In this document: one piece after another, positions 1 through 64,000 of the stretch
How positions within the stretch are numbered: position 1 is the stretch's first letter
Layout of the letters: the number at the start of each line of letters is the position of its first letter
NCBI RefSeq assembly: GCF_022846255.1
Contig: NZ_AP025682.1
Origin: Escherichia coli
Lineage (GTDB): Bacteria; Pseudomonadota; Gammaproteobacteria; Enterobacterales; Enterobacteriaceae
Direction: 5' to 3' (one strand)
DNA length: 64,000 bases
Made by a program: the position numbers and the translations under genes
The notes under the pieces: model-generated
What the model saw: only the letters and a program-made list of their open reading frames with translations
Databases searched by the model: none
Told to the model about the DNA's origin: nothing

Positions 1-811
1 CTACACCGCTGGCGAAGCGGACTGACTCCGCTAAATCCCCACCTGTGGCCAGCGCCACCGCCAAAGCGCCGTGAAAAACATCACCCGCTCCTGTGGTATC
101 TACCACATCAACTTTGAAGGCCGGTTGATGTTGACGCCCGCCATTTTCCAGCCAGTCGCAGCCTGCGCTGCCCTGGGTCACATAGACATGACCATTTGTG
201 AGCGTTTGTGCCTGTTTTAGGGCACTCGCCATCTCTTTCACGCCCGTTAAGCGCGCCAGACCCGGTTCTGAAAAAGCTGCATGATCGCTTAACGCCACCA
301 GTTCGCTGATATCCTGCGGCGTAATATCACCGTCCAGCACGGTCATTACGCCCGCCTGCCGCGCCAGAGTGAAGGCTTTTTTCGCGCCGTCGTGCCAGCG
401 TACATCTGCCAGCACCACGTCCCACTGAGAGAAATCAATTTCCTCCAACCACTCTGCATCAGGCAGTAGGTCTGGGCTGGGATAGTTAATGATGATGCGC
501 TCACCTTTGGCATCCACCATGATGGCGGATTGCGAAGATTTCGCCTGGTTATACCGTTTGGTGTAACGGGTGTTAACACCCCAGGATTCCAGCTCTGCCA
601 GCAGGCTGTTGCCCGTGTCGTCGTCACCGACGCGACCAATAAAATCGACCTGCGCACCTAGTCTGGCCGCCGCAACTGCTGCTGTAGCCGCTGGCCCGCC
701 GCCAACTTCCGTATAATTTTTCGCCACGTATTTACCGCTCTCCGTCGGCAATCCTTCCACGTAATAGATGCGATCCATCACGGTAATTCCTACACAAGCA
801 ACACGAATCAT
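1..811 (-). CDS. yihV: 6-deoxy-6-sulfofructose kinase (pfkB/ribokinase family); C-terminal ~28 aa lie beyond the window edge
   Basis: Minus-strand reading frame from ATG at 809-811 translates MIRVACVGITVMDRIYYVEGLPTESGKYVAK...TTGAGDVFHGALAVALA; no stop inside window; divergent from yihU. Not in the ORF track because it is unterminated. Confidence 0.85.
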   Translation of the reverse strand, partial: MIRVACVGITVMDRIYYVEGLPTESGKYVAKNYTEVGGGPAATAAVAAARLGAQVDFIGRVGDDDTGNSLLAELESWGVNTRYTKRYNQAKSSQSAIMVDAKGERIIINYPSPDLLPDAEWLEEIDFSQWDVVLADVRWHDGAKKAFTLARQAGVMTVLDGDITPQDISELVALSDHAAFSEPGLARLTGVKEMASALKQAQTLTNGHVYVTQGSAGCDWLENGGRQHQPAFKVDVVDTTGAGDVFHGALAVALATGGDLAESVRFASGV

Positions 812-978
812 GGTCATTCCTTAAGCATTTTGGGATGCGTTCATTTTAATTTCATCAATTGTTTAAAAAGTGACGGCTGTCAATTTTTTGACGATAAATT
901 ACAAATACGATCAAAAACAGACAAGCAAGGCATGTCATAAATGACAAAAAGTGACATCACTGTATTCAGGAGAGAGTT
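812..978. promoter_or_regulatory. Divergent yihV/yihU promoter region with repeated AAAAAGTGAC motifs and a TGACGGCTGTCA palindrome (candidate CsqR/YihW operator sites)
   Basis: AT-rich 167 bp intergenic region between divergent genes; two copies of AAAAAGTGAC (around 860 and 941) and palindrome at 864-875; RBS AGGAGAG upstream of yihU ATG. Confidence 0.4.
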
Positions 979-1875
979 ATGGCAGCAATCGCGTTTATCG
1001 GTTTAGGGCAAATGGGTTCGCCAATGGCGAGCAATTTATTGCAGCAAGGGCATCAACTTTGCGTCTTCGATGTGAATACCGAAGCCGTACAGCATCTGGT
1101 CGACAAAGGGGCGACTCCCGCTGCTAACCCAGCGCAGGCCGCTAAAGGTGCCGAATTTATCATTACCATGTTGCCGAATGGCGATCTGGTGCGTCACGTG
1201 TTGTTCGGTGAAAACGGTGTCTGTGAGAGCTTATCTTCCGATGCGCTGGTCATTGATATGTCGACCATCCACCCGCTGCAAACCGATAAATTGATTGCTG
1301 ATATGCAGGCCAGAGGCTTCAGCATGATGGATGTTCCGGTAGGCCGTACTTCCGCAAATGCCATTACCGGTACTCTGCTACTGCTGGCTGGCGGCACTGC
1401 TGAACAAGTTGAACGCGCCACGCCGATCCTGATGGCGATGGGCAGCGAGTTGATCAACGCGGGCGGTCCGGGCATGGGGATCCGCGTTAAGCTTATCAAC
1501 AACTACATGAGCATCGCGCTCAATGCGTTGTCGGCAGAAGCCGCCGTTTTGTGCGAAGCCCTCAATCTTCCCTTCGATGTTGCCGTCAAGGTAATGAGCG
1601 GTACTGCCGCCGGTAAAGGCCACTTCACCACTTCCTGGCCGAACAAAGTCCTCAGCGGAGATCTTTCTCCCGCCTTCATGATCGATCTTGCCCATAAGGA
1701 TCTTGGCATCGCCCTTGATGTCGCCAACCAGTTGCATGTGCCGATGCCACTGGGGGCCGCCTCACGGGAGGTTTATAGCCAGGCGCGCGCAGCGGGTCGC
1801 GGTCGCCAGGACTGGTCCGCCATTCTGGAGCAGGTCCGTGTCAGTGCCGGGATGACTGCCAAAGTAAAAATGTAA
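979..1875 (+). CDS. yihU: 3-sulfolactaldehyde reductase (beta-hydroxyacid dehydrogenase family)
   Basis: 298 aa ORF, N-terminal Rossmann motif [13 protein letters not shown]; matches remembered E. coli YihU. Confidence 0.9.
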
Positions 1876-1898
1876 CGACTGGATAAAGGAATAAATGA

Positions 1899-2777
1899 AT
1901 GAATAAGTACACCATCAACGACATTACGCGTGCATCGGGCGGTTTTGCCATGCTGGCGGTCGATCAGCGCGAAGCCATGCGCATGATGTTTGCCGCGGCT
2001 GGCGCACCCGCTCCAGTAGCCGATAGCGTTTTAACTGATTTCAAAGTTAACGCCGCGAAGACTCTTTCACCTTATGCATCGGCGATTCTGGTAGATCAAC
2101 AATTCTGCTACCGCCAGGTGGTTGAGCAAAACGCGATTGCCAAAAGTTGCGCCATGATTGTCGCCGCCGATGAGTTCATTCCTGGCAACGGTATTCCGGT
2201 AGATAGCGTGGTCATTGACCGCAAAATCAATCCGCTACAAATCAAACAAGACGGTGGCAAAGCCTTAAAACTGCTGGTGCTGTGGCGTAGTGATGAAGAT
2301 GCGCAGCAACGCCTGGATATGGTGAAAGAGTTTAACGAAATGTGCCACTCACACGGTCTGGTAAGCATCATTGAGCCAGTCGTCCGCCCACCGCGTCGTG
2401 GCGATAAATTCGATCGCGAACAAGCAATCATCGATGCAGCCAAAGAGCTGGGCGACAGTGGCGCTGATCTCTACAAAGTTGAAATGCCGCTTTACGGTAA
2501 AGGTCCGCAACAAGAGCTTCTCAGTGCTTCACAACGTCTGAATGACCATATCAATATGCCGTGGGTGATCCTCTCTTCCGGTGTCGACGAAAAACTGTTC
2601 CCGCGTGCCGTACGCGTGGCAATGACAGCGGGTGCATCGGGCTTCCTGGCTGGTCGTGCCGTCTGGGCATCGGTCGTCGGTTTACCAGACAACGAGCTGA
2701 TGCTGCGTGACGTTTGCGCACCGAAATTACAACAACTTGGCGATATCGTCGACGAAATGATGGCTAAACGCCGTTAA
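1899..2777 (+). CDS. yihT: 6-deoxy-6-sulfofructose-1-phosphate aldolase
   Basis: 292 aa ORF 23 bp downstream of yihU; class I aldolase-like; synteny with sulfoglycolysis cluster. Confidence 0.9.
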
Positions 2778-2792
2778 GATGGGGATACAAAA

Positions 2793-4034
2793 ATGAAATG
2801 GTTTAACACTTTAAGTCACAACCGTTGGCTGGAACAGGAAACCGATCGCATCTTTGATTTTGGTAAAAAATCCGTAGTACCGACCGGATTTGGCTGGTTA
2901 GGCAATAAAGGGCAAATCAAAGAAGAGATGGGCACCCATCTGTGGATCACAGCTCGTATGTTGCACGTTTATTCCGTTGCTGCGGCGATGGGCCGACCTG
3001 GCGCTTACTCGTTGGTTGATCACGGTATCAAAGCCATGAATGGCGCACTGCGCGATAAAAAATATGGCGGTTGGTATGCCTGCGTGAATGACGAGGGCGT
3101 GGTGGATGCCTCCAAACAGGGCTATCAACATTTCTTTGCTCTGCTGGGTGCTGCCAGCGCCGTCACTACCGGTCATCCGGAAGCGCGCAAGCTGCTCGAT
3201 TACACCATTGAAATTATCGAGAAATACTTCTGGAGCGAAGAAGAGCAGATGTGCCTGGAGTCCTGGGATGAAGCCTTCAGCAAAACCGAAGAGTATCGCG
3301 GCGGCAATGCCAATATGCACGCGGTGGAAGCCTTCCTGATTGTCTATGACGTCACCCATGACAAAAAATGGCTGGATCGCGCGATTCGCGTGGCTTCCGT
3401 GATTATCCACGACGTCGCCAGAAATAATCATTATCGCGTTAACGAACACTTCGATACCCAGTGGAATCCGCTGCCAGATTACAACAAAGATAACCCGGCG
3501 CACCGCTTCCGCGCGTTCGGAGGTACTCCGGGCCACTGGATCGAATGGGGCCGTTTAATGCTGCACATTCACGCGGCCCTGGAAGCCCGTTGCGAACAAC
3601 CGCCAGCATGGCTGCTAGAAGATGCCAAAGGTCTGTTTAACGCCACCGTGCGCGATGCCTGGGCACCCGATGGCGCGGACGGGATTGTTTATACCGTTGA
3701 CTGGGAAGGAAAACCGGTGGTCCGCGAACGTGTGCGTTGGCCTATCGTCGAAGCGATGGGTACGGCCTACGCGCTCTACACCGTCACTGGCGATCGCCAG
3801 TACGAAACTTGGTATCAGACATGGTGGGACTACTGCATCAAATACCTGATGGACTACGAAAATGGTTCATGGTGGCAGGAGCTGGATGCGGACAATAAGG
3901 TCACCACCAAAGTCTGGGACGGCAAACAGGATATTTATCATCTGCTGCATTGTCTGGTGATCCCACGTATCCCGTTAGCGCCAGGCCTGGCTCCGGCGGT
4001 TGCGGCGGGTCTGCTGGATATTAACGCGAAATAA
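2793..4034 (+). CDS. yihS: sulfoquinovose isomerase (AGE/N-acylglucosamine epimerase-like fold)
   Basis: 413 aa ORF; synteny yihT-yihS-yihR. Confidence 0.9.
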
Positions 4035-4100
4035 CTGACTAAAAAAACGACATATCAGGCTGCACGCCGGGTATGTCGTTATTCAATAAAGGTACCTCGT

Positions 4101-5003
4101 ATGCAAATCACCAACATGCATTGCAGTGGACAGACCGTTTCACTTGCCGCGGGGGATTATCACGCGACCATTGTGACCGTCGGTGCAGGTCTGGCTGAAT
4201 TAACCTTTCAGGGCTGTCATTTAGTTATTCCGCATAAACCCGAAGAGATGCCGCTGGCACATCTGGGCAAAGTCCTTATTCCGTGGCCAAACCGGATCGC
4301 CAACGGCTGTTATCGCTATCAGGGGCAGGAATATCAGTTACCCATTAATGAACATGGTTCAAAAGCCGCTATTCATGGGCTGCTCGCCTGGCGTGACTGG
4401 CAAATCAGCGAATTAAGCGCCACCAGCGTCACATTAACCGCCTTTCTGCCACCCAGTTACGGCTACCCGTTTATGCTGGCTTCGCAGGTGGTTTATTCGC
4501 TCAACGCCCGCACGGGTCTTTCCGTTGAGATCGCAAGCCAGAATATCGGCACTGTCGCAGCGCCTTACGGTGTGGGTATTCACCCTTATTTAACCTGCAA
4601 CTTAACATCTGTTGATGAATATCTGTTCCAGCTTCCGGCAAACCAAGTTTATGCCATCGATGAGCACGCTAATCCGACAACGCTTCACCACGTTGATGAG
4701 CTGGATTTAAATTTCACGCAGGCGAAAAAAATAGCCGCGACAAAAATCGACCACACCTTTAAAACCGCTAATGATTTGTGGGAAATGACTATTACCCATC
4801 CACAGCAGGCGCTTTCGGTGAGCCTCTGTTCCGATCAACCCTGGGTGCAGGTTTATAGCGGTGAAAAATTACAACGTCAGGGACTGGCAGTTGAACCAAT
4901 GAGTTGCCCGCCTAACGCCTTTAATTCAGGTATCGACTTATTATTACTGGAACCAGGGAAAACGCACCGCCTGTTTTTTAATATTCACGGGCAGCACAAT
5001 TAA
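4101..5003 (+). CDS. yihR: aldose 1-epimerase family protein (sulfoquinovose mutarotase)
   Basis: 300 aa ORF MQITNMHCSGQTVSLAAGDYHATIV...; RBS AAAGG upstream. Confidence 0.85.
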   Translation: MQITNMHCSGQTVSLAAGDYHATIVTVGAGLAELTFQGCHLVIPHKPEEMPLAHLGKVLIPWPNRIANGCYRYQGQEYQLPINEHGSKAAIHGLLAWRDWQISELSATSVTLTAFLPPSYGYPFMLASQVVYSLNARTGLSVEIASQNIGTVAAPYGVGIHPYLTCNLTSVDEYLFQLPANQVYAIDEHANPTTLHHVDELDLNFTQAKKIAATKIDHTFKTANDLWEMTITHPQQALSVSLCSDQPWVQVYSGEKLQRQGLAVEPMSCPPNAFNSGIDLLLLEPGKTHRLFFNIHGQHN

Positions 5004-5063
5004 TTTTATTAAGAAAAGAACGAGATCATTGTTTAGAGTTGTATTTACACAACAGGAAATATT

Positions 5064-5939
5064 ATGGACTTTTTTACGTTATTTTCACCGGATGGGGTCA
5101 TGCTGGAAACAAACGTGGTATGTATCGTTATCGCGTTAATGTTTCTTTATACCTTTGTGGGGATATGCGCGGGATTTGGCGGTGGTTTAACCACCATGCC
5201 GCTCGTCACGTTAATGCTCCCCGTAAAAATGGCAACTCCGCTCTCGGTGATTGTCGGCACCGCGACCGCCTTGTACGCCACCTGGCTGTCACGTAAAGAA
5301 ACGGATTGGCGATCGGCAATGGTACTGATTATTTTCTCGTTTCTGGGAATACCCGTCGGTTTATATGCGCTGTCGTATTTACCCGACCATTTTATGAAAG
5401 TGGGCTTAGGCGGATTCCTTATCCTGTACTCCTTTTACAGTATGTTTATTCCACGCCTGCCGATTTATGACCGTAGCTGGATCGCCGCACCTATCGGCGC
5501 CGTGGCAGGAGCGTTAGGGGCAGCATTTTCAACCAACGGACCGCCGATGGTTATCTACGGTATGCTGCGTAACTTAGGCCCGGCGGCATTTCGCGGCACT
5601 CTGAACGCTTTCTTCACCGCAAACAACATCGCGGTGATCGGCGGGCTGGCGACCAGCGGAATTTTGACTGTCTCTATCTTTAAACTGGTGCTGTTTTGTA
5701 TTCCCACCATGATCCTCGGTTCACTGGTTGGACAATATGTGCATAAACGCATTTCGGTCAAAGTGTTCCGTGTGATGGTCTTTTTATTGCTGATTGCCTC
5801 CGGTTCTATGTTGATAAAAGGCGCGCTGGGAATTCCCGCCGCTGCCGCACTTCTTCCTCCGTTTACCTTGTTAGTTATACTGCAACTGGCATTTGGTAAA
5901 AAAGTGGCGGCAATCCGTCGGGCGGAAGAAAGTAAATAA
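5064..5939 (+). CDS. TauE/SafE (TSUP) family integral membrane protein, putative sulfite/organosulfonate exporter
   Basis: 291 aa ORF, highly hydrophobic with ~8 predicted TM segments and two Gly-rich repeats (GFGGGLTTMP, GALGAAFSTNGPPM) typical of 4-toluene sulfonate uptake permease/TauE proteins; RBS AGGAAA 7 bp upstream of ATG; sits between yihR and yihQ. Confidence 0.7.
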   Translation: MDFFTLFSPDGVMLETNVVCIVIALMFLYTFVGICAGFGGGLTTMPLVTLMLPVKMATPLSVIVGTATALYATWLSRKETDWRSAMVLIIFSFLGIPVGLYALSYLPDHFMKVGLGGFLILYSFYSMFIPRLPIYDRSWIAAPIGAVAGALGAAFSTNGPPMVIYGMLRNLGPAAFRGTLNAFFTANNIAVIGGLATSGILTVSIFKLVLFCIPTMILGSLVGQYVHKRISVKVFRVMVFLLLIASGSMLIKGALGIPAAAALLPPFTLLVILQLAFGKKVAAIRRAEESK

Positions 5940-5945
5940 TCATTA

Positions 5946-5969
5946 TGCGGGTTTTAATTTATACCCGCA
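5946..5969 (+). terminator. Weak hairpin (7 bp stem TGCGGGT/ACCCGCA) just after the TauE-like gene
   Basis: Inverted repeat 5946-5952/5963-5969 read from sequence; no strong T-run follows, so may be an attenuator or mRNA-stability element rather than a terminator. Confidence 0.3.
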
Positions 5970-6044
5970 CACATTCTTTAATTAATGAAACCTGTAATAA
6001 CAGGATGGCATGAAATATTAGTTTTATATCTATGGAGATTATTT

Positions 6045-8081
6045 ATGGATACGCCACGCCCACAGCTATTAGATTTTCAATTTCATCAGAATAACGACAG
6101 TTTTACTCTACGTTTTCAAGACCGCCTTATTTTAATCCATAGCAAAGATAATCCTTGTTTATGGATTGGTTCAGGTATAGCGGATATCGATATGTTCCGC
6201 GGTAATTTCAGCATTAAAGATAAATTGCAGGAGAAAATTGCGCTTACCGACGCCATCGTCAGCCAGTCACCGGATGGCTGGTTAATCCATTTCAGCCGTG
6301 GTTCTGACATTAGCGCCACGCTGAATATCTCTGCCGACGATCATGGCCGTTTATTGCTGGAACTACAAAACGACAACCTTAACCACAACCGCATCTGGCT
6401 GCGCCTTGCCGCACAGCCGGAAGATCATATCTACGGCTGCGGCGAACAATTCTCCTACTTTGATCTGCGCAGCAAACCGTTCCCGCTGTGGACCAGTGAA
6501 CAAGGCGTTGGTCGCAACAAACAAACCTATGTCACCTGGCAGGCCGACTGCAAAGAGAATGCGGGAGGGGATTACTACTGGACCTTCTTTCCACAACCCA
6601 CGTTTGTTAGCACGCAGAAGTATTACTGCCATGTTGATAACAGTTGCTATATGAACTTCGACTTTAGCGCGCCGGAATACCATGAACTGGCGCTGTGGGA
6701 AGACAAAGCAACACTGCGTTTTGAATGTGCTGATACATACATCTCCCTGCTGGAAAAATTAACCGCGCTGCTGGGACGCCAGCCAGAACTGCCCGACTGG
6801 ATTTATGACGGAGTAACGCTCGGCATTCAGGGCGGCACTGAGGTGTGCCAGAAGAAACTGGACACCATGCGTAACGCGGGCGTGAAGGTCAACGGCATCT
6901 GGGCGCAGGATTGGTCCGGTATTCGTATGACCTCTTTTGGCAAACGCGTAATGTGGAACTGGAAGTGGAACAGCGAAAACTACCCGCAACTGGATTCACG
7001 TATCAAGCAGTGGAACAAAGAGGGCGTACAGTTCCTTGCCTATATCAACCCGTATGTTGCCAGCGATAAAGACCTCTGCGAAGAAGCGGCAAAGCGCGGC
7101 TATCTGGCAAAAGATGCCGCCGGCGGCGATTATCTGGTGGAGTTTGGCGAGTTCTACGGCGGCGTTGTCGATCTCACTAATCCGGAAGCCTACGCCTGGT
7201 TCAAGGAAGTGATCAAAAAGAACATGATTGAACTCGGCTGCGGCGGCTGGATGGCTGACTTCGGCGAGTATCTGCCCACCGACACTTACCTGCATAACGG
7301 CGTCAGCGCCGAAATTATGCATAACGCCTGGCCTGCGCTGTGGGCGAAATGTAACTACGAAGCCCTTGAAGAAACGGGCAAGCTCGGCGAGATCCTCTTC
7401 TTTATGCGCGCCGGTTCCACCGGTAGCCAAAAATATTCCACCATGATGTGGGCGGGCGACCAGAACGTTGACTGGAGTCTGGACGATGGACTGGCGTCTG
7501 TCGTCCCGGCGGCGCTGTCGCTGGCAATGACCGGACATGGCCTGCATCACAGTGATATTGGCGGTTACACCACCCTGTTTGAGATGAAGCGCAGCAAAGA
7601 GCTGCTGCTGCGCTGGTGCGATTTCAGCGCCTTCACGCCGATGATGCGCACCCATGAAGGTAACCGTCCAGGCGACAACTGGCAGTTTGATAGCGACGCG
7701 GAAACTATCGCCCATTTTGCCCGTATGACCACCGTCTTCACTACCCTGAAACCTTACCTGAAAGAGGCCGTCGCGCTGAATGCGAAGTCCGGCCTGCCGG
7801 TTATGCGCCCGCTGTTCCTGCATTACGAAGACGATGCACAGACCTACACCCTGAAATATCAGTACCTGTTAGGCCGCGACATTCTGGTCGCTCCGGTGCA
7901 TGAAGAAGGCCGTAGCGACTGGACGCTCTATCTGCCGGAGGATAACTGGGTCCACGCCTGGACGGGTGAAGCGTTCCGGGGCGGGGAAGTGACCGTTAAT
8001 GCGCCCATCGGTAAACCGCCGGTCTTTTATCGCGCCGATAGCGAATGGGCGGCACTGTTCGCGTCGTTAAAAAGCATCTAA
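6045..8081 (+). CDS. yihQ: sulfoquinovosidase (GH31 alpha-glucosidase family)
   Basis: ORF track starts at 5985; true start taken as ATG 6045 (MDTPRPQLLDFQFHQ...) with RBS GGAG upstream, giving 678 aa. Confidence 0.9.
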   Translation: MDTPRPQLLDFQFHQNNDSFTLRFQDRLILIHSKDNPCLWIGSGIADIDMFRGNFSIKDKLQEKIALTDAIVSQSPDGWLIHFSRGSDISATLNISADDHGRLLLELQNDNLNHNRIWLRLAAQPEDHIYGCGEQFSYFDLRSKPFPLWTSEQGVGRNKQTYVTWQADCKENAGGDYYWTFFPQPTFVSTQKYYCHVDNSCYMNFDFSAPEYHELALWEDKATLRFECADTYISLLEKLTALLGRQPELPDWIYDGVTLGIQGGTEVCQKKLDTMRNAGVKVNGIWAQDWSGIRMTSFGKRVMWNWKWNSENYPQLDSRIKQWNKEGVQFLAYINPYVASDKDLCEEAAKRGYLAKDAAGGDYLVEFGEFYGGVVDLTNPEAYAWFKEVIKKNMIELGCGGWMADFGEYLPTDTYLHNGVSAEIMHNAWPALWAKCNYEALEETGKLGEILFFMRAGSTGSQKYSTMMWAGDQNVDWSLDDGLASVVPAALSLAMTGHGLHHSDIGGYTTLFEMKRSKELLLRWCDFSAFTPMMRTHEGNRPGDNWQFDSDAETIAHFARMTTVFTTLKPYLKEAVALNAKSGLPVMRPLFLHYEDDAQTYTLKYQYLLGRDILVAPVHEEGRSDWTLYLPEDNWVHAWTGEAFRGGEVTVNAPIGKPPVFYRADSEWAALFASLKSI

Positions 8082-8126
8082 TCACATCCGCCCGTGGGGA
8101 AACTCACGGGCAAAGGGAGAACAACG

Positions 8127-9512
8127 ATGAGTCACATCACAACGGAAGATCCAGCAACTCTACGCCTGCCCTTTAAAGAGAAACTCTCTTACGGTATCGG
8201 CGATCTGGCCTCTAACATCCTACTGGATATCGGCACGCTTTATCTTTTGAAGTTTTATACCGATGTTCTGGGGCTGCCTGGCACCTATGGCGGCATTATC
8301 TTTTTGATTTCAAAATTCTTTACCGCCTTTACCGATATGGGTACCGGCATTATGTTGGATTCCCGACGCAAGATCGGTCCAAAAGGTAAGTTCCGTCCTT
8401 TTATTCTGTATGCGTCATTTCCGGTCACCCTGCTGGCGATCGCCAACTTTGTCGGCACACCGTTTGATGTCACCGGTAAAACGGTGATGGCCACCATCCT
8501 GTTTATGCTTTACGGACTGTTTTTCAGCATGATGAACTGCTCGTATGGCGCGATGGTCCCCGCTATTACTAAAAACCCCAACGAACGCGCCTCACTGGCG
8601 GCATGGCGTCAGGGTGGCGCTACATTGGGCCTGCTGCTTTGTACGGTGGGATTCGTGCCGGTTATGAATCTTATCGAGGGTAATCAGCAACTTGGCTATA
8701 TCTTCGCCGCCACGCTGTTTTCACTGTTCGGCCTGCTGTTTATGTGGATCTGCTATTCGGGCGTGAAAGAGCGTTATGTCGAAACCCAACCTACCAATCC
8801 GGCGCAAAAGCCTGGCTTGTTGCAATCTTTCCGCGCAATTGCGGGGAACCGCCCACTGTTCATTTTGTGCATTGCCAACCTCTGTACCTTAGGGGCGTTT
8901 AACGTCAAGCTCGCCATTCAGGTCTATTACACCCAGTACGTGCTTAACGATCCCATCCTGTTGTCATATATGGGATTTTTCAGCATGGGCTGTATTTTCA
9001 TCGGCGTGTTCCTGATGCCTGGTGCAGTCAGACGTTTTGGTAAGAAGAAGGTCTATATCGGCGGTCTGCTGATCTGGGTGCTGGGCGATCTGCTCAACTA
9101 TTTCTTCGGCGGCGGCTCGGTCAGCTTTGTGGCTTTCTCCTGCCTGGCGTTCTTTGGTTCGGCGTTTGTTAACAGCCTGAACTGGGCGCTGGTTTCTGAC
9201 ACCGTCGAGTACGGCGAGTGGCGCACCGGTGTGCGTTCAGAAGGTACGGTCTACACCGGTTTCACCTTCTTTCGCAAAGTATCTCAGGCGCTGGCAGGTT
9301 TCTTCCCAGGCTGGATGCTGACGCAAATTGGCTATGTGCCAAACGTCGCCCAGGCTGACCACACTATCGAAGGGTTGCGCCAACTGATCTTCATCTACCC
9401 AAGCGCACTGGCAGTAGTCACCATTGTGGCAATGGGTTGCTTCTACAGTCTGAACGAGAAGATGTACGTCCGCATTGTTGAAGAGATAGAAGCCCGTAAA
9501 CGCACGGCGTAA
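8127..9512 (+). CDS. yihP: GPH-family sugar:cation symporter (proposed DHPS exporter)
   Basis: Start at ATG 8127 (MSHITTEDPATLRL) after RBS AAGGGAGA; 12-TM melibiose-permease-like sequence; paralog of downstream yihO. Confidence 0.85.
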   Translation: MSHITTEDPATLRLPFKEKLSYGIGDLASNILLDIGTLYLLKFYTDVLGLPGTYGGIIFLISKFFTAFTDMGTGIMLDSRRKIGPKGKFRPFILYASFPVTLLAIANFVGTPFDVTGKTVMATILFMLYGLFFSMMNCSYGAMVPAITKNPNERASLAAWRQGGATLGLLLCTVGFVPVMNLIEGNQQLGYIFAATLFSLFGLLFMWICYSGVKERYVETQPTNPAQKPGLLQSFRAIAGNRPLFILCIANLCTLGAFNVKLAIQVYYTQYVLNDPILLSYMGFFSMGCIFIGVFLMPGAVRRFGKKKVYIGGLLIWVLGDLLNYFFGGGSVSFVAFSCLAFFGSAFVNSLNWALVSDTVEYGEWRTGVRSEGTVYTGFTFFRKVSQALAGFFPGWMLTQIGYVPNVAQADHTIEGLRQLIFIYPSALAVVTIVAMGCFYSLNEKMYVRIVEEIEARKRTA

Positions 9513-9554
9513 TTATAATAAACAACGCCCTGCGGGGCGTTATAAGGAGTGATT

Positions 9555-10958
9555 ATGTCTGACCATAATCCACTGACATTAAAACTGAATCTGCGGGAAA
9601 AAATCGCCTATGGTATGGGCGACGTCGGTTCGAATTTAATGCTTAGCATCGGCACTCTGTATCTCCTCAAATTTTATACCGATGAATTAGGGATGCCTGC
9701 TTACTATGGCGGGATTATCTTTCTGGTGGCGAAATTCTTTACCGCATTTACCGATATGCTCACCGGATTTTTACTCGACTCGCGGAAAAATATTGGACCT
9801 AAAGGAAAATTCAGGCCGTTTATTTTATACGCAGCGATTCCGGCGGCGTTAATTGCAACGCTCCAGTTTATCGCCACCACCTTTAGTTTGCCGGTTAAAA
9901 CGACGATTGCCACCGCACTGTTTATGATGTTTGGACTTTCATACAGTCTGATGAACTGCTCGTATGGCGCGATGATCCCGGCCATTACCAAAAACCCGAA
10001 TGAGCGCGCGCAACTCGCTGCTTACCGCCAGGGTGGTGCAACCATAGGGCTATTGATCTGTACCGTGGCGTTTATTCCTTTGCAGTCACTATTTTCTGAC
10101 TCCACCGTCGGCTACGCCTGCGCGGCACTGATGTTCTCCATTGGCGGCTTTATTTTTATGATGCTGTGCTACAGAGGTGTCAAAGAGCATTATGTGGACG
10201 CGACGCCAACCGGACATAAGGCCAGTATTCTCAAATCATTTTGCGCGATATTTCGTAATCCACCTTTGCTGGTATTGTGCATTGCTAACCTGTGTACCCT
10301 GGCGGCATTTAATATCAAACTGGCGATTCAGGTCTATTACACCCAGTATGTGCTGAATGATATTAACTTATTGTCGTGGATGGGATTCTTTAGTATGGGA
10401 TGCATTCTCATCGGCGTATTACTGGTGCCACTAACTGTAAAATGTTTTGGTAAAAAACAGGTTTATCTGGCTGGCATGGTGCTGTGGGCGGTGGGGGATA
10501 TCCTGAATTATTGCTGGGGCAGTAACTCATTCACTTTCGTCATGTTCTCTTGTGTCGCCTTTTTTGGCACGGCCTTTGTAAACAGCCTGAACTGGGCACT
10601 GGTACCAGATACCGTAGATTATGGTGAATGGAAAACAGGTATACGTGCCGAAGGTTCTGTTTATACCGGTTATACCTTCTTTCGTAAAATTTCAGCCGCA
10701 CTTGCTGGCTTCTTGCCCGGCATTATGCTGACGCAAATCGGTTATATTCCCAACATCGCGCAAAGCGATGCAACATTACAGGGTTTGCGTCAGCTCATTT
10801 TTATCTGGCCTTGTGCGCTGGCAATTATTGCTGCATTGACGATGGGGTTCTTTTACACGCTCAATGAGAAACGGTTTGCACTGATTATTGAGGAAATTAA
10901 CCAACGCAAAAATAAAGAAATCGAGACAGAAGAAAAAACGGCTTCCGTAACGTTATAA
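9555..10958 (+). CDS. yihO: GPH-family sulfoquinovose importer
   Basis: Start ATG 9555 (MSDHNPLTLKL) after RBS AAGGAGTG; 467 aa; strong similarity to yihP product. Confidence 0.85.
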   Translation: MSDHNPLTLKLNLREKIAYGMGDVGSNLMLSIGTLYLLKFYTDELGMPAYYGGIIFLVAKFFTAFTDMLTGFLLDSRKNIGPKGKFRPFILYAAIPAALIATLQFIATTFSLPVKTTIATALFMMFGLSYSLMNCSYGAMIPAITKNPNERAQLAAYRQGGATIGLLICTVAFIPLQSLFSDSTVGYACAALMFSIGGFIFMMLCYRGVKEHYVDATPTGHKASILKSFCAIFRNPPLLVLCIANLCTLAAFNIKLAIQVYYTQYVLNDINLLSWMGFFSMGCILIGVLLVPLTVKCFGKKQVYLAGMVLWAVGDILNYCWGSNSFTFVMFSCVAFFGTAFVNSLNWALVPDTVDYGEWKTGIRAEGSVYTGYTFFRKISAALAGFLPGIMLTQIGYIPNIAQSDATLQGLRQLIFIWPCALAIIAALTMGFFYTLNEKRFALIIEEINQRKNKEIETEEKTASVTL

Positions 10959-11025
10959 ATGTCAATAGCCGCTATTTCCATCCTGATGGGTGGCGGCCTC
11001 CCTACGTTTAAAAAATGGACTTATT

Positions 11026-11718
11026 ATGAAAAATATTAATGCAATAATTTTATTATCTTCTCTGACCTCTGCCTCGGTATTCGCTGGCGCATACGTCGAA
11101 AACAGGGAAGCATATAATCTCGCCTCCGATCAGGGCGAGGTTATGCTACGTGTGGGTTATAACTTCGATATGGGCGCGGGTATTATGCTAACCAATACCT
11201 ACACCTTTCAGCGAGAAGATTAACTCAAACATGGCTATAATGAAATTGAAGGTTGGTATCCTTTATTTAAACCTACCGATAAATTAACCATCCAGCCCGG
11301 TGGCTTAATTAATGACAAGAGTATCGGTTCGGGTGGTGCTGTTTATCTGGATGTTAACTACAAATTTACTCCGTGGTTTAACCTGACGGTGCGTAATCGC
11401 TATAACCATAATAATTACAGCTCTACAGATTTGAACGGCGAATTGGATAATAACGACACCTATGAAGTTGGCACCTACTGGAACTTTAAAATAACAGAAA
11501 AATTTTCCTATACATTTGAACCACATTACTTCATGCGAGTGAATGACTTTAATAGTAGCAACGGGAAAGATCATCATTGGGAAATCACTAACACCTTCCG
11601 TTACCGTATTAATGAACACTGGCTTCCTTATTTCGAATTGCGCTGGTTAGACCGCAACGTCGAGCCGTACCACCGCGAGCAAAACCAGATTCGTATCGGA
11701 ACGAAGTATTTCTTCTGA
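11026..11718 (+). pseudogene. ompL: outer membrane porin OmpL interrupted by an in-frame TAA stop at 11221-11223
   Basis: Signal peptide MKNINAIILLSSLTSASVFA then porin sequence; reading frame has TAA after ...TYTFQRED and continues in the same frame (LKHGYNEIEGWYPLFKPTDKLTIQPGG...YFF) to the normal end at 11718. Confidence 0.75.
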
Positions 11719-11728
11719 TGTAAAAATT

Positions 11729-11764
11729 CCTGATGCGATGCTGGCGCATCTTATCAGGTCTACA
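11729..11764. repeat. REP (repetitive extragenic palindromic) element
   Basis: TCCTGATGCGATGCTGGCGCATCTTATCAGGTCTAC resembles canonical E. coli REP consensus. Confidence 0.5.
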
Positions 11765-11770
11765 AAAGCC

Positions 11771-11802
11771 AAAAAAAACCTGCCATCGCTGGCAGGTTTT
11801 TT
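11771..11802. terminator. Bidirectional rho-independent terminator between convergent ompL and typA
   Basis: Hairpin CCTGCCA-TCGC-TGGCAGG flanked by A-run on the left and T-run on the right. Confidence 0.6.
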
Positions 11803-11819
11803 ATGACTAAAAAACGAAA

Positions 11820-13643
11820 TTAATCGTCTTTCGGTGCGCGGTTGGCGCGACGACGATCGTTTTCCGTCAGGTGACGTTTACGAATACGGATAGAGGTCGG
11901 AGTCACTTCTACCAGTTCGTCATCATCGATGAACTCCAGAGCTTGTTCCAGAGTCATGCGGATAGGCGGAACCAGAACAACGGCTTCGTCAGTACCGGAA
12001 GCACGCATGTTGGTCAGTTTCTTACCGGTCAGGCAGTTTACAGTCAGGTCGTTAGAGCGGCTGTGAATACCGATAATCTGACCTTCGTAAACTTCAGCAC
12101 CGTGACCGAGGAACAGCTTACCGCGATCCTGCAGACCGAACAGCGCGAACGCTACCGCTTTACCCTGACCGTTAGAGATCAGTACGCCGTTCTGACGCTG
12201 GCCCACTTCACCCGGACGTACGTCGTCGTAGTGGCTGAAGGTGGAGTACAGCAGACCAGTACCGGAAGTCATGGTCATGAACTCAGAACGGAAGCCAATC
12301 AGACCACGGCTTGGGATCACGTAGTCGAGACGTACGCGGCCTTTACCGTCTGGATTCATGTTTTTCAGGTCGCCTTTACGTTCGCCCAGCGCCTGCATTA
12401 CAGAACCCTGATGCTGTTCTTCAACGTCCAGAGTCACGTTTTCATACGGCTCTTGTTTACGACCGTCGATTTCACGGAAGATAACTTTCGGACGGGATAC
12501 CGCCAGTTCGAAACCTTCACGACGCATGTTTTCGATAAGAACAGACAGGTGCAGTTCGCCACGACCAGAAACGCGGAACGCATCGGCGTCTTCGGTTTCT
12601 TCTACGCGCAGCGCAACGTTGTGTACCAGTTCTTTGTTCAGACGATCCAGGATCTGACGAGACGTTACGAACTTACCTTCTTTACCGCAGAACGGCGAGG
12701 TGTTAACGCAGAAGAACATAGAAACGGTCGGCTCATCAACGGAGAGTGCCGGCAGCGCTTCAACGTTTTGCGTGTCGCAAACGGTGTCAGAAATGTTCAG
12801 TTCGCCAAGACCCGTGATCGCCACGATATCGCCAGCTTCCGCCAGATCGGTTTCGATACGTTCCAGACCGAGGTGGCCCAGCACTTTACCGACTTTCGCG
12901 TTGCGGGTTTTGCCTTCGCTATCGATGATAGTAACCTGCTGGTTCGGCTTCACTTTACCGCGCTTGATGCGGCCAATGCCGATAACGCCAACATAGCTGT
13001 TGTAATCGAGCTGAGAAATCTGCATCTGGAACGGACCGTCAAGGTCAACGTCCGGCGCAGGAACGTGGTCAACAATCGCCTGGTACAGCGGGGTCATGTC
13101 TTCCGCCATATCTTCGTGGTCCAGACCCGCGATACCGTTCAGCGCAGAAGCGTAAACGATCGGGAAGTCCAGCTGCTCGTCGGTCGCGTCGAGGTTAACG
13201 AACAGATCGAATACCTGATCCACAACCCAATCAGGACGCGCGCCAGGGCGGTCAACTTTGTTGATAACAACAATCGGCTTCAGGCCGTAAGCAAACGCTT
13301 TTTTGGTTACGAAGCGCGTTTGCGGCATCGGGCCGTCAAATGCGTCAACCACCAGCAGCACTGAGTCTACCATGGACATTACACGTTCAACTTCACCACC
13401 GAAGTCGGCGTGCCCCGGGGTATCAACGATGTTGATACGGTAATCATTCCATTTGATAGCGGTGTTTTTCGCGAGGATGGTAATCCCACGCTCTTTCTCC
13501 AAATCGTTGGAGTCCATCACGCGCTCTTGGGTTTCGGCACGAGAGTCGAACGTACCGGATTGTTGGAGCAGCTTGTCTACCAGGGTGGTTTTACCATGGT
13601 CTACGTGCGCGATGATGGCGATATTACGCAATTTTTCGATCAC
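11820..13643 (-). CDS. typA: ribosome-dependent translational GTPase BipA/TypA
   Basis: 607 aa; N-terminal G-domain [18 protein letters not shown]; EF-G-like. Confidence 0.95.
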
Positions 13644-13794
13644 AACTTTGCCTCAGGCATTAGAAATAGCGCGTTATTGTACACGGATTAATCGCACTAC
13701 AAAACAGGATCACAAACATCCTCCGCAAACAAGTATTGCAGAGTCCCTTTGTGATCGCTTTCACGGAGCATAAAAAGGGTTATCCAAAGGTCAT

Positions 13795-13844
13795 TGCACC
13801 AATATGGTGCTTAATGTTCCCATTGAAGCACTATATTGGTGCAA
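13795..13844 (+). promoter_or_regulatory. NtrC (NRI) enhancer sites upstream of glnA
   Basis: Two dyads TGCACCAATATGGTGCT (13795-13811) and GCACTATATTGGTGCAA (13828-13844) matching NtrC consensus TGCACC-N5-GGTGCA. Confidence 0.7.
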
Positions 13845-13915
13845 CATTCACATCATGGTGCAGCCCTTTTGCACGATGTTAAGCATGATAACGCCTTTTA
13901 GGGGCAATTTAAAAG

Positions 13916-13932
13916 TTGGCACAGATTTCGCT
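13916..13932 (+). promoter_or_regulatory. sigma-54 promoter glnAp2
   Basis: TTGGCACAGATTTCGCT: GG-N10-GC spacing of sigma-54 -24/-12 elements, ~85 bp upstream of glnA ATG. Confidence 0.75.
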
Positions 13933-14015
13933 TTATCTTTTTTACGGCGACACGGCCCATTTAATTGCAGATTTCGTTACCACGACGACAATGACCAATC
14001 CAGGAGAGTTAAAGT

Positions 14016-15425
14016 ATGTCCGCTGAACACGTACTGACGATGCTGAACGAGCACGAAGTGAAGTTTGTTGATTTGCGCTTCACCGATACCAAAGGTAAAG
14101 AACAGCACGTCACTATCCCTGCTCATCAGGTGAATGCCGAATTCTTCGAAGAAGGCAAAATGTTTGACGGCTCCTCGATTGGCGGCTGGAAAGGCATTAA
14201 CGAATCCGATATGGTGCTGATGCCAGACGCATCCACCGCAGTGATTGACCCGTTCTTCGCCGATTCTACCCTGATTATCCGTTGCGACATCCTTGAACCT
14301 GGCACCCTGCAAGGCTATGACCGTGACCCGCGCTCTATTGCGAAGCGCGCTGAAGATTACCTGCGTTCTACTGGCATTGCCGACACCGTACTGTTCGGGC
14401 CAGAACCTGAATTCTTCCTGTTCGATGACATCCGTTTCGGATCGTCTATCTCCGGTTCCCACGTTGCTATCGACGATATCGAAGGTGCATGGAACTCCTC
14501 CACCCAATATGAAGGTGGTAACAAAGGTCACCGTCCGGCAGTGAAAGGCGGTTACTTCCCGGTTCCGCCGGTAGACTCAGCTCAGGATATCCGTTCTGAA
14601 ATGTGCCTGGTGATGGAACAGATGGGTCTGGTGGTTGAAGCTCATCACCACGAAGTCGCTACCGCAGGTCAGAACGAAGTGGCTACCCGCTTCAATACCA
14701 TGACCAAAAAAGCTGACGAAATTCAGATCTACAAATATGTCGTGCACAACGTGGCGCACCGTTTCGGTAAGACCGCGACCTTTATGCCAAAACCGATGTT
14801 CGGTGATAACGGTTCCGGTATGCACTGCCACATGTCGCTGTCTAAAAACGGCGTCAACCTGTTTGCTGGCGACAAATACGCAGGTCTGTCTGAGCAGGCA
14901 CTGTACTACATTGGCGGCGTAATCAAACACGCTAAAGCGATTAACGCCCTGGCAAACCCGACCACCAACTCTTACAAGCGTCTGGTCCCGGGCTACGAAG
15001 CACCGGTAATGCTGGCTTACTCTGCGCGTAACCGTTCTGCGTCTATCCGTATTCCGGTGGTTTCTTCTCCGAAAGCACGTCGTATCGAAGTACGTTTCCC
15101 GGACCCGGCGGCTAACCCGTACCTGTGCTTTGCTGCCCTGCTGATGGCCGGTCTTGATGGCATCAAGAACAAGATCCATCCGGGCGAAGCCATGGACAAA
15201 AACCTGTATGACCTGCCGCCAGAAGAAGCGAAAGAGATCCCACAGGTTGCAGGCTCTCTGGAAGAAGCACTGAACGAACTGGATCTGGACCGCGAGTTCC
15301 TGAAAGCTGGTGGCGTGTTCACGGATGAAGCGATCGATGCGTACATCGCTCTGCGTCGCGAAGAAGATGACCGCGTGCGTATGACTCCGCATCCGGTAGA
15401 GTTTGAGCTGTACTACAGCGTCTAA
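14016..15425 (+). CDS. glnA: glutamine synthetase
   Basis: 469 aa [31 protein letters not shown]...; adenylylation-site region NPYL present. Confidence 0.97.
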
Positions 15426-15485
15426 TAGTTGAAGTTGTACTACCCGGCGCAACAACGCCGGGATTTAGTTGCCGTGGAAACTTTC

Positions 15486-15512
15486 AGCCCATCTCTGCAT
15501 GGGCTTTTTTCT
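15486..15512 (+). terminator. glnA rho-independent terminator
   Basis: Hairpin AGCCCAT-CTCTGC-ATGGGCT followed by TTTTTT. Confidence 0.6.
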
Positions 15513-15555
15513 CCGTCAATTCTCTGATGCTTCGCGCTTTTTATCCGTAAAAAGC

Positions 15556-15577
15556 TATAATGCACTAAAATGGTGCA
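15556..15577 (+). promoter_or_regulatory. glnL promoter -10 (TATAAT) overlapped by an NtrC operator (TGCACTAAAATGGTGCA)
   Basis: TATAAT at 15556-15561 immediately followed by NtrC-consensus dyad 15561-15577. Confidence 0.6.
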
Positions 15578-15598
15578 ACCTGTTCAGGAGACTGCTTT

Positions 15599-16648
15599 AT
15601 GGCAACAGGCACGCAGCCCGATGCTGGGCAGATCCTCAACTCGCTGATTAACAGTATTTTGTTAATTGATGACAATCTGGCGATCCATTACGCCAACCCC
15701 GCCGCGCAACAACTGCTCGCCCAAAGCTCCCGCAAATTGTTTGGTACACCGTTACCGGAACTGTTGAGCTACTTCTCATTAAATATCGAGCTGATGCAAG
15801 AAAGTCTGGAGGCGGGGCAAGGTTTTACCGATAACGAAGTGACGCTGGTCATCGACGGGCGCTCGCATATCCTTTCTGTGACGGCTCAGCGTATGCCGGA
15901 CGGCATGATCCTGCTGGAGATGGCACCGATGGATAACCAGCGCCGCTTAAGTCAGGAACAGCTACAGCACGCCCAGCAGGTTGCTGCCCGTGATTTAGTG
16001 CGCGGCCTGGCACATGAGATTAAAAATCCGCTTGGCGGTTTACGTGGCGCGGCGCAGCTACTCAGCAAAGCATTACCTGACCCGTCACTACTCGAATATA
16101 CCAAAGTGATTATCGAACAGGCGGACCGGCTGCGAAATCTGGTCGACCGTCTGTTGGGGCCGCAGCTGCCCGGTACGCGCATTACCGAAAGTATTCACAA
16201 AGTGGCTGAACGCGTGGTGACGCTGGTGTCGATGGAACTGCCGAACAACGTGCGGTTGATTCGGGATTACGACCCCAGCCTGCCGGAACTGGCGCACGAC
16301 CCGGATCAAATTGAACAGGTCTTGCTGAATATTGTGCGCAATGCGCTACAGGCGCTGGGGCCGGAGGGTGGTGAAATCATTCTGCGTACCCGCACAGCGT
16401 TTCAACTGACCTTACACGGCGAGCGCTATCGGCTGGCGGCGCGGATTGATGTGGAAGATAACGGGCCGGGCATTCCGCCTCATTTGCAGGATACGCTGTT
16501 TTACCCGATGGTCAGCGGCCGCGAAGGTGGCACCGGGCTTGGCTTATCCATCGCCCGTAATTTGATTGATCAGCATTCAGGCAAAATTGAATTTACCAGT
16601 TGGCCAGGTCATACCGAGTTCTCGGTTTACCTGCCTATCAGGAAATAA
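15599..16648 (+). CDS. glnL: nitrogen regulation sensor histidine kinase NtrB (NRII)
   Basis: 349 aa; H-box [14 protein letters not shown]-binding G-boxes. Confidence 0.95.
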
Positions 16649-16659
16649 AGGTGACGTTT

Positions 16660-18069
16660 ATGCAACGAGGGATAGTCTGGGTAGTCGATGACGATAGTTC
16701 CATCCGTTGGGTGCTTGAACGTGCGCTCGCTGGAGCGGGTTTAACCTGTACGACATTTGAGAACGGCGCGGAAGTACTGGAGGCGCTGGCGAGCAAAACG
16801 CCGGATGTGCTGCTTTCAGATATCCGTATGCCGGGAATGGACGGGCTGGCGCTGCTCAAGCAGATTAAACAGCGCCATCCGATGCTTCCGGTCATCATTA
16901 TGACCGCACATTCCGATCTGGATGCTGCCGTCAGCGCCTATCAACAAGGGGCATTTGATTATCTGCCCAAACCGTTTGATATCGACGAAGCCGTGGCGCT
17001 GGTTGAGCGCGCCATCAGTCATTACCAGGAACAGCAGCAGCCGCGTAATGTTCAGCTTAACGGCCCAACGACCGATATCATCGGTGAAGCGCCAGCCATG
17101 CAGGACGTGTTCCGGATTATCGGTCGGCTTTCGCGTTCTTCTATTAGCGTGCTGATTAACGGCGAATCCGGCACCGGTAAAGAACTGGTCGCTCATGCCC
17201 TGCATCGCCACAGTCCGCGAGCCAAAGCGCCGTTTATCGCGCTCAATATGGCGGCTATCCCGAAGGATTTGATCGAATCCGAACTGTTTGGTCACGAGAA
17301 AGGCGCATTTACCGGCGCGAATACCATTCGTCAGGGGCGTTTTGAACAGGCTGATGGCGGTACATTATTTCTTGATGAAATTGGCGATATGCCGCTGGAT
17401 GTGCAGACGCGTTTGCTGCGCGTGCTGGCAGACGGTCAGTTTTATCGCGTTGGCGGCTATGCGCCGGTGAAAGTAGATGTGCGGATTATCGCTGCCACTC
17501 ACCAGAATCTTGAACAGCGGGTGCAGGAAGGCAAGTTCCGTGAGGATCTGTTCCACCGCCTGAACGTCATCCGCGTTCATCTGCCGCCACTGCGCGAACG
17601 TCGGGAAGATATTCCCCGTCTGGCACGCCATTTTTTACAGGTTGCCGCGCGAGAGCTGGGCGTAGAAGCGAAGTTGCTGCATCCGGAAACCGAAGCCGCG
17701 CTGACGCGTCTGGCGTGGCCAGGCAACGTGCGCCAGCTGGAAAACACCTGTCGCTGGCTAACGGTGATGGCTGCCGGACAGGAAGTGTTGATTCAGGATT
17801 TGCCTGGCGAACTGTTTGAATCAAACGTACCGGAAAGCACTTCACACATGCAGCCGGACAGTTGGGCAACGCTGTTAGCACAGTGGGCAGACAGAGCGCT
17901 GCGTTCCGGTCATCAAAACCTGCTTTCCGAAGCACAGCCAGAGCTGGAAAGGACGTTACTGACCACCGCGCTGCGACATACGCAGGGGCATAAACAGGAA
18001 GCGGCGCGGCTACTTGGCTGGGGTCGCAACACCCTGACGCGTAAGTTAAAAGAGCTGGGGATGGAGTGA
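16660..18069 (+). CDS. glnG: nitrogen regulation response regulator NtrC (sigma-54 enhancer-binding protein)
   Basis: Start at ATG 16660 ([19 protein letters not shown]); receiver domain, AAA+ domain with GESGTGKE and GAFTGA motifs, C-terminal HTH. Confidence 0.95.
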
Positions 18070-18180
18070 TTCACGGCTTGTGTGTAAAGATTGATTATTG
18101 AGCGCAAATTGCTGGTATTTTGCGCTTTACTGTTCCGATAAGTTCAGTATGATCTTGCCCGGAAAACGGGGAGAGTCATT

Positions 18181-18291
18181 ATGCTGGAATCAATAATTAA
18201 TCTGGTATCGAGTGGCGCAGTTGACAGCCACACACCGCAAACTGCTGTTGCTGCCGTGCTGTGTGCCGCGATGATAGGGCTGTTTAGCTGA
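18181..18291 (+). CDS. yshB: small protein YshB (36 aa)
   Basis: ATG 18181 preceded by RBS GGGGAGAG; MLESIINLVSSGAVDSHTPQTAVAAVLCAAMIGLFS; below ORF-track size cut-off. Confidence 0.55.
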   Translation: MLESIINLVSSGAVDSHTPQTAVAAVLCAAMIGLFS

Positions 18292-18302
18292 AGCTCGTTG
18301 TT

Positions 18303-18456
<154 letters not shown>

Positions 18457-18523
18457 AATCTTGTTCTCAGCACATTGATGGCGCTTTCGTTTTCTACTTT
18501 GTAAACGAAGCGCCATTCACAAT

Positions 18524-19897
18524 TTAAATCACCCGAGAGAACTGCTGCATCCGCGCTTTCTGGCGCAGATAGGTATCAAAGCACATGCAAATGTTGCGGA
18601 TAAGCAGGCGACCTTTCGCCGTCACCTGAATCCCCTTCTCATCCACATCCACCAGCCCATCTTTTGCTAACGGGGCGAGCAGCTTGAGATCTTCCGCAAA
18701 GTAATCAGCGAAGTACAAATCCCACTGTTGCTCAATCGGAGCGTAATCCAGACGGAAGTTGCAGATGAGCGACTTAATCACATCGCGGCGAATACAGTCA
18801 TCACGCGTTAGCGCAATACCACGCCACAGCGCATTGCCTTGTTCATCCACTTGCTGATAGTACTGCTTCAACTCTTTCTGGTTCTGCGCGTAGCAGTCGC
18901 CAATCATGCTGATGGCGGAAACGCCCATCCCCAGCAAATCGGTATCGCCCTGAGTGGTATAGCCCTGGAAGTTACGATGCAACACGCCTTCGCGCTGGGC
19001 CACTGCCAGCTCGTCATCAGGGCGAGCAAAGTGATCCATACCGATAAACTGATAGCCCGATTGTGTCAGGAAGGCGATGGTTTCCTGCAAGATATCGAGT
19101 TTTTGTTGCGGACTCGGCAAGTCAGCATCTTTGATTTTGCGTTGGGCGGCAAAAATAGTTGGCAGATGCGCGTAGTTAAAGACGCTCAGACGGTCAGGGT
19201 TCAGTTCCGCCACGCGTTTCAGGGTAAAGGCGAAACTCTCCGGCGTCTGTTTCGGCAGGCCGTAAATCAGGTCGATGTTGGTGGAGGTAAAACCAATCTC
19301 ACGCGCATGGTTAAGCAGTGCAAAGATGAACTCTTCATCCTGCTCGCGGTTAACCAGACGTTGCACTTCTTTGTTGAAGTCCTGCACGCCCATGCTCAGG
19401 CGATTAAAGCCTTCGGCGCGTAAATGATCGAGTACATCCAGTTCGATTTCCCGCGGATCGACTTCGATCGAAATCTCCGCATCGGCATTGAACTGGAAGT
19501 TTTCGCGCAGCAGCTTCATCAGGCGGCTGATTTGCGCTTTATTCAGATACGTCGGCGTTCCGCCGCCCCAGTGCAATTGGCTGACGTGACGCCCGGCGAA
19601 CAGCGGTGCACGATGGACGATTTCTTGCTCCAGCGCGTCCAGATACTGATCGGCCTTGTGCTGCTGGCGAGTAACAATCTTATTGCAACCGCAGAAGTAA
19701 CAAAGCTTATGGCAGAACGGAATATGTACGTAGAGAGATAATGGACGCTCAGGATAGCGCGCCACGGCTTGTAAAAACGCCTGTTCGCCGAAGTCTTCTG
19801 AAAACTCCAGCGCGGTCGGGTACGAGGTGTATCGTGGCCCGGAATAGTTATATTTCTGGATCAGGGCCAGATCCCAGTCGATTTGCTGTACAGACAT
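18524..19897 (-). CDS. hemN: oxygen-independent coproporphyrinogen III oxidase (radical SAM)
   Basis: 457 aa from ATG 19897 (MSVQQIDWDLAL); CxxxCxxC radical-SAM motif HIPFCHKLCYFCGC; RBS GGAAGGAG. Confidence 0.95.
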   Translation of the reverse strand: MSVQQIDWDLALIQKYNYSGPRYTSYPTALEFSEDFGEQAFLQAVARYPERPLSLYVHIPFCHKLCYFCGCNKIVTRQQHKADQYLDALEQEIVHRAPLFAGRHVSQLHWGGGTPTYLNKAQISRLMKLLRENFQFNADAEISIEVDPREIELDVLDHLRAEGFNRLSMGVQDFNKEVQRLVNREQDEEFIFALLNHAREIGFTSTNIDLIYGLPKQTPESFAFTLKRVAELNPDRLSVFNYAHLPTIFAAQRKIKDADLPSPQQKLDILQETIAFLTQSGYQFIGMDHFARPDDELAVAQREGVLHRNFQGYTTQGDTDLLGMGVSAISMIGDCYAQNQKELKQYYQQVDEQGNALWRGIALTRDDCIRRDVIKSLICNFRLDYAPIEQQWDLYFADYFAEDLKLLAPLAKDGLVDVDEKGIQVTAKGRLLIRNICMCFDTYLRQKARMQQFSRVI

Positions 19898-20085
19898 GCT
19901 CACTCCTTCCGATGGCGTCTCTGGCGGCTACGGCGTACCGGCGGATGCCCGTTTCGGGTCATCAGCCGGTTGCGCAGCCACTTTTGTCGCCGCGACAACC
20001 GCTGTAGTTTAACGAATAACCACACCAGATAACATATAACCGGAAGGGTTATCAGCAGAACGGGAAGGCCCACGGCGGCAATCCG

Positions 20086-20595
20086 TTAGTTGCCCCGCAG
20101 CAGACGCATCATGTCTTCTTGCTTCTCGTCTTCTTCCTCTTCTTCGTCATCGTCATAAGAGAGGCCGAGTTTCTGCATCAACTCATCAATACGATCCAGT
20201 TTGGCATCCACCCAGGATTGCTCTTCGGCGCTCAGGGTTTTGCCTGCTTCCAGACGTTCCAGCAGCGCATCCAGACGCTCATCCGTTTCCAGTAACTCCA
20301 ACTCCGCCTTCGGTGAAAGCATAGGTTTCTCACTCTTCGGTTTGTGCTGTTTGGTGACTTTTTCAGTCACGCCCAATGGAATAGGGGTTTTACTGCCAAT
20401 ACGTGGATCTTTTGGTGCGTTCTGACCTTTGCTGCCTGACGTGGTGTTACCGCCCGCTGCGCGGCTGCCCGGCGCATGACCACGACGTTTTTTCTGACGC
20501 TTACGGTCACGAGCTTCCTGATCCAGCTCCTCGCGTGTTTTTCGACGCGCTTTTGCATGACCTTTGCTGCGTGAGTTTGAAGATGATGGTTTCAT
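20086..20595 (-). CDS. yihI: Der GTPase-activating protein YihI
   Basis: Start taken at [19 protein letters not shown] (169 aa); highly basic N-terminus, acidic C-terminus [12 protein letters not shown]. Confidence 0.9.
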
Positions 20596-20661
20596 AATGG
20601 TTCGTCTTTTAGCCGTTTTATTCAGTATAGATTTGCGGCGGAATCTAACAGAAAGCAAGCA

Positions 20662-20906
20662 AAGAAAAAAGGCGACAGATTACTCTGTCGCCTTTTTTCC
20701 TGACTCATAACCCTTAACGGGTCTTACAATCCTTGCAGGCCGCCAACACACCCTGTTTTTCCATTAGCCGGAACAATCCGTGTTGATTCCATTTCCATTT
20801 AATTACGTCTCCGGACGTTTATCTTCCTGACAATCCTCTGTCTTCGCCTCCTGGCGCTCCTGACCCTCATCCTGAGTCATTGTTCCTGTTAGCGTCCTCG
20901 CTCTAT
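20662..20906 (-). ncRNA. csrC: CsrC small RNA (CsrA-sequestering)
   Basis: Minus-strand sequence begins ATAGAGCGAGGACGCTAACAGGAACAATGACTCAGGATGAGGGTCAGGAGCGCCAGGAGG and contains multiple GGA motifs in predicted loops; ends at intrinsic terminator hairpin GGCGACAGAGTAATCTGTCGCC plus U-run. Confidence 0.8.
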
Positions 20907-21176
20907 GGGTGCTACTTTACGCCTTTGCTTTAAATAAACAATCAACCGCCATCAGTATTTGCACATTTTCAGAGTTTTATATAAAAGCAATTCACTGATT
21001 TATATAGCTTATTTGACATGCGTCGCAGAATTTTCTCTGCTATTTCGCATAAAGACTATCGGCAATGTCTCACAAAGCATATGGCTTTTACTTACAACGC
21101 TCACGCCGAAAAATCCGCCTTTTATTATGGTTCAGGTATAATCGCCGCAAAGCTTTGACTGATGGAGACGACCGCT

Positions 21177-21809
21177 TTGACTAATTTGAATTATCAACAG
21201 ACGCATTTTGTGATGAGTGCGCCTGATATTCGCCACCTACCTTCCGATACCGGAATTGAAGTGGCTTTTGCAGGCCGTTCCAACGCAGGTAAATCCAGCG
21301 CGCTGAACACGCTGACTAACCAGAAAAGCCTGGCTCGTACCTCAAAAACCCCAGGGCGCACCCAGCTTATCAACCTGTTTGAAGTGGCTGACGGCAAGCG
21401 TCTGGTTGACTTGCCTGGATACGGTTATGCGGAAGTCCCGGAAGAGATGAAGCGCAAATGGCAGCGCGCGCTCGGCGAGTACCTCGAAAAACGTCAGAGC
21501 CTGCAAGGTCTGGTGGTGCTAATGGATATTCGCCATCCGCTGAAAGATTTGGATCAGCAGATGATTGAGTGGGCGGTAGACAGCAATATCGCCGTGCTGG
21601 TACTGCTGACCAAAGCGGACAAACTGGCAAGCGGCGCACGTAAAGCGCAATTGAATATGGTGCGTGAAGCGGTGCTGGCGTTTAACGGTGATGTGCAGGT
21701 TGAAACGTTTTCTTCGCTGAAGAAACAAGGCGTGGACAAGCTGCGGCAGAAACTGGATACCTGGTTTAGCGAGATGCAGCCTGTAGAAGAAACGCAGGAC
21801 GGCGAATAA
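21177..21809 (+). CDS. engB: ribosome biogenesis GTP-binding protein EngB/YsxC
   Basis: G-domain GRSNAGKSS; start assigned to TTG 21177 (MTNLNYQQ, 210 aa) as in E. coli annotation; ORF track uses upstream ATG 21162. Confidence 0.88.
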
Positions 21810-21827
21810 TTTTCTTGCCTTAATGCT

Positions 21828-21912
21828 TGTGCCGGATGTGGCGTATCCGGCCCGTAAATTCAATAGATTACAATTCTACCGTTGGCCTGATAAACATGGC
21901 GTATCAGGCATT
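21828..21912. repeat. REP-like palindromic units
   Basis: GCCGGATGTGGCGTATCCGGCC and GGCCTGATAAACATGGCGTATCAGGC. Confidence 0.5.
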
Positions 21913-21934
21913 ACGGATCTTTTCTTTCGCCCAA

Positions 21935-22043
21935 TAAAAAACGCCCCAGTCATTACTGACTGGGGCGGCTAAAATATTCAGCCAAATCCGATTACGTGAA
22001 GTAAAAGGTCTGAAAGATAGAACATCTTACCTCTGTACCCTAC
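21935..22043 (-). ncRNA. spf: Spot 42 small RNA
   Basis: Minus-strand sequence GTAGGGTACAGAGGTAAGATGTTCTATCTTTCAGACCTTTTACTTCACGTAATCGGATTTGGCTGAATATTTTAGCCGCCCCAGTCAGTAATGACTGGGGCGTTTTTTATTGG, immediately downstream of polA; terminal hairpin plus U-run. Confidence 0.8.
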
Positions 22044-22190
22044 GCGACTAACTTTACTCTTTTTTGTTCAGTTCAGAAAGCATTTTTTGTAATTTTTTTT
22101 CAGTTGTTGCATAGGAATTTCTAATAGCCATCACAAAACGTGACAGCTTATGTTGCTTACTTACGAAAAAAGGGCATGTTCAGGCGAATC

Positions 22191-24977
22191 TTAGTGCGCC
22201 TGATCCCAGTTTTCGCCACTCCCCACTTCCACCAGTAACGGCACATCCAGACGGGTACAGTTTTCCATCAGTTGATGAATCTGCTTCGCGACGGCATCGA
22301 CATCATCTTTATGGACTTCAAATACCAGTTCATCGTGTACCTGCATGATCATACGCACACGCGGTTGCTCAGCCTGTAGCCACGCATCAACGGCAATCAT
22401 CGCCCGTTTGATAATGTCGGCGGCGGTTCCCTGCATTGGCGCGTTAATGGCTGCACGTTCAGCCGCTGCACGACGAGCACCATTGCTGGATTTGATATCC
22501 GGCAGATACAGACGGCGTCCGTCCAGCGTTTCAACGTAGCCCTGCTCTTTCGCCTGAGCACGGGTGCGTTCCATATACTCCAGCACGCCAGGGTAGCGTT
22601 CGAAGTAAAGGTCCATGTACTTCTGCGCTTCTTTACGTGGAATGTTCAATTGCCGCGCCAGACCGAAAGCACTCATGCCATAAATCAGACCAAAGTTGAT
22701 CGCTTTTGCACTACGACGTTGCTCGCTGGTGACGGTTTCCAGTGGCAAACCAAACACTTCTGCCGCCGTTGCACGGTGGATATCTTTTCCTTCCGCGAAT
22801 GCGGTCAGCAAGCCTTTGTCACGCGAGAGATGCGCCATAATGCGCAGTTCAATCTGCGAGTAGTCCGCTGAGACAATCACATAATCCTCTGGCGCAATAA
22901 ACGCCTGGCGGATACGGCGACCTTCTTCGTTACGCACCGGAATGTTTTGCAGGTTAGGATCGGTTGACGATAAACGTCCCGTTGCGGTTACTGCCTGGTG
23001 ATAAGAGGTATGTACACGCCCGGTTTTCGGGTTGATCATCAACGGCAGCTTGTCGGTGTAGGTCGATTTCAGCTTCGCCAGACCACGATACTCCAGAATC
23101 ACTTTTGGCAACGGATAGTCCAGCGCCAGTTCTTCCAGTACCTCTTCCGACGTTGACGGCGCGCCACCCGGAGTTTTCTTCAGCGGTTTAATGCCCTGTT
23201 TTTCAAACAGAATGGTTTGTAACTGCTTGGTGGAAGAAAGGTTAAATTCTTCACCTGCAATTTCATGCGCTTTCTTTTCCAGCTCAGCCAGACGCAAGGT
23301 GAGCTCTTCAGAGTGATTGTGCAGCACTTTCGGATCGATCTTCACACCGTTACGTTCAATGCGTGAAAGCACCGGCACCAGCGGCATTTCGATATTCTCG
23401 AAGACGTTCAACGGCCCTTTGTGTTTTTGCAGATCCGGCCACATTTTCAGATGCAACTGCAAGGTGACATCTGCATCTTCGGCGGCGTAACGCCCGGCTT
23501 CTTCGAGGGCAATCTGGTTAAAGGTCAGTTGATTTTTGCCTTTACCCGCAATCTCTTCAAAAGTGATGGTTTTGTGCTTCAACCAACGTTCCGCGAGGCT
23601 GTCCATATCGTGACGCCCGGCAACGCTATTGAGAATGTAGGACTCCAGCATGGTATCAAACGCAATCCCACGTAGTTCAATGCCGTAGTTCGCCAGAATA
23701 CCGCGATCGTATTTCAGGTTTTGCCCGACCTTCAGCGCCTTTTCATCTTCCAGCAGCGGTTTTAGCAACTCGAGTGCACGCTCGCGAGAGATTTGATCGG
23801 GCGCATCAAGATAATCATGAGCAACCGGAATATATGCCGCTACGCCTGGCTCGATAGCAAAAGAAAGCCCGACCAGGTTAGCAGAGATGTTATCAAGGCT
23901 GTCAGTTTCGGTATCAAATGCAAATACCGGCGCTTTTTCCAGCTTCGCAATCCACTCTTTCAGTGTTTCTTCATCAAGGATGGTGACGTAGTTGTCATAA
24001 GAAATCACCGTTGCCGTCACTTCTGGCGCTTCGTCTGCAACACTGGTTTCCTGCGGCCTGGCTGCGGGTTTCGCCCCTTTAGCCTGTAGCCATTTTCCCG
24101 CTTCGACATCAGCAGTCCAGCGTTTGAACTCATACTTTTTGAACAGCCCTAACAACTCTTCCGCCGCCGGTGGCTGCACTTCCAGTTGTTCACAGGTCAG
24201 CTCCAGTTCAACGTCGGTTTTAATCGTCGCCAGCTGGTATGAGAGATAAGCAACTTCTTTGTTTTGCTCGAGCTTCGCTGCCATTGTTTTCGCGCCACGG
24301 AAGCTCAACCCAGCAATTTTTTCTGGCTCGGCATACAGCGTATCCAGCCCGCCAAGACCTTGCAGCAATGCCTGCGCGGTTTTTTCACCGACGCCCGGTA
24401 CGCCAGGAATGTTATCAGAGGAGTCACCCATCAGCGCCAGGAAATCGATGATCAGTTCTGGCGGCACGCCGTACTTATTCACCACCTCTTCCGGTCCGAG
24501 GATGGTATTCGTCATGGTGTTGATAAGCGTGATATTTGGTGTCACCAGCTGCGCCATATCTTTATCGCCAGTGCTGATCAGCACCGGACGCCCGGCTTTT
24601 TCGGCTTCGCGCGCCAGAGTACCAATAACGTCGTCCGCTTCTACGCCAGAAACCGCCAGCAGCGGCAGTCCCATCGCTTTAACCATCGCGTGCAGAGGTT
24701 CGATTTGTGCTCGCAGATCGTCCGGCATTGGCGGGCGATGTGATTTGTAATGTTCAAACAGTTCATCACGAAAGGTTTTTCCCTTGGCGTCAAAGACCAC
24801 CGCTGCATGCGTCGGTTTATATTGCATGATCAGACTGCGCAGCATGTTGAGGACACCATACATCGCACCGGTCGGCTCGCCTGCGCTGTTAGTCAGCGGG
24901 GGAAACGCGTGATATGCGCGATAAAGGTAAGATGAACCATCTACAAGGATAAGTGGATTTTGGGGGATCTGAACCAT
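22191..24977 (-). CDS. polA: DNA polymerase I
   Basis: 928 aa; 5'-3' exonuclease, 3'-5' exonuclease and polymerase domains; [25 protein letters not shown]... Confidence 0.97.
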
Positions 24978-25102
24978 AATGTCCGTGCCTGTTTATCAGA
25001 TTATGGGTAAAGGATGCCACAGACAGGATGAAAACATGAGTTTTTCACCGCTTTTCGTGAAAATCTTTTGTAGATCTTCTGGATCGCTCGCAAATCGTCA
25101 TG

Positions 25103-25111
25103 TGGATAACT
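25103..25111. promoter_or_regulatory. DnaA box (TGTGGATAA) in polA/yihG divergent promoter region
   Basis: Perfect match to DnaA box consensus on reverse strand (TTATCCACA); second near-match TGTGGATAG at 25242-25250. Confidence 0.4.
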
Positions 25112-25340
25112 TTGTGCATAAATTATTTACATCGCTTTTAATTTATTATCATGCTTTTTACAGCATGGTGTTTGTCTTTGTTTTTCATGCAGTTAAAAAT
25201 AAAGCCATCCCTAATAATTGAGATAATGGGATTTTTTCTAATGTGGATAGATATGAATTATTTTTCTCCTTAAGGATCATCCGTTATTTGGGTCGTTTTC
25301 TGCTAAAATCTGCGCCTTGCGCTTCTTTAGCGCACTGTCT

Positions 25341-26273
25341 ATGGCTAACCTTTTGAATAAATTCATTATGACGAGAATACTCGCTGCGATAACCCTTTTG
25401 CTGAGTATCGTATTGACCATTTTGGTCACTATTTTTTGTTCCGTCCCGATCATCATTGCCGGGATTGTAAAACTATTGCTACCTGTGCCAGTCATTTGGC
25501 GAAAGGTTTCGCGTTTTTGTGATTTTATGATGTATTGCTGGTGTGAAGGTCTGGCGGTATTACTGCATCTGAACCCATACCTGCAATGGGAAGTTCACGG
25601 GCTGGAAGGGTTAAGTAAGAAGAACTGGTATCTGCTTATTTGTAACCACCGTAGTTGGGCAGATATTGTCGTACTGTGCGTGCTGTTTCGTAAGCACATT
25701 CCGATGAATAAATATTTCCTCAAGCAGCAGCTGGCCTGGGTGCCTTTTCTTGGCCTGGCGTGCTGGGCGCTGGATATGCCGTTTATGAAGCGTTATTCCC
25801 GCGCTTATTTATTACGTCATCCGGAGCGACGTGGTAAAGATGTCGAAACCACTCGGCGTTCTTGTGAAAAGTTTCGCCTGCATCCCACCACCATTGTCAA
25901 TTTCGTTGAAGGCTCCCGTTTCACGCAAGAAAAACATCAGCAAACCCACTCCACTTTTCAAAACTTGTTGCCACCAAAGGCGGCAGGCATTGCGATGGCG
26001 CTAAATGTACTGGGTAAACAATTCGATAAACTGCTTAATGTTACGCTGTGTTATCCGGACAATAACCGTCAGCCGTTCTTCGATATGTTAAGCGGTAAAC
26101 TGACGCGGATTGTCGTACATGTGGATTTACAGCCTATTGCCGATGAGTTACATGGCGACTACATCAATGACAAAAGCTTTAAGCGCCATTTTCAGCAATG
26201 GCTGAACTCACTGTGGCAGGAAAAAGACCGGCTTCTGACGTCGTTGATGTCATCACAGCGGCAGGACAAGTAA
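25341..26273 (+). CDS. yihG: PlsC-family acyltransferase YihG
   Basis: Start at [14 protein letters not shown] (310 aa); N-terminal TM segment; HxxxxD acyltransferase motif NHRSWAD. Confidence 0.85.
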
Positions 26274-26280
26274 ATTTTGC

Positions 26281-26304
26281 TCGCCTCTGAATGAGCAGAG
26301 GCGA
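26281..26304. terminator. Hairpin terminator between convergent yihG and yihF
   Basis: 9 bp stem TCGCCTCTG/CAGAGGCGA with 6 nt loop, T-rich flank. Confidence 0.5.
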
Positions 26305-26313
26305 GTGAGTATT

Positions 26314-27744
26314 TTAATGAACAAAACGTCCGGCACGAGACATAAATTCTTCTTCGCTCATCTCCTGTCCGTTAAAAGCAACTTTACCCGGTGTATAACG
26401 CAGTTGCAGCGAGGCGGTATTGTTGTCAATCGTGATTAACTGAAACATCTGACCTAAGGTCATCATCCCGCTGATTTGTTTATCAGCCTGCTTTTGCGCT
26501 TTTTCCGCATCCATTCCTTCAGATAAATTAAGCTGTTTTGCGATTTCTGTGGCGACATTAAGCGGTAATTTCACATCAAAATTGAGCGATTTAATATCTT
26601 TGTTTGTGGATGATGAAGATTTGGCTGGGTCGGCAATACTGATATCCAGATTGGCATTTAGTTCGCCGAGTGCATTCTTCCATCTTACCGGTTGTTTAAT
26701 GGTCGGCTCACTTTTTTTTAATAACGGTAAATACTCTTTGAACAATGCAGTATTCACTTCTTGCAGAGCAACTTCATCGTTTGCTAACTCAGGGTGTGCA
26801 GCAAGCTGCTTCTGCATCGCAATGTTATACTGGATGATAAATTGGCGCACCGCTGAGGGATCAATAGATTCAGCAATCAATGACCACTCACCACTACCGA
26901 GTTGCTGATTCCCTTTTGTTAACTTATCAAGTTCGTAGGTCAGATTGACATTGATATAATCTTTGTCTTTAACGCGATCCAGCCTGGTTTTTGCAACGAA
27001 AGCATCGATTTGGGCAACGTCTTCCCCGTGATTGATAATGTTAATCTGATTAAATTTCGACTCGCTTTCACCAACCGGAAATTTCTTTTCTTCTAATCGC
27101 GCCAGAGAATCAATGGTAAAACTTTTCGCCGTTACTTTGTTCATTGGTGATAATTGCAGAACAATATCTTCGACTTTGCCTTCAATATCCAGGTTAGACA
27201 ATGAACTACCATCACCATTAAAAGTAAACTGGCCCTCACCAAAAGAAAACTTTCCATATTTTGCAGGGGCAACATCTAATGTCGTGGAGAATGAGCCACC
27301 AAACGCGAATCGCAATGTCGCTTCCACGGGCGATTTATTTTTCGCGGCGATAAATAGCGGTTGTGTCAGTTCATTATTCACTAATTTCACTTTTGCCGCT
27401 GCCAGTGCGGGGATGACATTACCACGCATTAACATTGTGATGGGCAACGGACCGTGCTCAACATCCACATCAAATACAATTTTCTGGCCTGGCTTGATAT
27501 CGAGATCGGGTGCACCGTTATCAAATGTCATTTGCATTTGAAAACGGGAATTAAAAAAGCCTTTGTCAAAATTTTTATAACTTAACGTCATATCGTAGGC
27601 ATGTTCACCTTTCTTTTTAGCATCGTTAAAACCTTTAATAAACTTTTCGACACCAGGTTGAATTTGCGTACCTGTGTACCATGTGCCACCACCCCAGATT
27701 ACGGCTAACGCAACAATAGCACCTGTAGCTGACTTACGTATCAT
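26314..27744 (-). CDS. yihF: DUF945-family protein YihF
   Basis: Start taken at MIRKSATGAIVALAVIWGGGTWYTG (476 aa); N-terminal signal/anchor. Confidence 0.8.
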   Translation of the reverse strand: MIRKSATGAIVALAVIWGGGTWYTGTQIQPGVEKFIKGFNDAKKKGEHAYDMTLSYKNFDKGFFNSRFQMQMTFDNGAPDLDIKPGQKIVFDVDVEHGPLPITMLMRGNVIPALAAAKVKLVNNELTQPLFIAAKNKSPVEATLRFAFGGSFSTTLDVAPAKYGKFSFGEGQFTFNGDGSSLSNLDIEGKVEDIVLQLSPMNKVTAKSFTIDSLARLEEKKFPVGESESKFNQINIINHGEDVAQIDAFVAKTRLDRVKDKDYINVNLTYELDKLTKGNQQLGSGEWSLIAESIDPSAVRQFIIQYNIAMQKQLAAHPELANDEVALQEVNTALFKEYLPLLKKSEPTIKQPVRWKNALGELNANLDISIADPAKSSSSTNKDIKSLNFDVKLPLNVATEIAKQLNLSEGMDAEKAQKQADKQISGMMTLGQMFQLITIDNNTASLQLRYTPGKVAFNGQEMSEEEFMSRAGRFVH

Positions 27745-27851
27745 ATAAATATTCCCTGATAAAACAGCAAAACTTTGAATATCCACTTATGCTGAAATAA
27801 TGTCCAGCAGCAGGACGCATTATCAGAATGTATTTATATTTATTAAATAAT

Positions 27852-27879
27852 AAAAAAAGCCCGTGAATATTCACGGGCT
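27852..27879 (-). terminator. dsbA rho-independent terminator
   Basis: Hairpin GCCCGTGAA-TAT-TTCACGGGC followed (on minus strand) by U-run. Confidence 0.55.
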
Positions 27880-27898
27880 TTATGTAATTTACATTGAA

Positions 27899-28525
27899 TT
27901 ATTTTTTCTCGGACAGATATTTCACAGTATCAGCATACTGCTGAACAAAAACATCCATATTGCTGGTATCCATACCCTGCGGATTCAGCTGATATTTACC
28001 GTTAACAAACATCGCCGGAACACCACGCAATTGCACGTCAGCTGCAGCTTTTTCCTGCTGAGCGACCAGAGATTTCACCACGAAGCTGTTCCACGCCGCG
28101 TCGTACTCTTCACCTTTAATACCTGCGTTGATAAATACATCGCGGATATCAGATGCTGAACGAATGGTCTGGGTTTTTTGTACGCCTTCAAACAGCGGAA
28201 CTGTGACTTTGTCTTCCACGCCCAGCGCCATCGCCACAGCCCATGCCTGAGTCAGCTCTTTGCCCAGGTCACCCCCCATGAAGTTGACGTGGTATTTAGT
28301 CATCTTCACGCCTTCCGGCAGTTTTTTCTTCACGTTATCAGAAATATGCAGAACTTCTTCAAACTGATAGCAGTGCGGGCAGAAGAAAGAGAAAAACTCC
28401 AGCACTTGCGGCGCGCCAGCAACTGGTTTTTCCAGGGTAGTGTACTGTTTACCATCTTCATACTGCGCCGCCGATGCGCTAAACGCTAAAACTAAACCAG
28501 CCAGCGCCAGCCAAATCTTTTTCAT
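27899..28525 (-). CDS. dsbA: periplasmic thiol:disulfide interchange protein DsbA
   Basis: 208 aa; signal peptide and active site CPHC ([13 protein letters not shown]). Confidence 0.97.
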
Positions 28526-28541
28526 GATCTACTCTCTCCGA

Positions 28542-29528
28542 TTAATACATAGGTGTTAATTGCAAAGGGGGTTCTTGTAGAACTTTTGCCTGTTCTATAA
28601 AAGTCACCGTCTGTCGTAGCCAGTAATCTTCCCCGGTTAACCACGGGAAATTTTTCGGGAACGCGGGATCAGCCCAACGCCGCATTAGCCAGGCAAGATA
28701 ATAAACCAAACGCATGGCGCGTAAAGGTTCAATCAGTCCGATTTCAGCGGTGTCGAACTCGCTAAATTCTTCATAAGCCTCAATAATAGTTTCCAGTTGC
28801 ATCCGCTGCTCGGCTTTATCACCATTGAGCAACATCCACAAATCCTGAACGGCTGGACCATTACGTGCATCATCCAGATCAACAAACATTGGACCATCGC
28901 GCCAGAGAATATTCCCGGCGTGGCAGTCTCCATGTAGCCGCAGAACGGTGAAATCTTCCCGCCAGTGTGCTGTAACGGCGGCAATCAGCTCATCTGTCGC
29001 TTTCAGGAATGCCGCTTTCAACCCGGAAGGTATCAGTGTAGCGTCCTCAAACAGCTTGCGTGGCTCAATGAGATATTCATTCAAACCGATGGTCGGGCGA
29101 TGGATAAAAAGCTGTTTGCGCCCCGTCTGGTGCATACGCCCTAAATAACGCCCAACCGCTTCCATCTGATCGATATTATCAGCTTCGAACTGGCGACCAC
29201 CGACGCTTGGAAAAACAGCGAAATAAAATCCCTGATGGTTCAATAAAGTCTGACCATTAAAGGCCACAGGTGCTGCGACCGGAACTTCATCGTTAACCAG
29301 CTGCAACGCAAATTGATGTTCTTCGAGGATTTGATCGGCTGTCCAACGTTCAGGGCGATAAAATTTGACGACAAAACGTCGACGATCTTCGTCCTGAAAT
29401 TGATAGACACGGTTTTCATAGCTGTTAAGCGGGGTAAGACCGGAATCCACCCGAATCCCATGCTCAAACAGAGCGTCCATGATGGTATCCGGGTGTAGTG
29501 TCTGGAAAGTAAAAGCGCTGTTGTTCAT
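28542..29528 (-). CDS. srkA: stress response Ser/Thr kinase SrkA (RdoA/YihE)
   Basis: 328 aa; kinase-like fold, HGDCHAGNILW catalytic motif. Confidence 0.9.
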   Translation of the reverse strand: MNNSAFTFQTLHPDTIMDALFEHGIRVDSGLTPLNSYENRVYQFQDEDRRRFVVKFYRPERWTADQILEEHQFALQLVNDEVPVAAPVAFNGQTLLNHQGFYFAVFPSVGGRQFEADNIDQMEAVGRYLGRMHQTGRKQLFIHRPTIGLNEYLIEPRKLFEDATLIPSGLKAAFLKATDELIAAVTAHWREDFTVLRLHGDCHAGNILWRDGPMFVDLDDARNGPAVQDLWMLLNGDKAEQRMQLETIIEAYEEFSEFDTAEIGLIEPLRAMRLVYYLAWLMRRWADPAFPKNFPWLTGEDYWLRQTVTFIEQAKVLQEPPLQLTPMY

Positions 29529-29604
29529 CCCATCATCCGGAAAACATTACGAATGATGAAGGATATCATTTCACGATGATTTTGGTTGCGCCGCTTACAA
29601 GCTT

Positions 29605-29874
29605 TTACTCTTTAATTACACCACGTGCGCGTAATAGCGCCGTTTTGAAATCTTCTTCATAATCTTTCTGCAAACCCGGGATCACCGCATCTTTCGCGGA
29701 ATCACGCATTTTCAGGTGATAGATCAGAATGTCATCCGTCAAATCCGCCAGTTCGCCGTCAAAACCTGACTCTTTCGCCAGTTTCTGCAAGAATTGCAGC
29801 AGGTTAAGGTCTGGCTCTTTTTGCCAGGCTGGCTGGAGGAGTTCAATAACTTCATTCAGACGTTTACATTTCAT
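29605..29874 (-). CDS. yihD: DUF1040 protein YihD
   Basis: Start taken at [14 protein letters not shown] (89 aa). Confidence 0.85.
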
Positions 29875-29943
29875 AGTAATGCTCCTTACTCTTGAGACAG
29901 ACACGTTAGCAGGGTCAATCCCACAATAAAAGAGGCGATATCG

Positions 29944-30528
29944 GTGAATCTGATGACGACGATAACAGGCGTTGTGCTGGCGGGCGGTAAAGCCAGACGA
30001 ATGGGCGGCGTAGATAAAGGATTGCTTGAATTAAACGGCAAACCATTATGGCAGCATGTCGCTGACGCGCTTATGACGCAGCTTTCTCACGTCGTGGTTA
30101 ATGCTAATCGTCATCAGGAAATCTATCAGGTAAGCGGTCTGAAAGTGATTGAAGATTCACTGGCGGATTACCCTGGTCCTCTGGCAGGAATGCTTTCAGT
30201 AATGCAGCAGGAAGCGGGTGAGTGGTTTTTGTTTTGCCCGTGCGATACGCCTTACATTCCCCATGATTTAGCCGCCCGGCTTACTCATCAGCGCAAAGAT
30301 GCGCCTGTCGTGTGGGTCCACGACGGTGAACGCGATCACCCGACTATTGCTCTGGTAAACCGCGCAATTGAGCCTTTATTACTGGAATATCTGCAAGCAG
30401 GAGAACGCCGGGTTATGGCATTTATGCGTCTGGCTGGCGGTCATGCGGTTGATTTCAGCGATCGTAAAGAGGCATTTATAAACGTGAATACGCCAGAGGA
30501 GCTTGCCCGATGGCAGGAAAAACGATGA
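29944..30528 (+). CDS. mobA: molybdenum cofactor guanylyltransferase
   Basis: 194 aa [28 protein letters not shown]. Confidence 0.92.
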
Positions 30529-31037
30529 TACCGTTACTCGCCTTTGCTGCATGGAGTGGCACCGGAAAAACAACGCTGCTGAAAAAATTGATCCCGGCAT
30601 TATGCGCCAGAGGGATCCGTCCGGGGCTGATTAAGCATACGCACCATGATATGGATGTTGATAAACCGGGCAAAGATAGCTATGAGTTGCGCAAGGCTGG
30701 CGCGGCGCAAACCATCGTTGCCAGCCAGCAGCGATGGGCCTTGATGACGGAAACACCAGACGAAGAAGAGCTGGATCTACATTTTCTCGCAAGTCGAATG
30801 GATACCTCAAAGCTGGATTTGATTCTGGTCGAAGGGTTTAAGCATGAAGAGATCGCAAAGATTGTGCTGTTTCGCGATGGAGCCGGACATCGACCGGAAG
30901 AATTAGTGATAGACAGGCATGTTATTGCTGTAGCCAGTGATGTGCCGCTTAATCTTGATGTCGCGTTACTGGATATTAATGATGTTGAGGGGCTGGCTGA
31001 TTTTGTGGTGGAGTGGATGCAAAAGCAGGACGGATAA
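30510..31037 (+). CDS. mobB: molybdopterin-guanine dinucleotide biosynthesis adapter protein MobB
   Basis: 175 aa; Walker A GTGKTT; overlaps mobA 3' end. Confidence 0.9.
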
Positions 31038-31054
31038 GCAAGAGTAGGCTGGAG

Positions 31055-31082
31055 CAAACGCGCCAGCGTCGCATCCGGCATT
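31055..31082. repeat. REP-like element
   Basis: GCGCCAGCGTCGCATCCGGCA matches REP half-site. Confidence 0.4.
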
Positions 31083-31097
31083 TATTCCGCACCAACG

Positions 31098-31125
31098 CAA
31101 AAAAGCCCAGTCTTCCGACTGGGCT
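31098..31125 (-). terminator. rRNA operon terminator (T1-like)
   Basis: 9 bp stem AGCCCAGTC/GACTGGGCT with loop TTCC, followed on minus strand by U-run; immediately downstream of 5S rRNA. Confidence 0.7.
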
Positions 31126-31139
31126 CTTCGCTTAATTTG

Positions 31140-31259
31140 ATGCCTGGCAGTTCCCTACTCTCGCATGGGGAGGCCCCACACTACCATCGGCGCTACGGCG
31201 TTTCACTTCTGAGTTCGGCATGGGGTCAGGTGGGACCACCGCGCTACGGCCGCCAGGCA
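31140..31259 (-). rRNA. rrfA: 5S ribosomal RNA
   Basis: 120 nt reverse complement of TGCCTGGCGGCCGTAGCGCGGTGGTCCCACCTGACCCCATGCCGAACTCAG...AGTAGGGAACTGCCAGGCAT. Confidence 0.95.
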
Positions 31260-31357
31260 AATTCTGTTTTATCAACACGTCTCGTTATGACCTGTCGATT
31301 TAATCTGTATCAGGCTGAAAATCTTCTCTCTATCCGCCAAAACATCTTCGGCGTTGT

Positions 31358-34262
<2,905 letters not shown>

Positions 34263-34445
34263 TCACAACCCGAAGATGTTTCTTGCGATTCATCATCGTG
34301 TTGCGAAAATTTGAGAGACTCACGAACAACTTTCGTTGTTCAGTGTTTCAATTTTCAGCTTGATCCAGATTTTTAAAGAGCAAAACTTCGCAGTGAACCT
34401 TTGCAGGTACACTCTGAAGTATTTTTTATTTAATCACTACAGAGA

Positions 34446-34521
34446 TGGTGGAGCTATGCGGGATCGAACCGCAGACCTCCTGCGTGCAAAGCAGGCGCTC
34501 TCCCAGCTGAGCTATAGCCCC
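34446..34521 (-). tRNA. alaT: tRNA-Ala (anticodon UGC)
   Basis: Reverse complement GGGGCTATAGCTCAGCTGGGAGAGCGCCTGCTTTGCACGCAGGAGGTCTGCGGTTCGATCCCGCATAGCTCCACCA. Confidence 0.95.
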
Positions 34522-34563
34522 ATAACATGTAGTTAAAACCTCTTCAAATTTGCGGTGCAAATT

Positions 34564-34640
<77 letters not shown>

Positions 34641-34708
34641 GTAGAGGTTTTACTGCTCATTTTCATCAGACAATCTGTGTGAGCACTGCAAAGTACGCTT
34701 CTTTAAGG

Positions 34709-36250
<1,542 letters not shown>

Positions 36251-36426
36251 AAAAGTTTGATGCTCAAAGAATTAAACTTCGTAATGAATTACGTGTTCAC
36301 TCTTGAGACTTGGTATTCATTTTCGTCTTTCGACGTTAAGAATCCGTATCTTCGAGTGCCCACACAGATTGTCTGATAAATTGTTAAAGAGCAGTGCCGC
36401 TTCGCTTTTTCTCAGCGGCGCGGGGT

Positions 36427-36460
36427 GTGCATAATACGCTTTCCCGCTACAGAGTCAAGC
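36427..36460 (-). promoter_or_regulatory. rRNA operon promoter P2
   Basis: Minus strand TTGACT (-35, 36453-36458) and TATTAT (-10, 36432-36437). Confidence 0.6.
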
Positions 36461-36544
36461 ATTTATTTTTGCTTTCTCTGCCGGAATTCTCAGGAGAACC
36501 CCGCTGACCCGGCGGCGTGTTTGCCGTTGTTCCGTGTCAGTGGT

Positions 36545-36600
36545 GGCGCATTATAGGGAGTTATTCCGGCCTGACAAGAGGAAATTTAAAATAATTTTCT
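36545..36600 (-). promoter_or_regulatory. rRNA operon promoter P1 with UP element
   Basis: Minus strand reads ...AAATTATTTTAAATTTCCTCTTGTCAGGCCGGAATAACTCCCTATAATGCGCCACCA: -35 TTGTCA, -10 TATAAT, GC-rich discriminator, A+T-rich UP element; Fis sites expected further upstream. Confidence 0.7.
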
Positions 36601-36626
36601 GACCGCGCATTTTTTATTCTTTATGC

Positions 36627-37172
36627 TTATTTCAGCGTCGGTTTGTCGGTTAAATGGGCGATTTCTCGGGCGAAATTCGCCACCTGCTCCCAATCGGTAT
36701 AGACAACTTCTTTGCGCGTATCCGTTTCACCGCCTGACATCTTCATAATTAACTTGATCATAAAACGGTCGTACCAGCGATAACGTGGGTAACGCAGCGC
36801 CCCGGCAATGACCGCGCAGCGATCGGGACGCCATTGTGAACTCATCAGAAACTTCCGCGCGTAGCTGTTGGTCTGTGGAGTACGCTTCTCAGGTTTACGC
36901 GCCACCAGGTTTACGGAGTAAAAGGCGCTCGGCATCGAATTCAGCCGCGTCGCATGCTTTTTGACAAACTCCTGGAACGCAGAGTGGTAGTGACCATAGC
37001 GAATAGAAGCACCAATGACCACACGGTCGTAGTTTTCCCACTGTGGTTCTTCAATGCGGTGCACATTGGCGACATCCGCCTGGATCCCCAGTTCTTTCAG
37101 TTCCGAAGCCAGGTAGGAGGCAATCTCGCGCGTTTGTCCGTCCCTTGTTGAGAAAAGAATTAATGTTTTCAC
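36627..37172 (-). CDS. hemG: protoporphyrinogen IX dehydrogenase (menaquinone-dependent), flavodoxin-like
   Basis: 181 aa [29 protein letters not shown]. Confidence 0.92.
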
Positions 37173-37183
37173 GTATTACTCCA

Positions 37184-38635
37184 TCATTCACGCCAGAAAG
37201 TCGGGGTAAAGAGCACCAGCAATGTAAAGACCTCGAGACGACCAAACAGCATGTTGGCAATCAGGATCCATTTAGCCACCGGGTTCATACTGGTAAAGTT
37301 ATCAGCAACCACGCCAAGCCCTGGCCCCAGGTTATTCAATGTCGCAACAACCGAGGCAAAAGCAGAAAAGTCATCCACGCCCGTGGCGATAATCGCCAGC
37401 ATACTGACAATAAACACCAATGCATAGGCGGAGAAAAATCCCCAAACGGCTTCGAGGATACGTTCCGGCAGTGCGCGATTCCCCAGCTTAATGCTATAGA
37501 CGGCGTTCGGATGCACCAGTCGTTTCAGCTCACGGTTCCCCTGCTTAAACAGCAGCAGGATGCGGATCACTTTCAGGCCACCGCCCGTTGACCCGGCACA
37601 ACCGCCGATAAAAGCTGAACATAAAAGCAGTACCGGCAAAAAGAGCGGCCAGCGGGCAATGCTGTCAGTCGTAAACCCGGCGGTTGTCGCCATCGACACC
37701 ACCTGGAAAAACGCCTGGTTAATTGTCATCAGCGCCGAACTGTAGACATTATGAAACCACAGTACGAGGGTACAAATAACCACCAGCGTAAACTGTACGC
37801 CGATAAACATGCGAAATTCCGGATCGCGCCAATAAACCTTCAGACTACGCCCACTTAACAGCGAAAAGTGCAGACCGTAGTTACAGCCGGAGATCAGCAG
37901 GAAGATAGCAATGATAGTGTTAATAGTCGGGCTATCGAAATAACCGATACTGGCATCATGTGTCGAGAAGCCGCCAATAGCGATAGTCGCAAAGCTATGG
38001 CCGATGGCATCAAAGGCATCCATTCCGGCAAACCACAACGCCAGCGCACAGGCGACGGTCAGCAAGACATAAATCAACCACAGGGTTTTCGCCGTTTCCG
38101 CAATTCGCGGGCGCATTTTGTTATCTTTCAGTGGGCCGGGCATTTCTGCGCGATAGAGCTGCATCCCACCCACGCCGAGGATAGGCAGTATCGCAACCGC
38201 CAACACGATGATCCCCATCCCGCCAAACCATTGCAGCATCTGGCGATAAAAGAGGATGGCGTGAGGGAGCGAATCCAGTCCCACCAGCGTAGTGGCCCCC
38301 GTGGTAGTCAGACCGGAGAAAGATTCAAAAAACGCATCGGTAATCGTGAGGTTTGGGCTTTCCGAAAAGATAAAAGGGAGCGCACCGACGCTACCCAACA
38401 CGGTCCAGAACAGCACCACTATCAGAAACCCTTCACGGGATTTCAGTTCGCCCTTTTCTTTACGGTTCGGCCACCACAGCATAGAACCAATGGCAAGAGC
38501 GACAAAAAAGGTCTGGGTAAAGGCGCGGCCCGCACCATCCCGGTAGATGAGTGCTACCAGTCCAGGGATAATCATGGTCCCTGAAAATAAGATGACCAGT
38601 AGTCCAACGATTCGGGTAATGGCGCGAAAATGCAT
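37184..38635 (-). CDS. trkH: Trk system potassium uptake protein TrkH
   Basis: 483 aa polytopic membrane protein MHFRAITRIVGLLVILFSGTM. Confidence 0.95.
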   Translation of the reverse strand: MHFRAITRIVGLLVILFSGTMIIPGLVALIYRDGAGRAFTQTFFVALAIGSMLWWPNRKEKGELKSREGFLIVVLFWTVLGSVGALPFIFSESPNLTITDAFFESFSGLTTTGATTLVGLDSLPHAILFYRQMLQWFGGMGIIVLAVAILPILGVGGMQLYRAEMPGPLKDNKMRPRIAETAKTLWLIYVLLTVACALALWFAGMDAFDAIGHSFATIAIGGFSTHDASIGYFDSPTINTIIAIFLLISGCNYGLHFSLLSGRSLKVYWRDPEFRMFIGVQFTLVVICTLVLWFHNVYSSALMTINQAFFQVVSMATTAGFTTDSIARWPLFLPVLLLCSAFIGGCAGSTGGGLKVIRILLLFKQGNRELKRLVHPNAVYSIKLGNRALPERILEAVWGFFSAYALVFIVSMLAIIATGVDDFSAFASVVATLNNLGPGLGVVADNFTSMNPVAKWILIANMLFGRLEVFTLLVLFTPTFWRE

Positions 38636-38673
38636 CTCTGCCGCTTCCTTAGTTCTGCAAAACGAAGTGGGGA

Positions 38674-39291
38674 TTATTCTTCAATCGCTAACAATTGCAA
38701 TGAACCACGGCTAAAATCCGCCAGCTTTGCGGAAAATTCAGCCACTTTCGCCGCCGGAAGCGCCACCCGCAGCAGAACGAATGCCTGATAATCACTGTTG
38801 ATAATTTTGCCGTCACACTGCCCCAGCAACGCTTCAATGCCGGTTAACTGACTATATTCACATTGCAAAGTATATTCGGTTAATGGTGTCTTGCGTTGGG
38901 TCGTTAGCTGGCGCAGCGCCTGATTCACGCCGCCGCCATACGCTTTCACTAACCCACCGGTGCCCAGCAATATGCCGCCGTAGTAGCGCACCACCACAGC
39001 GGTAATTTCCCCGACGCCGCTGCCCATTAGCTGGGCGAGCATCGGTTTACCTGCCGTTCCCGCCGGCTCCCCGTCGTCAGAGAAACCCAGCTGTTGAGAA
39101 TCATCCGGCGCACCCGCCACCCACGCCACGCAATGGTGGCGGGCATCGGGGTGCTCTGCCCGCACCGATTCAACAAACGCTTTTGCCGCCTCAACGCCAT
39201 CGGTATGCGCCAACAGCGTAATGAAGCGGCTCTTTTTGATCTCTTCAACGACCGTGACCGGTGCCGCAGGAATTAACCAGCTTTCCATCAC
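38674..39291 (-). CDS. yigZ: IMPACT-family protein YigZ
   Basis: 205 aa; overlaps pepQ start by 4 bp. Confidence 0.9.
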
Positions 39292-40619
39292 GCCAGTTTC
39301 AGATCCCGGGTCATGTTTTCCACGTTGTTTTCGTGAATCACCACGTTGTCTTCGATACGAATGCCGCCGAACGGTTTCAGTGCTTCAATTTTCTGCCAGT
39401 TGAAGTGTTTGCTGAACTGCCCTTCACGCCACGGTGCCAGAAGCGATTCGATGAAGTAGATACCCGGTTCGATGGTTAACACCATGCCCGGCTGGAGAAT
39501 ACGGGTGCAGCGCAGGTACGGATATTTTGCCGGTGCCGCGAGGTGCGTACCGCTATCATCCTGCATAAAACCGGCTACGTCATGCACCTGCAGGCCCAGC
39601 GGATGGCCGATACCGTGCGGCATAAACGGTCCGGTGAGATCGTTTTCGACCATCGCTTCTTCACTCATATCGGTGATGATTTGATGTTTACGCAGCAGTT
39701 TGGCGATGCGCTGATGGAACTGGATGTGGTAATCCACATAGCTGACGCCTGCTTTCATGGTGGCGATCAGCGCAAGTTGCTCATCATTTACGTCTTTCAC
39801 CAGCTGTGCGTAGTCGTTGTCGCTTTTTGCCGACCAGGTACGGGTTAGATCAGCCGCATAGCCGTTATATTCGGCCCCGGCATCCAGCAGGAAGCTGCGC
39901 ATCTCTTCCGGTGCCTGGTGGTCCAGTTTGGTGTAATGCAACACCGCAGCGTGTTCGTTAAGCGCCACAATGTTGCTATAAGGTACGTCGGTATCACGAT
40001 GACCGGTCGCGGTCAGATAGGCAATGTTGATATCGAACTCGCTCATGCCAGAACGGAACGCTTCTTCTGCCGCACGATGACCGTTGACCGCCATTTTCTG
40101 CGCTTCACGCATACAGGCCAGTTCGTACTCGGTTTTGAAGGAGCGATAGTAATGCAGGTAGTCGATCACCCCTTTCGGGTTGATATTGCTGGCCTCAATA
40201 CCCAGTTGCAGCGCACGTTCTGGCACCGGACCGATATAACCGATATTGCCGCGCGCAGCAGGCAACAGACTACCAATGCCATCGGCTTTCGGCAGCGCGA
40301 TCACTTCTACATCTTCAGTCCAGAAGGAGTTCGGCAGCGGTTCGACGTTGTGCCAGTAATCAACCGGCAGATAGAACCACAGTTTCGGCTTATTCACGCC
40401 ATCCACCAGCAGCCAGCAGTTTGGCACCTGAGTTACTGGCACCCACGCTTTGAATTGCGGGTTCACTTTAAACGGATAGGGATGATCGTCGAGAAAAACG
40501 TTGAACAGTTCGCCGGAGTGAATAAGTAACGCATCCAGCCTGAAGCGCGCCAGCGCATCGCGAGTCCGTTCCTGTAAGGTAGCTATATGATTTTTATAGA
40601 GCGAGGCCAGTGATTCCAT
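39288..40619 (-). CDS. pepQ: Xaa-Pro dipeptidase (prolidase)
   Basis: 443 aa [26 protein letters not shown]; M24 metallopeptidase motifs. Confidence 0.95.
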
Positions 40620-40766
40620 TTTTTACCCTTCTGTTTTTTTGACCTTAAGTCTCCGCATATTAGCACATCGTTCATCCAGAGCGTGATTTCTGCCGAGCGT
40701 GATCAGATCGGCATTTCCTTAATATTTTATTTGCATATTTTTAACACAAAATACACACTTCGATGC

Positions 40767-40783
40767 ATCTGGTACGACCAGAT
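40767..40783. promoter_or_regulatory. FadR operator in fadBA promoter
   Basis: Perfect palindrome ATCTGGTACGACCAGAT ~25 bp upstream of fadB ATG. Confidence 0.7.
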
Positions 40784-40808
40784 CACCTTGCGGATTCAGG
40801 AGACTGAC

Positions 40809-42998
40809 ATGCTTTACAAAGGCGACACCCTGTACCTTGACTGGCTGGAAGATGGCATTGCCGAACTGGTATTTGATGCCCCAGGTTCAGTTAATAAACT
40901 CGACACTGCGACCGTCGCCAGCCTCGGCGAGGCCATCGGCGTACTGGAACAGCAATCAGATCTAAAAGGGCTGCTGCTGCGTTCGAACAAAGCAGCCTTT
41001 ATCGTCGGTGCTGATATCACCGAATTTTTGTCCCTGTTCCTCGTTCCTGAAGAACAGTTAAGTCAGTGGCTGCACTTTGCCAATAGCGTGTTTAATCGCC
41101 TGGAAGATCTCCCGGTGCCGACCATTGCTGCCGTCAACGGCTATGCGCTGGGCGGTGGCTGCGAATGCGTGCTGGCGACCGATTATCGTCTGGCGACGCC
41201 GGATCTGCGCATCGGTCTGCCGGAAACCAAACTGGGCATCATGCCGGGCTTTGGCGGTTCTGTACGTATGCCACGTATGCTCGGTGCTGACAGTGCGCTG
41301 GAAATCATTGCCGCCGGTAAAGATGTCGGCGCGGATCAGGCGCTGAAAATCGGTCTGGTGGATGGTGTAGTCAAAGCAGAAAAACTGGTTGAAGGGGCGA
41401 TGGCGATTTTACGCCAGGCCATTAACGGCGACCTCGACTGGAAAGCAAAACGTCAGCCGAAGCTGGAACCGCTAAAACTGAGCAAGATTGAAGCCGCCAT
41501 GAGCTTCACCATCGCTAAAGGGATGGTCGCGCAAACGGCGGGGAAACATTATCCGGCCCCCATCACCGCAGTAAAAACCATTGAAGCGGCGGCCCGTTTT
41601 GGTCGTGAAGAAGCCTTAAACCTGGAAAACAAAAGTTTTGTCCCGCTGGCGCATACCAACGAAGCCCGCGCACTGGTCGGCATTTTCCTTAACGATCAAT
41701 ATGTAAAAGGTAAAGCGAAGAAACTCACCAAAGATGTTGAAACCCCGAAACAGGCCGCTGTGCTGGGCGCAGGCATTATGGGCGGCGGCATCGCCTACCA
41801 GTCTGCGTGGAAAGGCGTGCCGGTTGTCATGAAAGATATCAACGACAAGTCGTTAACCCTCGGCATGACCGAAGCCGCGAAACTGCTGAACAAGCAGCTT
41901 GAGCGCGGCAAGATCGATGGTCTGAAACTGGCTGGCGTGATCTCCACAATTCACCCAACGCTCGACTACGCCGGGTTTGACCGCGTGGATGTTGTGGTAG
42001 AAGCGGTTGTTGAAAACCCGAAAGTGAAAAAAGCCGTGCTGGCAGAAACCGAGCAGAAAGTACGCCCGGATACCGTACTGGCGTCTAACACTTCAACCAT
42101 TCCTATCAGCGAACTGGCCAACGCGCTGGAACGTCCGGAAAACTTCTGCGGGATGCACTTCTTTAACCCGGTCCACCGAATGCCGTTAGTAGAAATTATT
42201 CGCGGCGAGAAAAGCTCCGACGAAACCATCGCGAAAGTCGTCGCCTGGGCGAGCAAGATGGGCAAAACGCCGATTGTGGTTAACGACTGCCCCGGCTTCT
42301 TCGTCAACCGTGTACTGTTCCCCTATTTCGCCGGTTTCAGCCAGTTGCTGCGCGACGGCGCGGATTTCCGCAAGATCGACAAAGTGATGGAAAAACAGTT
42401 TGGCTGGCCGATGGGTCCGGCATATCTGCTGGATGTTGTGGGCATTGACACCGCGCATCACGCCCAGGCTGTCATGGCAGCAGGCTTCCCGCAGCGGATG
42501 CAGAAAGATTATCGCGATGCCATCGACGCGCTGTTTAATGCCAACCGCTTTGGTCAGAAGAACGGCCTCGGTTTCTGGCGTTATAAAGAAGACAGCAAAG
42601 GTAAGCCGAAGAAAGAAGAAGATGCCGTCGTTGACGACCTGCTGGCAGAGGTCAGCCACGCAAAGCGCGATTTCAGCGAAGAAGAGATTATCGCCCGCAT
42701 GATGATCCCGATGGTCAACGAAGTGGTCCGCTGTCTGGAAGAGGGCATTATCGCCACTCCGGCAGAAGCGGATATGGCGCTGGTCTACGGCCTGGGCTTC
42801 CCTCCGTTCCACGGCGGCGCGTTCCGCTGGCTGGACACCCTCGGCAGCGCAAAATACCTCGATATGGCACAGCAATATCAGCACCTCGGCCCGCTGTATG
42901 AAGTACCGGAAGGTCTGCGTAATAAAGCACGTCATAACGAACCGTACTATCCCCCGGTTGAGCCAGCCCGTCCGGTTGGCGACCTGAAAACGGCTTAA
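40809..42998 (+). CDS. fadB: fatty acid oxidation complex alpha subunit (enoyl-CoA hydratase / 3-hydroxyacyl-CoA dehydrogenase)
   Basis: Start at ATG 40809 ([32 protein letters not shown]), 729 aa; NAD-binding [10 protein letters not shown]. Confidence 0.97.
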
Positions 42999-44171
<1,173 letters not shown>

Positions 44172-44174
44172 CCA

Positions 44175-44290
44175 CTTGCCGGATGCGGCGTGAACGCCTT
44201 ATCCGGCCTACCGATCCTGCACCCATGTGGGTCTGATAAGAAGCGCCAGCGTCGCATCAGGCATCGTGCATCGATTGCCGGATGCGACAT
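44175..44290. repeat. BIME (REP cluster) downstream of fadA
   Basis: GCCGGATGCGGCGTGAACGCCTTATCCGGCCTAC, CTGATAAGAAGCGCCAGCGTCGCATCAGGC, GCCGGATGCGACA units. Confidence 0.7.
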
Positions 44291-44331
44291 AGATCTAAAT
44301 GCCACTGTATAAAGTTTTAGTTGCCGTTCTT

Positions 44332-44358
44332 CCCGCCTGTCAGGGGCGGGTTTTTTAT
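44332..44358 (+). terminator. fadBA rho-independent terminator
   Basis: Hairpin CCCGCC-TGTCAGG-GGCGGG followed by TTTTTT. Confidence 0.6.
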
Positions 44359-44361
44359 ATC

Positions 44362-45063
44362 TCAGATAAATGCAAACGCATCGCCAAACAGGCGATCTTC
44401 CCGCGCATTACGCTCGCTGCAAAACAGGTCACGGGCAATTTTCGCCATCTCAAAACGTCCGGCAATATAGATATCATGCTCTGCCAGCGTACCATGATCC
44501 TGCAATACCGCCGTTAACACGGTGCCAGTACGCCCACGCCAGCCCGCTTCCGGTTGTTCAACCACCGGCACCACTTGTAGACCAGGATGCTTCAACGAAA
44601 GCGCCTCAAGCTCGCAGAGATCATACAGATGCTGCTCTTCACGCCCGCCCCAGTAAATGGTGATATCACGGTTTGGGTTACGCGCCAACGCTGTCAGCAA
44701 AATCGAGCGGGCATAAGAGAACCCGGTGCCGCCCGCAATCAAAATCATCGGACGCTCTTCATCATCGCGCAGCCACGCTTCTCCGTGGGGAATATCGACC
44801 ACGATTTGATGATCTTTGAGGATGCGGTCCATGACTGCTTTCGCGTAAAGGTTGATTTCAGAAGCGCCAATATGCAGCTCGATAAACCCTTTTTCATCTG
44901 GCGTCGAAGCCATTGAGAACGGACGTTTGTCGCGCTCATCCATCACTACCATCAAATACTGACCAGCACGAAAAGAAAAGGCCGCGTCTGGCACGATGCG
45001 GACACGATATACGGTATCCGTGATAGCTTCTACCGAGGTCACTTTACAGCTTAAGGTTGTCAT
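44362..45063 (-). CDS. fre: NAD(P)H-flavin reductase
   Basis: Start at [21 protein letters not shown] (233 aa); FNR-like RxYS and GGTG motifs. Confidence 0.92.
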
Positions 45064-45108
45064 GCGCTTTCTCTGTCGGATCGATAAATAGGGCAAAACA
45101 AACGCGCA

Positions 45109-46602
45109 TCAGGCGCTTTTACCGTTGTTAAAAATAGCCAGTTCATCCCAAATGGCGTCAATATGCGCGACAACATCTGGATCTTTTTTGATGGGACGTC
45201 CCCATTCACGCTGGGTTTCCCCCGGCCATTTATTCGTGGCATCCAGCCCCATTTTTGAACCCAGCCCGGAGACAGGGGAGGCAAAATCCAGATAATCAAT
45301 AGGCGTATTTTCTACCAGAACGGTATCCCGCGCCGGGTCCATACGGGTGGTAATCGCCCAAATCACATCGTTCCAGTCGCGGGCGTTGACGTCATCATCG
45401 CAAACGATCACAAATTTAGTGTACATAAACTGGCGTAAGAACGACCAGACGCCCATCATGACGCGCTTCGCGTGTCCGGCATACTGTTTTTTGATCGTCA
45501 CTACCGCCAGGCGATAAGAACAGCCTTCCGGCGGCAGATAAAAATCGACAATTTCCGGGAACTGTTTTTGCAGAATCGGCACGAACACTTCGTTCAGTGC
45601 TACGCCCAGTACCGCAGGTTCATCTGGCGGACGCCCGGTATAGGTGGAATGATAAATCGCATCTTCACGCTGGGTAATATGCGTCACGGTAAATACCGGG
45701 AAACTATCGACTTCGTTATAGTAACCGGTGTGGTCGCCATACGGCCCTTCCGGCGCAGTTTCGCCTTGTTCGATATACCCTTCCAGCACAATCTCCGCAC
45801 TGGCGGGCACTTCAAGGTCATTGGAGATACACTTCACCACTTCGGTCTTGGTGCCGCGCAGCAATCCGGCAAACGCATACTCTGAAAGCGTATCCGGAAC
45901 GGGGGTGACTGCACCGAGAATCGTGGCAGGATCGGCACCCAGCGCCACAGAAACCGGGAAACGTTCGCCCGGATGCGCCGCACACCACTCCTGATAATCC
46001 AACGCGCCGCCGCGATGCGACAGCCAGCGCATAATCAGTTTGTTTTTACCAATTAGCTGCTGGCGATAAATGCCCAGATTCTGCCGCTCTTTATGCGGGC
46101 CGCGCGTTACGGTGAGCCCCCAGGTAATCAGCGGCGCGGCATCTTCCGGCCAGCAGGTCATAATGGGAATACGATTGAGATCGACGTCATCGCCAGAGAC
46201 GATTTTTTGTTGGCAGGGCGCACCACGCAGTCGCTTTGTCGGCATGTTCAATACTTGCTTAAACTGCGGCAGTTTATCAAACAGGTCGCGGAAACCTTTT
46301 GGCGGCTCCGGCTCTTTCAGAAACGCCAATAATTTACCAACTTCACGCAGCGCCGAAACATCTTCCTGCCCCATGCCCATCGCCACGCGCTTTGGCGTAC
46401 CGAACAGGTTGCACAGCACCGGCATTGAGTAGCCTTTAGGGTTTTCGAACAACAGCGCAGGCCCACCGGCACGCAAAGTGCGGTCAGCAATTTCAGTGAT
46501 TTCCAGGTGCGGATCCACCGGGAGCGTGATACGTTTTAGCTCACCCTGCTGTTCAAGCAGCGTCAAGAAGTCGCGTAAATCGTTATATTTCATGGCGTCC
46601 AT
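45109..46602 (-). CDS. ubiD: 3-octaprenyl-4-hydroxybenzoate decarboxylase
   Basis: 497 aa [26 protein letters not shown]. Confidence 0.95.
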
Positions 46603-46723
46603 TGTAGCCTCTTAATCTGCGCCCATTATACGGCGTTCATCTTTGCGATGCTGTAAATTTGTTAAATTAGCGTGAACTCTGACGGTATAACGCAAACCGG
46701 GGAATATAATTAACTTAGCGTAA

Positions 46724-48036
<1,313 letters not shown>

Positions 48037-48077
48037 CCTGTACTCCATATGACAACCGCCCTGACGGGCGGTTGAAT

Positions 48078-48854
48078 TTATTCTTCAGTTTTTTCGCTTT
48101 CTGCTTCAGCGTCGTTTTCCTCTTCCCGGTTTCGCCCTTTACCAACGTAAAAGCGTGAGAAGAAGACACCGATTTCAAACAGGCAGTACATCGGGATCGC
48201 CAACAGCGTTTGCGAGAAGACATCCGGCGGCGTCAGCAACATCCCGACAACGAATGCACCAACCAGCACATACGGGCGTTTTTTGCGTAAGTCTTCTGGC
48301 GAGGTAATCCCCATCCAGCACAGCAGCACAATTGCCACCGGCACTTCAAAGGAGACACCAAACGCCATAAACAGCGCCATAACGAAGCTTAAATAGCTCG
48401 CAATGTCGGTGGATACCTGTACCCCTTCCGGCGCGGTATTGGCAAGGAAGCCAAATGCCAGCGGAAAGACCACAAAGTAGGCGAACGCCATGCCGATATA
48501 AAACAGCAGAGAGCTGGAAACCAGCAGCGGCACCACCAGGCGACGTTCATGCTTATACAGCGCTGGGGCGATAAACGCCCACACCTGATAGAGAATCACC
48601 GGCGCTGACAGAATCAGCGACACCATAAAGGTCAGCTTGATCGGCGTAAAGAACGGCGAGGCCACGTCGGTGGCGATCATCGTTGAACCTTGCGGCAACT
48701 GCTTGATCAATGGCGCGGATACCAGGTGATAGATGTCATTGGCGAAATAGACCAGACACAGGAATATCACGATCACCGAGATAATGCAGTTCAGCAGACG
48801 CTTACGCAGCTCAATCAGATGCGTGATAAGCGGTTGAGTATCTTCTACAGACAT
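48078..48854 (-). CDS. tatC: twin-arginine translocase subunit TatC
   Basis: 258 aa, six TM segments. Confidence 0.95.
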
Positions 48855-48856
48855 GT

Positions 48857-49372
48857 TTACGGTTTATCACTCGACGAAGGGGAAGGTGCAGCGGTTTTCG
48901 GTTCAGCGTCCGCAGCAGGTTTTACCACCGGCTCTGGCGTAGTTTCTGGCTTCTGTTCCGGCGAACTGGCCTGCGTTTGTGCAGCAGCAGGCGTTACGCC
49001 TTCATGCGCAGTTTCATTGTCTTTCACCACCGGGTTATGGATGGTGTGCGCTTCATCGCTCGCCTTTTCAGGATCGTTTGCAACGTAGGAACGCTTCATC
49101 GACTCCGCAGCCTGGCGTAATTCATCCATCGACGCTTTCAGTTCGGGCGTCAGGTTAGTGAGGCTCGCCTTTTCAACCTTTTTCAGACTGTCCTGAAACT
49201 CCTGGAGTTTTAACTCCTGGGTCAGTTCGTTCTGCACCGTTGTCGCCAGTGAACGCAACGCGCGAATCCAGCCCGCTACCGTTTTTACCGCCACAGGCAG
49301 TCGTTGCGGCCCCAGAACGACGAGGCCGATGATGAACACCAATAGCAGTTCGCTAAAACCGATATCAAACAC
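48857..49372 (-). CDS. tatB: twin-arginine translocase subunit TatB
   Basis: 171 aa [26 protein letters not shown]. Confidence 0.95.
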
Positions 49373-49375
49373 AGA

Positions 49376-49645
49376 TTACACCTGCTCTTTATCGTGGCGC
49401 TTCGCGTCTTCTGTTTTAGCCTGTTCCTGATTCGTATCCGCCTGCTTATCGGCGATAGTTTTCGCAGTAAAATCAGCATCCTGGCTGGTTTTATCCTGCT
49501 TTGGTTCATCATCGCTCATTGCTTTTTTAAAGCCTTTGATCGACGCACCAAGATCGGAACCGATGGAGCCGAGCTTTTTGGTGCCAAAAAGCAGTACAAC
49601 GATGACGGCAATAATCAATAACTGCCAAATACTGATACCACCCAT
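49376..49645 (-). CDS. tatA: twin-arginine translocase subunit TatA
   Basis: Start at [27 protein letters not shown] (89 aa). Confidence 0.92.
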
Positions 49646-49723
49646 ACATGTTCCTCTGTGGTAGATGATGATTAAACAAAGCCGCATTATACGTTACACG
49701 GCCCGCCTTGAGCGATGAAAAAA

Positions 49724-51966
<2,243 letters not shown>

Positions 51967-51979
51967 TTCCGGTCTCCTG

Positions 51980-52735
51980 TCAGAACTTATAACCACGATG
52001 CAGCGCCACAACCCCTGCCGTCAGATTGTAGTAGTCGACACTTTCGAATCCGGCATCCTGCATCATGGTTTTCAGGGTATCCTGATCGGGATGCATACGG
52101 ATGGATTCTGCCAGATAACGGTAGCTGTCGGCGTCGTTCGCGACCAGTGAGCCAATACGCGGCAGCACATGGAAGGAGTATGCATCATAGGCTTTGCTCA
52201 GCGGCTCGATAATTGGCTTCGAGAACTCAAGTACCAGCAGGCGGCCGCCGGGTTTCAGCACGCGATACATTGAACGCAGTGCTTTATCTTTGTCGGTGAC
52301 GTTACGCAGACCAAACGAAATGGTGATGCAATCAAAGGTGTTATCCGGGAACGGCAGCGCCTCAGCGTTCGCCTGAACATACTCAACGTTGCCAATCACA
52401 CCGATATTACGCAGCTTCTCGCGGCCCATTTTGAGCATGGATTCATTGATATCAGCAAGGACCACTTTGCCAGTTTCTCCGACCAGGCGAGAGAATTTCG
52501 CTGTCAGGTCGCCGGTGCCACCAGCCAGATCCAGCACGGTCTGCCCACGGCGTACGCCGCTGCAATCAATCGTGAATCGCTTCCACAAACGATGAATACC
52601 GAATGACATCAAATCATTCATGACATCGTATTTTGATGCCACGGAATGGAAAACGTGGGCGACCATATCCGCTTTTTGTTCCTTCGCGACGGTCTGAAAA
52701 CCAAAGTGCGTCGTTTCTTGTGACTTATCCACCAT
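51980..52735 (-). CDS. ubiE: ubiquinone/menaquinone biosynthesis C-methyltransferase
   Basis: 251 aa; SAM-binding motif LDLAGGTGD. Confidence 0.95.
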
Positions 52736-52829
52736 CTCAATGCCTGCTCATCAAAAAATTGTTCCAGAAGTGTAACAGATTGGGCGTCGATGCCCTAGAT
52801 TTCTACCCGGCTTAACTACCCCCAATGGG

Positions 52830-54257
52830 CTAGCGCGACTGCTGATTATATTCATCATCGCGTTGATAAGCTTCATCATTCGGCTGCTCCGGAACCGACC
52901 GAAGTCGATACTCTTCATCCTGGCTCACCGCCTGTTCAGCCAAATCCGGATTAATCTCGCGTTTAATTTCTACCCCTAAACCGCGAAACGCTTCTGCCTG
53001 CGCCAGCACATTTCCGCGACCTGAAGAGAGTTTTTTCATTGCCTGGCGATAGTTATCCTGCGCTTTGTCGAGACTTTGACCAATCGCGGACATGTCATCG
53101 ACAAACAAACGCATCTTGTCGTACAGCTTGCTGGCACGATCGGCGATTTGCTGGGCGTTGCGGCTTTGATGCTCATAACGCCACAGGTTGGCGATAGTGC
53201 GCAGCGCCACCAGCAGCGTAGTCGGGCTAACCAGCATGATATTGTTTTTCAACGCTTCGGTGATCAGCTCCGGCTGACGGTCAAGCGCCAGTAAAAAAGC
53301 GGGTTCAACGGGAATAAACATCAGCACGTAATCCAGAGTTCGCAGCCCCGGCAGCTGTTGATAATCTTTGCGTCCCAGCAAACGGATATGGTTACGTACC
53401 GACGCGATATGTTCCTGTAGCGCGCTTTCACGGGAGTAGTCATCTTCGGCGTTGAAATAGCGTTCATAGGCGACCAGCGTCATTTTGGCGTCGATCACCA
53501 CATCTTTTCCCTGCGGCAACCGCACGATGACATCCGGCTGCATCCGCGAGCGGGCGTCATTTTCGATGCTGACCTGGGTTTCATATTCATACCCTTCACG
53601 CAGACCGGAAGCCTCCAGCACCCGCGTCAATACTACCTCGCCCCAGTTGCCCTGGGTTTTATTGTCGCCTTTCAGCGCACGCGTCAGGTTGATCGCTTCC
53701 TGGGCCATCTGGGCGTTGAGTTGCTGGAGGTTGCGGATTTCGTGAGTCAGGGTATGACGTTCTTGGGCTTCTTTACCAAAGCTGTCCTGGACCTGACGGC
53801 GGAAACCATCCAGTTGTTCACGCAACGGCGACAAAAGACTGTTCAGACTCTGGCGATTTTGCTCATCAACCCGACGATTACTGTGTTCAAAAATACGGTT
53901 GGCAAGGTTTTCAAATTGCTCACTGAGGCGCTGTTCGCTGTTGATCATCTGGCGAATTTTATCGTCAGCGTGTTGCTGTGCGGCTTCCATCCGCGTGGTC
54001 ACTTCACGCAGATCGGCCTCCAGCGAGGTGTTAATACTTTGCAGGCTGCGCACTTCGTTATTGAGCAATTCACACTCTGCGCGCCAGTGCTCGCTTTGGG
54101 TAATTTGTTGTTTTGCCGCGCTTAACTCCGCGACCATCTCTTCACGTTCAGCTAATTGCTCGGCTTTTTGCTGCGCATGTTGATAACTGGCAAACAGCCA
54201 GCCAATTGCCACACCCACCAATGCAATAACTGCGTAAACCATGATTGAGAAATCCAC
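52830..54257 (-). CDS. rmuC: DNA recombination protein RmuC
   Basis: 475 aa; N-terminal TM, long coiled-coil, C-terminal RmuC domain. Confidence 0.92.
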   Translation of the reverse strand: MDFSIMVYAVIALVGVAIGWLFASYQHAQQKAEQLAEREEMVAELSAAKQQITQSEHWRAECELLNNEVRSLQSINTSLEADLREVTTRMEAAQQHADDKIRQMINSEQRLSEQFENLANRIFEHSNRRVDEQNRQSLNSLLSPLREQLDGFRRQVQDSFGKEAQERHTLTHEIRNLQQLNAQMAQEAINLTRALKGDNKTQGNWGEVVLTRVLEASGLREGYEYETQVSIENDARSRMQPDVIVRLPQGKDVVIDAKMTLVAYERYFNAEDDYSRESALQEHIASVRNHIRLLGRKDYQQLPGLRTLDYVLMFIPVEPAFLLALDRQPELITEALKNNIMLVSPTTLLVALRTIANLWRYEHQSRNAQQIADRASKLYDKMRLFVDDMSAIGQSLDKAQDNYRQAMKKLSSGRGNVLAQAEAFRGLGVEIKREINPDLAEQAVSQDEEYRLRSVPEQPNDEAYQRDDEYNQQSR

Positions 54258-54376
54258 AACGCCTCCTGACGCAACAACTTACCCGCACAAAATAGAATTG
54301 TGCTGTACAAACGTCCAGTTTGAAAGAAGTTTCCTGCGAGGCGCTACGCAAAACGATCGTTAATTTTCATTATTTT

Positions 54377-54412
54377 ATCCCACAATATGAGATGGAGTTT
54401 ATATTGTGGGAT
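54377..54412. promoter_or_regulatory. Perfect 12 bp inverted repeat (ATCCCACAATAT-N12-ATATTGTGGGAT): candidate operator for the downstream IclR-family regulator
   Basis: Arms 54377-54388 and 54401-54412 are exact reverse complements; located ~60 bp upstream of the regulator ATG in an AT-rich divergent promoter region. Confidence 0.5.
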
Positions 54413-54473
54413 ATATCACCTTTTCCCCACGTCATTATGTGGAACACTTCAGCAATATCATCAGGAGAAACGT

Positions 54474-55241
54474 ATGGCAGAAACCTCTTCAACCACCGCA
54501 GGCGCACAAACGTTATTACGTGGACTGGCGGTTCTTAATGCTGTTTATAACGGCTGCCATGACCTAAAAAGTATCGGCGAGTTCACCGGCACGACCCGGA
54601 GCACAACCCATCGTTTAGTCACCGTTCTGGTGGAACAACGCTACCTGCGCCATGTCCCAACGCAGGGCTACCAACTGGGTGCCAAACTGATCGAATTTGG
54701 TGCCAGAGCACTGGAAAGCACCTCGCTGTACGAAATTGCCCAGCCCGTTTTGCAACGCCTTGCCCGTTACACCCTGGACACCGTGCATCTGGGGATCGTT
54801 GAAGGCGACGAAGTGCTGTATCTGGAGAAGATCAACAGTCAGCGCGGGCTGGAAATGCGCTCACGCCCAGGCCATCGCATGCCACTGGCAATCACCGGCA
54901 TCGGCAAGGCATTGATCCTCAACCGAACAGAAGAAGAGTGGCGCACGCTGTTTAAGACCTGTGGTGATGAAACAAAACTGGGCACATTTATTCAGAACAT
55001 GCGTCGTTATGCCGCCAGTGGTTTTGCTTTTGATCTGGAAGAGAACGAGCCGACTATCCGTTGCGTTGCAGCGCCGGTTTACAACGCCCGGGATGAAATT
55101 GTGGCGGCTATTTCTGTCGCCAGTACCACCACGTATATGTCGCTGGCGCGTCTGGAAGAACTGGCACCTTACGTCAAATCCTGTGCAGAAGAGATATCCG
55201 CTGAACTGGGCTGGGGTAAGCACGTCCGCAAAGATAAATAA
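54474..55241 (+). CDS. IclR-family transcriptional regulator (KdgR-like)
   Basis: Start taken at ATG 54474 (RBS AGGAG 8 bp upstream): MAETSSTTAGAQTLLRGLAVLNAVYNGCHDLKSIGEFTGTTRSTTHRLVTVL...; N-terminal wHTH plus C-terminal effector domain; ~255 aa. Confidence 0.8.
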   Translation: MAETSSTTAGAQTLLRGLAVLNAVYNGCHDLKSIGEFTGTTRSTTHRLVTVLVEQRYLRHVPTQGYQLGAKLIEFGARALESTSLYEIAQPVLQRLARYTLDTVHLGIVEGDEVLYLEKINSQRGLEMRSRPGHRMPLAITGIGKALILNRTEEEWRTLFKTCGDETKLGTFIQNMRRYAASGFAFDLEENEPTIRCVAAPVYNARDEIVAAISVASTTTYMSLARLEELAPYVKSCAEEISAELGWGKHVRKDK

Positions 55242-55264
55242 ACCATGATTAAAGGAAACGACTA

Positions 55265-56269
55265 ATGCCGGGAGCACCCTCATTTATTGCCCTGGACTGG
55301 GGAACGTCATCGCTTCGGGCATGGCGTTTTGGCGAATCACCAAATCCACAAGAAAAACGTGAATTCCCCTGGGGGATCATGAAATTACCCTCCCAGGCAG
55401 CAACACGTGAGGACGCTTTCCACGATACGTTTTTACGTGTCTGCGGCGACTGGCTGGCACAAACCCCATGCCCGGTACTGGCTTGCGGCATGCTCGGCAG
55501 TGCGCAAGGGTGGCAATCAGCAGCTTATTTACCTTGCCCGGTCACTCTCGAGGGTCTGGCGAAGCAGTTGACGCCTGTTATCCACCAGCAGCAGACAATG
55601 CTGCATATCATTCCTGGCGTGATTAAAGAAGGTGAAATGCCCGAAGTGATGCGTGGCGAAGAAACACAAATCTTCGGTGCTATCTCGATGGAACCGGCCC
55701 TGCAAAACGCGATCCATCAGGGTATGCCAGTGCTGATAGGCTTACCCGGCACACATGCGAAATGGGCAGTAGTTGAAAACAACACCATTACCGATTTCCG
55801 AACCTTTATGACGGGCGAGTTATTTGATGTTTTATCCCGCCATTCGATTCTCGGTGCCACCATGCATCCTGGAGATGAACCGCACTGGGATGCCTTCACC
55901 CACGGGCTGACAGCAGCACAAGAGCATCATCAGACCGGATTATTATCGACGCTGTTTTCGACCCGTTCGCGCCTGCTGACCAGTAATCTTACGTCGTCCT
56001 CGCAGGGGGATTACCTTTCCGGATTACTGATAGGCCATGAATTATGTGGTCTGGCATCCAGTTTGCTACGTGATTTACCCGCCACAACACCGATCGCCTT
56101 AATCGGTAGCGCAAATCTGAACAGCCGCTATTCACAAGCATTCAGCCACGTTTTTCCCGACAGACAGATACACGCCATTCCTAATGCCACTGAACAGGGA
56201 TTATGGCGAATCGCCCACGCTGCCGGGTTACTGTCCACCAACGCCAGGGAATGTACCCATGCCATTTAA
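55265..56269 (+). CDS. 2-dehydro-3-deoxygalactonokinase family protein (DgoK paralog)
   Basis: 334 aa; motifs shared with remembered E. coli DgoK: IALDWGTSSLRAW, MRGEETQIFGA, LPGTHAKW, DFRTFMTGELFDVL, DYLSGLLIGHE. Confidence 0.8.
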   Translation: MPGAPSFIALDWGTSSLRAWRFGESPNPQEKREFPWGIMKLPSQAATREDAFHDTFLRVCGDWLAQTPCPVLACGMLGSAQGWQSAAYLPCPVTLEGLAKQLTPVIHQQQTMLHIIPGVIKEGEMPEVMRGEETQIFGAISMEPALQNAIHQGMPVLIGLPGTHAKWAVVENNTITDFRTFMTGELFDVLSRHSILGATMHPGDEPHWDAFTHGLTAAQEHHQTGLLSTLFSTRSRLLTSNLTSSSQGDYLSGLLIGHELCGLASSLLRDLPATTPIALIGSANLNSRYSQAFSHVFPDRQIHAIPNATEQGLWRIAHAAGLLSTNARECTHAI

Positions 56270-56888
56270 TACGCTTTTGCAAAAAACCGGGTTAGTCGCC
56301 ATTTTACGCGGCGTGAAACCGGATGAGATTGTCGCCATCGGTGAAAAACTGTACGCCGCCGGATTCCGCCTGATTGAGATTCCTATGAACTCGCCGGAGG
56401 CGTTGCAAAGTATCAGTATACTGCGCGACGCCCTGCCTAAGGACTGCCTGGTCGGAGCCGGAACTGTGCTTTCGGTAGAGCAGGTGGTTGCGGTTAAAGA
56501 GGCTGGGGGCCAGATTATCGTGATGCCGCATTGCGATACTGCGGTGATCCGTCGCGCCCGTGCGCTGGGTATGTATTGTGCGCCTGGCGTCGCCACGCCC
56601 ACCGAAGCCTTTGCTGCCATTGAACATGGTGCTAATGCCATCAAGCTGTTCCCGGCTGAACAAATTACGCCAGAAGTTACCAAAGCCTGGCGTGCGGTTA
56701 TTCCACAATCCGTTCCGATGTTACCGGTTGGCGGTATCACACCGGAAACCATGGCGCGTTATCTGAGCCACGGCGCAAACGGCTTTGGCCTCGGTTCTGC
56801 GCTATATCGCCCCGGCATGACGCCAGAGCAAGTCTATGAAAATGCAGTACTGTTTATGAACGCATGGAACAATTTAAATAGCAACTAA
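56259..56888 (+). CDS. 2-dehydro-3-deoxy-6-phosphogalactonate (KDPGal/KDPG) aldolase family protein (DgoA paralog)
   Basis: Start at ATG 56259 overlapping kinase stop (ATGCCATTTAA); MPFNTLLQKTGLVAILRGVKPDEIVAIGEKLYAAGFRLIEIPMNSPEALQS...GAGTVL...; strong similarity to remembered DgoA. Confidence 0.8.
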   Translation: MPFNTLLQKTGLVAILRGVKPDEIVAIGEKLYAAGFRLIEIPMNSPEALQSISILRDALPKDCLVGAGTVLSVEQVVAVKEAGGQIIVMPHCDTAVIRRARALGMYCAPGVATPTEAFAAIEHGANAIKLFPAEQITPEVTKAWRAVIPQSVPMLPVGGITPETMARYLSHGANGFGLGSALYRPGMTPEQVYENAVLFMNAWNNLNSN

Positions 56889-56912
56889 CTGATAAATAAG
56901 GATATAAAAGCA

Positions 56913-57887
56913 ATGATAAAACATCTTACCTTACCGAAAAAAATGGCTGCAATGGTACTTCTTGCAGGCGCTGCCCTCAGCATTGCGCCTGTACAGGCAG
57001 CCTCCTGGCCAACCAAACAGATCGAGTTAGTCGTTCCCTACGCTGCCGGAGGCGGTACGGATCTGGTTGCCCGTGCCTTTGCTGATGCCGCCAAAAACCA
57101 TTTACCCGTCAGCATCGGGGTTATCAATAAACCTGGCGGAGGCGGTGCTATCGGCCTGAGTGAAATCGCCGCTGCCCGCCCTAACGGTTACAAAATTGGT
57201 TTAGGCACGGTTGAACTGACCACCCTTCCCAGCCTCGGAATGGTGCGTTTTAAAACCAGCGACTTTAAACCCATTGCCCGTCTGAATGCGGATCCGGCTG
57301 CTATCACAGTCCGTGCCGATGCGCCGTGGAATAGCTATGAAGAATTTATGGCTTACTCCAAAGCGAATCCCGGAAAAGTACGCATTGGTAACTCAGGCAC
57401 CGGAGCTATCTGGCATCTGGCGGCAGCTGCACTGGAAGACAAAACGGGCACAAAGTTTTCTCATGTCCCGTATGACGGCGCAGCCCCTGCCATTACAGGC
57501 CTGTTAGGCGGGCACATTGAAGCGGTTTCCGTAAGCCCAGGAGAAGTTATCAACCATGTGAATGGCGGCAAGCTGAAGACACTGGTAGTGATGGCGGATG
57601 AGCGAATGAAAACCATGCCTGACGTCCCGACGTTAAAAGAGAAAGGCGTTGATCTCTCCATCGGCACCTGGCGCGGCCTGATTGTGTCGCAAAAAACGCC
57701 GCAGGATGTGGTGGATGTTCTGGCAAAGGCAGCAAAAGAGACGGCTGAAGAGCCTGCATTCCAGGATGCACTGCAAAAGTTGAATCTCAACTATGCATGG
57801 CTTGACGCTGCCAGCTTCCAGACCCAAATCAGCGAACAGGAAAAGTACTTTGACGAGTTGCTGACTCGCCTGGGCCTGAAAAAATAA
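56913..57887 (+). CDS. tripartite tricarboxylate transporter (TTT) periplasmic substrate-binding protein, TctC/Bug family
   Basis: 324 aa with signal peptide ...AALSIAPVQAASWP; Bug-family motifs VPYAAGGGTD, KPGGGGAIG. Confidence 0.8.
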   Translation: MIKHLTLPKKMAAMVLLAGAALSIAPVQAASWPTKQIELVVPYAAGGGTDLVARAFADAAKNHLPVSIGVINKPGGGGAIGLSEIAAARPNGYKIGLGTVELTTLPSLGMVRFKTSDFKPIARLNADPAAITVRADAPWNSYEEFMAYSKANPGKVRIGNSGTGAIWHLAAAALEDKTGTKFSHVPYDGAAPAITGLLGGHIEAVSVSPGEVINHVNGGKLKTLVVMADERMKTMPDVPTLKEKGVDLSIGTWRGLIVSQKTPQDVVDVLAKAAKETAEEPAFQDALQKLNLNYAWLDAASFQTQISEQEKYFDELLTRLGLKK

Positions 57888-57900
57888 ACCTGAGGTACGG

Positions 57901-58410
57901 TTGATGAACACAAAACAGTCTGTTGCTCAACTCGCCGTACCGCACCGCAAGCGCCTTTCATCAACGATGGTGGTGGCGCTGTTACTTTGTGTGGTTGCTG
58001 GCGCGGTGATGATTAATGCCGCTGATTTTCCAGCAACTGCCATTGAAACGGATCCCGGTGCAAGTGCCTTCCCTACCTTCTATGCCTGTGCCCTGATTGT
58101 GCTCGCTGTCTTGCTGGTGATACGCGATCTTTTGCAGGCAAAACCAGCCTCTTGCGCCAACGCACAGGAAAAACCGGCATTCAGGAAAACAGCAACAGGA
58201 ATTGCGGCAACCGCGTTTTATATTGTGGCGATGAGCTACTGCGGTTATCTCATTACTACTCCTGTTTTCCTCATCGTCATTATGACGTTGATGGGCTACA
58301 GGCGATGGGTACTCACACCGGGTATTGCGCTGCTGTTAACGGCAATCCTCTGGTTGCTGTTTGTCGAAGCGTTACAGGTGCCATTGCCTGTCGGCACATT
58401 TTTCGAATAA
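57901..58410 (+). CDS. TTT small membrane subunit (TctB-like)
   Basis: 169 aa, 4 predicted TM helices, positioned between TctC-like and TctA-like genes. Confidence 0.7.
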   Translation: MMNTKQSVAQLAVPHRKRLSSTMVVALLLCVVAGAVMINAADFPATAIETDPGASAFPTFYACALIVLAVLLVIRDLLQAKPASCANAQEKPAFRKTATGIAATAFYIVAMSYCGYLITTPVFLIVIMTLMGYRRWVLTPGIALLLTAILWLLFVEALQVPLPVGTFFE

Positions 58411-58422
58411 CAGGGGCCAGCA

Positions 58423-59913
58423 ATGTTTGAAAGTGAACTTTTAACTCAGGGTTTTTCGACATTACTCAATAATCCTCAGGCGCTGCTGTTTGCCACTTTT
58501 GGGGTGATGCTGGGTATTGTGATTGGCGCTTTGCCTGGTCTGACAGCGACCATGGGTGTGGCGATTTTGCTGCCTTTCACCTACGGCATGGAGCCTGTTT
58601 CTGGATTGTTGATGATTTGCGGCGTCTTTTTTGGTGGCGTCTACGGTGGTTCTATCACCGCAATTTTGCTCAAAATTCCCGGAACGCCTGCCGCCGCAGC
58701 CACCGCTATTGATGGTTATGAGCTGACGAAACAGGGAAAAGCAGGGCTGGCATTGAGTGCCGCCACGTTCTCTTCCTTTAGTGGCGGAACGCTCAGCATT
58801 ATCGTGCTGATGTTTCTCTCTCCGGTACTTGCCAGTTGGGCGCTGAAATTTAGTGCCTCGGAGTCCTTCGCCCTGGCAACCTTCGGACTGAGCATTATTG
58901 CCAGTATTTCCGGTGAGTCGCTGATTAAGGGGCTGATTGCCGGGGTTGGCGGATTGCTGATCGCAACGATAGGCCTTGATCCAATGGGCGGTTTTCCACG
59001 GTTTACAGGTGGATTTGTGGAGCTGATGAATGTGCCATTTATCCCGGTGATGATTGGTTTATTTGCTGCTTCAGAAGCATTCCGCTCTATGGAGCAAAAC
59101 CAGCAAATTCGTCGGGGCGCGAAGGTGGCTATCGGCAGTCTGTTACTGCCCTGGCAAACACTACGCCGCATCGCATTAACCATTTTGCGCTCATCAGGAT
59201 TAGGGGTTTTTATCGGCATGATCCCCGGTGCGGGGGCGGATATTGCAGCTTTTGTTGCCTATAACGAAACTCGTCGTTTCAGTAAGACACCAGAAAACTT
59301 TGGTAAGGGTGAAATTAAAGCTGTGGCCTCCTGTGAGGCAGGCGCGAATGGCTGCACCGGTGGCGCATTGTTACCTATGCTGACGCTGGGGATCCCTGGC
59401 GATGCGGTAACCGCCATCATGCTGGGCGCGTTAACGTTACAGGGAATGCAACCAGGCCCGCTGATGTTTACCGACCACGGCGATATGGTTTATACACTGT
59501 TTGTCGGCATGATCTTTTGTTACTTCATGCTGCTAGTTCTTGGACTGCTCTCTTTGAAAGTCATCGGTAACGTGGTGAAGATCCCCGGCAATATTCTCAC
59601 ACCGATGATCCTCGCACTTTGTGTGGTCGGGACTTATGCGTTGAACAATAGCCTTTTTGATGTTGGCATTATGCTGATTGCAGGCGTGGTGGGCTATTTC
59701 ATGCAGAAAGGAGGATATCCGGCATCACCCGTAGTGCTGGCATTGATTATGGGGCCAATGGCGGAAAGTAATTTTCGCCGTGCGCTGTCGCTTTCTGGTG
59801 GGTCACTCGACTTTCTGTATACCCGACCGATCACTCTGGCATTGCTAACTCTGGCAGCCTTTACGCTACTGACGCCAATAATCCGCAAAATAATGCGTTT
59901 ACGGCGTCAGTAA
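58423..59913 (+). CDS. TTT large permease subunit (TctA-like)
   Basis: 496 aa polytopic membrane protein with duplicated-domain architecture typical of TctA. Confidence 0.8.
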   Translation: MFESELLTQGFSTLLNNPQALLFATFGVMLGIVIGALPGLTATMGVAILLPFTYGMEPVSGLLMICGVFFGGVYGGSITAILLKIPGTPAAAATAIDGYELTKQGKAGLALSAATFSSFSGGTLSIIVLMFLSPVLASWALKFSASESFALATFGLSIIASISGESLIKGLIAGVGGLLIATIGLDPMGGFPRFTGGFVELMNVPFIPVMIGLFAASEAFRSMEQNQQIRRGAKVAIGSLLLPWQTLRRIALTILRSSGLGVFIGMIPGAGADIAAFVAYNETRRFSKTPENFGKGEIKAVASCEAGANGCTGGALLPMLTLGIPGDAVTAIMLGALTLQGMQPGPLMFTDHGDMVYTLFVGMIFCYFMLLVLGLLSLKVIGNVVKIPGNILTPMILALCVVGTYALNNSLFDVGIMLIAGVVGYFMQKGGYPASPVVLALIMGPMAESNFRRALSLSGGSLDFLYTRPITLALLTLAAFTLLTPIIRKIMRLRRQ

Positions 59914-59920
59914 CTGATAT

Positions 59921-59947
59921 CGCTCCCCGAAGTTGGGGAGCGTTTTT
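59921..59947 (+). terminator. Rho-independent terminator after the tctA-like gene
   Basis: Hairpin GCTCCCCGAAGTTGGGGAGC followed by GTTTTTTTATTT; lies in the 34 bp gap before the convergent udp stop. Confidence 0.6.
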
Positions 59948-60712
59948 TTATTTCAGCAGACGACGCGCCGCTTCCACCACGATTTTCACCGCATGGCTTT
60001 CGGTTTGTTTCATCGTCTCAGCATTCGGGATCTCTTGCTGGGTGCGGTTAACGATAACCCCCGCTACCATACCGGCACGCAGGCCCTGACTTGCACACAT
60101 GGTCAGCAGGGTTGCAGATTCCATTTCATAGTTCATTACGCCCATCGCCTGCCACTCTTCCATAGAACCTTTAAAGTGACGAACTACGCGACCAGAGTAA
60201 GTATCGTAACGTTCCTGACCAGGGTAGAAGGTATCAGAAGAAGCTGTCACGCCAACGTGAGTCGTCGCGCCAATGGATTTCGCAGCTTCAACCAGCGCAG
60301 TCGTACATTCGAAATCAGCGACAGCCGGGAATTCCAGCGGTGCGAAGTGCAGGCTCGCACCATCCAGACGAACAGACGCCGTGGTAACCAGGACATCGCC
60401 AACATTAATATGCGGCTGAATAGCGCCCGTTGTGCCGATACGCAGGAAGGTGCGAATGCCCAGCTGTGCCAGCTCTTCAACAGCAATAGAGGTAGACGGG
60501 CCGCCGATACCGGTAGAGCAGACGATAACAGGTTTACCATCCAGCTCTGCACGCCAGGTGGTGAATTCGCGATGAGATGCCAGCTTAACCGGCTTATCCA
60601 TCAGCGCGGCGATCTTTTCCACACGATCCGGGTCGCCAGGGACGATGGCAAGCGTAGCCCCTTGTAAATCGTTTTTAGTGAGGCCGAGATGAAAAACATC
60701 AGACTTGGACAT
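59948..60712 (-). CDS. udp: uridine phosphorylase
   Basis: Start taken at [44 protein letters not shown]; PNP/UDP family. Confidence 0.95.
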
Positions 60713-60973
60713 ATACAACTCCTCTGTGAATCGGTTTAGTCAGAAGAAGCAAAAAGACACTTTACCGAAGGGTTTAACATTTTTTCGTGATACTCATCAC
60801 CATGACGAAAATGCGTTGCATAAATTTACCCGCCAAAAGTGATGCAAATCACATAAATCACTCTTCATTCTGCAGGACTGCATAAAAGATGAGCCGATTC
60901 AGGCAATGTGATTTGTTGCATGCTGACTATAGTTAACATTGCGCAACATTTTTATAAGGGTACGGAGAATACC

Positions 60974-61783
60974 ATGGCAACAACACAACAATCTGGATTT
61001 GCACCTGCTGCATCGCCTCTCGCTTCGACCATCGTTCAGACTCCGGACGACGCGATTGTGGCGGGCTTCACCTCTATCCCTTCACAAGGGGATAACATGC
61101 CTGCTTACCATGCCAGACCAAAGCAAAGCGATGGCCCACTGCCAGTGGTCATTGTAGTGCAGGAAATTTTTGGCGTGCATGAACATATCCGCGATATTTG
61201 TCGCCGTCTGGCGCTGGAGGGGTATCTGGCTATCGCACCTGAACTTTACTTCCGCGAAGGCGATCCGAATGATTTTGCCGATATCCCTACGCTGCTTAGC
61301 GGTCTGGTAGCAAAAGTGCCTGACTCGCAGGTGCTGGCCGATCTCGATCATGTCGCCAGTTGGGCTTCCCGCAACGGCGGCGATGTTCATCGTTTAATGA
61401 TCACCGGATTCTGCTGGGGTGGACGTATCACCTGGCTGTATGCCGCGCATAATCCACAGCTAAAAGCCGCAGTGGCGTGGTACGGCAAACTGACGGGCGA
61501 CAAGTCGCTGAATTCACCGAAACAACCTGTTGATATCGCAACCGATCTTAACGCGCCGGTTCTCGGCTTATATGGTGGTCAGGATAACAGCATTCCGCAA
61601 GAGAGTGTGGAAACGATGCGCCAGGCGTTGCGGGCAGCAAACGCGAAAGCAGAGATTATCGTGTACCCGGATGCAGGGCATGCGTTCAACGCCGATTATC
61701 GTCCGAGCTATCATGCCGAGTCTGCGAAAGACGGCTGGCAGCGAATGTTGGAATGGTTTACACAGTATGGTGTTAAAAAGTAA
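60974..61783 (+). CDS. ysgA: dienelactone hydrolase family protein
   Basis: Start at ATG 60974 (RBS GGAG): MATTQQSGFAPAASPLASTIVQTPDD...; alpha/beta hydrolase with GFCWGG nucleophile elbow. Confidence 0.85.
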   Translation: MATTQQSGFAPAASPLASTIVQTPDDAIVAGFTSIPSQGDNMPAYHARPKQSDGPLPVVIVVQEIFGVHEHIRDICRRLALEGYLAIAPELYFREGDPNDFADIPTLLSGLVAKVPDSQVLADLDHVASWASRNGGDVHRLMITGFCWGGRITWLYAAHNPQLKAAVAWYGKLTGDKSLNSPKQPVDIATDLNAPVLGLYGGQDNSIPQESVETMRQALRAANAKAEIIVYPDAGHAFNADYRPSYHAESAKDGWQRMLEWFTQYGVKK

Positions 61784-61848
61784 CGCCATAGTCGCTAAAT
61801 CTGATGATTAAGCTCACACAATTTCAACGATTTTTTTAATCTCAAAAC

Positions 61849-61960
61849 CATACAGCATCAAAAAATTTGTTGCTGTATGCCACTCTTTGACTCCCTTCAC
61901 ATTCGTCATCACACCACCTGCTGAATGCAAAAATTTCGTTGCTGTGCGGCAAACTTTTTT
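61849..61960. promoter_or_regulatory. Repeated AAAAATTT(C)GTTGCTGT motifs, the first inside a 9 bp inverted repeat CATACAGCA-N13-TGCTGTATG; candidate regulatory sites upstream of the hydrolase operon
   Basis: Copies at 61861-61876 and 61930-61945 (~69 bp apart); inverted repeat arms 61849-61857 and 61871-61879; no sigma-70 consensus confidently assigned. Confidence 0.3.
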
Positions 61961-62039
61961 CCTGTTTTGTGCCGCTTTTCTCCTGAATACTCGTTCTCAG
62001 AACAACTGGATCGTTTAAACATCAGACAGGAGATTTACC

Positions 62040-62708
62040 ATGACGCAATCCATTTTTCAGGCTCAACCCTTTGAATTACCTTTTGATCCGCGCACAACTG
62101 CACTGGTCATGATCGACATGCAGCGTGACTTTGTCGAAGCAGGGGGCTTCGGTGAGGCACTGGGCAATGATGTTTCACTGGTACGCACGGCTATCGCACC
62201 ATGTACAGAGGTGCTGGCAGCCGCACGTCAAAAAGGAATTATGGTTATTCATACTCGTGAAGGCCATCGTGCAGACTTAAGCGACTGCCCGCCAGCCAAA
62301 CTGACGCGCGGCGGAAAAACCTTTATTGGTGAACCAGGACCGATGGGACGCATTCTGGTCAGAGGTGAAGCAGGTCATGACATCATTCCTGAACTGTACC
62401 CGGTGGCAGGCGAACCGGTGATTGATAAGCCTGGCAAAGGCGCGTTTTATCAAACCGACTTACATCTGATTTTGCAAAACCACGGTATCAAGACGCTGAT
62501 AGTTTGTGGTGTTACAACCGAAGTTTGCGTAACCACCACCGTGCGCGAAGCAAATGATCGTGGCTATGAATGCATTATCCCGGAAGATTGTGTCGGCTCC
62601 TATTTCCCGGAATTCCAGAAATACGCCCTCGAGATGATCAAAGCACAAGGTGCCATTTTCGGTTGGGTTACTGATTCCAAAGCCATTATTGCAGGCCTGG
62701 AAGGCTAA
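62040..62708 (+). CDS. isochorismatase-family cysteine hydrolase (RutB-like amidohydrolase)
   Basis: 222 aa; RBS ACAGGAGA; catalytic-triad contexts MIDMQRDF (Asp), DKPGKGAFYQT (Lys), GVTTEVCVTTT (Cys); resembles remembered RutB ureidoacrylate amidohydrolase. Confidence 0.8.
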   Translation: MTQSIFQAQPFELPFDPRTTALVMIDMQRDFVEAGGFGEALGNDVSLVRTAIAPCTEVLAAARQKGIMVIHTREGHRADLSDCPPAKLTRGGKTFIGEPGPMGRILVRGEAGHDIIPELYPVAGEPVIDKPGKGAFYQTDLHLILQNHGIKTLIVCGVTTEVCVTTTVREANDRGYECIIPEDCVGSYFPEFQKYALEMIKAQGAIFGWVTDSKAIIAGLEG

Positions 62709-62713
62709 CACCG

Positions 62714-63574
62714 ATGGTACAGGTTACGCTTTGCGCATCGTCGTTGGGATATCTTTTCCCGCAGAATGAAACGCAAGATTTACGTCTACATAGCGCTTTT
62801 AAACATGCGGTAAATCTGTATTCAGACGCGGGAACATTCATCACTCTGTTGTGTGCGCAAACGTATCTGAATCTCCCTGATGCAGCCAGAGTCTGGCTAC
62901 CTGAATGTTGGGACTGGCGAAGAGAGATTGCCCATTCAGATCCCATTCAGTTAACCCCAGGCTTACTGCGGACACCTCGATTTTGTGTGGCGCTCGAAAA
63001 CGCAACGCTCTGGCAGTCGCCATTTGTGGGGGGAATGCTGACACTTGAGGCATTCCCTTTGGTTTTCCAGCACTACCCAACGATGGCATCGCAACGGCTT
63101 TTATTTTGTCTGGAACATAACGTTCAAAGCACATTGCACCTGCCGGATAGTCTCACGCACCAGGGATTAGCGATTATGGAGCATCCAGATGCGCTGGAAC
63201 GCCAGGTGCCACAACTGATCGGCTTTGGTAAAGGCTTAACGCCCGATGGAGATGACTATTTGTTGGGCTATCTGGCAGCACTCTGGTTATGGCAACTCCC
63301 TGCACCACTTGCCGATCATCAATACCGGTTGCAGCAGGTAATTGATCAACATGCGCACAACACCACGGATATCAGTCGTCATTATCTGGAGCGTGCGCTT
63401 CAGGGACATTTTTCAGAACCGATTTGCCAGTTACTCGCACAACTGGTTGGGAGTGCATCGGCAATGACAATCGCATCCTGTGCAGAACAGGTCATGCAAT
63501 TTGGCGCAACGTCAGGAGTAGATTGCCTTGCAGGAATGCTGCATGGCTTTCGAACCCTGAACACCATGAATTGA
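62714..63574 (+). CDS. DUF2877-like protein (AllH/YlbF/YahE-type partner of FdrA-like proteins)
   Basis: 286 aa starting 6 bp after the hydrolase stop (translationally coupled); motif GKGLTPDGDDYLLGYL; family assignment from size and position before an FdrA-like gene. Confidence 0.55.
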   Translation: MVQVTLCASSLGYLFPQNETQDLRLHSAFKHAVNLYSDAGTFITLLCAQTYLNLPDAARVWLPECWDWRREIAHSDPIQLTPGLLRTPRFCVALENATLWQSPFVGGMLTLEAFPLVFQHYPTMASQRLLFCLEHNVQSTLHLPDSLTHQGLAIMEHPDALERQVPQLIGFGKGLTPDGDDYLLGYLAALWLWQLPAPLADHQYRLQQVIDQHAHNTTDISRHYLERALQGHFSEPICQLLAQLVGSASAMTIASCAEQVMQFGATSGVDCLAGMLHGFRTLNTMN

Positions 63575-63668
63575 TTTCAACCTTTTCTCCCGTAGCCCGT
63601 TTATGGGGCTACACGGGGATGCTTTGCCCGAATTTTGCTATCGGGCGGAATGAAACAGGCGTAACAGC

Positions 63669-64000
63669 ATGAAAGTTAAATATAAAGTTTTCAGTAATCT
63701 TTATCAGGACTCAGTTTCTCTGATGCAGATTTCCGCGCAAATCAGCAAGTTGCCCGGTATTCAACAGGCCTCGGTCGTCATGGGAACACCCAATAATCTC
63801 GAGCAATTGAGCGATGCGGGTCTGGGTAACGAAATCAACGCCAGTCCCAATGATTTAGTGATTGCAGTCATGGGTGAAGAAGATATTTGCAATGAAGCAC
63901 TGGTACTGGCCCAGCAACGTCTGACCAGCAAACCCGATGATGAAACGGATAGTGGCATTAAAACACCGGAAAAGGTCAGCCTGGAAATGGCACTGGAAGC
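63669..64000 (+). CDS. FdrA/AllF-like protein (CoA-binding/succinyl-CoA-synthetase-like fold), N-terminal 110 aa only; continues beyond window
   Basis: MKVKYKVFSNLYQDSVSLMQISAQISKLPGIQQASVVMGTPNNLEQLSDAGL...SPNDLVIAVMG aligns with remembered FdrA N-terminus (FQDSVSLM...VMMGTP...TPNDI); no stop in window. Confidence 0.8.
   Translation, partial: MKVKYKVFSNLYQDSVSLMQISAQISKLPGIQQASVVMGTPNNLEQLSDAGLGNEINASPNDLVIAVMGEEDICNEALVLAQQRLTSKPDDETDSGIKTPEKVSLEMALE

What the first reader, a model, noticed from the sequence alone, without database searches (positions are those of the whole stretch)
5064..5939. TauE/SafE-family membrane protein gene embedded in the sulfoglycolysis cluster between yihR and yihQ
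As I recall K-12, yihR and yihQ are adjacent, but here a 291 aa TSUP/TauE-like permease gene with its own RBS sits between them in the same orientation. TauE/SafE proteins export sulfite or sulfoacetate, and related exporters occur in sulfoquinovose-degrading Pseudomonas clusters that release sulfolactate. The E. coli sulfo-EMP pathway is thought to excrete DHPS via YihP, so an additional sulfonate or sulfite exporter suggests a different or additional end product in this strain.
Basis: partly seen in the sequence, partly recalled or inferred. Interest (0 to 1): 0.6.

Follow-up and report, generated by a model that had tools for sequence, protein, structure and literature searches.

The report
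Sulfonate permease gene in sulfoquinovose cluster
A real, well-conserved membrane-permease gene sits between yihR and yihQ in this E. coli's sulfoquinovose-degradation cluster; it is an old, widespread part of such clusters that K-12 has lost, and most likely exports the waste product DHPS rather than signalling a new end product.

Summary
Window 5064-5939 (+) encodes a 291-aa TauE/SafE (TSUP, PF01925) permease between yihR and yihQ. K-12 has an unrelated 198-bp spacer there.

The gene is not a peculiarity of this strain. It is in 1295 of 5426 complete E. coli genomes, including O157:H7, and at the same position in Salmonella enterica and E. whittamii. K-12 therefore looks like the loss state.

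It belongs to a tight clade (at least 76% identity from E. coli to Vibrio; the next relatives are at most 38%) under strong purifying selection. All 17 genomic contexts examined lie inside a sulfoquinovose cluster. These are either sulfo-EMP (yih) clusters or a sulfo-ED variant carrying a reductase instead of a sulfolactaldehyde dehydrogenase.

Published work shows that a Vibrio cluster described with that gene content excretes DHPS, as K-12 does. This strain's YihU is intact, and no desulfonating enzyme or sulfolactaldehyde dehydrogenase is nearby.

The best reading is a dedicated C3-sulfonate (DHPS) exporter, inferred rather than shown.

TauE-type exporters are already proposed for other sulfoglycolysis pathways, so this is a new member of a known kind. 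It is of modest interest, because it is a testable candidate for the unproven DHPS export step.

The parts
1..811 (-). yihV (sulfofructose kinase), 3' part; the window starts inside the gene
   Evidence: Annotation of the identical record, locus L001 4916-5812 mapped to the window.
979..1875 (+). yihU, sulfolactaldehyde 3-reductase (makes DHPS)
   Evidence: NCBIfam NF012005 at 601.7 bits against a cut-off of 348. 290/298 aa identical to K-12, with K171, N174, S178 and R123 unchanged.
1899..2777 (+). yihT, sulfofructose-1-phosphate aldolase
   Evidence: RefSeq annotation; DeoC/LacD-type aldolase hit.
2793..4034 (+). yihS, sulfoquinovose isomerase
   Evidence: RefSeq annotation.
4101..5003 (+). 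yihR, sulfoquinovose mutarotase (aldose-1-epimerase)
   Evidence: NCBIfam NF011719 at 618 bits.
5004..5063 (+). yihR-tauE spacer carrying the ribosome-binding site (AGGA). No terminator-like site was found, so co-transcription with yihR is plausible.
   Evidence: Sequence. The scan found no terminator here. The spacer is identical in O55:H7.
5064..5939 (+). tauE-like TSUP permease, 291 aa; the gene in the finding and the proposed DHPS exporter
   Evidence: Pfam PF01925 E=7.9e-35. AlphaFold2 model with pLDDT 92.8 showing two repeats of four TM helices plus a half-helix, and an extra C-terminal helix. dN/dS 0.02-0.06. 17 of 17 contexts are sulfoglycolysis clusters.
5947..5968 (+). GC-rich hairpin (GCGGGT / ACCCGC stem) just after the tauE stop, with no clear T-run. 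It may be a weak terminator or an mRNA 3' stabiliser.
   Evidence: RNA fold -11.2 kcal/mol, z=-4.5 against shuffles. Salmonella has a different hairpin in the equivalent place, but its fold is not significant (z -1.3).
5991..6004 (.). Palindrome CCTGTAATAACAGG, about 40 bp upstream of the yihQ ATG. It is conserved in the tauE-less K-12 spacer, and this is where homology between the two haplotypes resumes. It may be a regulatory site for yihQ.
   Evidence: Alignment with K-12.
6045..8081 (+). yihQ, sulfoquinovosidase
   Evidence: NCBIfam NF007746 at 1239.8 bits, with the match beginning at residue 21 of the longer ORF that starts at 5985. RefSeq places the start at 6045.
8127..9512 (+). yihP, GPH-family transporter (assumed in the literature to export DHPS)
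   Evidence: TIGR00792 GPH symporter. It is 64% identical to YihO.
9555..10958 (+). yihO, GPH-family transporter (assumed sulfoquinovose importer)
   Evidence: TIGR00792.
11026..11718 (+). ompL, KdgM-family porin
   Evidence: RefSeq annotation.

Best explanation
The gene encodes an inner-membrane permease of the TSUP (TauE/SafE) family. It is an ancestral, dedicated component of sulfoquinovose-catabolic clusters in Enterobacterales and Vibrionaceae.

Its most likely job is to export the C3-sulfonate waste product 2,3-dihydroxypropane-1-sulfonate (DHPS). YihU-type reductases make DHPS from sulfolactaldehyde.

What is shown:
- family membership;
- the position of the gene inside the cluster;
- its conservation and purifying selection;
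- its exclusive association with two biochemically different sulfoglycolysis clusters that share only their substrate (sulfoquinovose) and their product (DHPS);
- its absence from K-12.

What is inferred: the substrate (DHPS), the direction (efflux), and expression together with yihR under sulfoquinovose/CsqR control.

The K-12-type cassette is a secondary loss. In that lineage DHPS must leave by another route, either YihP as the literature assumes or an unlinked carrier.
For: 1. TauE Pfam match E=7.9e-35. A confident AlphaFold2 model (pLDDT 92.8) shows the inverted-repeat transporter architecture, and the conserved GFGGG...MP and TNGPP motifs lie in the two short central half-helices.

2. The clade is isolated and tight. 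In 1.84 billion representatives clustered at 50% there is one full-length cluster (80% identity), then nothing above 38%. E. coli to Vibrio is 76-87% identical at the protein level, with dN/dS 0.02-0.06.

3. Seventeen contexts were examined, and all are sulfoglycolysis clusters.
- Order yihR-tauE-yihQ: E. coli, E. whittamii, Salmonella.
- Order yihQ-tauE-yihP: Enterobacteriaceae RIT691, Klebsiella quasipneumoniae, Atlantibacter.
- Last gene of a sulfo-ED cluster (LacI regulator, SSF symporter, IlvD/Edd dehydratase, HpcH aldolase, mutarotase, SGL lactonase, PF03446 dehydrogenase, SDR): Leminorella, Edwardsiella, Vibrio owensii, Hafnia, Kluyvera, Morganella, Pantoea, Mixta, Enterobacter kobei, Raoultella.

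4. The SDR of the ED-type cluster matches PDB 9gwu 'Sulfoquinovose 1-dehydrogenase' at 323 bits, E=1.6e-95.

5. ED-type clusters contain only two inner-membrane transporters, an SSF sugar symporter and TauE. The Klebsiella EMP cluster has one GPH transporter plus TauE. One importer plus TauE is therefore the minimal set.

6. In Enterobacter kobei the ED and EMP clusters lie in tandem and share a single tauE and a single mutarotase.

7. All 17 clusters carry a PF03446 reductase, and none carries a PF00171 aldehyde dehydrogenase or a desulfonation gene. V. splendidus, with a cluster described as having this gene content, converts sulfoquinovose to DHPS near-stoichiometrically without sulfolactate (PMC13372026).

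8. YihO and YihP are 64% identical GPH sugar-symporter paralogues. The DHPS-export role of YihP is an assignment, not a demonstration (PMC8873060 preprint text; PMC12890257).
Against: - No transport experiment exists for any member of this clade, and none can be done here.
- K-12 lacks the gene yet is described as growing on sulfoquinovose and exporting DHPS (the reviews cite Denger 2014). TauE is therefore not essential in E. coli, and a deletion could be phenotypically silent.
- About half of complete E. coli genomes (2649) carry the uniform tauE-less junction, so loss is tolerated.
- TSUP members have been proposed both as importers (TsaS; my own knowledge) and as exporters, so direction cannot be read from the family.
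- The ED-type PF03446 enzyme is only about 30% identical to YihU and does not keep YihU's N174/S178/R123 pocket. For the enterobacterial ED clusters, DHPS as product rests on context plus the Vibrio experiment.
- I could not verify that the Vibrio strain studied experimentally carries the tauE orthologue. The paper and its held supplements do not mention it.
Confidence: 0.58

Rival explanations
1. One reading: the permease exports a different or additional end product, sulfolactate or sulfite, so tauE-positive strains end the pathway differently from K-12.
For: Family annotation as 'sulfite exporter TauE/SafE'. TauE-type permeases are proposed as sulfolactate exporters in Arthrobacter, Bacillus and Cupriavidus. 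E. coli has unlinked aldehyde dehydrogenases that could oxidise some sulfolactaldehyde (my own knowledge, not tested).
Against: No aldehyde dehydrogenase, sulfolyase or other desulfonating gene occurs in any of the 17 clusters. YihU is intact in this strain. A Vibrio cluster described with the ED-type gene content yields DHPS and no sulfolactate. The clade is at most 38% identical to every other TSUP protein, so it is not an orthologue of characterised TauE or SafE. The gene is ancestral and widespread rather than a strain novelty.
Confidence: 0.1
2. The permease is an importer of sulfoquinovose, a sulfoquinovosyl glycoside or another sulfonate, by analogy with the TSUP founding member TsaS (4-toluenesulfonate uptake).
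For: The substrate, like the product, is common to both cluster types. TSUP includes proposed uptake systems (one search names the family as '4-toluene sulfonate uptake permease').
Against: Every cluster already carries a member of a classical sugar:cation symporter family (GPH YihO/YihP, or SSF), and often a porin as well. No other candidate for product efflux is encoded in the ED-type clusters. K-12 takes up sulfoquinovose without it.
Confidence: 0.12
3. The permease has a supporting role other than moving the pathway's sulfonates. It could be a generic anion or counter-ion carrier, could detoxify a side product such as sulfolactaldehyde or sulforhamnose, or could be nearly redundant.
For: Loss is tolerated in about half of E. 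coli genomes. TSUP substrates are poorly defined.
Against: Very strong purifying selection. Strict linkage to sulfoglycolysis clusters in three different gene orders and across two pathways, including clusters next to mobile elements, argues for a pathway-specific function.
Confidence: 0.15

Closest known systems
TauE of Cupriavidus necator H16 and SafE of Neptuniibacter caesariensis (founding TauE/SafE members, Pfam PF01925, TSUP family)
   Same: Same Pfam family (E=7.9e-35). Same predicted repeat architecture of two sets of four TM helices. Encoded inside an organosulfonate catabolic cluster and presumed to expel an anionic sulfur end product.
   Different: Those proteins are linked to desulfonating pathways and are proposed to export sulfite or sulfoacetate; no such enzyme is in these clusters. 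The sequences are remote: nothing outside the clade exceeds 38% identity. This clade is about 50 residues longer, with an extra C-terminal helix (residues 259-290) and a conserved N-terminal MDFFxLFxPDG.
TauE-type permeases proposed as product exporters in other sulfoglycolysis clusters (Arthrobacter sulfo-EMP for sulfolactate; Bacillus sulfo-TAL; SqwE of the sulfo-TK pathway for isethionate)
   Same: Same concept: a TSUP permease encoded with sulfoquinovose catabolic genes and assigned to efflux of the sulfonate by-product.
   Different: Those clusters end in sulfolactate or isethionate. This clade tracks clusters that carry a sulfolactaldehyde reductase and so produce DHPS. None of these exporters, this one included, has been tested biochemically.
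YihP of E. coli K-12 (GPH/MFS family), the literature's assumed DHPS exporter
   Same: Encoded in the same cluster. It is the competing candidate for the same step.
   Different: Unrelated fold and family. YihP is a 64%-identical paralogue of the presumed sugar importer YihO and belongs to a sugar:cation symporter family. ED-type clusters that excrete DHPS have no YihP homologue but do have this TauE.
'Long' and 'short' yih cassettes of E. coli (Kaznadzey et al. 2025, PMC12608037)
   Same: Same locus and the same theme: the yih cassette is structurally polymorphic and recombinogenic in E. coli.
   Different: That paper distinguishes only ompL-yihOPQRSTUVW from yihTUVW and never mentions the tauE gene. 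The long cassette itself has two forms, with tauE (about 1290 genomes) and without it (about 2650 genomes).

Membership tests
TSUP / TauE-SafE family (Pfam PF01925) | Significant match to the family profile HMM over most of its length | tested here: met
   PF01925 E=7.9e-35, 121 bits, model positions 2-235 of 237.
TSUP / TauE-SafE family (Pfam PF01925) | Polytopic membrane protein built from two homologous four-TM repeats | tested here: met
   The AlphaFold2 model (pLDDT 92.8, pTM 0.88) shows TM, half-helix, TM, TM, TM twice (residues 16-128 and 138-255), plus an extra helix at 259-290. This is a prediction only: there is no solved TSUP structure to compare with.
TSUP / TauE-SafE family (Pfam PF01925) | Transport of sulfite or an organosulfonate | not testable with these tools
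   Requires transport assays.
TauE sensu stricto (sulfite exporter of desulfonating pathways) | Orthology (close sequence relationship) to characterised TauE | tested here: not met
   Exhaustive HMMER search of 1.84 billion representatives: apart from the clade's own cluster (80%), full-length relatives are at most 38% identical and score at most 143 bits against 513. There is no NCBIfam equivalog. C. necator TauE itself was not compared directly.
TauE sensu stricto (sulfite exporter of desulfonating pathways) | Genomic linkage to a sulfite-releasing enzyme (Xsc, SuyAB, monooxygenase) | tested here: not met
   None in the window's cluster or in the 16 other contexts.
Sulfoglycolysis gene cluster component (sulfo-EMP / sulfo-ED) | Encoded within the cluster, on the same strand, with conserved linkage across taxa | tested here: met
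   17 of 17 contexts, in three gene orders and two pathways. The nearest out-clade relatives sit in unrelated contexts.
Sulfoglycolysis gene cluster component (sulfo-EMP / sulfo-ED) | Induction by sulfoquinovose / control by CsqR | not tested
   No expression data could be found. The published RNA-seq used K-12 and Nissle, which the authors describe as carrying the ompL-yihOPQRSTUVW and yihTUVW cassettes, with no tauE listed. The Vibrio proteomics text and held supplements do not list it.
DHPS exporter (functional class) | Co-occurrence with a sulfolactaldehyde reductase and with demonstrated DHPS excretion | tested here: inconclusive
   A PF03446 reductase is present in all 17 clusters and an aldehyde dehydrogenase in none. 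DHPS excretion has been shown for K-12, which lacks tauE, and for a Vibrio whose cluster is described with the same gene content. The ED-type reductase lacks YihU's sulfonate-pocket residues. No direct link between the permease and DHPS has been made.

The most novel reading that the evidence does not exclude
This isolated TSUP clade is the true, dedicated DHPS efflux carrier of sulfoglycolysis in Enterobacterales and Vibrionaceae. It is shared as a module by the sulfo-EMP pathway and the DHPS-forming sulfo-ED pathway. E. coli K-12, the organism in which sulfoglycolysis was defined, would then be a natural deletion mutant of this step. The textbook assignment of YihP as the DHPS exporter would be wrong or secondary, with YihO and YihP both importing sulfoquinovose or its glycosides. 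The clade would be the first TSUP protein with a defined physiological organosulfonate substrate.
Probability: 0.45. Interest if true: 0.5.

Novelty: new member of a known kind. Interest (0 to 1): 0.38.

Why it matters
[quoted passage not shown] The DHPS that enterobacteria excrete feeds sulfite- and H2S-producing gut and marine bacteria. The export step of the model sulfo-EMP pathway has never been demonstrated; it is assigned to YihP by default.

A permease conserved at 76-87% identity in both DHPS-forming pathways, but missing from the laboratory strain used to define the pathway, is a concrete and easily testable candidate for that step. It also shows that the 'long' yih cassette of E. coli exists in two forms, a point missed by a recent survey.

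The finding does not indicate new chemistry or a new kind of system.

Tried and rejected
1. I looked for a tauE remnant in the K-12 yihR-yihQ spacer with MAFFT and with blastn at word size 7. Only the last 57 bp or so upstream of yihQ are homologous, and there is no trace of the gene. The deletion end-points therefore cannot be reconstructed. 'Loss in K-12' rests on parsimony across Salmonella, E. whittamii and Atlantibacter.

2. I tested whether tauE presence tracks a deep cassette haplotype. It does not do so simply. Window, O55:H7 and K-12 cassettes are mosaics at 90-98% identity per gene, and tauE and yihLMN vary independently.

3. NCBIfam gave no family, even at E=10.

4. A PDB sequence search gave no hit. 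A Foldseek PDB search with the model gave nothing at E<=1e-3; the best match was BacA/UppP at TM 0.44. No structural homologue of known mechanism was found.

5. I tested whether the ED-type PF03446 enzyme is a YihU orthologue. It shares about 30% identity and keeps K171, but the N174/S178/R123 pocket is not conserved. Its role as sulfolactaldehyde reductase rests on context and the Vibrio experiment.

6. Literature searches for any description of tauE in E. coli or Salmonella yih clusters found none. Denger 2014 and Felux 2015 are not in the library, so an earlier mention there cannot be excluded.

7. One literature search was badly posed and returned nothing useful.

8. The supplements of PMC13372026 were searched for the Vibrio tauE locus tag and gave nothing.

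9. The genome-contig scan with a single protein returned only 5 loci because it uses exact peptide patterns. Contexts were completed with exact-protein look-ups.

10. Pseudogene or chance ORF was rejected on dN/dS, the Pfam score and the conserved N-terminus.

Full report
**Observation.** The window is E. coli chromosome, 100% identical over the queried 4.2 kb to strain FHI_NMBU_03, NZ_CP019455.1. An ATG-initiated ORF of 291 codons lies at 5064-5939 on the + strand. An AGGA sits 8-11 nt upstream of the ATG. The ORF begins 60 bp after the yihR stop codon and ends 105 bp before the yihQ start (6045).

The product matches Pfam TauE (PF01925) over nearly the whole model, E=7.9e-35. RefSeq annotates the same CDS as 'sulfite exporter TauE/SafE family protein'. 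Family searches and the RefSeq record identify the neighbours as yihU, yihT, yihS and yihR upstream and yihQ, yihP, yihO and ompL downstream. In K-12 (strain TG1), yihR and yihQ are separated by 198 bp with no gene between them.

**How common is it, and which state is ancestral?** The gene alone is found in 1295 of 5426 complete E. coli genomes. It is always chromosomal, with one copy per genome as the median, and it occurs in O157:H7 and O55:H7. The K-12-type junction is found in 2649 genomes, and in 2369 of them it is at least 99% identical. Most of the remainder lack both forms; the short yihTUVW cassette described by Kaznadzey et al. (PMC12608037) would be one such state.

The K-12 spacer holds no recognisable remnant of the gene. 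Homology with the window resumes only about 57 bp upstream of yihQ, at a conserved palindrome CCTGTAATAACAGG. Salmonella enterica has the orthologue (87% amino-acid identity) at the same place, yihR-tauE-yihQ. So does E. whittamii. Atlantibacter has it in the same chromosomal locus, but after yihQ. Parsimony therefore makes presence ancestral and the K-12 form a loss. The end-points of that loss are no longer readable.

The yih cassette is a mosaic in E. coli, with 90-98% nucleotide identity per gene among window, O55:H7 and K-12. Presence of tauE varies independently of the neighbouring yihLMN genes.

**What kind of protein is it?** Against orthologues, dN/dS is 0.02-0.06 with saturated dS, so the gene is functional.

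An exhaustive HMMER search of 1.84 billion representatives clustered at 50% found one full-length cluster for this protein (80% identity, 513 bits). After that, nothing exceeded 38% identity or 143 bits. The protein therefore belongs to a tight, isolated clade within the TSUP family. It is not an orthologue of any characterised TauE or SafE. NCBIfam has no model for it, and no solved structure matches by sequence or by fold.

An AlphaFold2 model built on 78 sequences is confident (pLDDT 92.8, pTM 0.88). It shows two repeats, each consisting of a TM helix, a short half-helix and three more TM helices. The two short half-helices carry the conserved GFGGG...MP and TNGPP motifs. A clade-specific extra helix spans residues 259-290.

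**Genomic contexts.** I examined 17 taxa, and every copy lies in a sulfoquinovose cluster. There are three arrangements.
- Order yihR-tauE-yihQ: Escherichia and Salmonella.
- Order yihQ-tauE-yihP: Enterobacteriaceae RIT691, Klebsiella quasipneumoniae and Atlantibacter.
- Last gene of a different cluster made of a LacI regulator, SSF symporter, IlvD/Edd dehydratase, HpcH/HpaI aldolase, mutarotase, SGL lactonase, PF03446 dehydrogenase and SDR: Leminorella, Edwardsiella, Vibrio owensii, Hafnia, Kluyvera, Morganella, Pantoea, Mixta, Enterobacter kobei and Raoultella.

The SDR of the third cluster type matches the solved 'Sulfoquinovose 1-dehydrogenase' (PDB 9gwu) at 323 bits, against 198 bits for the next hit. 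These are therefore sulfo-Entner-Doudoroff clusters. They carry a beta-hydroxyacid dehydrogenase where Pseudomonas has a sulfolactaldehyde dehydrogenase.

TauE proteins from ED-type clusters are as similar to the E. coli protein (76-84%) as those from other enterobacterial EMP clusters outside Escherichia and Salmonella (81-82%). The nearest relatives outside the clade sit in unrelated neighbourhoods. In Enterobacter kobei the ED and EMP clusters are adjacent, and the EMP part lacks both yihR and tauE, as if one copy of each serves both.

**What it most likely does.** The two pathways share no intermediates after sulfoquinovose except sulfolactaldehyde and its reduction product.
- All 17 clusters have a PF03446 reductase. 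None has an aldehyde dehydrogenase or a sulfite-releasing enzyme.
- The window's YihU is 290/298 identical to K-12's. Lys171 and the published sulfonate-pocket residues Asn174, Ser178 and Arg123 are unchanged (PMC8006165).
- A 2026 study showed that Vibrio splendidus JLJ25 uses a sulfo-ED cluster with the same enzyme content, including an SLA-reductase homologue about 31% similar to YihU. It converts sulfoquinovose to DHPS near-stoichiometrically, with no sulfolactate (PMC13372026).
- ED-type clusters encode just two inner-membrane transporters, an SSF sugar symporter and TauE. The Klebsiella EMP cluster has one GPH transporter plus TauE.
- YihO and YihP are 64%-identical members of a sugar:cation symporter family. 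The DHPS-export role of YihP is an assumption in the literature.

Taken together, the most economical assignment is that this permease expels DHPS. The assignment is inferred, not shown.

**Points against, or limits.**
- K-12 lacks the gene but still excretes DHPS, and about half of E. coli genomes have lost it. It is therefore dispensable, at least where YihP or other carriers exist.
- TSUP proteins have been proposed both as importers and as exporters.
- The ED-type reductase does not conserve YihU's pocket: His, Val/Gln and Lys replace Asn174, Ser178 and Arg123.
- I could not confirm that strain JLJ25 itself carries the orthologue.

The suggestion of a different or additional end product (sulfolactate or sulfite) in this strain is not supported. 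The gene is old and common, the reductase is intact, and nothing in the cluster would produce sulfolactate or sulfite. Clusters of the same design also make DHPS. The comparison with the Pseudomonas exporters holds only at the level of the superfamily.

**Novelty.** TauE-type permeases have already been proposed as product exporters in the Arthrobacter, Bacillus and sulfo-TK clusters, and the gene is annotated in RefSeq. I found no paper that notes its presence in E. coli or Salmonella yih clusters, its absence from K-12, or its sharing between EMP-type and ED-type clusters. The dedicated survey of E. coli yih cassettes does not mention it, nor do the reviews. Denger 2014 and Felux 2015 could not be read here.

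I rate this a new member of a known kind and of modest interest. It gives a concrete candidate for the undemonstrated DHPS export step. It also shows that the model strain lacks a conserved cluster component.

**Local features.** No terminator-like site lies between yihR and tauE. A stable hairpin (5947-5968, -11.2 kcal/mol, z -4.5) follows the tauE stop but has no clear T-run. Salmonella has a different hairpin there, but its fold does not stand out from shuffled sequence (z -1.3). Whether tauE is co-transcribed with yihR, and whether yihQ has its own promoter around the conserved palindrome, remains to be tested.

Noticed in passing
window 11719-11819 (ompL-typA spacer): This strain has no yihL-yihM-yihN genes between ompL and typA. 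K-12 and O55:H7 have all three there, and Salmonella L008 also lacks them. The presence of yihLMN varies independently of tauE.
   Followed up: partly
window 54551-59990: A roughly 5.4-kb island lies between udp and rmuC. It encodes a TctABC-type tripartite tricarboxylate transporter, a 2-dehydro-3-deoxygalactonokinase, a KDPGal-type aldolase and an IclR regulator. At least 80% of a 5.8-kb query spanning it is matched in 1452 of 5426 complete E. coli genomes; the other genomes listed match only the udp flank. Its substrate is unknown.
   Followed up: partly
window 62117-64000: Genes for FdrA (acyl-CoA synthetase-like), a DUF2877 protein and a cysteine-hydrolase-family protein lie next to ysgA at the window end. 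I did not compare this with K-12.
   Followed up: no
window 5991-6004: A perfect palindrome CCTGTAATAACAGG lies about 40 bp upstream of the yihQ start. It is conserved in the tauE-positive and K-12 haplotypes but not obviously in Salmonella, and it is where homology between the haplotypes resumes. It may be an operator or promoter element for yihQ.
   Followed up: partly
L013 (Kluyvera ascorbata) 1-11768; L024 (Raoultella) 1-11850: In these genera a DHPS-type sulfo-ED cluster lies immediately next to typA, the gene that flanks the yih sulfo-EMP cluster on its ompL side in this window. The two alternative sulfoquinovose pathways may therefore replace each other at one locus.
   Followed up: partly
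L018 (Enterobacter kobei) 95-18876: The sulfo-ED and sulfo-EMP clusters lie in tandem, separated by T6SS Hcp and Tlde1 genes. The EMP part lacks yihR and tauE, which are present only in the ED part. One organism thus has two sulfoglycolysis routes and shared accessory genes.
   Followed up: no
L015 (Morganella) 14682-17489; L016 (Pantoea) 11027-18882: The sulfo-ED plus tauE cluster lies beside a transposase and integrase in Morganella, and beside a type IV secretion/conjugation module in Pantoea. This suggests the cluster moves horizontally.
   Followed up: no
A2 alignment, YihU positions 123, 174, 178: The PF03446 enzyme of the ED-type clusters keeps the catalytic Lys171. It replaces YihU's sulfonate-pocket residues Arg123, Asn174 and Ser178 with Lys, His and Val/Gln. 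If it is the sulfolactaldehyde reductase, it binds the sulfonate differently.
   Followed up: partly
window 20715-20881: RefSeq marks a small frameshifted hypothetical pseudogene between yihA and yihI.
   Followed up: no

What the first reader, a model, noticed from the sequence alone, without database searches (positions are those of the whole stretch)
11026..11718. ompL carries an in-frame TAA nonsense codon at 11221-11223
The porin reading frame is intact before and after a single TAA at roughly codon 66, and the downstream sequence continues in the same frame with clear porin sequence to the normal stop. OmpL has been proposed as the outer-membrane channel for sulfoquinovose, so this strain may rely on another porin, or the allele is a recent inactivation.
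Basis: seen in the sequence. Interest (0 to 1): 0.45.

Follow-up and report, generated by a model that had tools for sequence, protein, structure and literature searches.

The report
Recent nonsense mutation in porin ompL
One E. coli clone carries a single G-to-T change that turns codon 66 of the accessory outer-membrane porin gene ompL into a stop; this is an ordinary, recent, strain-private gene knockout in a gene that E. coli often loses.

Summary
ompL (11026-11718, +) has an in-frame TAA at 11221-11223, which is codon 66. The other 229 codons are identical to the intact allele WP_000789940.1. The only difference over 821 bp from the nearest genome is G->T at 11221 (GAA Glu66 -> TAA).

The allele is private. 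A 30-mer carrying the T finds 0 of 5,426 complete E. coli genomes, while the G version finds 882. It is probably not an assembler artefact. Two read-level reassemblies (DRR322657 and DRR727809) are 100% identical to the window and carry TAA. All 53 other genes in the window are full length and free of indels.

The source appears to be GenBank E. coli locus_tag series TRECRb50, where the two halves are annotated as hypothetical proteins.

The product would be a 65-aa precursor, about 3 of 12 barrel strands (inferred), without the C-terminal beta-signal. That makes it a null allele. ompL is the last gene before a terminator, so nothing downstream is affected, and the rest of the sulfoquinovose cassette is intact.

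ompL is normally under strong purifying selection (dN/dS 0.04). It is nevertheless absent from about 29% of genomes and broken independently elsewhere by IS1 insertions, deletions and frameshifts. This is an ordinary finding of low interest.

The parts
11026..11718 (+). ompL, KdgM-family porin gene, now a pseudogene (230 codons including the premature stop)
   Evidence: Translation. Homologous stretch annotated 'porin OmpL' in thousands of E. coli genomes. NanC structure 2WJQ matches at E 8.8e-10.
11221..11223 (+). premature ochre stop TAA at codon 66; ancestral codon GAA (Glu); the mutated base is G->T at 11221; the next base is C
   Evidence: The 30-mer with T finds 0 genomes and the G version finds 882.
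11026..11085 (+). signal-peptide coding part (MKNINAIILLSSLTSASVFA, cleavage inferred after VFA)
   Evidence: Read from the translation. The cleavage site is an inference from the usual signal peptidase I pattern, not a predictor result.
11026..11223 (+). N-terminal remnant ORF, 65 aa; identical to GenBank BDH35530.1 'hypothetical protein TRECRb50_43460'
   Evidence: Exact look-up. Also called on Logan contigs DRR322657_60 and DRR727809_13218.
11389..11718 (+). C-terminal remnant ORF from an internal GTG, 109 aa; identical to GenBank BDH35531.1. It is an annotation by-product: no signal peptide and no Shine-Dalgarno sequence
9555..10958 (+). yihO (MFS transporter), directly upstream and intact; ompL follows after 67 nt
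   Evidence: 100% identical to FHI_NMBU_03 yihO, no gaps or stops; annotation.
979..9512 (+). rest of the sulfoquinovose (yih) cassette, all intact: yihU 979-1875, yihT 1899-2777, yihS 2793-4034, yihR 4101-5003, TauE/SafE gene 5064-5939, yihQ 6045-8081, yihP 8127-9512
   Evidence: each full length, 0-2 mismatches, no gaps, no stops against FHI_NMBU_03; annotation.
11773..11802 (.). G+C-rich hairpin flanked by an A run and a T run: terminator between convergent ompL and typA
   Evidence: and the sequence. Because of it, the stop in ompL cannot have polar effects on another gene.
11820..13643 (-). typA (bipA), convergent neighbour, intact

Best explanation
This is a genuine, recent loss-of-function mutation confined to one E. 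coli clone. A single G->T transversion at window position 11221 changed codon 66 of ompL from GAA (Glu) to TAA. Translation ends after 65 residues. After signal-peptide removal this leaves a periplasmic fragment of about 45 residues, roughly the first three of twelve beta-strands. It lacks the C-terminal aromatic strand (...GTKYFF) that the BAM machinery recognises, so no barrel can form and the fragment is presumably degraded (inferred). ompL is the last gene of the yih (sulfoquinovose) transcription unit and is followed by a terminator and the convergent typA, so no other gene is affected. The rest of the pathway is intact. The strain therefore most likely still catabolises sulfoquinovose, with the sugar crossing the outer membrane through general porins (inferred). 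The mutation is most simply a neutral or nearly neutral event in an accessory gene that E. coli lineages often lose.
For: The stop is in frame, and the allele is otherwise identical to intact WP_000789940.1.

The allele is private. The 30-mer with T finds 0 of 5,426 complete genomes, while the G version finds 882 at 100%. Five further ompL loci from other assemblies all have GAA.

It is not an assembler artefact. Logan reassemblies of runs DRR322657 (12,198 bp) and DRR727809 (2,604 bp) are 100% identical to the window and run through the site with TAA. The GenBank genome carries the same two fragments, BDH35530.1 and BDH35531.1. All 53 other CDS in the 64-kb window align to FHI_NMBU_03 without a gap or internal stop.

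There is no rescue. The first in-frame start codon after the stop is GTG at 11389, with no Shine-Dalgarno sequence and no signal peptide. No suppressor tRNA lies in the window.

The gene normally matters. Window versus K-12 gives dN/dS 0.04 with dS 0.33, and ompL is SQ-induced in K-12 (PMC12608037).

The gene is nevertheless dispensable and often lost. Only 3,850 of 5,426 genomes hold it. Nissle 1917 lacks it yet grows on SQ. Independent lesions elsewhere include two insertions with IS1-like ends (one checked and confirmed as IS1), two internal deletions, a 4-bp deletion and 1-bp indels.

The beta-signal concept comes from PMC7383365.
Against: No read pile-up could be inspected. DRR322657 may be the same read set used for the deposited assembly, so it excludes an assembler error but not a mutation that arose during laboratory culture. 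Nothing here measures OmpL protein or growth on sulfoquinovose. The count of strands retained rests on an alignment to NanC and the alternating-residue pattern, because the single-sequence AlphaFold model was unusable (pLDDT 33). Ochre suppressors elsewhere in the genome cannot be excluded from a 64-kb window.
Confidence: 0.85

Rival explanations
1. The T is not in the natural population. It is either a base-calling or consensus error, or a mutation picked up during laboratory passage of the sequenced isolate.
For: Only one clone carries it. DRR322657 may be the same library as the deposited genome (one search gives only the accession series). G->T is the typical change caused by oxidative damage (own knowledge).
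Against: Two separate runs, reassembled independently by Logan, give contigs that pass through the site with T and without a branch. The window has no indel or other stop in 53 further genes, so the assembly is clean. A second run with a distant accession number (DRR727809) has the same allele.
Confidence: 0.05
2. The knockout was selected rather than neutral. Loss of OmpL would remove a surface receptor (for a phage or bacteriocin) or an entry route for a toxic solute, and the clone spread because of it.
For: ompL is broken repeatedly and in different ways in other E. coli. The allele was seen in two different runs. In Salmonella, transposon disruption of ompL changed fitness on diced onion (PMC13152249).
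Against: No phage or toxin using OmpL was found in the papers searched. Deleting ompL did not change resistance to the antibiotics tested (norfloxacin, chloramphenicol) in strain EV18 (bioRxiv 10.1101/2021.11.10.468170). The gene is expressed mainly on sulfoquinovose, so it is a poor target for constant selection. Recurrent loss is equally expected for a conditionally useful gene. Strong purifying selection between lineages (dN/dS 0.04) argues that loss is usually costly or at best neutral.
Confidence: 0.1
3. The stop is leaky: read-through or an ochre suppressor tRNA still yields enough full-length OmpL to function.
For: The stop is followed by C. By my recollection of published work on the fourth-base effect in E. 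coli, TAA-C is a weaker termination context than TAA-T or TAA-G.
Against: TAA is read by both release factors, and basal read-through is very low (own knowledge). The stop is not conserved in any relative (0 of 882), so it is not a programmed recoding site. No suppressor tRNA is in the window. The other genes examined show no internal stops and keep their normal ends.
Confidence: 0.02

Closest known systems
Intact E. coli OmpL allele WP_000789940.1 (for example strains Z1323CEC0015 and FHI_NMBU_03)
   Same: All 229 other codons are identical. The position downstream of yihO and next to typA is the same, and so is the cassette with the TauE/SafE gene.
   Different: Codon 66 is GAA there and TAA here.
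E. coli K-12 OmpL (YshA, WP_000723465.1)
   Same: Same gene, same length (230 codons) and same place at the end of the yih cassette. Only 6 amino-acid differences besides the stop.
   Different: 93.5% nucleotide identity, dS 0.33. K-12 has yihLMN between ompL and typA and has no TauE gene. The K-12 gene is intact.
NanC (PDB 2WJQ/2WJR) and KdgM, the structurally characterised members of the KdgM porin family
   Same: Same Pfam family, PF06178. NanC aligns over residues 27-226 at E 8.8e-10. The family is monomeric 12-stranded barrels (own knowledge of the published NanC and KdgM structures).
   Different: Different substrates (sialic acid, oligogalacturonates). The OmpL substrate is only proposed. 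Here the gene cannot make a barrel.
Other natural ompL loss alleles and the 'short' yih cassette
   Same: Same outcome, no OmpL. Examples are IS1-type insertions at nt 281 and nt 336, internal deletions, a 4-bp deletion and 1-bp indels, and whole-gene absence in the yihTUVW short cassette, for example Nissle 1917 (PMC12608037).
   Different: Here the lesion is a single nonsense substitution, and the remaining nine pathway genes are intact.

Membership tests
KdgM/OmpL porin family (Pfam PF06178) | Sequence matches the family profile over its whole length | tested here: met
   Repaired translation: PF06178 E 3.4e-90, residues 14-230 on profile positions 1-222 of 222. NanC 2WJQ matches at E 8.8e-10.
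KdgM/OmpL porin family (Pfam PF06178) | Uninterrupted reading frame encoding signal peptide plus complete barrel ending in an aromatic C-terminal strand | tested here: not met
   TAA at codon 66. The C-terminal ...GTKYFF lies downstream of the stop. It is a member by descent but not a functional member.
KdgM/OmpL porin family (Pfam PF06178) | 12-stranded beta-barrel fold | tested here: inconclusive
   The single-sequence AlphaFold2 model had pLDDT 33 and is unusable. The fold is inferred from homology to NanC only.
ompL orthologue of the E. coli yih (sulfo-EMP) cassette | Located directly downstream of yihO at the end of yihUTSRQPO, on the same strand | tested here: met
   Gene order in the window matches the annotated genomes.
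ompL orthologue of the E. coli yih (sulfo-EMP) cassette | Conducts sulfoquinovose or its glycosides across the outer membrane | not testable with these tools
   Only proposed in the literature read (PMC8006165; PMC12608037). No transport assay was found.
Recent nonsense pseudogene | Premature stop where close relatives have a sense codon, with no further decay | tested here: met
   One base differs from the intact allele. 0 versus 882 genomes for the T and G 30-mers.
Recent nonsense pseudogene | Supported by sequence data independent of the assembly | tested here: met
   Logan contigs from DRR322657 and DRR727809 carry TAA and are 100% identical to the window. Whether the samples are independent is unknown.
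Programmed stop-codon read-through / recoding site | The stop codon is conserved among relatives | tested here: not met
   No other genome has it.

The most novel reading that the evidence does not exclude
The ompL knockout was favoured by selection in this clone, for example as escape from an unknown phage or bacteriocin that docks on OmpL. The strain would then be a ready-made natural knockout, with an otherwise intact sulfoquinovose cassette, that could show whether OmpL is needed at all for sulfoquinovose or sulfolipid uptake.
Probability: 0.08. Interest if true: 0.3.

Novelty: new member of a known kind. Interest (0 to 1): 0.1.

Why it matters
It matters little. It adds one more strain-specific pseudogene to a gene that is already known to be variably present.

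There are two modest uses. First, the GenBank record annotates the two halves as separate hypothetical proteins (BDH35530.1 and BDH35531.1); they should be one ompL pseudogene. Second, the strain is a natural ompL null with all other sulfoquinovose genes intact. A growth comparison with a repaired derivative would directly test the untested proposal that OmpL is the outer-membrane entry route for sulfoquinovose or its glycosides.

Tried and rejected
1. The exact-protein look-up of the 65-aa fragment returned 11 contigs. Nine of the ten shown looked like extra carriers, but eight of these simply end at that codon. Five of the eight show G or GA as the next bases and three stop at the codon boundary, so they give no support for the stop. 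Only DRR322657 and DRR727809 have TAA.

2. The 57-mer search could not separate 'T plus another SNP' from 'G' by identity band. I replaced it with 30-mer searches in which every 28-base seed must include the variable base.

3. The single-sequence AlphaFold2 model of repaired OmpL had pLDDT 33, so I did not use it. I ran no further search on a deeper alignment, because the conclusion does not depend on the exact strand count.

4. I looked for the strain's close relatives through its GlnG allele. That allele is very common (37,949 index blocks), and the ten loci returned are only about 98.9-99.4% identical to the window, so the mutation could not be dated that way.

5. A literature search for 'TRECRb50' found nothing. 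Several searches for 'OmpL' with word-start matching mostly returned OMPLA, the phospholipase.

6. Phase variation is rejected: there is no repeat or homopolymer at the site.

7. A functional split gene or re-initiation is rejected: there is no in-frame start before 11389, and that product has no signal peptide.

8. A polar effect is rejected: ompL is the last gene before a terminator and the convergent typA.

Full report
**What is in the sequence**

The window is E. coli chromosome. Positions 1-11718 hold the sulfoquinovose (yih) cassette in this order:
- yihV on the minus strand, cut by the window start.
- yihU, yihT, yihS, yihR, a TauE/SafE-family gene, yihQ, yihP, yihO and ompL, all on the plus strand.

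The convergent typA follows at 11820-13643. Translating 11026-11718 gives 230 codons with a single internal stop at codon 66, TAA at 11221-11223, and the normal stop at the end. With codon 66 read as Glu, the protein matches Pfam KdgM (PF06178) over the whole profile (E 3.4e-90). It also aligns with the solved porin NanC over residues 27-226 (E 8.8e-10).

**What the lesion is**

The nearest public allele is E. coli Z1323CEC0015, annotated 'porin OmpL', WP_000789940.1. It differs from the window at one base in 821: G instead of T at 11221. The ancestral codon is GAA (Glu66). There is no other change in the gene, synonymous or not, so the event is very recent.

**How widespread it is**

- A 30-base query centred on the T, in which every 28-base seed must contain the T, finds nothing in 5,426 complete RefSeq E. 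coli genomes. The same 30-mer with G finds 882 genomes, all at 100%.
- A 57-mer gave no exact match among 2,798 matching genomes.
- Five further ompL-bearing loci from other assemblies all read GAA.
- In the 15-billion-protein collection, the exact 65-residue product is GenBank BDH35530.1 ('hypothetical protein TRECRb50_43460', on a 4.94-Mb contig). The 109-residue C-terminal ORF is BDH35531.1. This is presumably the source genome, where the pseudogene is annotated as two hypothetical proteins.
- The repaired 230-residue protein is seen on at least 1,000 contigs.

**Is it an artefact?**

Logan reassemblies of two sequencing runs carry TAA and are 100% identical to the window. These are DRR322657 (12,198 bp compared) and DRR727809 (2,604 bp). 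In both, the contig runs through the site. Eight other contigs returned by the same look-up merely end at that codon. Where a next base exists it is G, so they are not support for the stop.

All 53 other protein-coding genes of the window align to strain FHI_NMBU_03 at full length, without any gap or internal stop. The assembly is therefore clean, and ompL is the only damaged gene. I could not inspect read pile-ups, and DRR322657 may be the library behind the deposited genome. A mutation acquired in culture therefore cannot be excluded. I put an artefact of either kind at about 5%.

**Consequence (mechanism; partly inferred)**

The product ends after 65 residues. The first 20 (MKNINAIILLSSLTSASVFA) look like a signal peptide. 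A roughly 45-residue fragment would therefore reach the periplasm.
- By the alignment to NanC and the alternating pattern of residues, this fragment covers about three of the twelve strands. This is inferred, because the single-sequence AlphaFold model was unusable (pLDDT 33).
- It lacks the aromatic C-terminal strand (...GTKYFF). Such strands carry the beta-signal recognised by BAM (PMC7383365). No barrel can form.
- Re-initiation cannot rescue the gene. The first in-frame start after the stop is GTG at 11389, without a Shine-Dalgarno sequence, and its product has no signal peptide.
- The window holds no suppressor tRNA, only tRNA-Ala and tRNA-Ile of the rrn operon.
- The stop is not conserved anywhere, so programmed read-through is not supported.
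- ompL is the last gene before a hairpin terminator (11773-11802) and the convergent typA, so there is no polar effect.
- yihU, T, S, R, Q, P, O and the TauE gene are all intact.

**Biological context**

The literature read here proposes, but does not test, OmpL as the outer-membrane channel of the pathway.
- PMC8006165 calls it 'a sulfolipid porin (OmpL)'.
- In K-12, ompL is induced with the other yih genes on sulfoquinovose, with log2 fold change of five or more (PMC12608037).

The gene is under strong purifying selection between lineages. Window versus K-12 gives dS 0.33, dN 0.013 and dN/dS 0.04.

Yet it is dispensable for many strains:
- Only 3,850 of 5,426 complete genomes contain it.
- The 'short' yihTUVW cassette lacks it, and Nissle 1917, which has that short form, grows on sulfoquinovose as well as K-12 does (PMC12608037).
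- Deleting ompL did not change antibiotic resistance in strain EV18 (bioRxiv 10.1101/2021.11.10.468170).

A look-up of the 109-residue C-terminal ORF also turned up independent ompL lesions in other samples:
- IS1-type ends abutting nt 281 and nt 336. The first was checked and confirmed as IS1; the second was recognised by eye.
- Two internal deletions.
- A 4-bp deletion.
- Three 1-bp indels, at least one of them in a visibly error-prone assembly.

Loss of ompL is thus a recurrent, ordinary event. The present allele is one more instance, distinguished only by being a clean single-base nonsense change in an otherwise intact cassette.

**Verdict**

This is a real, recent, clone-private null allele (E66*) of an accessory porin gene, with confidence about 0.85. 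Selection for the loss is possible but unsupported (about 0.1). A leaky stop is very unlikely (about 0.02). Novelty is that of a new member of a known kind, namely a strain-specific pseudogene. Interest is about 0.1. The only practical value is as a natural knockout for testing whether OmpL matters for sulfoquinovose uptake, and as a correction to the GenBank annotation.

Noticed in passing
window 5064-5939 (+): A TauE/SafE-family 'sulfite exporter' gene sits between yihR and yihQ inside the sulfoquinovose cassette. K-12 has no gene there. The gene is present at this place in 1,287 of 5,426 complete E. coli genomes, including O157:H7. The 2025 paper that classifies yih cassettes into 'long' and 'short' forms never mentions it. 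It could be an exporter for the sulfonate end product, which is speculation.
   Followed up: partly
window 11719-11819, compared with L023 12760-16131: K-12 has yihL-yihM-yihN (about 3.3 kb) between ompL and typA. The window and its relatives have ompL directly next to typA, separated only by a REP-like element and a terminator. Other arrangements next to typA also exist, including the short cassette and an unrelated three-gene set in L030.
   Followed up: partly
window 1-11718 versus K-12 (L023): The whole yih cassette is only 93.5-96.6% identical to K-12, while the adjacent typA is 99.5%. For ompL, dS is 0.33. The cassette exists as deeply diverged haplotypes within E. coli, which fits the recombination proposed in PMC12608037.
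   Followed up: partly
L001 1-44 (NZ_CP148423.1, yihR): The strain with the nearest intact ompL allele has yihR (sulfoquinovose mutarotase) flagged as a pseudogene with an internal stop. The window's yihR is intact. Different single genes of the cassette are knocked out in different close relatives.
   Followed up: no
L012-L020 (other samples): Independent ompL lesions occur in public data. They are a 4-bp deletion (L013), 1-bp deletions at nt 194 and nt 293 (L016, L019), a 1-bp insertion (L017, in an assembly with many split genes), internal deletions (L012, L014), and IS1-type ends at nt 281 (L018, confirmed as IS1) and nt 336 (L020, recognised by eye).
   Followed up: partly
window 11026-11223 and 11389-11718: The GenBank record annotates the two remnants of ompL as separate 'hypothetical proteins' (BDH35530.1 and BDH35531.1) rather than as one pseudogene.
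   Followed up: yes
window 18524-19897 (hemN), 26314-27744 (yihF), 37184-38635 (trkH), 52830-54257 (rmuC), 58423-59913 (tctA): These genes are only 97.5-98.1% identical to the closest complete genome (FHI_NMBU_03), while their neighbours are 99-100% identical. This patchy divergence is typical of recombination tracts. No complete RefSeq genome exceeds 99.6% identity over the first 24 kb of the window.
   Followed up: no

What the first reader, a model, noticed from the sequence alone, without database searches (positions are those of the whole stretch)
11719..11819. typA and ompL are directly adjacent; yihL-yihM-yihN appear to be absent
From my recollection of K-12 gene order, yihL (regulator), yihM (sugar-phosphate isomerase-like) and yihN (MFS transporter) lie between typA and ompL. 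Here only ~100 bp containing a REP element and a bidirectional terminator separates the two convergent genes. This is a second structural difference in the sulfoquinovose neighbourhood, alongside the extra TauE gene and the ompL nonsense codon.
Basis: partly seen in the sequence, partly recalled or inferred. Interest (0 to 1): 0.35.

Follow-up and report, generated by a model that had tools for sequence, protein, structure and literature searches.

The report
Common E. coli variant lacking yihLMN
This E. coli strain really does lack the three genes yihL, yihM and yihN that lie between typA and ompL in the laboratory strain K-12, but this is an old, widespread gene-content variant seen in hundreds of public genomes and in the sister species E. 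albertii, so it is ordinary.

Summary
ompL (+, stop 11716-11718) and typA (-, stop 11820-11822) converge on a 101-bp spacer. It holds one REP element (11729-11763) and one hairpin flanked by A and T runs (11771-11802). K-12 MG1655 has 3,301 bp carrying yihL-yihM-yihN at this point; the window has 30 bp.

This is not a private deletion. Among 5,426 complete E. coli genomes:
- 215 have the same typA|ompL junction, including SE15.
- 624 more join typA directly to the "short" yih cassette, including UTI89 and S88.
- About 4,240 carry yihLMN.

The window's backbone is 99.2% identical to UTI89 and 97.7% to K-12, so it looks like phylogroup B2.

E. albertii carries both alleles with the same breakpoints. 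Its yihLMN is 91% identical to K-12's. All 192 informative flank sites group by species and none by allele. The polymorphism therefore looks older than the two species, or was exchanged long ago. Which state came first is unresolved: Citrobacter has typA|ompL adjacent, Pseudocitrobacter has an orthologous typA|yihLMN, and Salmonella has a different six-gene cassette there.

The TauE gene is an independent polymorphism (1,287 genomes). The ompL nonsense codon is missing from two close relatives. Interest is low.

The parts
11026..11718 (+). ompL (porin OmpL), the last gene of the 'long' sulfoquinovose (yih) cassette. In this strain it is a pseudogene, with GAA changed to TAA at codon 66 (11221-11223).
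   Evidence: Translation. 97% amino-acid identity to K-12 OmpL. The codon is intact in FHI_NMBU_03, SE15, K-12 and E. albertii.
11719..11819 (.). The 101-bp spacer between the convergent stop codons of ompL and typA. This is the 'empty' allele of the yihLMN site.
   Evidence: The same junction covers at least 80% of the query in 215 of 5,426 genomes.
11729..11763 (+). REP (repetitive extragenic palindromic) element, CCTGATGCGATGCTGGCGCATCTTATCAGGTCTAC.
   Evidence: Inverted repeat. Folds at -16.5 kcal/mol, z -4.7. A second copy lies in the window at 44227-44258 against 0 expected. A 36-nt exact match occurs at an unrelated place in another genome (H30).
11738..11767 (.). The 30 nt specific to the empty allele: the loop and right arm of the REP plus AAAA. 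They stand where K-12 has 3,301 bp (MG1655 4,060,283-4,063,583) with yihN, yihM and yihL.
   Evidence: Gap between the two BLAST segments. Breakpoints read off the sequences. The same segment, with one mismatch, is in the E. albertii empty alleles L006 and L101.
11771..11802 (.). A hairpin with the shape of a bidirectional intrinsic terminator: A8, stem CCTGCCA/TGGCAGG, loop TCGC, T6. It is the typA terminator. By symmetry it probably also serves ompL.
   Evidence: Terminator scan, - strand. Folds. The hairpin is conserved in E. coli, E. albertii and Pseudocitrobacter with or without yihLMN. Termination itself was not tested.
11820..13643 (-). typA (bipA), a ribosome-dependent GTPase.
   Evidence: 100% amino-acid identity to K-12 BipA. 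Annotated as such in the matching genomes.
5064..5939 (+). Context: a TauE/SafE family gene between yihR and yihQ. K-12 lacks it. It varies independently of yihLMN.
   Evidence: Pfam PF01925, E 8e-35. Present in 1,287 of 5,426 genomes including O157:H7. Also in Salmonella, Pseudocitrobacter and E. albertii.

Best explanation
The window comes from a B2-like E. coli. It carries the 'empty' allele of an old presence/absence polymorphism for the three-gene yihLMN unit: a GntR/UTRA regulator, a xylose-isomerase-like TIM-barrel protein and an MFS transporter.

In this allele the long sulfoquinovose cassette ends at ompL and abuts typA. The two convergent transcripts are separated only by a REP hairpin and by the typA intrinsic terminator. 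The A run and T run of that terminator should let it stop transcription from both sides. This last step is inferred from the sequence and was not measured.

The haplotype was inherited, is typical of its lineage, and has the same breakpoints in E. albertii, where both alleles also occur.

The only consequence expected is loss of whatever sugar-derivative uptake and isomerisation function yihLMN encodes. Sulfoquinovose catabolism should not depend on it, because yihLMN and the sulfoquinovose cassette occur in all four combinations. This is an inference.
For: Anatomy and the comparison with K-12.

Haplotype counts in 5,426 complete genomes, from junction queries covered at 80% or more:
- typA-yihLMN-ompL (long cassette): 3,492.
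- typA-yihLMN-short cassette: 736.
- typA-short cassette: 624, including UTI89, S88, IHE3034, NC101 and ATCC 11775.
- typA-ompL, as in the window: 215, including SE15.
- yihLMN covered at 80% or more in 4,239 genomes; no match at all in 1,000.

Lineage. The window backbone from typA to polA is 99.2% identical to UTI89, 98.8% to SE15 and 97.65% to K-12.

E. albertii.
- The type strain and L101 (plus 5 similar places) have REP + AAAAGC + terminator, as in the window.
- L102-L105 (plus 4 similar places) have yihLMN with the K-12 breakpoints.
- E. albertii yihLMN is 91% identical to K-12's, against 96% for typA and glnA and 88-89% for yihO and yihQ.
- In 3 kb of flanks, 192 of 192 two-by-two informative sites group by species and none by allele.

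Age of the filled arrangement. The yihL-typA spacer and the typA terminator are orthologous in two Pseudocitrobacter-like genomes.

Independence from the sulfoquinovose cassette. All four combinations exist. Pseudocitrobacter L007 has yihLMN and no sulfoquinovose cassette.
Against: - Phylogroups were not typed. 'B2-like' rests on recognisable reference strains and on backbone identity. 359 of the 5,426 genomes fit none of the four junction classes.
- The empty-allele-specific segment is only 30 nt and is mostly generic REP sequence, so it cannot be dated.
- Terminator function, and any phenotype of losing yihLMN, are untested.
Confidence: 0.78

Rival explanations
1. A recent deletion of yihLMN, private to this strain or its immediate clone. 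It could be mediated by the REP element and would go along with the decay of ompL.
For: ompL is inactivated in this strain only, among the genomes compared. A REP sits exactly at one breakpoint. An IS1-mediated deletion does occur at this locus in another strain, L005.
Against: - The identical junction is present in 215 complete genomes of diverse hosts and in E. albertii.
- The nearest relative, FHI_NMBU_03, has the same junction with an intact ompL.
- No second REP or direct repeat exists at the typA end of any filled allele to template such a deletion.
Confidence: 0.02
2. Parallel, independent losses of yihLMN in E. coli B2 and in part of E. albertii. A site-directed process, for example the REP-associated transposase, would have produced the same junction twice.
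For: The flanks are strictly species-specific right up to the breakpoints. That is what independent events inside each species would give. The breakpoint lies inside or next to a REP.
Against: The empty alleles of both species share 30 nt that are not present anywhere in the filled alleles: ATGCTGGCGCATCTTATCAGG(C/T)CTACAAAA. A deletion cannot create that sequence. It would also need the same REP replacement to occur twice.
Confidence: 0.07
3. Exchange between species rather than shared ancestry. One allele arose in one species and was later moved into the other by homologous recombination.
For: - The region is recombinogenic. Long and short yih cassettes are interspersed over the tree (PMC12608037), and all four combinations exist.
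- Sulfoquinovose genes appear to have moved into a Pseudocitrobacter-like genome.
Against: - E. albertii yihLMN is 91% identical to E. coli's, about the species-level divergence seen in neighbouring genes. That rules out a recent transfer of the filled allele.
- Transfer of the empty allele would need a conversion tract under about 100 bp, because no flank site groups by allele.
Confidence: 0.12
4. An assembly or sampling artefact: a collapsed or mis-joined contig that dropped 3.3 kb.
For: None.
Against: The same contiguous junction is present in 215 independently finished genomes and is annotated without gaps.
Confidence: 0.01

Closest known systems
E. coli K-12 MG1655 bipA(typA)-yihL-yihM-yihN-ompL region (b3871-b3875)
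   Same: typA, its terminator hairpin, ompL and the whole long yih cassette are collinear. A REP follows ompL at the same position.
   Different: - K-12 has 3,301 bp with yihLMN between the REP and the typA terminator; the window has 30 bp.
- The K-12 REP is the GCCGGATGCGGCGTAAACGCCTTATCCGGCCTAC type.
- K-12 lacks TauE.
- The sulfoquinovose genes are only about 95% identical in DNA, although 97-99% in protein.
E. coli SE15 and FHI_NMBU_03, annotated RefSeq genomes with typA next to ompL
   Same: Identical gene order yihU-T-S-R-tauE-yihQ-P-O-ompL | typA-glnA. The junction is 99.3-99.8% identical. The cassette is 99.4-99.9% identical.
   Different: Their ompL is intact; the window has TAA at codon 66.
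E. albertii empty allele (NBRC 107761 type strain; CP099910)
   Same: The same REP loop and right arm, then AAAAGCC, then the terminator. typA and ompL are 101-107 bp apart. TauE is present.
   Different: The flanks are species-specific: ompL 84% and typA 96% identical to the window. The left REP arm is CCGGAT, which mismatches its partner, where E. coli has CCTGAT. Other E. albertii genomes carry yihLMN.
Long versus short yih cassette polymorphism (Kaznadzey et al. 2025, PMC12608037)
   Same: Same locus and the same kind of phenomenon: alternative gene contents at a fixed chromosomal position, interspersed over the tree. The window has the 'long' form.
   Different: That paper does not mention yihL, yihM or yihN. 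The yihLMN polymorphism is a second, adjacent and separately assorting one.
Six-gene cassette between ompL and typA in Salmonella and Superficieibacter
   Same: It occupies the same spot between ompL and typA.
   Different: The cargo is unrelated: sulfatase, radical-SAM/HemN_C, ATP-grasp, HAD-type hydrolase and two proteins with no Pfam hit. Nothing of it is in the window.

Membership tests
REP (repetitive extragenic palindromic) element | An imperfect palindrome of about 35 nt with the motif GATGCG...CTTATC and a 3' CTAC | tested here: met
   CCTGATGCGATGCTGGCGCATCTTATCAGGTCTAC at 11729-11763. Inverted repeat. Hairpin at -16.5 kcal/mol, z -4.7.
REP (repetitive extragenic palindromic) element | Lies outside genes, typically after a stop codon | tested here: met
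   It starts 11 nt after the ompL stop and ends 57 nt before the typA stop.
REP (repetitive extragenic palindromic) element | Many dispersed copies per genome | tested here: met
   A second copy lies in the window at 44227-44258, with 0 expected from shuffles. A 36-nt exact match occurs elsewhere in another genome (H30). The K-12 REP at the same site gives a median of 27 places per genome.
Bidirectional intrinsic (Rho-independent) terminator | A G+C-rich stem-loop followed by a U run on each strand | tested here: met
   A8-CCTGCCA-TCGC-TGGCAGG-T6. The scan called it on the - strand. On the + strand the T6 run follows the G+C stem directly. The scan did not call that strand, probably because it extends the stem through the A/T runs. 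Folds.
Bidirectional intrinsic (Rho-independent) terminator | Transcripts actually end there, from both directions | not testable with these tools
   This needs Term-seq or 3' RACE.
K-12-type typA-yihLMN-ompL arrangement | yihL, yihM and yihN present between typA and ompL | tested here: not met
   BLAST gap. No tblastn hit to YihL, YihM or YihN in the whole window.
'Long' yih (sulfo-EMP) cassette, as defined by Kaznadzey et al. 2025 | ompL-yihO-P-Q-R-S-T-U plus a divergent yihV(W) at the typA/yihX locus | tested here: met
   All are present at 97-99% amino-acid identity. The window starts inside yihV, so yihW lies outside it.
Genomic island or mobile element, as the nature of the yihLMN segment | An integrase or transposase, a tRNA or att site, and flanking direct repeats | tested here: not met
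   The segment encodes only a GntR/UTRA regulator, an AP_endonuc_2 TIM-barrel protein and an MFS transporter. No target-site duplication is visible at the breakpoints. Its G+C content of 45%, against 50-53% around it, is the only island-like trait.

The most novel reading that the evidence does not exclude
The presence or absence of yihLMN is a true trans-species polymorphism. Both alleles would have been kept since before E. coli and E. albertii split, rather than drifting to loss, which implies niche-dependent (balancing) selection on an operon of unknown function. The typA-ompL spacer would then be a family-wide cargo site, because it holds yihLMN in Escherichia and Pseudocitrobacter and a sulfatase/radical-SAM cassette in Salmonella and Superficieibacter.
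Probability: 0.3. Interest if true: 0.4.

Novelty: already known. Interest (0 to 1): 0.15.

Why it matters
It matters little for biology at large. It shows that K-12 gene order is not the species norm at this locus. About one fifth of complete E. coli genomes lack yihLMN, including reference strains I recognise as extraintestinal pathogens of phylogroup B2. Comparisons against K-12 will flag such differences as 'deletions' when they are inherited alleles.

The one mildly useful point is evolutionary. The same two alleles, with the same breakpoints, occur in both E. coli and E. albertii. This makes the locus a compact case for studying how long gene-content polymorphisms persist. It also offers natural yihLMN-minus backgrounds for working out the operon's unknown function.

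Tried and rejected
- REP-REP recombination as the origin of the empty allele. I looked for a second REP, or for the 30-nt empty-allele sequence, at the typA end of filled alleles from K-12, strain 613, four E. albertii genomes and two Pseudocitrobacter-like genomes. None was found, so I rejected this idea.
- Linkage of TauE with the loss of yihLMN. Rejected, because TauE is in 1,287 genomes, including O157:H7, and an O157:H7 genome shows the split junction expected when yihLMN is present.
- Outgroup survey with TypA in genome contigs. It returned only one Escherichia species other than E. coli (E. albertii) and no Salmonella. I recovered part of this through OmpL homologues and exact-protein look-ups.
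- Contigs L095 and L096, carrying OmpL at 81-84% identity. They proved to be error-rich E. coli assemblies with fragmented genes, so I did not use them.
- State of phylogroups D and F. UMN026 (NC_011751) is not in the collection. One IAI39 request failed on the size limit. In IAI39 the gene order near this region differs from K-12, and two 50-kb reads did not reach typA. I gave this up.
- Literature. No paper in the library discusses yihL, yihM and yihN together as a variable unit. In the 2025 yih-cassette paper, the main text and the one supplementary file held as text do not mention them.
- The jump in identity at the junction, from about 95% to 99% against K-12. I did not read it as a recombination breakpoint, because typA is under much stronger constraint than the yih genes.

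Full report
**What is in the sequence**

ompL occupies 11026-11718 on the + strand and ends with TGA at 11716-11718. typA occupies 11820-13643 on the - strand, with its stop at 11820-11822.

The spacer contains two elements.
- A REP palindrome, CCTGATGCGATGCTGGCGCATCTTATCAGGTCTAC, at 11729-11763. It is an inverted repeat and folds at -16.5 kcal/mol, z -4.7. A second copy lies at 44227-44258, where shuffles give none.
- A hairpin, A8-CCTGCCA-TCGC-TGGCAGG-T6, at 11771-11802. It folds at -25.3 kcal/mol, z -6.3. The terminator scan called it on the typA strand.

The symmetrical A and T runs make the hairpin a plausible terminator for both convergent genes. That is an inference from its shape, not a measurement.

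**Comparison with K-12**

The annotated MG1655 record reads glnA, bipA(typA), yihL, yihM, yihN, ompL, yihO and so on.

BLAST aligns the window to MG1655 up to 4,063,584 on the ompL side and from 4,060,282 on the typA side. K-12 thus has 3,301 bp where the window has 30 nt (11738-11767).

Reading the breakpoints gives more detail. Both alleles have a REP right after ompL and share its left arm up to GATGCG. After that point:
- The filled allele continues GCGTAAACGCCTTATCCGGCCTAC-GGTTG..., runs through yihN, yihM and yihL, and ends ...GACAGGC.
- The empty allele continues ATGCTGGCGCATCTTATCAGGTCTAC-AAAA-GCC.
- Both then run into the same typA terminator.

There is no target-site duplication, integrase or transposase. 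The three proteins are a GntR/UTRA regulator, a xylose-isomerase-like TIM-barrel protein and an MFS transporter. No YihL, YihM or YihN homologue occurs elsewhere in the window.

**How common it is**

I used 400-bp junction queries against 5,426 complete E. coli genomes and counted genomes covered at 80% or more.

| Arrangement | Genomes | Examples |
|---|---|---|
| typA-yihLMN-ompL (long cassette) | 3,492 | K-12 |
| typA-yihLMN-short cassette | 736 | ATCC 8739, O104:H4 |
| typA-short cassette, no yihLMN | 624 | UTI89, S88, IHE3034, UM146, NU14, NC101, ATCC 11775 |
| typA-ompL, as in the window | 215 | SE15 |

yihLMN itself is covered at 80% or more in 4,239 genomes and has no match in 1,000. 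359 genomes fit none of the four classes. One such case, L005, is an IS1-associated deletion.

From my own knowledge, the reference strains I recognise among those lacking yihLMN belong to phylogroup B2, and those I recognise among the carriers belong to other phylogroups. The window's backbone from typA to polA is 99.2% identical to UTI89 and 98.8% to SE15, but 97.65% to K-12. I did not type phylogroups, so 'B2-like' is an inference, and sister groups such as G may be included.

The long/short cassette polymorphism is published (Kaznadzey et al. 2025, PMC12608037). That paper does not mention yihLMN.

**Outgroups**

| Organism (locus) | What lies between typA and ompL or the yih genes |
|---|---|
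| Citrobacter werkmanii, C. youngae (L009, L010) | Nothing: typA and ompL adjacent, other spacer sequence |
| Unnamed enterobacterial contig (L097) | Nothing: typA and ompL adjacent, other spacer sequence |
| Kluyvera, an Enterobacter sp., Pectobacterium | Nothing: typA directly beside yihO |
| Salmonella Newport, Superficieibacter | An unrelated six-gene cassette (sulfatase, radical-SAM, ATP-grasp, HAD-type hydrolase, two with no Pfam hit) |
| Two Pseudocitrobacter-like genomes (L007, L087) | yihLMN |

In the Pseudocitrobacter-like genomes the yihL-typA spacer and the typA terminator align base for base with K-12. Both the 'adjacent' and the 'yihLMN' arrangements are therefore old.

**E. albertii is decisive about age**

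The type strain has the window's junction almost to the nucleotide. I then looked up its exact OmpL protein. This returned E. albertii chromosomes of both kinds:
- L101, plus 5 similar places, with ompL next to typA.
- L102-L105, plus 4 similar places, with ompL-yihN-yihM-yihL-typA.

All of these are E. albertii by typA and glnA: 99% identical to the type strain and 96% to E. coli. Their yihLMN is 91% identical to K-12's. That lies between the values for typA/glnA (96%) and yihO/yihQ (88-89%), so it is at species-level divergence and not a recent import.

Breakpoints and REP type match the corresponding E. coli allele in each case. I compared 1.5 kb on each side in a four-way set: E. coli empty, E. 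coli filled, E. albertii empty, E. albertii filled. All 192 two-by-two informative sites group by species and none by allele.

The simplest reading is that both alleles existed before the two species separated, or were exchanged long ago, and that recombination has since erased linkage in the flanks. Parallel deletion is unlikely, because the empty alleles share 30 nt that no filled allele contains. Which allele is ancestral cannot be decided from these data.

- TauE (5064-5939; Pfam PF01925) is present in 1,287 genomes, including O157:H7. An O157:H7 genome shows the split junction expected when yihLMN is present. TauE is also in Salmonella, Pseudocitrobacter and E. albertii. It therefore varies independently of yihLMN. 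K-12's lack of it is probably the derived state.
- The ompL stop is a single G-to-T change (GAA to TAA, 11221). It is missing from FHI_NMBU_03, SE15, K-12 and E. albertii.

**Function and consequence (inferred)**

yihLMN and the sulfoquinovose cassette occur in all four combinations. yihLMN also occurs without any sulfoquinovose cassette in Pseudocitrobacter L007. The sulfoquinovose-induced genes listed for K-12 in the paper's main text and in the one supplementary file held as text do not include yihLMN; this is weak evidence. I therefore expect sulfoquinovose use to be unaffected by the absence of yihLMN. In this strain the ompL nonsense codon is the more relevant lesion.

**Verdict**

What it describes is an ordinary, already annotated, lineage-typical haplotype. 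The only point of some interest is that the same two alleles occur in two species.

Noticed in passing
window 11221-11223: The ompL nonsense codon is a single G-to-T change (GAA to TAA, codon 66). The codon is intact in the two closest genomes examined (FHI_NMBU_03, SE15), in K-12 and in E. albertii. So it looks missing from close relatives, and it is unrelated to the yihLMN allele.
   Followed up: partly
window 5064-5939: The 'extra' TauE/SafE gene between yihR and yihQ is in 1,287 of 5,426 E. coli genomes. It is also in the sulfoquinovose clusters of Salmonella, Pseudocitrobacter and E. albertii. K-12's lack of it is probably the derived state.
   Followed up: partly
window 15426-15598 (glnA-glnL spacer): The spacer is 173 nt in the window, UTI89 and SE15. 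It is 285 nt in K-12, where the glnZ sRNA is annotated, 318 nt in strain 613 and 287 nt in E. albertii. This is a second lineage-typical indel, close to typA.
   Followed up: partly
window 13725-13832 (- strand): Full-length Rfam match to the ES222 sRNA (132 bits; gathering score 62), just upstream of the typA start.
   Followed up: no
window 11729-11763 versus L101 7700-7740 and L006: The REP stem differs between species in the empty allele. In E. albertii the left arm is CCGGAT opposite ATCAGG, which is a mismatch. In E. coli it is CCTGAT, a perfect pair. The E. albertii REP therefore looks like a chimera of the two REP types.
   Followed up: partly
L091 673-6264 (Salmonella Newport); L013 10107-15666 (Superficieibacter): A six-gene cassette sits between ompL and typA in these genera, at the spot where E. 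coli has yihLMN or nothing. It encodes a sulfatase, a radical-SAM/HemN_C protein, an ATP-grasp protein, a HAD-type hydrolase and two proteins with no Pfam hit. The two cassettes are 70-79% identical in protein.
   Followed up: partly
L087 1-7929: In a Pseudocitrobacter-like contig, yihS to yihO are 90-94% identical to E. coli. That is closer than E. albertii is (88-90%). Its ompL (79-82%), yihLMN (77-84%) and typA (about 90%) are at ordinary intergeneric distance. This suggests horizontal transfer of the sulfoquinovose genes.
   Followed up: partly
window 1-11737: The whole sulfoquinovose cassette is about 95% identical to K-12 in DNA but 97-99% in protein, while the adjacent typA is 99.5% identical in DNA. 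This is deep, mostly synonymous divergence of the cassette haplotypes.
   Followed up: no
L005 6001-7100 (strain LCP22S3_I2): In this strain an IS1 sits just after typA, and everything from yihL to yihQ is missing. This is an example of a real, recent deletion at the locus.
   Followed up: no

What the first reader, a model, noticed from the sequence alone, without database searches (positions are those of the whole stretch)
18181..18291. 36-codon ORF yshB with strong RBS between glnG and hemN
Short hydrophobic ORF preceded by GGGGAGAG, below the 60 aa cut-off of the ORF track. It is followed by a BIME cluster. Small membrane proteins are commonly missed.
Basis: partly seen in the sequence, partly recalled or inferred. 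Interest (0 to 1): 0.25.

Follow-up and report, generated by a model that had tools for sequence, protein, structure and literature searches.

The report
Known small protein gene yshB

Summary
Window 18181-18291 (+) holds an ATG-started 36-codon ORF (MLESIINLVSSGAVDSHTPQTAVAAVLCAAMIGLFS). GGGGAGAG lies 5 nt upstream. The ORF sits between glnG and the convergent hemN and is followed by a REP/BIME cluster.

It is the known gene yshB. RefSeq annotates it as "YshB family small membrane protein" (WP_000893994.1). It scores 72.1 bits against NCBIfam equivalog NF033841 (cutoff 34). It is single-copy in 5425 of 5426 complete E. coli genomes.

All 45 complete orthologous loci, from Escherichia to Erwinia, Brenneria and Mangrovibacter, keep the start, frame, stop, Shine-Dalgarno sequence and glnG linkage. 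Variable columns by codon position are 20/8/33 and pooled dN/dS is 0.12. No other frame stays open.

Published work reports top-down MS detection, a ribosome-profiling-based abundance estimate, RseP cleavage, an own promoter and a Salmonella virulence role.

The most likely mechanism is inferred: an independently transcribed mRNA makes a two-helix peptide whose C-terminal helix inserts in the inner membrane, packs against an unidentified partner through an invariant small-residue face, and is removed by RseP.

Novelty: already known. Interest: low.

The parts
16660..18069 (+). glnG (ntrC), the upstream neighbour, given as context. Its stop codon lies 111 nt before the yshB ATG.
   Evidence: RefSeq annotation transferred from the 100% identical record NZ_AP018784.2. 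The ORF list starts this ORF earlier, at a TTG at 16600.
18100..18127 (+). Hairpin after glnG (GAGCGCAAA / UUUGCGCUU, followed by a U-rich tail). It is the probable glnALG terminator, and its 3' arm overlaps the yshB -35 element.
   Evidence: MFE -11.2 kcal/mol, z = -2.16 against shuffles. The sequence is conserved across genera. The simple terminator scan missed it because the loop is 10 nt.
18126..18153 (+). Sigma-70-type promoter of yshB: TTTACT, 16-nt spacer, TATGAT.
   Evidence: Consensus scan, 9 of 12 matches. GTAT-AT of the -10 element (GTATGAT) is invariant, and its G at least 90% conserved, in the 21 aligned sequences covering all 14 genera; CTTTAC of the -35 element is conserved. PMC9731577 states that yshB has its own promoter. 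The transcription start site was not mapped here.
18154..18180 (+). Short leader of about 27 nt holding a small stem-loop (18155-18173, CCCG-GAAAA-CGGG core) and the Shine-Dalgarno GGGGAGAG (18168-18175).
   Evidence: Sequence. A G-rich SD sits 5-9 nt before the ATG in all 45 loci. The stem-loop is predicted in most genera but is not significantly more stable than shuffles, mean z = -0.7.
18181..18291 (+). yshB coding sequence: 36 codons plus TGA, product MLESIINLVSSGAVDSHTPQTAVAAVLCAAMIGLFS.
18300..18460 (.). REP/BIME cluster: a partial Y-type copy (18300-18321), a Z2-like palindrome (18325-18362), a Y-type REP (18369-18402) and a Z1-like palindrome (18428-18460). It is probably a stabilising or terminating 3' structure for the yshB transcript. 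The Y/Z subtype labels come from my own knowledge of the REP consensus sequences.
   Evidence: Inverted and direct repeats. Rfam naRNA4, a REP-derived family, scores 77 bits against a gathering score of 59.5. The 119-nt fold gives -54.4 kcal/mol, z = -4.75. Copies are dispersed. The cluster's size is specific to Escherichia.
18477..18517 (.). Strong hairpin next to the hemN stop codon. It is a probable bidirectional transcription stop or RNA 3'-end structure shared by the convergent yshB and hemN.
   Evidence: -20.5 kcal/mol, z = -5.0 on the + strand; -19.6 kcal/mol, z = -3.4 on the - strand. Every other genus also has a stable hairpin between the two stop codons. No U-run follows, so it is not a canonical intrinsic terminator.
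18524..19897 (-). hemN, the convergent downstream neighbour, given as context.
   Evidence: Annotation. Synteny holds in 44 of 45 loci.

Best explanation
The ORF is yshB, a genuine, independently transcribed gene for a 36-residue protein that is conserved across Enterobacterales.

Shown here or in the cited papers:
- A conserved sigma-70-type promoter (TTTACT-16-TATGAT) overlaps the glnG terminator hairpin and precedes a leader of about 27 nt with a strong Shine-Dalgarno sequence.
- The frame is under protein-level purifying selection.
- The protein has been detected intact by top-down mass spectrometry.
- It is cleaved by the intramembrane protease RseP in vivo and in vitro.

Inferred:
- The peptide folds as two helices, an amphipathic N-terminal helix (residues 2-14) and a C-terminal helix (17-35).
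- The hydrophobic part of the C-terminal helix (T21-F35) inserts post-translationally into the inner membrane. A 36-residue chain is released before it emerges from the ribosome.
- The invariant HTPQT cap sits at the membrane interface.
- Invariant A22, A25 and A29, with the largely conserved G33 (i, i+3, i+7, i+11), form one small-residue helical face, flanked by invariant C28. This face packs against the helices of an as yet unidentified membrane partner, or against other YshB copies, and modulates that partner. This is how the characterised E. coli small membrane proteins MgrB, MgtS, AcrZ and CydX work.
- RseP cleavage provides turnover.
For: Identity:
- The 481-nt region is 100% identical to E. 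coli records in which the ORF is annotated yshB, WP_000893994.1.
- NCBIfam equivalog NF033841 scores 72.1 bits against a cutoff of 34, over the full length.
- The sequence is identical to the K-12 YshB printed in PMC10470546 Table S1.
- It is single-copy at 95% identity or better in 5425 of 5426 complete E. coli genomes.

Coding:
- All 45 complete orthologous loci in 14 genera keep the ATG, frame, stop position and a G-rich SD. The only length change is an in-frame 4-codon insertion.
- glnG lies upstream in 44 of the 45 loci (the contig begins 44 nt before the ORF in the other), and hemN lies downstream in 44 of 45.
- Among 42 distinct 36-codon alleles, variable columns by codon position are 20/8/33 (chi-square p = 4.6e-4). 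Pooled pN is 0.089, pS is 0.49 and dN/dS is 0.12. The yshB frame is open in 42 of 42, while every other frame has stops in 30-41 of 42.
- yshB pS equals that of glnG and hemN in the same genome pairs, and dN/dS of 0.03-0.12 is near theirs.
- Within E. coli, all ORF differences are silent third-position changes.

Expression and biochemistry, from the literature:
- Top-down MS detection (PMC12529367).
- More than 11,000 copies per cell estimated from Li et al. 2014 ribosome profiling (PMC7549839).
- Own promoter, not induced by nitrogen limitation (PMC9731577).
- Class I RseP substrate in four assays (PMC10470546).

Structure:
- The AlphaFold2 model has helices 2-14 and 17-35, mean pLDDT 74.8.
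- Invariant residues are H17 T18 P19 Q20 T21 A22 A25 C28 A29.
- The N-terminal hydrophobic moment is 0.50.
Against: - The membrane and partner parts are not demonstrated.
- The hydrophobic stretch is short: about 15 residues, with a best 19-residue Kyte-Doolittle mean of 1.53.
- There are no Lys or Arg residues to fix the topology.
- Table S1 of PMC10470546 cites TOPCONS for the YshB segment and TMHMM for the neighbouring rows shown. The predicted N-out/C-in orientation is the opposite of typical RseP substrates, and no experimental topology is listed.
- All RseP assays used N-terminally tagged fusions.
- No solved structure contains a relative, so no partner is known.
- The model's confidence is only moderate, and a monomer model of a 36-mer says little.
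- The transcription start was not mapped here.
Confidence: 0.9

Rival explanations
1. YshB is a real translated peptide, but it is peripheral or soluble (or secreted or released) rather than an integral single-pass membrane protein. It would act at the membrane surface or in the cytoplasm.
For: The hydrophobic stretch is only about 15 residues, the best 19-residue Kyte-Doolittle mean is 1.53, and there are no flanking positive charges. Table S1 of PMC10470546 cites TOPCONS rather than TMHMM for the YshB segment, and no experimental topology is listed. Tagged versions are hard to detect.
Against: An intramembrane protease cleaves it in vivo at chromosomal RseP levels and in vitro. The model gives a continuous 19-residue helix at 17-35. 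The invariant small-residue face is typical of helix packing inside the membrane. NCBI curators name the family a small membrane protein.
Confidence: 0.08
2. The locus functions mainly as a regulatory RNA (a small RNA or dual-function RNA), and the ORF is secondary.
For: The transcript is short, has its own promoter and ends in stable 3' structures. The equivalent position downstream of ntrC in Pseudomonas holds the sRNA NrsZ (PMC9731577). The non-coding DNA upstream is unusually conserved.
Against: Synonymous sites inside the ORF diverge as fast as those in glnG and hemN: pS is 0.60 against 0.58 and 0.62 for E. coli versus Salmonella. There is therefore no RNA-level constraint beyond coding. 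Third positions vary in 33 of 35 codons. No Rfam family matches the ORF at E <= 1. The protein itself has been detected.
Confidence: 0.03
3. The ORF is a chance open frame in an intergenic spacer, or the overlapping antisense 70-aa ORF (18144-18356, -) is the real gene.
For: Short ORFs are abundant by chance: 74 of at least 20 aa overlap this 5-kb stretch. The codon-aligned antisense frame shows a similar dN/dS of 0.15.
Against: Start, stop, frame and SD are kept in 45 of 45 loci across 14 genera. dN/dS is 0.12 with a 20/8/33 codon-position pattern. The antisense frame carries internal stops in 30 of 42 alleles, and its low dN/dS is the known mirror effect of the sense frame. The curated family model matches, and the protein has been detected by MS.
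Confidence: 0.01

Closest known systems
YshB family small membrane protein (NCBIfam NF033841; E. coli K-12 yshB, WP_000893994.1; Salmonella YshB of Bomjan et al. 2019)
   Same: The amino-acid sequence is identical to K-12 YshB. It matches the equivalog model over its full length. It occupies the same position between glnG and hemN.
   Different: Nothing of substance. This strain's allele differs from MG1655 by three silent third-position substitutions, and its REP cluster differs somewhat from those of other strains.
Characterised enterobacterial small inner-membrane regulators (MgrB-PhoQ, MgtS-MgtA, AcrZ-AcrB, CydX-CydAB, Blr)
   Same: The size class is 30-50 aa. Each has one hydrophobic helix and its own small transcription unit. 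YshB was screened together with them and, like Blr, is a class I RseP substrate. The proposed mode of action, helix packing against a larger membrane protein, is borrowed from them. That comparison rests on my own knowledge.
   Different: There is no sequence similarity: Pfam, PDB and PADLOC searches found nothing. YshB has no Lys or Arg, a shorter hydrophobic stretch and a conserved polar HTPQT motif. No partner has been identified.
REP/BIME elements of E. coli, including the REP325-derived naRNA4 (Rfam RF02564)
   Same: The DNA after yshB carries imperfect palindromes of about 35 nt that match the REP consensus, in alternating orientation. One pair scores 77 bits against a gathering score of 59.5 for RF02564.
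   Different: This is not the REP325 locus. The Rfam match most likely reflects generic REP similarity. No evidence here shows that this copy makes a nucleoid-associated RNA.

Membership tests
YshB family small membrane protein (NCBIfam NF033841, equivalog) | Whole-protein score above the curated cutoff, with full-length coverage of the model | tested here: met
   72.1 bits against a cutoff of 34, E = 2.4e-20, residues 1-36 on profile positions 1-40 of 40.
YshB family small membrane protein (NCBIfam NF033841, equivalog) | Sequence identity with the reference E. coli K-12 YshB | tested here: met
   Same protein accession, WP_000893994.1, in MG1655, O157:H7 and other strains. The translation is identical, as is the sequence printed in PMC10470546 Table S1.
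YshB family small membrane protein (NCBIfam NF033841, equivalog) | Orthologous genomic position: downstream of glnG, convergent with hemN | tested here: met
   glnG lies upstream in 44 of 45 complete loci, ending 109-113 nt before the ATG in all of those except Kosakonia (97 nt) and Brenneria (267 nt); in the 45th (L043) the contig begins 44 nt before the ORF. hemN lies downstream in 44 of 45, Brenneria being the exception.
YshB family small membrane protein (NCBIfam NF033841, equivalog) | Reading frame under purifying selection in relatives | tested here: met
   dN/dS is 0.12, the codon-position variability is 20/8/33, and it is the only frame open in 42 of 42 alleles. Neighbour-gene controls are, and within-species differences are all silent.
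YshB family small membrane protein (NCBIfam NF033841, equivalog) | The protein is actually synthesised in the cell | not testable with these tools
   Literature only: top-down MS detection (PMC12529367) and a copy number derived from ribosome profiling, cited from Li et al. 2014. The original tagging paper (Hemm et al. 2008) is not held.
YshB family small membrane protein (NCBIfam NF033841, equivalog) | Integral inner-membrane localisation | tested here: inconclusive
   Hydropathy is borderline, with a 15-residue core and a 19-residue Kyte-Doolittle mean of 1.53. The model gives a 19-residue helix. RseP cleavage of tagged forms supports membrane insertion. The topology is only predicted.
REP/BIME repeat cluster | Imperfect palindromic units of about 35 nt in alternating orientation, matching a dispersed genomic repeat family | tested here: met
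   Palindromes I5 and I6 and inter-unit inverted repeats. A second Y-type copy lies at 44178 with one mismatch, with 0 expected by chance. The median is 32 places per E. coli genome. The Rfam REP-derived family scores above its gathering threshold.
Sigma-70 promoter | -35 and -10 hexamers with 16-18 nt spacing, conserved in orthologues; mapped transcription start | tested here: inconclusive
   TTTACT-16-TATGAT gives 9 of 12 matches, but one such site is close to the chance expectation of 0.7. Near-invariance of GTATGAT and conservation of CTTTAC across 14 genera supports function. PMC9731577 states that yshB has its own promoter. The start site was not mapped here.

The most novel reading that the evidence does not exclude
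YshB may be a specific modulator of an unidentified inner-membrane protein. Its invariant HTPQT cap and the face formed by A22, A25, C28 and A29 would be the contact surface. Its level would be set by the unusually conserved 110-nt glnG-yshB intergenic block and by RseP-dependent turnover. This reading would give a molecular function to a core enterobacterial small protein that is abundant in stationary phase and required for Salmonella intracellular replication. None of my results excludes it, and none demonstrates it.
Probability: 0.3. Interest if true: 0.35.

Novelty: already known. Interest (0 to 1): 0.07.

Why it matters
As a discovery it does not matter. The gene is in RefSeq, has a curated family model and has been studied experimentally since 2008. 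The result is useful as a calibration point for the scan: a correct call on a sub-60-aa gene made from sequence alone, now backed by quantitative comparative evidence. What remains open is YshB's molecular function. The residue-level conservation map (H17-A22, A25, C28, A29) and the highly conserved promoter region give concrete targets for mutagenesis.

Tried and rejected
I used the exhaustive HMMER search instead. That search returned only 15 representatives, many of them frameshifted or extended metagenome gene calls.
- Pfam, the PDB sequence profile and PADLOC gave no hits.
- The primary papers were not held: Hemm 2008, Hemm 2010, Fontaine 2011, Bomjan 2019 and Li 2014. Their content is therefore cited only through papers that quote them, or marked as my own knowledge.
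- I tested whether a leader stem-loop overlapping the SD is a conserved regulatory structure. Hairpins are predicted in most genera, but they sit in shifted registers and are not more stable than shuffles (mean z = -0.7, only 25% below -1). I dropped this as a claim.
- The canonical intrinsic-terminator scan found none in 17900-18700. The hairpins that are present lack U-runs or have long loops.
- I read the upstream region by eye for a sigma-54 (-24 GG / -12 GC) promoter and found no correctly spaced match. This agrees with the report that yshB is not induced by nitrogen limitation.
- The antisense 70-aa ORF was rejected.
- The genome scan pattern ([SAT]HTPQTA[VMF][AV]) returned no Klebsiella, although the SmORFinder preprint places the family in the K. 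pneumoniae core genome. The 46 loci are therefore a lower bound on the family's distribution.

Full report
**1. The observation**

Window 18181-18291 (+) contains an ATG-initiated ORF of 36 codons ending in TGA. It encodes MLESIINLVSSGAVDSHTPQTAVAAVLCAAMIGLFS. GGGGAGAG lies at 18168-18175. Its GGAG core sits 7 nt before the ATG, which is optimal Shine-Dalgarno geometry (read). The ORF lies 111 nt after the glnG stop codon (18069) and 232 nt before the stop codon of the convergent hemN (18524).

The peptide is hydrophobic overall (GRAVY 1.12). The strongly hydrophobic stretch covers only about 15 C-terminal residues, and there is no Lys or Arg.

The downstream "BIME cluster" is real:
- REP-type palindromes lie at 18325-18362, 18369-18402 and 18428-18460, with a partial copy at 18300-18321.
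- A pair of them exceeds the Rfam gathering score for the REP-derived family naRNA4 (77 bits against 59.5).
- The 34-nt Y-type unit recurs at 44178 in the window, with none expected by chance.
- The intergenic query hits a median of 32 places per E. coli genome.

A 36-codon ORF is not remarkable by itself, because 74 ORFs of at least 20 aa overlap this 5-kb stretch. The case for it rests on comparative evidence.

**2. What it is**

The window is E. coli chromosome. Positions 18060-18540 are 100% identical to strains SK1144 and AZ184, and RefSeq annotates the ORF as yshB, "YshB family small membrane protein", WP_000893994.1. The promoter-plus-ORF segment is single-copy, at 95% identity or better, in 5425 of 5426 complete E. 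coli genomes. The peptide scores 72.1 bits over its full length against the curated NCBIfam equivalog model NF033841 small_YshB, whose cutoff is 34. It is identical to the K-12 YshB sequence printed in Table S1 of PMC10470546. It has no Pfam family, no relative in the PDB and no PADLOC match.

**3.

An exhaustive HMMER search of 1.84 billion representatives found only 15 relatives at E <= 1e-3, so the family is narrow. A scan of one genome per GTDB species returned 46 loci. They come from Escherichia, Salmonella, Citrobacter, Enterobacter, Kosakonia, Trabulsiella, Phytobacter, Pluralibacter, Leclercia, Pseudenterobacter, Mangrovibacter, Izhakiella, Erwinia and Brenneria.

- In all 45 complete loci the ORF begins with ATG, ends at the homologous stop and follows a G-rich SD. 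The only length variant is an in-frame insertion of four codons.
- glnG lies upstream in 44 of the 45 loci (in the 45th, L043, the contig begins 44 nt before the ORF). It ends 109-113 nt before the ATG in all of those except Kosakonia (97 nt) and Brenneria (267 nt). hemN converges downstream in 44 of 45.
- Among 42 distinct 36-codon alleles, variable columns by codon position are 20/8/33 (chi-square p = 4.6e-4). Pooled pN is 0.089, pS is 0.49 and dN/dS is 0.12.
- The yshB frame is open in 42 of 42 alleles, while each of the other five frames carries stops in 30-41 of 42. This includes the frame of the 70-aa antisense ORF seen in E. coli.
- As calibration, yshB's synonymous divergence equals that of glnG and hemN in the same genome pairs. 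For E. coli against Salmonella the values are 0.60 against 0.58 and 0.62. Its dN/dS of 0.03-0.12 is close to theirs at 0.02-0.06.
- Selection therefore acts on the protein, with no extra constraint on the RNA.
- Within E. coli, alleles up to about 3% divergent differ from the window only by silent third-position changes.

**4. Published evidence**

- YshB was detected intact by top-down mass spectrometry; it has no tryptic sites (PMC12529367).
- More than 11,000 copies per stationary-phase cell were estimated from the ribosome-profiling study of Li et al. 2014, as cited in PMC7549839 and PMC10502375.
- YshB is a class I substrate of the intramembrane protease RseP, positive in all four in vivo and in vitro assays, all with N-terminal tags (PMC10470546).
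- The Salmonella homologue promotes intracellular replication and virulence (Bomjan et al. 2019, as cited).
- The discovery paper (Hemm et al. 2008) and the other primary papers were not available to read.
Both are contradicted.

**5. Anatomy of the transcription unit**

- A hairpin at 18100-18127 follows glnG (-11.2 kcal/mol, z = -2.2). It is probably the glnALG terminator.
- Its 3' arm overlaps the -35 hexamer of a sigma-70-type promoter, TTTACT-16-TATGAT, at 18126-18153.
- The -10 element GTATGAT is invariant, apart from its G (at least 90% conserved), in the 21 aligned sequences covering all 14 genera, and CTTTAC is conserved.
- Where no indel disturbs the register, the 90 nt upstream of the ATG are 87-92% identical between E. 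coli and Salmonella, Citrobacter or E. albertii. Synonymous sites in the flanking genes differ at about 55-60% in the two inter-genus comparisons (about 30% for E. albertii).
- The leader is 24-29 nt long.
- Downstream, every genus has a stable hairpin or a single REP between the yshB and hemN stop codons, which are 29-100 nt apart. Escherichia has expanded this spacer to 139-607 nt of REPs.
- In the window, a further strong hairpin at 18477-18517 abuts hemN (z = -5.0).
- No canonical U-tailed terminator is present.

**6. How it most likely works**

Shown: the gene is transcribed from its own promoter, translated, conserved as a protein and cleaved by RseP.

Inferred:
- AlphaFold2 on a 25-sequence alignment gives two helices, residues 2-14 and 17-35, with mean pLDDT 74.8.
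- The N-terminal helix is amphipathic, with a hydrophobic moment of 0.50.
- Invariant residues are H17, T18, P19, Q20, T21, A22, A25, C28 and A29.
- A22, A25 and A29, with the largely conserved G33, fall on one helical face, with C28 alongside it. Such a small-residue surface is typical of helix-helix packing in membranes.
- My proposal has four steps. The peptide is released from the ribosome and inserts post-translationally. The HTPQT cap sits at the interface. The small-residue face binds an unidentified membrane partner, or other YshB copies, as MgrB, MgtS, AcrZ and CydX bind theirs. RseP then clears the peptide.

Caveats:
- The hydrophobic core is short and borderline (19-residue Kyte-Doolittle mean 1.53).
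- There are no positive charges.
- The only topology statement is a TOPCONS prediction of N-out/C-in, the opposite of typical RseP substrates.
- A C-terminally His-tagged form was undetectable.
- No partner is known.

**7. Rivals**

- A peripheral or soluble peptide remains possible (about 0.08).
- An RNA-centred function is unlikely, given neutral-rate synonymous divergence and no Rfam hit on the ORF.
- A chance ORF, or the antisense ORF being the real gene, is refuted.

**8. Verdict**

The feature is an already known, annotated and experimentally studied gene. Interest as a finding is low. The only open question is YshB's molecular function, for which the conservation map here offers targets.

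Noticed in passing
window 18070-18180: The glnG-yshB intergenic region is far more conserved than neutral DNA. The 90 nt upstream of the ATG are 87-92% identical between E. coli and Salmonella, Citrobacter or E. albertii, while synonymous sites in the flanking genes differ at about 55-60% in the two inter-genus comparisons (about 30% for E. albertii). The distance from the glnG stop to the ATG is about 110 nt in nearly every species. A block just after the glnG stop (GTGTAAAGATTGAT) is conserved and lies upstream of anything the promoter or terminator needs. No regulator site was identified.
   Followed up: partly
window 18155-18173: A small stem-loop (CCCG-GAAAA-CGGG) in the yshB leader abuts the Shine-Dalgarno G-run. 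Hairpins are predicted at this place in most genera with different stems: UGCGCG/CGCA in Trabulsiella and CGCG/CGC in Mangrovibacter. Their registers are shifted, and their stability is not beyond shuffled controls (mean z = -0.7).
   Followed up: yes
window 18328-18399: An Rfam naRNA4 (RF02564, nucleoid-associated RNA from REP325) match scores 77 bits on the - strand, above the gathering score of 59.5, and 51.9 bits on the + strand. It is most likely generic similarity of a Z2/Y REP pair to the REP325-derived model rather than a true naRNA4 locus.
   Followed up: partly
window 18292-18523, compared with L002-L047: The REP/BIME content of the yshB-hemN spacer varies. The stop codons are 139-607 nt apart among Escherichia species, against 29-100 nt (a single hairpin or single REP) in other genera. 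Within E. coli, many strains align over only 84% of the 481-nt query, in two pieces.
   Followed up: partly
window 18144-18356 (-): A 70-aa antisense ORF overlaps all of yshB. Its frame carries internal stops in 30 of 42 orthologous alleles. Its low apparent dN/dS of 0.15 is the mirror effect of the sense frame. It is spurious.
   Followed up: yes
window about 20714-20880 (-): RefSeq annotates a frameshifted hypothetical-protein pseudogene with an internal stop between yihI and yihA in the identical strain (L001 5655-5821).
   Followed up: no
window 44178-44211 (+): A second Y-type REP unit differs by one mismatch from the copy downstream of yshB.
   Followed up: no
E. coli genome collection: Two of the 5425 yshB matches lie on records labelled as plasmids, and one of the 5426 complete genomes has no match at all. 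These may be assembly or labelling oddities or a genuine deletion.
   Followed up: no
proteins P0002, P0005-P0008: Several cluster representatives of the YshB family in the metagenome-derived protein library are frameshifted or read-through versions, 46-91 aa long with a YshB N-terminus and an unrelated tail. One (P0008) reads through into the antisense of hemN. This shows how noisy gene calling is for this small gene.
   Followed up: no
L028 (Brenneria sp. 4F2): This is the only locus without hemN downstream, and glnG ends 267 nt upstream rather than about 110 nt. The homologue there is 40 aa long, as it is in Mangrovibacter, because of a 4-codon insertion before the HTPQT motif.
   Followed up: no

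Follow-up and report, generated by a model that had tools for sequence, protein, structure and literature searches.

Since 2003 CsrC has counted as a textbook member of the carbon storage regulator (Csr) system. The RNAs RsmX, RsmY and RsmZ of Pseudomonas and its relatives are shorter than CsrC and lie in other genomic contexts, and to our knowledge they have no detectable sequence homology to it apart from the GGA motif. As CsrC does, they act by titration, in their case of RsmA/E, through GGA motifs exposed in hairpin loops, and they stand under the control of GacS-GacA, the counterpart of BarA-UvrY (general knowledge and PMC7652899). They also occur in species without CsrD, in which such RNAs are more stable (PMC7652899). 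In E. coli itself the second RNA of this kind is CsrB, which like CsrC is a multi-GGA decoy for the global regulator protein CsrA, is switched on by BarA-UvrY from an inverted repeat far upstream and is degraded through CsrD and RNase E (PMC4682653, PMC7652899). CsrB differs in being encoded at another locus and in carrying 22 GGA motifs (PMC7652899), against the 14 of the CsrC described below, and its UvrY repeat is a nearly perfect palindrome that needs IHF, whereas the csrC repeat is less symmetric and IHF-independent (PMC4682653). For both RNAs the sequestration of CsrA and the decay involving CsrD and RNase E have been described (PMC7652899), and K-12 CsrC was reported to bind multiple CsrA dimers and to antagonise CsrA in vivo (Weilbacher et al. 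2003, as summarised in PMC7652899).

The immediate standard of comparison is csrC of K-12 MG1655, a curated feature of that genome ('ncRNA csrC, b4457, small regulatory RNA CsrC', NC_000913.3 4051036..4051281). When these 246 nt are aligned with the window, by which we mean the whole 64-kb stretch of E. coli DNA analysed here, both ends align and 243 of the 246 positions are identical (98.8%; alignment A1). The two genes differ by three substitutions in the RNA, T for C at A1 columns 363 and 387 and T for A at column 421, none of which removes a GGA motif, and outside the RNA by a single change in the promoter spacer, A for G at -29. Common to both are the position of +1, the terminator, the neighbouring genes yihA and yihI and the UvrY repeat.

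The covariance model for CsrC (RF00084; Rfam 15, whole window) matches 20653..20906 on the minus strand with 276.7 bits (E = 2.9e-87), spanning model positions 1-255 of 255 and scoring 4.5 times the family gathering threshold of 61 bits. Likewise, CsrC is the top-scoring member of clan CL00106 at this position in a more permissive Rfam scan of 20400..21300. An earlier sequence-only reading had placed a CsrC sRNA on the minus strand of the yihI-engB gap and had proposed just such a covariance-model search; the full-length match and the near-identity to the K-12 gene together bear out the identification. Of the ends it gave (20662-20906, 245 nt), the 5' end is exact, while the 3' end falls 1 nt short of the K-12 annotation, beyond which the Rfam match itself extends a further 8 nt. 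The stretch is, on the evidence of sequence, almost certainly the csrC gene, encoding CsrC, a small RNA of the Csr system. It is an already-known gene at a known place, and nothing about it is biologically new. The coordinates of the gene, of its regulatory elements and of its neighbours are collected in Table 1.

Table 1. Features of the csrC locus, in positions of the 64-kb window unless a locus handle (L) is given.
Feature	Position	Strand	Description or basis
yihI (Der GTPase-activating protein)	20086..20595	-	Pfam PF04220 YihI, E = 9.6e-55; RefSeq annotation
csrC gene	20661..20906	-	CsrC small regulatory RNA, 246 nt by the K-12 annotation; +1 = 20906
Intrinsic (Rho-independent) terminator AGGAAAAAAGGCGACAGAGTAATCTGTCGCCTTTTTTCTT	20662..20701	-	Terminator scan
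14 GGA motifs, putative CsrA-binding sites	20698..20899	-	Motif count and enrichment
GGA motifs 1-7, first G	20897, 20886, 20872, 20860, 20851, 20836, 20827	-	
GGA motifs 8-14, first G	20812, 20796, 20790, 20779, 20762, 20732, 20700	-	
Core promoter, putative, weak	20914..20941	-	Position relative to the K-12 +1
UvrY site, 18-nt imperfect inverted repeat TGTGAGACATTGCCGATA	21057..21074	-	-168..-151 from +1
TGTAAG half-site	21091..21096	-	16 bp upstream of the UvrY repeat
yihA/engB (ribosome-biogenesis GTPase)	21177..21809	+	Pfam MMR_HSR1, E = 8.4e-19; RefSeq, TTG start 21177
PGAP pseudogene over csrC	20714..20880; L001 1655..1821; L003 1520..1689; L055 455..621	- (window)	

As in K-12, csrC has yihA on one side and yihI on the other; in the K-12 record spf and polA come after yihA, and hemN after yihI. 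The divergent gene yihA/engB stands upstream of csrC, and yihI lies downstream on the same strand, its start codon (ending at 20595) 65 nt past the csrC 3' end. The gap between the two protein genes, put at 0.56 kb in the earlier reading, indeed measures 566 bp if yihA is taken to start at an ATG at 21162, and 581 bp with its annotated TTG. Elsewhere in the window, the Spot 42 sRNA gene (spf) occupies 21935..22053 (-) between yihA and polA (Rfam RF00021, 122.8 bits), and the 15-aa SpfP ORF embedded in it (MFYLSDLLLHVIGFG) is intact, as annotated in K-12. The other Rfam matches at gathering level, all on the minus strand, are Erse (51361..51612, 317 bits), ES222 (13725..13832), the REP-derived naRNA4 (18328..18399) and StyR-44 (34270..34378), which lies in an rRNA spacer; the Erse match ends in ...AAAUGA and probably overlaps the 3' end of a coding gene. 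A complete rRNA operon is found at 31142..36250 (-), comprising 16S (34709..36250), 23S (31358..34262) and 5S (31142..31257) genes together with two spacer tRNA genes (34567..34640 and 34449..34521, both on the minus strand).

The body of the RNA is dominated by GGA motifs. The 14 motifs within its 246 nt make it the densest stretch of that length on either strand of the window, the average for sliding 246-nt segments over the 64 kb being 2.9 on the plus and 3.4 on the minus strand (standard deviation about 1.8). The sequence-only reading had remarked on these repeated motifs. The extended form AGGA is present in nine copies; dinucleotide-preserving shuffles have 2.9 +/- 1.5, and 3 of the 2000 shuffles attained nine. 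On the Rfam consensus structure six GGAs, beginning at RNA positions 10, 35, 56, 71, 95 and 175, fall in hairpin loops, and the remainder fall mostly in single-stranded linkers. The minimum free energy of the fold is -85 kcal/mol (z = -6.2 against shuffles).

The RNA closes with the intrinsic terminator that the same reading had recognised; 7 of its 18 stem pairs are GC, its loop has 4 nt, and a T-run comes next. This hairpin is symmetric, with an A-tract before the stem and a T-tract after it. Because of that symmetry the plus strand also matches positions 200-244 of the CsrC model, with 42.9 bits in the scan of 20400..21300, and the terminator could stop transcription in both directions. A number of sub-threshold Rfam matches (Thr_leader, STnc240, several miRNA families and others) are centred on the same hairpin and were rejected as mere reflections of it.

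Within the species the locus is close to universal. Megablast found the region 20560..21200 in 5425 of 5426 complete E. coli genomes, with 100% identity to B2-type strains such as Nissle 1917 and ATCC 11775; for the csrC RNA segment alone, coverage was at least 80% in 5425 genomes and identity at least 95% in all but one. The same search placed csrC on plasmids in two instances and at two places in some genomes, and left one of the 5426 genomes without a match. The allele of E. coli Z1322HEC0002 (L003 1497..1757, NZ_CP148581.1) has an RNA body only about 87% identical to that of other E. coli and nearest, at 89%, to that of Citrobacter youngae, with all GGA sites kept, and it is flanked by a promoter side upstream and a terminator/yihI side downstream that are identical or nearly so to K-12. 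Since the divergence is confined to the RNA body, the allele appears to be recombinant or mosaic, its donor lying outside the genomes sampled.

For the relatives, an exact-pattern scan (CGCCAGGAGGCGAA-N5-AGGA-N5-AGGA) of one genome per species yielded 51 loci, 50 of them in Enterobacteriaceae and spread over about 12 genera: Escherichia, Salmonella, Citrobacter, Enterobacter, Leclercia, Lelliottia, Pseudocitrobacter, Superficieibacter, Silvania, Huaxiibacter and Pseudenterobacter, plus unnamed lineages. The remaining one (L038, Citreicoccus inhibens, Myxococcota, 70% GC) falls within a Glu/Lys-rich ORF with neither yihI nor yihA nearby and was set aside as a match by chance. The divergent yihA stands upstream in all 46 enterobacterial loci that include enough upstream sequence.

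Conservation in these relatives follows the motifs and the fold. In a MAFFT alignment of 53 sequences (A2), 52-53 of them show a GGA within +/-3 columns at 13 of the 14 sites, and 36 do so at the fourteenth, which lies at the base of the terminator; each homolog carries 13-16 GGAs in all. One case of gain is a 9-nt tandem duplication (TTGTCAGGA; A2 columns 92-100) which adds one GGA in the Enterobacter MAG UW_MP_ENTER5_1 (L008 ~5860..5905), a small example of the growth of a decoy RNA by duplication of a repeat unit. Projected on the alignment, the Rfam structure is 86.7% paired, and sliding the 3' partners by 1-3 columns lowers the figure to 39-48%. Compensatory changes are seen in helix 1 (GC 28, AU 23), helix 5 (UA 29, CG 23) and helix 6 (AU 21, CG 21), the GC<->AU or UA<->CG swaps being counted in 23, 23 and 22 sequences respectively, and the terminator, helix 10, is paired to 99.3% across the 53 sequences. 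The figure of about 64-65% for helices 2 and 6 is low in part because MAFFT shifts one arm by one column between genera. RNAalifold, run without the Rfam structure, recovers both the GGA-loop hairpins and the terminator.

Given that yihI begins only 65 nt beyond the terminator, and that all 50 enterobacterial loci keep this spacing, with yihI on the csrC strand and its start 254-301 nt after that of the pattern, the RNA might be taken for a 5' leader of yihI which mainly drives or attenuates the downstream gene rather than acting in trans. This is very improbable in view of the 18-bp GC-cored terminator with its T-run, which is invariant across genera, of an RNA body made up of conserved GGA sites typical of CsrA decoys, and of the K-12 literature, which describes a discrete trans-acting sRNA (PMC7652899). 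Partial read-through into yihI could nevertheless coexist with the main function of CsrC as a trans-acting RNA.

For the control region upstream, Zere et al. used ChIP-exo and DNase I footprints to locate the UvrY site of E. coli csrC at the inverted repeat TGTGAGACATTGCCGATA and a TGTAAG half-site (PMC4682653), and a second UvrY ChIP-exo cross-link spans -49..+32 of the K-12 gene (PMC4682653). In the window the combined 40-nt element (21057..21096, minus strand) is exact and occurs once, and it was found in 0 of 100 shuffles; the 12-mer TGTGAGACATTG recurs upstream of csrC in loci of Escherichia, Citrobacter and Superficieibacter. As far as sequence can tell, the element through which BarA-UvrY would control csrC is thus in place. 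The core promoter is less distinct: a scan of 20500..21250 returned no sigma-70-like promoter at its threshold. A -10-like TAAAGT (20914..20919; -13..-8) and a -35-like TTGTTT (20936..20941; -35..-30), separated by a 16-nt spacer, were assigned as the putative core promoter purely by their distance from the K-12 +1, and between them they agree with the consensus at 7 of 12 positions, under the scan threshold, which fits an activator-dependent promoter. The E. coli blood isolate AHB12 (L055, NZ_OZ546967.1) carries an IS1A element (777 bp including the 9-bp target duplication) at the equivalent of window positions 21129..21137, that is, 231 bp upstream of the csrC +1, at a point just past the UvrY site and some 40 bp ahead of the start codon of yihA; this insertion could alter yihA expression or insulate the csrC control region.

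Several readings of the region as coding sequence were weighed. One of them would make CsrC of Escherichia a dual-function RNA in the manner of Spot 42 with its SpfP, encoding an acidic 25-aa peptide (MTQDEGQERQEAKTEDCQEDKRPET) from an ATG at 20880, in which case the GGA just upstream of that ATG would be at once a ribosome-binding site and a CsrA site. This too is highly unlikely: the start codon is kept in only 8 of 53 homologs, the ORF varies in length between 25, 38 and 46 aa, and the AGGA-to-ATG spacing is only 3 nt.

Still less credible is a decayed protein gene, as implied by the frameshifted 'hypothetical protein' pseudogene with an internal stop that PGAP places over csrC. In its favour, the 25-aa ORF begins at the same ATG, and every PGAP-annotated E. 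coli record inspected (55 entries among the matches listed, 15 + 40, of which three were viewed in detail) carries this pseudogene and no ncRNA feature. Apart from the poor retention of the start codon just described, however, neither the csrC-internal ORF nor the pseudo-CDS has a Pfam match, the pattern of conservation is that of GGA motifs and of paired stems, not of a reading frame, the curated K-12 record has an ncRNA at this place, and the full-length covariance-model match accounts for the whole conserved block. A spurious protein cluster seems to have seeded the pseudogene as a systematic artefact of annotation.

No ORF longer than 28 aa is found within the csrC RNA of the window. In the promoter region a 60-aa ORF with a TTG start does exist (20959..21141, plus strand), which the sequence-only reading had already called spurious along with the other small ORFs of the gap. 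Neither it nor an overlapping 46-aa ORF has a Pfam match; the 60-aa frame is intact only in Escherichia and broken by stops and frameshifts elsewhere, and its sole conserved island, 'IGNVSQS', is what the UvrY repeat gives when translated from the other strand. All of these coding candidates (25-aa, pseudo-CDS, 60-aa and 46-aa) were rejected, lacking Pfam matches and having starts that are absent or frames that are broken outside Escherichia. The want of a conserved ORF, together with the defined +1 and terminator, gives indirect support to a discrete, untranslated CsrC RNA of about 245 nt.

That the locus might instead hold another decoy of the CsrB/Rsm clan, for example a copy of CsrB, is suggested by the GGA-hairpin architecture and single Rfam clan common to CsrB, CsrC and the Rsm RNAs and by five lower-scoring clan matches that overlap the csrC position, but it is refuted by position and alignment: CsrC is the best match in the clan and runs end to end, the identity to K-12 csrC holds at the csrC-specific site between yihA and yihI, and the csrC-specific UvrY repeat is exact where that of csrB (TGTGAGAGATCTCTTACA) differs.

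Taking the locus as csrC, its mode of action can be outlined from the published work. BarA would phosphorylate UvrY, and UvrY-P would bind the imperfect inverted repeat about 160 bp upstream and so switch on the weak csrC promoter. The resulting 246-nt RNA, its 3' end set by the strong intrinsic terminator, would display its 14 GGA motifs, of which several occupy short hairpin loops and the rest lie mostly in single-stranded linkers. A CsrA dimer should be able to bind two such motifs, and a single CsrC could therefore hold several dimers away from mRNA targets of lower affinity, a titration expected to relieve CsrA control of genes for metabolism, biofilm and motility. Turnover would require RNase E and PNPase, and CsrD would permit it once unphosphorylated EIIA-Glc reports that glucose is available. 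Every sequence feature required by this mechanism is present in the window. For transcription, CsrA binding, sequestration and CsrD-dependent decay in the window's csrC, we infer the same behaviour by analogy, because the published work concerns a K-12 gene that is 98.8% identical.

The practical value of the analysis is that automatic annotation mislabels csrC. Among the records inspected only the curated K-12 record names the gene and, since the PGAP label is that of a broken 'hypothetical protein' and not of an ncRNA, scans that depend on such labels would miss it. The gap of about 0.57 kb between yihI and yihA should be taken neither as empty nor as coding, being the seat of a global regulatory RNA and of its UvrY-dependent control region.

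What the first reader, a model, noticed from the sequence alone, without database searches (positions are those of the whole stretch)
21935..22043. Spot 42 sRNA (spf) immediately downstream of polA
A 109 nt minus-strand RNA gene with a terminator hairpin, matching the Spot 42 sequence that I recall from K-12. It accounts for the conserved sequence between polA and engB.
Basis: partly seen in the sequence, partly recalled or inferred. Interest (0 to 1): 0.25.

Follow-up and report, generated by a model that had tools for sequence, protein, structure and literature searches.

The report
Spot 42 small RNA gene (spf)
This is the ordinary, fully intact E. coli gene for Spot 42, a long-known small regulatory RNA that helps cells prefer glucose and also encodes the 15-residue protein SpfP; nothing about this copy is unusual.

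Summary
The finding is correct. Window 21935-22043 (minus strand) is the spf gene for Spot 42 RNA.

- **Family match:** it hits Rfam RF00021 at 122.8 bits, against a gathering score of 80.
- **Identity:** it is 111/111 identical to the annotated spf (b3864) of E. coli K-12 MG1655.
- **Position:** it sits between polA and yihA/engB, as in K-12.
- **Distribution:** it is single-copy and at least 99% identical in 5424 of 5426 complete E. coli genomes.
- **Structure:** it folds into three stem-loops ending in an intrinsic terminator. Covariation in 110 sequences from other species supports this fold.
- **Target pairing:** its three published seed regions pair with the galT-galK junction.
- **Promoter:** the published CRP operator sequence lies upstream, at 22117-22138.

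The RNA is dual-function: the 15-codon spfP ORF (22025-21978, MFYLSDLLLHVIGFG) is intact.

The cross-genus conservation block coincides with +1..+109 of the RNA. The promoter is moderately conserved, and the REP-bearing 3' flank is not conserved.

Verdict: already known, ordinary, low interest.

The parts
21935..22043 (-). spf gene: 109-nt Spot 42 RNA (RefSeq K-12 annotates 111 nt, i.e. 21933-22043)
   Evidence: Rfam RF00021 at 122.8 bits against GA 80. 111/111 identical to b3864. At least 99% identical in 5424/5426 E. coli genomes.
21978..22025 (-). spfP ORF: 15 codons plus stop, MFYLSDLLLHVIGFG*; AUG at RNA nt 19-21, His10 present
   Evidence: Identical to K-12 spfP b4837. Translation and function were shown in K-12 by PMC8916003.
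22030..22033 (-). GAGG Shine-Dalgarno-like sequence for spfP (RNA nt 11-14), buried in stem-loop 1
   Evidence: Read directly from the sequence. Predicted P(unpaired) is 0.01-0.02 at 30-45 C. [quoted passage not shown]
22036..22043 (-). Seed region I (RNA nt 1-8, GUAGGGUA)
   Evidence: 8 consecutive pairs (1 G-U) with galK mRNA +48..+55. Function shown by compensatory mutations in PMC8577784.
22008..22017 (-). Seed region II (RNA nt 27-36, UCUUUCAGAC)
   Evidence: 10 perfect Watson-Crick pairs with galK +4..+13, starting at the 2nd nt after the AUG. This matches the description in PMC8577784.
21983..21991 (-). Seed region III (RNA nt 53-61, UCGGAUUUG) in the single-stranded linker; holds the GGA (nt 55-57, window 21987-21989) that I take to be the CsrA site
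   Evidence: 9 consecutive pairs (2 G-U) with gal mRNA -19..-11, overlapping the galK SD (PMC8577784). Predicted P(unpaired) 0.79. PMC12612679 reports CsrA binding to a single GGA within the SpfP coding sequence; nt 55-57 is the only GGA I see there.
21997..22043 (-). Stem-loop 1 (RNA nt 1-47)
   Evidence: MFE and centroid fold. Pairs are kept in 98.7-100% of cells across 110 distinct sequences, varying only by G-C/G-U or U-A/U-G changes on one side.
21967..21983 (-). Stem-loop 2 (RNA nt 61-77)
   Evidence: fold. 90.6% of cells paired, and one pair shows G-C to A-U double changes in 9 sequences.
21935..21966 (-). Stem-loop 3: Rho-independent terminator (RNA nt 78-101) plus U-tract
   Evidence: Terminator scan. 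9 of 10 pairs carry compensatory double changes across species.
22051..22056 (-). Probable -10 hexamer TAAAGT (-13..-8)
   Evidence: Sequence reading only. The strict sigma-70 consensus scan found no promoter, so this is an inference anchored on the known +1.
22083..22100 (-). A-tracts at -57..-50 and -45..-40 (UP-element-like); position 22083 (-40) is A here and G in K-12
   Evidence: Sequence and alignment to K-12. The -60..-41 region is 0.87-0.91 conserved across genera. The UP-element reading is my inference.
22117..22138 (-). cAMP-CRP operator TTTTGTGATGGCTATTAGAAAT (-95..-74)
   Evidence: Exact and unique match in the window, 0 expected by chance, to the E. coli spf CRP site quoted in PMC3295665. 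Mean cross-genus identity 0.80.
21810..21934 (.). Poorly conserved 3' flank with two REP-like palindromes (21831-21851, 21885-21909); not part of the RNA
   Evidence: Inverted repeat GCCTGATA/TATCAGGC and sequence reading. Cross-genus identity 0.31. An IS200C insertion occupies this flank in E. coli 32-4.

Best explanation
This is the spf gene of an E. coli chromosome. It is transcribed on the minus strand from its own promoter, starting at G22043 and ending at the intrinsic terminator near 21935. The product is the 109-nt Spot 42 RNA.

When glucose is plentiful and cAMP is low, cAMP-CRP no longer represses the promoter through the operator at 22117-22138, and the RNA accumulates. With Hfq, it pairs through three seed regions (nt 1-8, 27-36, 53-61) with mRNAs for the uptake and catabolism of non-preferred carbon sources. 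The classic target is the galT-galK junction, where pairing blocks galK translation and triggers Rho termination and RNase E cleavage.

The same transcript is an mRNA for the 15-aa SpfP. SpfP binds CRP and blocks activation of certain CRP-dependent promoters, which reinforces the same feed-forward loop.

Shown here: identity, position, structure, covariation, seed complementarity, an intact ORF, and presence of the operator sequence. Taken from published K-12 experiments and transferred by sequence identity: expression, Hfq and CsrA binding, CRP repression, target regulation and SpfP function.
For: - **Family match:** Rfam RF00021 at 122.8 bits against GA 80.
- **Identity:** 111/111 to K-12 spf, and spfP is identical.
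- **Neighbours:** polA (NF004397, 1253 bits) and yihA/YsxC (TIGR03598, 252 bits) flank it in the K-12 arrangement.
- **Distribution within E. coli:** single copy, at least 99% identical in 5424/5426 complete genomes.
- **Fold:** three stem-loops, MFE -40.6 kcal/mol, z = -5.08.
- **Covariation:** on 110 distinct sequences, 97.7% of cells are paired against 38-50% when partners are slid. 10 pairs show double-sided changes against 3-5, and 0/500 shuffles reach any of the observed measures. RNAalifold recovers the terminator independently.
- **Synteny in other species:** polA lies upstream on the same strand in 98 of 118 loci and yihA lies downstream, convergent, in 101; both are seen in 88.
- **Seeds:** regions I, II and III pair with the K-12 galT-galK junction exactly as described in PMC8577784.
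- **Operator:** the published CRP site is present exactly once.
- **RNA-level constraint:** the conservation block coincides with +1..+109. Third-codon positions of the adjacent polA average 0.53 identity, while spf stays at 0.97-1.00, synonymous sites of spfP included.
- **Published function:** PMC8916003, PMC8577784 and PMC12612679.
Against: There is no substantive evidence against.

- The simple sigma-70 scan found no consensus promoter upstream. The promoter is therefore inferred from the known +1, a TAAAGT -10 hexamer and A-tracts.
- Thermodynamic folding predicts seed I to be mostly paired, with P(unpaired) about 0.3. The literature calls it single-stranded.
- The CRP operator is centred near -84.5, an unusual position for a repressor. 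I could not read the original footprinting paper.
- No expression data exist for this particular strain.
Confidence: 0.98

Rival explanations
1. The locus is essentially a tiny protein-coding gene (spfP mRNA), and the RNA-level regulatory role is secondary or absent.
For: The 15-codon ORF is intact, has a GAGG SD and keeps His10. The 15-aa ORF with His10 is kept in 100 of 118 loci across Enterobacterales, Vibrionales and Aeromonadales. SpfP is translated and active in K-12 (PMC8916003).
Against: - All synonymous positions of the ORF are invariant across 20 other Enterobacteriaceae genomes, while polA third positions are 53% identical. That implies constraint on the RNA itself.
- The invariant block begins at +1, 18 nt before the AUG, and the structure downstream of the ORF covaries.
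- Shewanella-type homologues pass the Rfam threshold but lose the ORF after codon 7-8.
- A stop-codon mutant of Spot 42 still causes the galactose growth defect (PMC8916003).
- Compensatory seed/target mutations restore regulation (PMC8577784).
Confidence: 0.01
2. The conserved hairpin region is only a cis-acting terminator/3' UTR element of polA (or of convergent yihA), not an independent gene.
For: No other intrinsic-terminator-like site lies between the polA stop (22191) and the spf terminator. polA read-through transcripts could therefore end there. The polA-spf linkage is conserved in 98 of 118 loci.
Against: - Conservation rises sharply to 1.00 exactly at the annotated +1, not at the polA stop.
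- An operator and a conserved promoter region precede it.
- Aeromonas keeps spf without polA upstream.
- The annotated K-12 gene (b3864) begins at this G, and PMC8577784 places a guanine and the sequence GUA at the RNA's 5' end. From memory, not checked here: the RNA was sequenced directly with a triphosphate 5' G (Sahagan and Dahlberg 1979).
- On the + strand the hairpin is not followed by a U-run, so it is not a canonical terminator for yihA.
Confidence: 0.01
3. A chance or degenerate (pseudogene) match to the Spot 42 model.
For: None. Weak sub-threshold hits to other families (PyrR, VrrA, NsiR1, ncS54, 17-25 bits) show that the terminator hairpin alone attracts spurious matches.
Against: E = 3.6e-24, full-length model match (1-115), 100% identity to the type gene, correct synteny.
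Confidence: 0

Closest known systems
Spot 42 RNA / spf (b3864) with embedded spfP (b4837) of E. coli K-12 MG1655; Rfam RF00021
   Same: RNA sequence is identical over 111/111 nt and the SpfP ORF is identical. Same neighbours (polA upstream, yihA convergent, csrC beyond), same CRP operator, same terminator.
   Different: Differences lie only outside the RNA. There is one extra C in the 5' part of the spacer, about 131 bp upstream of +1. Position -40 (22083) is A here and G in K-12. Two substitutions fall in a REP-like palindrome of the 3' flank. The window's 61-bp promoter segment is found exactly in 1487 of 5417 genomes.
Spot 42 homologues of Vibrionaceae, Aeromonas and Shewanella (e.g. Aliivibrio salmonicida spf, PMC3295665)
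   Same: The first 37 nt are essentially invariant. They share the three-part architecture and terminator, mostly the polA-spf-yihA synteny, and all score above Rfam GA.
   Different: SL2 loop and terminator sequences differ, with compensatory changes. SpfP variants are LLFHVIGLG (Vibrio) and LLFHVIECG (Aeromonas). The ORF degenerates in Shewanella-like taxa. Aeromonas lacks polA upstream.
Other dual-function sRNAs of carbon metabolism (SgrS/SgrT, AzuCR, VcdRP)
   Same: One transcript acts both as an Hfq-type base-pairing regulator and as the mRNA of a small protein working in the same pathway (PMC8916003, PMC8915982, PMC12612679).
   Different: The sequences and targets are unrelated. In Spot 42 the ORF overlaps two of the three seed regions, and the protein targets the transcription factor CRP.

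Membership tests
Spot 42 RNA (Rfam RF00021, spf) | Covariance-model score at or above the curated gathering score (80 bits), full-length match | tested here: met
   122.8 bits, model positions 1-115/115, E = 3.6e-24, minus strand
Spot 42 RNA (Rfam RF00021, spf) | Sequence correspondence to the type gene (E. coli K-12 b3864) | tested here: met
   111/111 identical to the ncRNA feature annotated in NC_000913.3
Spot 42 RNA (Rfam RF00021, spf) | Genomic context: downstream of polA on the same strand, convergent with yihA/engB | tested here: met
   polA 22191-24977 (-) and yihA 21162-21809 (+), confirmed by NCBIfam equivalog models. Both neighbours are seen in 88/118 loci of other species.
Spot 42 RNA (Rfam RF00021, spf) | Three stem-loops, the last a Rho-independent terminator with a U-tail | tested here: met
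   MFE fold, z = -5.08; terminator scan; covariation on 110 distinct sequences
Spot 42 RNA (Rfam RF00021, spf) | Three seed regions complementary to the galK translation-initiation region | tested here: met
   nt 1-8, 27-36 and 53-61 pair with K-12 gal mRNA +48..+55, +4..+13 and -19..-11, as described in PMC8577784. By the count of runs alone, 9/1000 shuffles reach the observed number.
Spot 42 RNA (Rfam RF00021, spf) | Promoter repressed by cAMP-CRP | tested here: inconclusive
   The published operator sequence is present exactly at 22117-22138. The regulation itself cannot be tested in silico, and the original footprint paper could not be read.
Spot 42 RNA (Rfam RF00021, spf) | Binds Hfq (and CsrA) and is expressed as a roughly 109-nt transcript | not testable with these tools
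   Transferred from K-12 experiments by 100% sequence identity (PMC8916003; PMC12612679)
Dual-function sRNA encoding SpfP | Intact 15-codon ORF MFYLSDLLLHVIGFG with AUG at nt 19 and the critical His10 | tested here: met
   22025..21978 translates identically to b4837. His10 is reported as critical in PMC8916003.
Dual-function sRNA encoding SpfP | ORF is translated and the peptide binds CRP | not testable with these tools
   Shown for the identical K-12 sequence in PMC8916003
Other Rfam families overlapping the site (PyrR RF00515, VrrA RF01456, NsiR1 RF02399, ncS54 RF02871) | Score at or above the family's gathering score | tested here: not met
   17-24.6 bits against GA 39-54. The PyrR alignment, the only one of these printed, rests mainly on the terminator hairpin.

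The most novel reading that the evidence does not exclude
The conserved polA-spf linkage may reflect functional coupling rather than history. No other intrinsic terminator lies between the polA stop and the spf terminator. A fraction of polA mRNAs may therefore read through and carry the whole Spot 42/SpfP sequence as a 3' UTR. This would link DNA polymerase I expression to Spot 42, and could be relevant to the old, unexplained report that Spot 42 levels affect Pol I activity, cited in PMC3295665. A lesser variant concerns the -40 A/G polymorphism in the UP-like A-tract, where the window carries the allele found in about 27% of genomes. It might tune Spot 42 levels between E. coli lineages.
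Probability: 0.12. Interest if true: 0.3.

Novelty: already known. Interest (0 to 1): 0.05.

Why it matters
For genome annotation it matters only in a housekeeping sense. Two things follow from this check.

- **Current annotation is incomplete.** Most of the RefSeq E. coli records listed leave this stretch unannotated. A few annotate only the RNA or only spfP. The K-12 reference record carries both. An annotator should record both the ncRNA and the 15-codon CDS here.
- **The first-stage reader performed well.** It recalled a 109-nt RNA to the exact base from sequence alone.

Biologically, Spot 42 is a central, well-studied node of catabolite repression, and this copy adds nothing new to that.

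Tried and rejected
- **Sigma-70 consensus scan of 21700-22300.** No promoter passed, so the promoter call rests on the known +1 and remains an inference.
- **CRP core-consensus scan (TGTGA-N6-TCACA, up to 3 mismatches).** It gave 178 matches against 221 expected. The motif score is therefore uninformative. Only the exact match to the published operator counts.
- **Seed search restricted to Watson-Crick pairs.** It found only region II. Regions I and III appeared once G-U pairs were allowed.
- **RNAalifold on the 5' hairpin.** It drew this hairpin differently from the single-sequence MFE. That region is invariant, so covariation cannot discriminate. I tested the E. coli MFE structure explicitly instead.
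- **Folding at 30-45 C.** AUG accessibility rose only modestly (0.24 to 0.37) and the SD did not open. This agrees with sequestration but is weak support for a thermometer mechanism.
- **Papers I could not read.** Polayes et al. 1988 (PMC211256) and Beisel and Storz 2011 (PMC3072601) are not held.
- **First trimming heuristic.** Cutting each homologue at the first T-run gave spurious short lengths. I replaced it with fixed 120-nt stretches.
- **Excluded from the alignment.** L031 (Muribaculaceae MAG) was dropped as a chance 20-mer hit: no synteny and no Rfam hit.
- **A failed tool call.** The 15-aa peptide is too short for the protein-family tool.

Full report
**Observation.** The stretch 21935-22043, read on the minus strand, is 5'-GUAGGGUACAGAGGUAAGAUGUUCUAUCUUUCAGACCUUUUACUUCACGUAAUCGGAUUUGGCUGAAUAUUUUAGCCGCCCCAGUCAGUAAUGACUGGGGCGUUUUUUA-3', 109 nt. 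It ends in an 11-bp G+C-rich hairpin (21967..21942) followed by a U-run. That hairpin is the only terminator-like site in 21700-22300. As RNA it folds into three stem-loops at -40.6 kcal/mol. This is 5.1 standard deviations below 200 dinucleotide shuffles, none of which fold as well.

A scan of the whole window against Rfam 15 gives Spot_42 (RF00021) at 21935-22053 on the minus strand. The score is 122.8 bits against a gathering score of 80, E = 3.6e-24, and the match covers model positions 1-115 of 115. The 10 extra 5' nucleotides are flanking positions of the Rfam model. Other families overlapping the site (PyrR, VrrA, NsiR1, ncS54) score 17-25 bits, far below their thresholds. In the PyrR alignment, the only one of these printed, the match rests mainly on the terminator hairpin.

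**Identity and context.**
- The 381-bp polA-yihA spacer occurs in 5424 of 5426 complete E. coli genomes and is 100% identical in strain FDAARGOS_536.
- In K-12 MG1655 the homologous stretch is annotated as ncRNA spf (b3864, 'small regulatory RNA Spot 42', 111 nt), with an internal CDS spfP (b4837, 'dual-function small protein SpfP').
- The window is 111/111 identical to that spf. It contains the identical ORF at 22025..21978, MFYLSDLLLHVIGFG*.
- The 109-nt RNA alone is single-copy and at least 99% identical in 5424/5426 genomes.
- The upstream ORF 22191-24977 (-) is DNA polymerase I (NF004397, 1253 bits). The convergent ORF 21162-21809 (+) is YihA/YsxC, also called EngB (TIGR03598, 252 bits).
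- The RNA starts 148 bp downstream of the end of the polA ORF (147 bp lie between), and 125 bp separate its 3' end from the end of yihA.

**Independent comparative evidence.** These span Enterobacterales, Vibrionales, Aeromonadales and Alteromonadales.
- *Synteny.* polA lies upstream on the same strand in 98 of 118 usable loci, and yihA lies downstream and convergent in 101. Both are seen in 88. The exceptions are mostly contig ends or Aeromonas, which lacks polA upstream.
- *Sequence conservation.* In an alignment of the window plus 110 distinct sequences, nt 2-15 and 17 are invariant and nt 16 nearly so. These positions lie outside the search anchor.
- *Structure.* Projecting the E. coli MFE structure onto the alignment gives 97.7% of cells as standard pairs, against 38-50% when partners are slid by 1-3 columns. 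Ten pairs show changes on both sides, against 3-5 when slid. The covariation score is 0.142 against at most 0.034, and 0/500 shuffles reach any of the observed measures.
- *Where the signal lies.* It comes chiefly from the terminator, where 9 of 10 pairs have compensatory changes. RNAalifold recovers this helix on its own. SL2 has one covarying pair. SL1 is nearly invariant and changes only by wobble-compatible substitutions on one side.
- *Rfam threshold.* Distant forms from Vibrio, Aliivibrio, Aeromonas, Shewanella and Parashewanella all pass the Rfam gathering score, at 80.9-124.2 bits.

**Does it account for the conserved sequence?** Across 20 other Enterobacteriaceae genomes, mean identity to the window is as follows:

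| Region | Position | Identity |
|---|---|---|
| Spacer next to the polA stop | -147..-96 | 0.61 |
| CRP operator | -95..-74 | 0.80 |
| Between operator and -35 | -73..-36 | 0.80 |
| Core promoter | -35..-1 | 0.72 |
| SL1 and single-stranded linker | +1..+60 | 1.00 |
| SL2 | +61..+77 | 0.99 |
| Terminator and U-tract | +78..+109 | 0.97 |
| 3' flank | +110..+234 | 0.31 |

The conserved block is therefore the RNA plus, more weakly, its promoter. The 3' flank carries two REP-like palindromes (21831-21851 and 21885-21909) and is not conserved.

**Mechanism.** Because the RNA is identical to the K-12 molecule, published experiments transfer directly.
[quoted passage not shown] The RNA is abundant in glucose, binds Hfq and represses mRNAs for non-preferred carbon sources (PMC8916003).
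- *Operator.* The E. coli operator quoted in PMC3295665 (TTTTGTGATGGCTATTAGAAAT) occurs exactly once in the window, at 22117-22138 on the minus strand. That is -95..-74 relative to +1.
- *Seed regions.* I tested complementarity against the K-12 galT-galK junction. Nt 27-36 form 10 perfect pairs with galK +4..+13. Nt 1-8 form 8 pairs with +48..+55. Nt 53-61 form 9 pairs with -19..-11, over the galK SD. This matches regions II, I and III of PMC8577784. There, compensatory mutations showed that region II pairing leads to Rho-dependent termination and region I pairing to RNase E cleavage.
- *CsrA.* A review reports that CsrA binds a single GGA within the SpfP coding sequence (PMC12612679). I place this at nt 55-57, window 21987-21989.

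The transcript also encodes SpfP. [quoted passage not shown] Here the ORF, His10 and a GAGG SD (nt 11-14) are all intact. The SD and AUG lie inside SL1. Predicted unpaired probability is 0.01-0.02 for the SD, and rises from 0.24 to 0.37 for the AUG between 30 and 45 C. This agrees with the paper's suggestion of sequestration but is only weak support for thermal opening.

**RNA-level or protein-level constraint?** Third-codon positions in the last 600 nt of polA average 0.53 identity across the 20 genomes. The spf transcript, synonymous sites of spfP included, stays at 0.97-1.00. The constraint therefore acts on the RNA as well as on any peptide. A 15-aa ORF with His10 is kept in 100 of 118 loci (Enterobacterales, Vibrionales, Aeromonadales). 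It degenerates after codon 7-8 in Shewanella, Parashewanella and Bowmanella. The main text of PMC8916003 does not discuss phylogenetic conservation, so this is a small addition rather than a discovery.

**Caveats.**
- No sigma-70 consensus promoter was found by the simple scan. A TAAAGT at -13..-8 and A-tracts at -57..-40 are my reading.
- The operator centre near -84.5 is an unusual position for repression. I could not read the original footprinting paper or Beisel and Storz 2011.
- Thermodynamic folding pairs seed I (P unpaired about 0.3), whereas the literature treats it as accessible.
- None of these caveats bears on the identification.

**Verdict.** Both the observation and the interpretation are correct. 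The feature is the well-known spf gene, intact and ordinary. Novelty: already known. Interest: very low.

Noticed in passing
window 21978-22025 (-): The embedded 15-codon spfP ORF (MFYLSDLLLHVIGFG) is intact. The K-12 reference annotates it as b4837.
   Followed up: yes
window 22083 (-40 of spf); also about -131 and the REP at 21885-21909: The window differs from K-12 only outside the RNA. Position -40 is A here and G in K-12, inside an A-tract that looks like an UP element. The exact 61-bp promoter segment occurs in 1487 of 5417 E. coli genomes, and most others differ by one base. Any effect on expression is unknown.
   Followed up: partly
window 22044-22190: No intrinsic-terminator-like site lies between the polA stop and the spf terminator. 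polA read-through transcripts may therefore end at the spf terminator. This is an inference only.
   Followed up: no
L126 (E. coli 32-4) 3255-4092; homologous to window about 21810-21934: An IS200C transposase gene is inserted between the spf terminator and yihA in this strain, in the REP-bearing flank.
   Followed up: partly
Loci L007, L021, L036, L040, L047, L052, L058, L065, L072, L085, L103, L112, L114, L115: In Shewanella, Parashewanella and Bowmanella the Spot 42 5' region is conserved, but the SpfP reading frame diverges after codon 7-8, lacks His10 and varies in length. L058 (Bowmanella) is a short form without SL2 and falls below the Rfam threshold.
   Followed up: partly
Aeromonas loci L017, L033, L046, L049, L056, L073, L087: spf is present and yihA is convergent downstream in most of these, but polA is not found upstream. 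The polA linkage is therefore not universal.
   Followed up: no
L031 (MAG: Muribaculaceae) 993-1112: An exact 20-mer match with no polA/yihA synteny and no Rfam Spot_42 hit. It is most likely a chance match, or contamination limited to a short stretch.
   Followed up: partly
window 20653-20906 (-); L002/L003/L126: CsrC sRNA (RF00084, 276.7 bits) lies about 1 kb from spf, beyond yihA. In several RefSeq (PGAP) records a 'frameshifted hypothetical protein' pseudogene is drawn about 300 bp beyond yihA, in the yihA-yihI spacer. That is where K-12 annotates csrC, so it is probably an annotation artefact.
   Followed up: no
E. coli RefSeq records: Most complete E. coli genomes listed carry no annotation at all over spf. 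Some annotate only spfP and some only 'spot 42 RNA'. Two matches are on records labelled as plasmids, and two genomes have no match.
   Followed up: no
window 31142-36250 (-), 13725-13832 (-), 18328-18399 (-), 34270-34378 (-), 51361-51612 (-): Other Rfam hits in the window are as follows. A complete rRNA operon (16S, two tRNAs, 23S, 5S), which I take from memory of the K-12 map to be rrnA; StyR-44 sits in its spacer upstream of 23S. Also ES222, naRNA4 (which I recall is REP-derived) and Erse.
   Followed up: no
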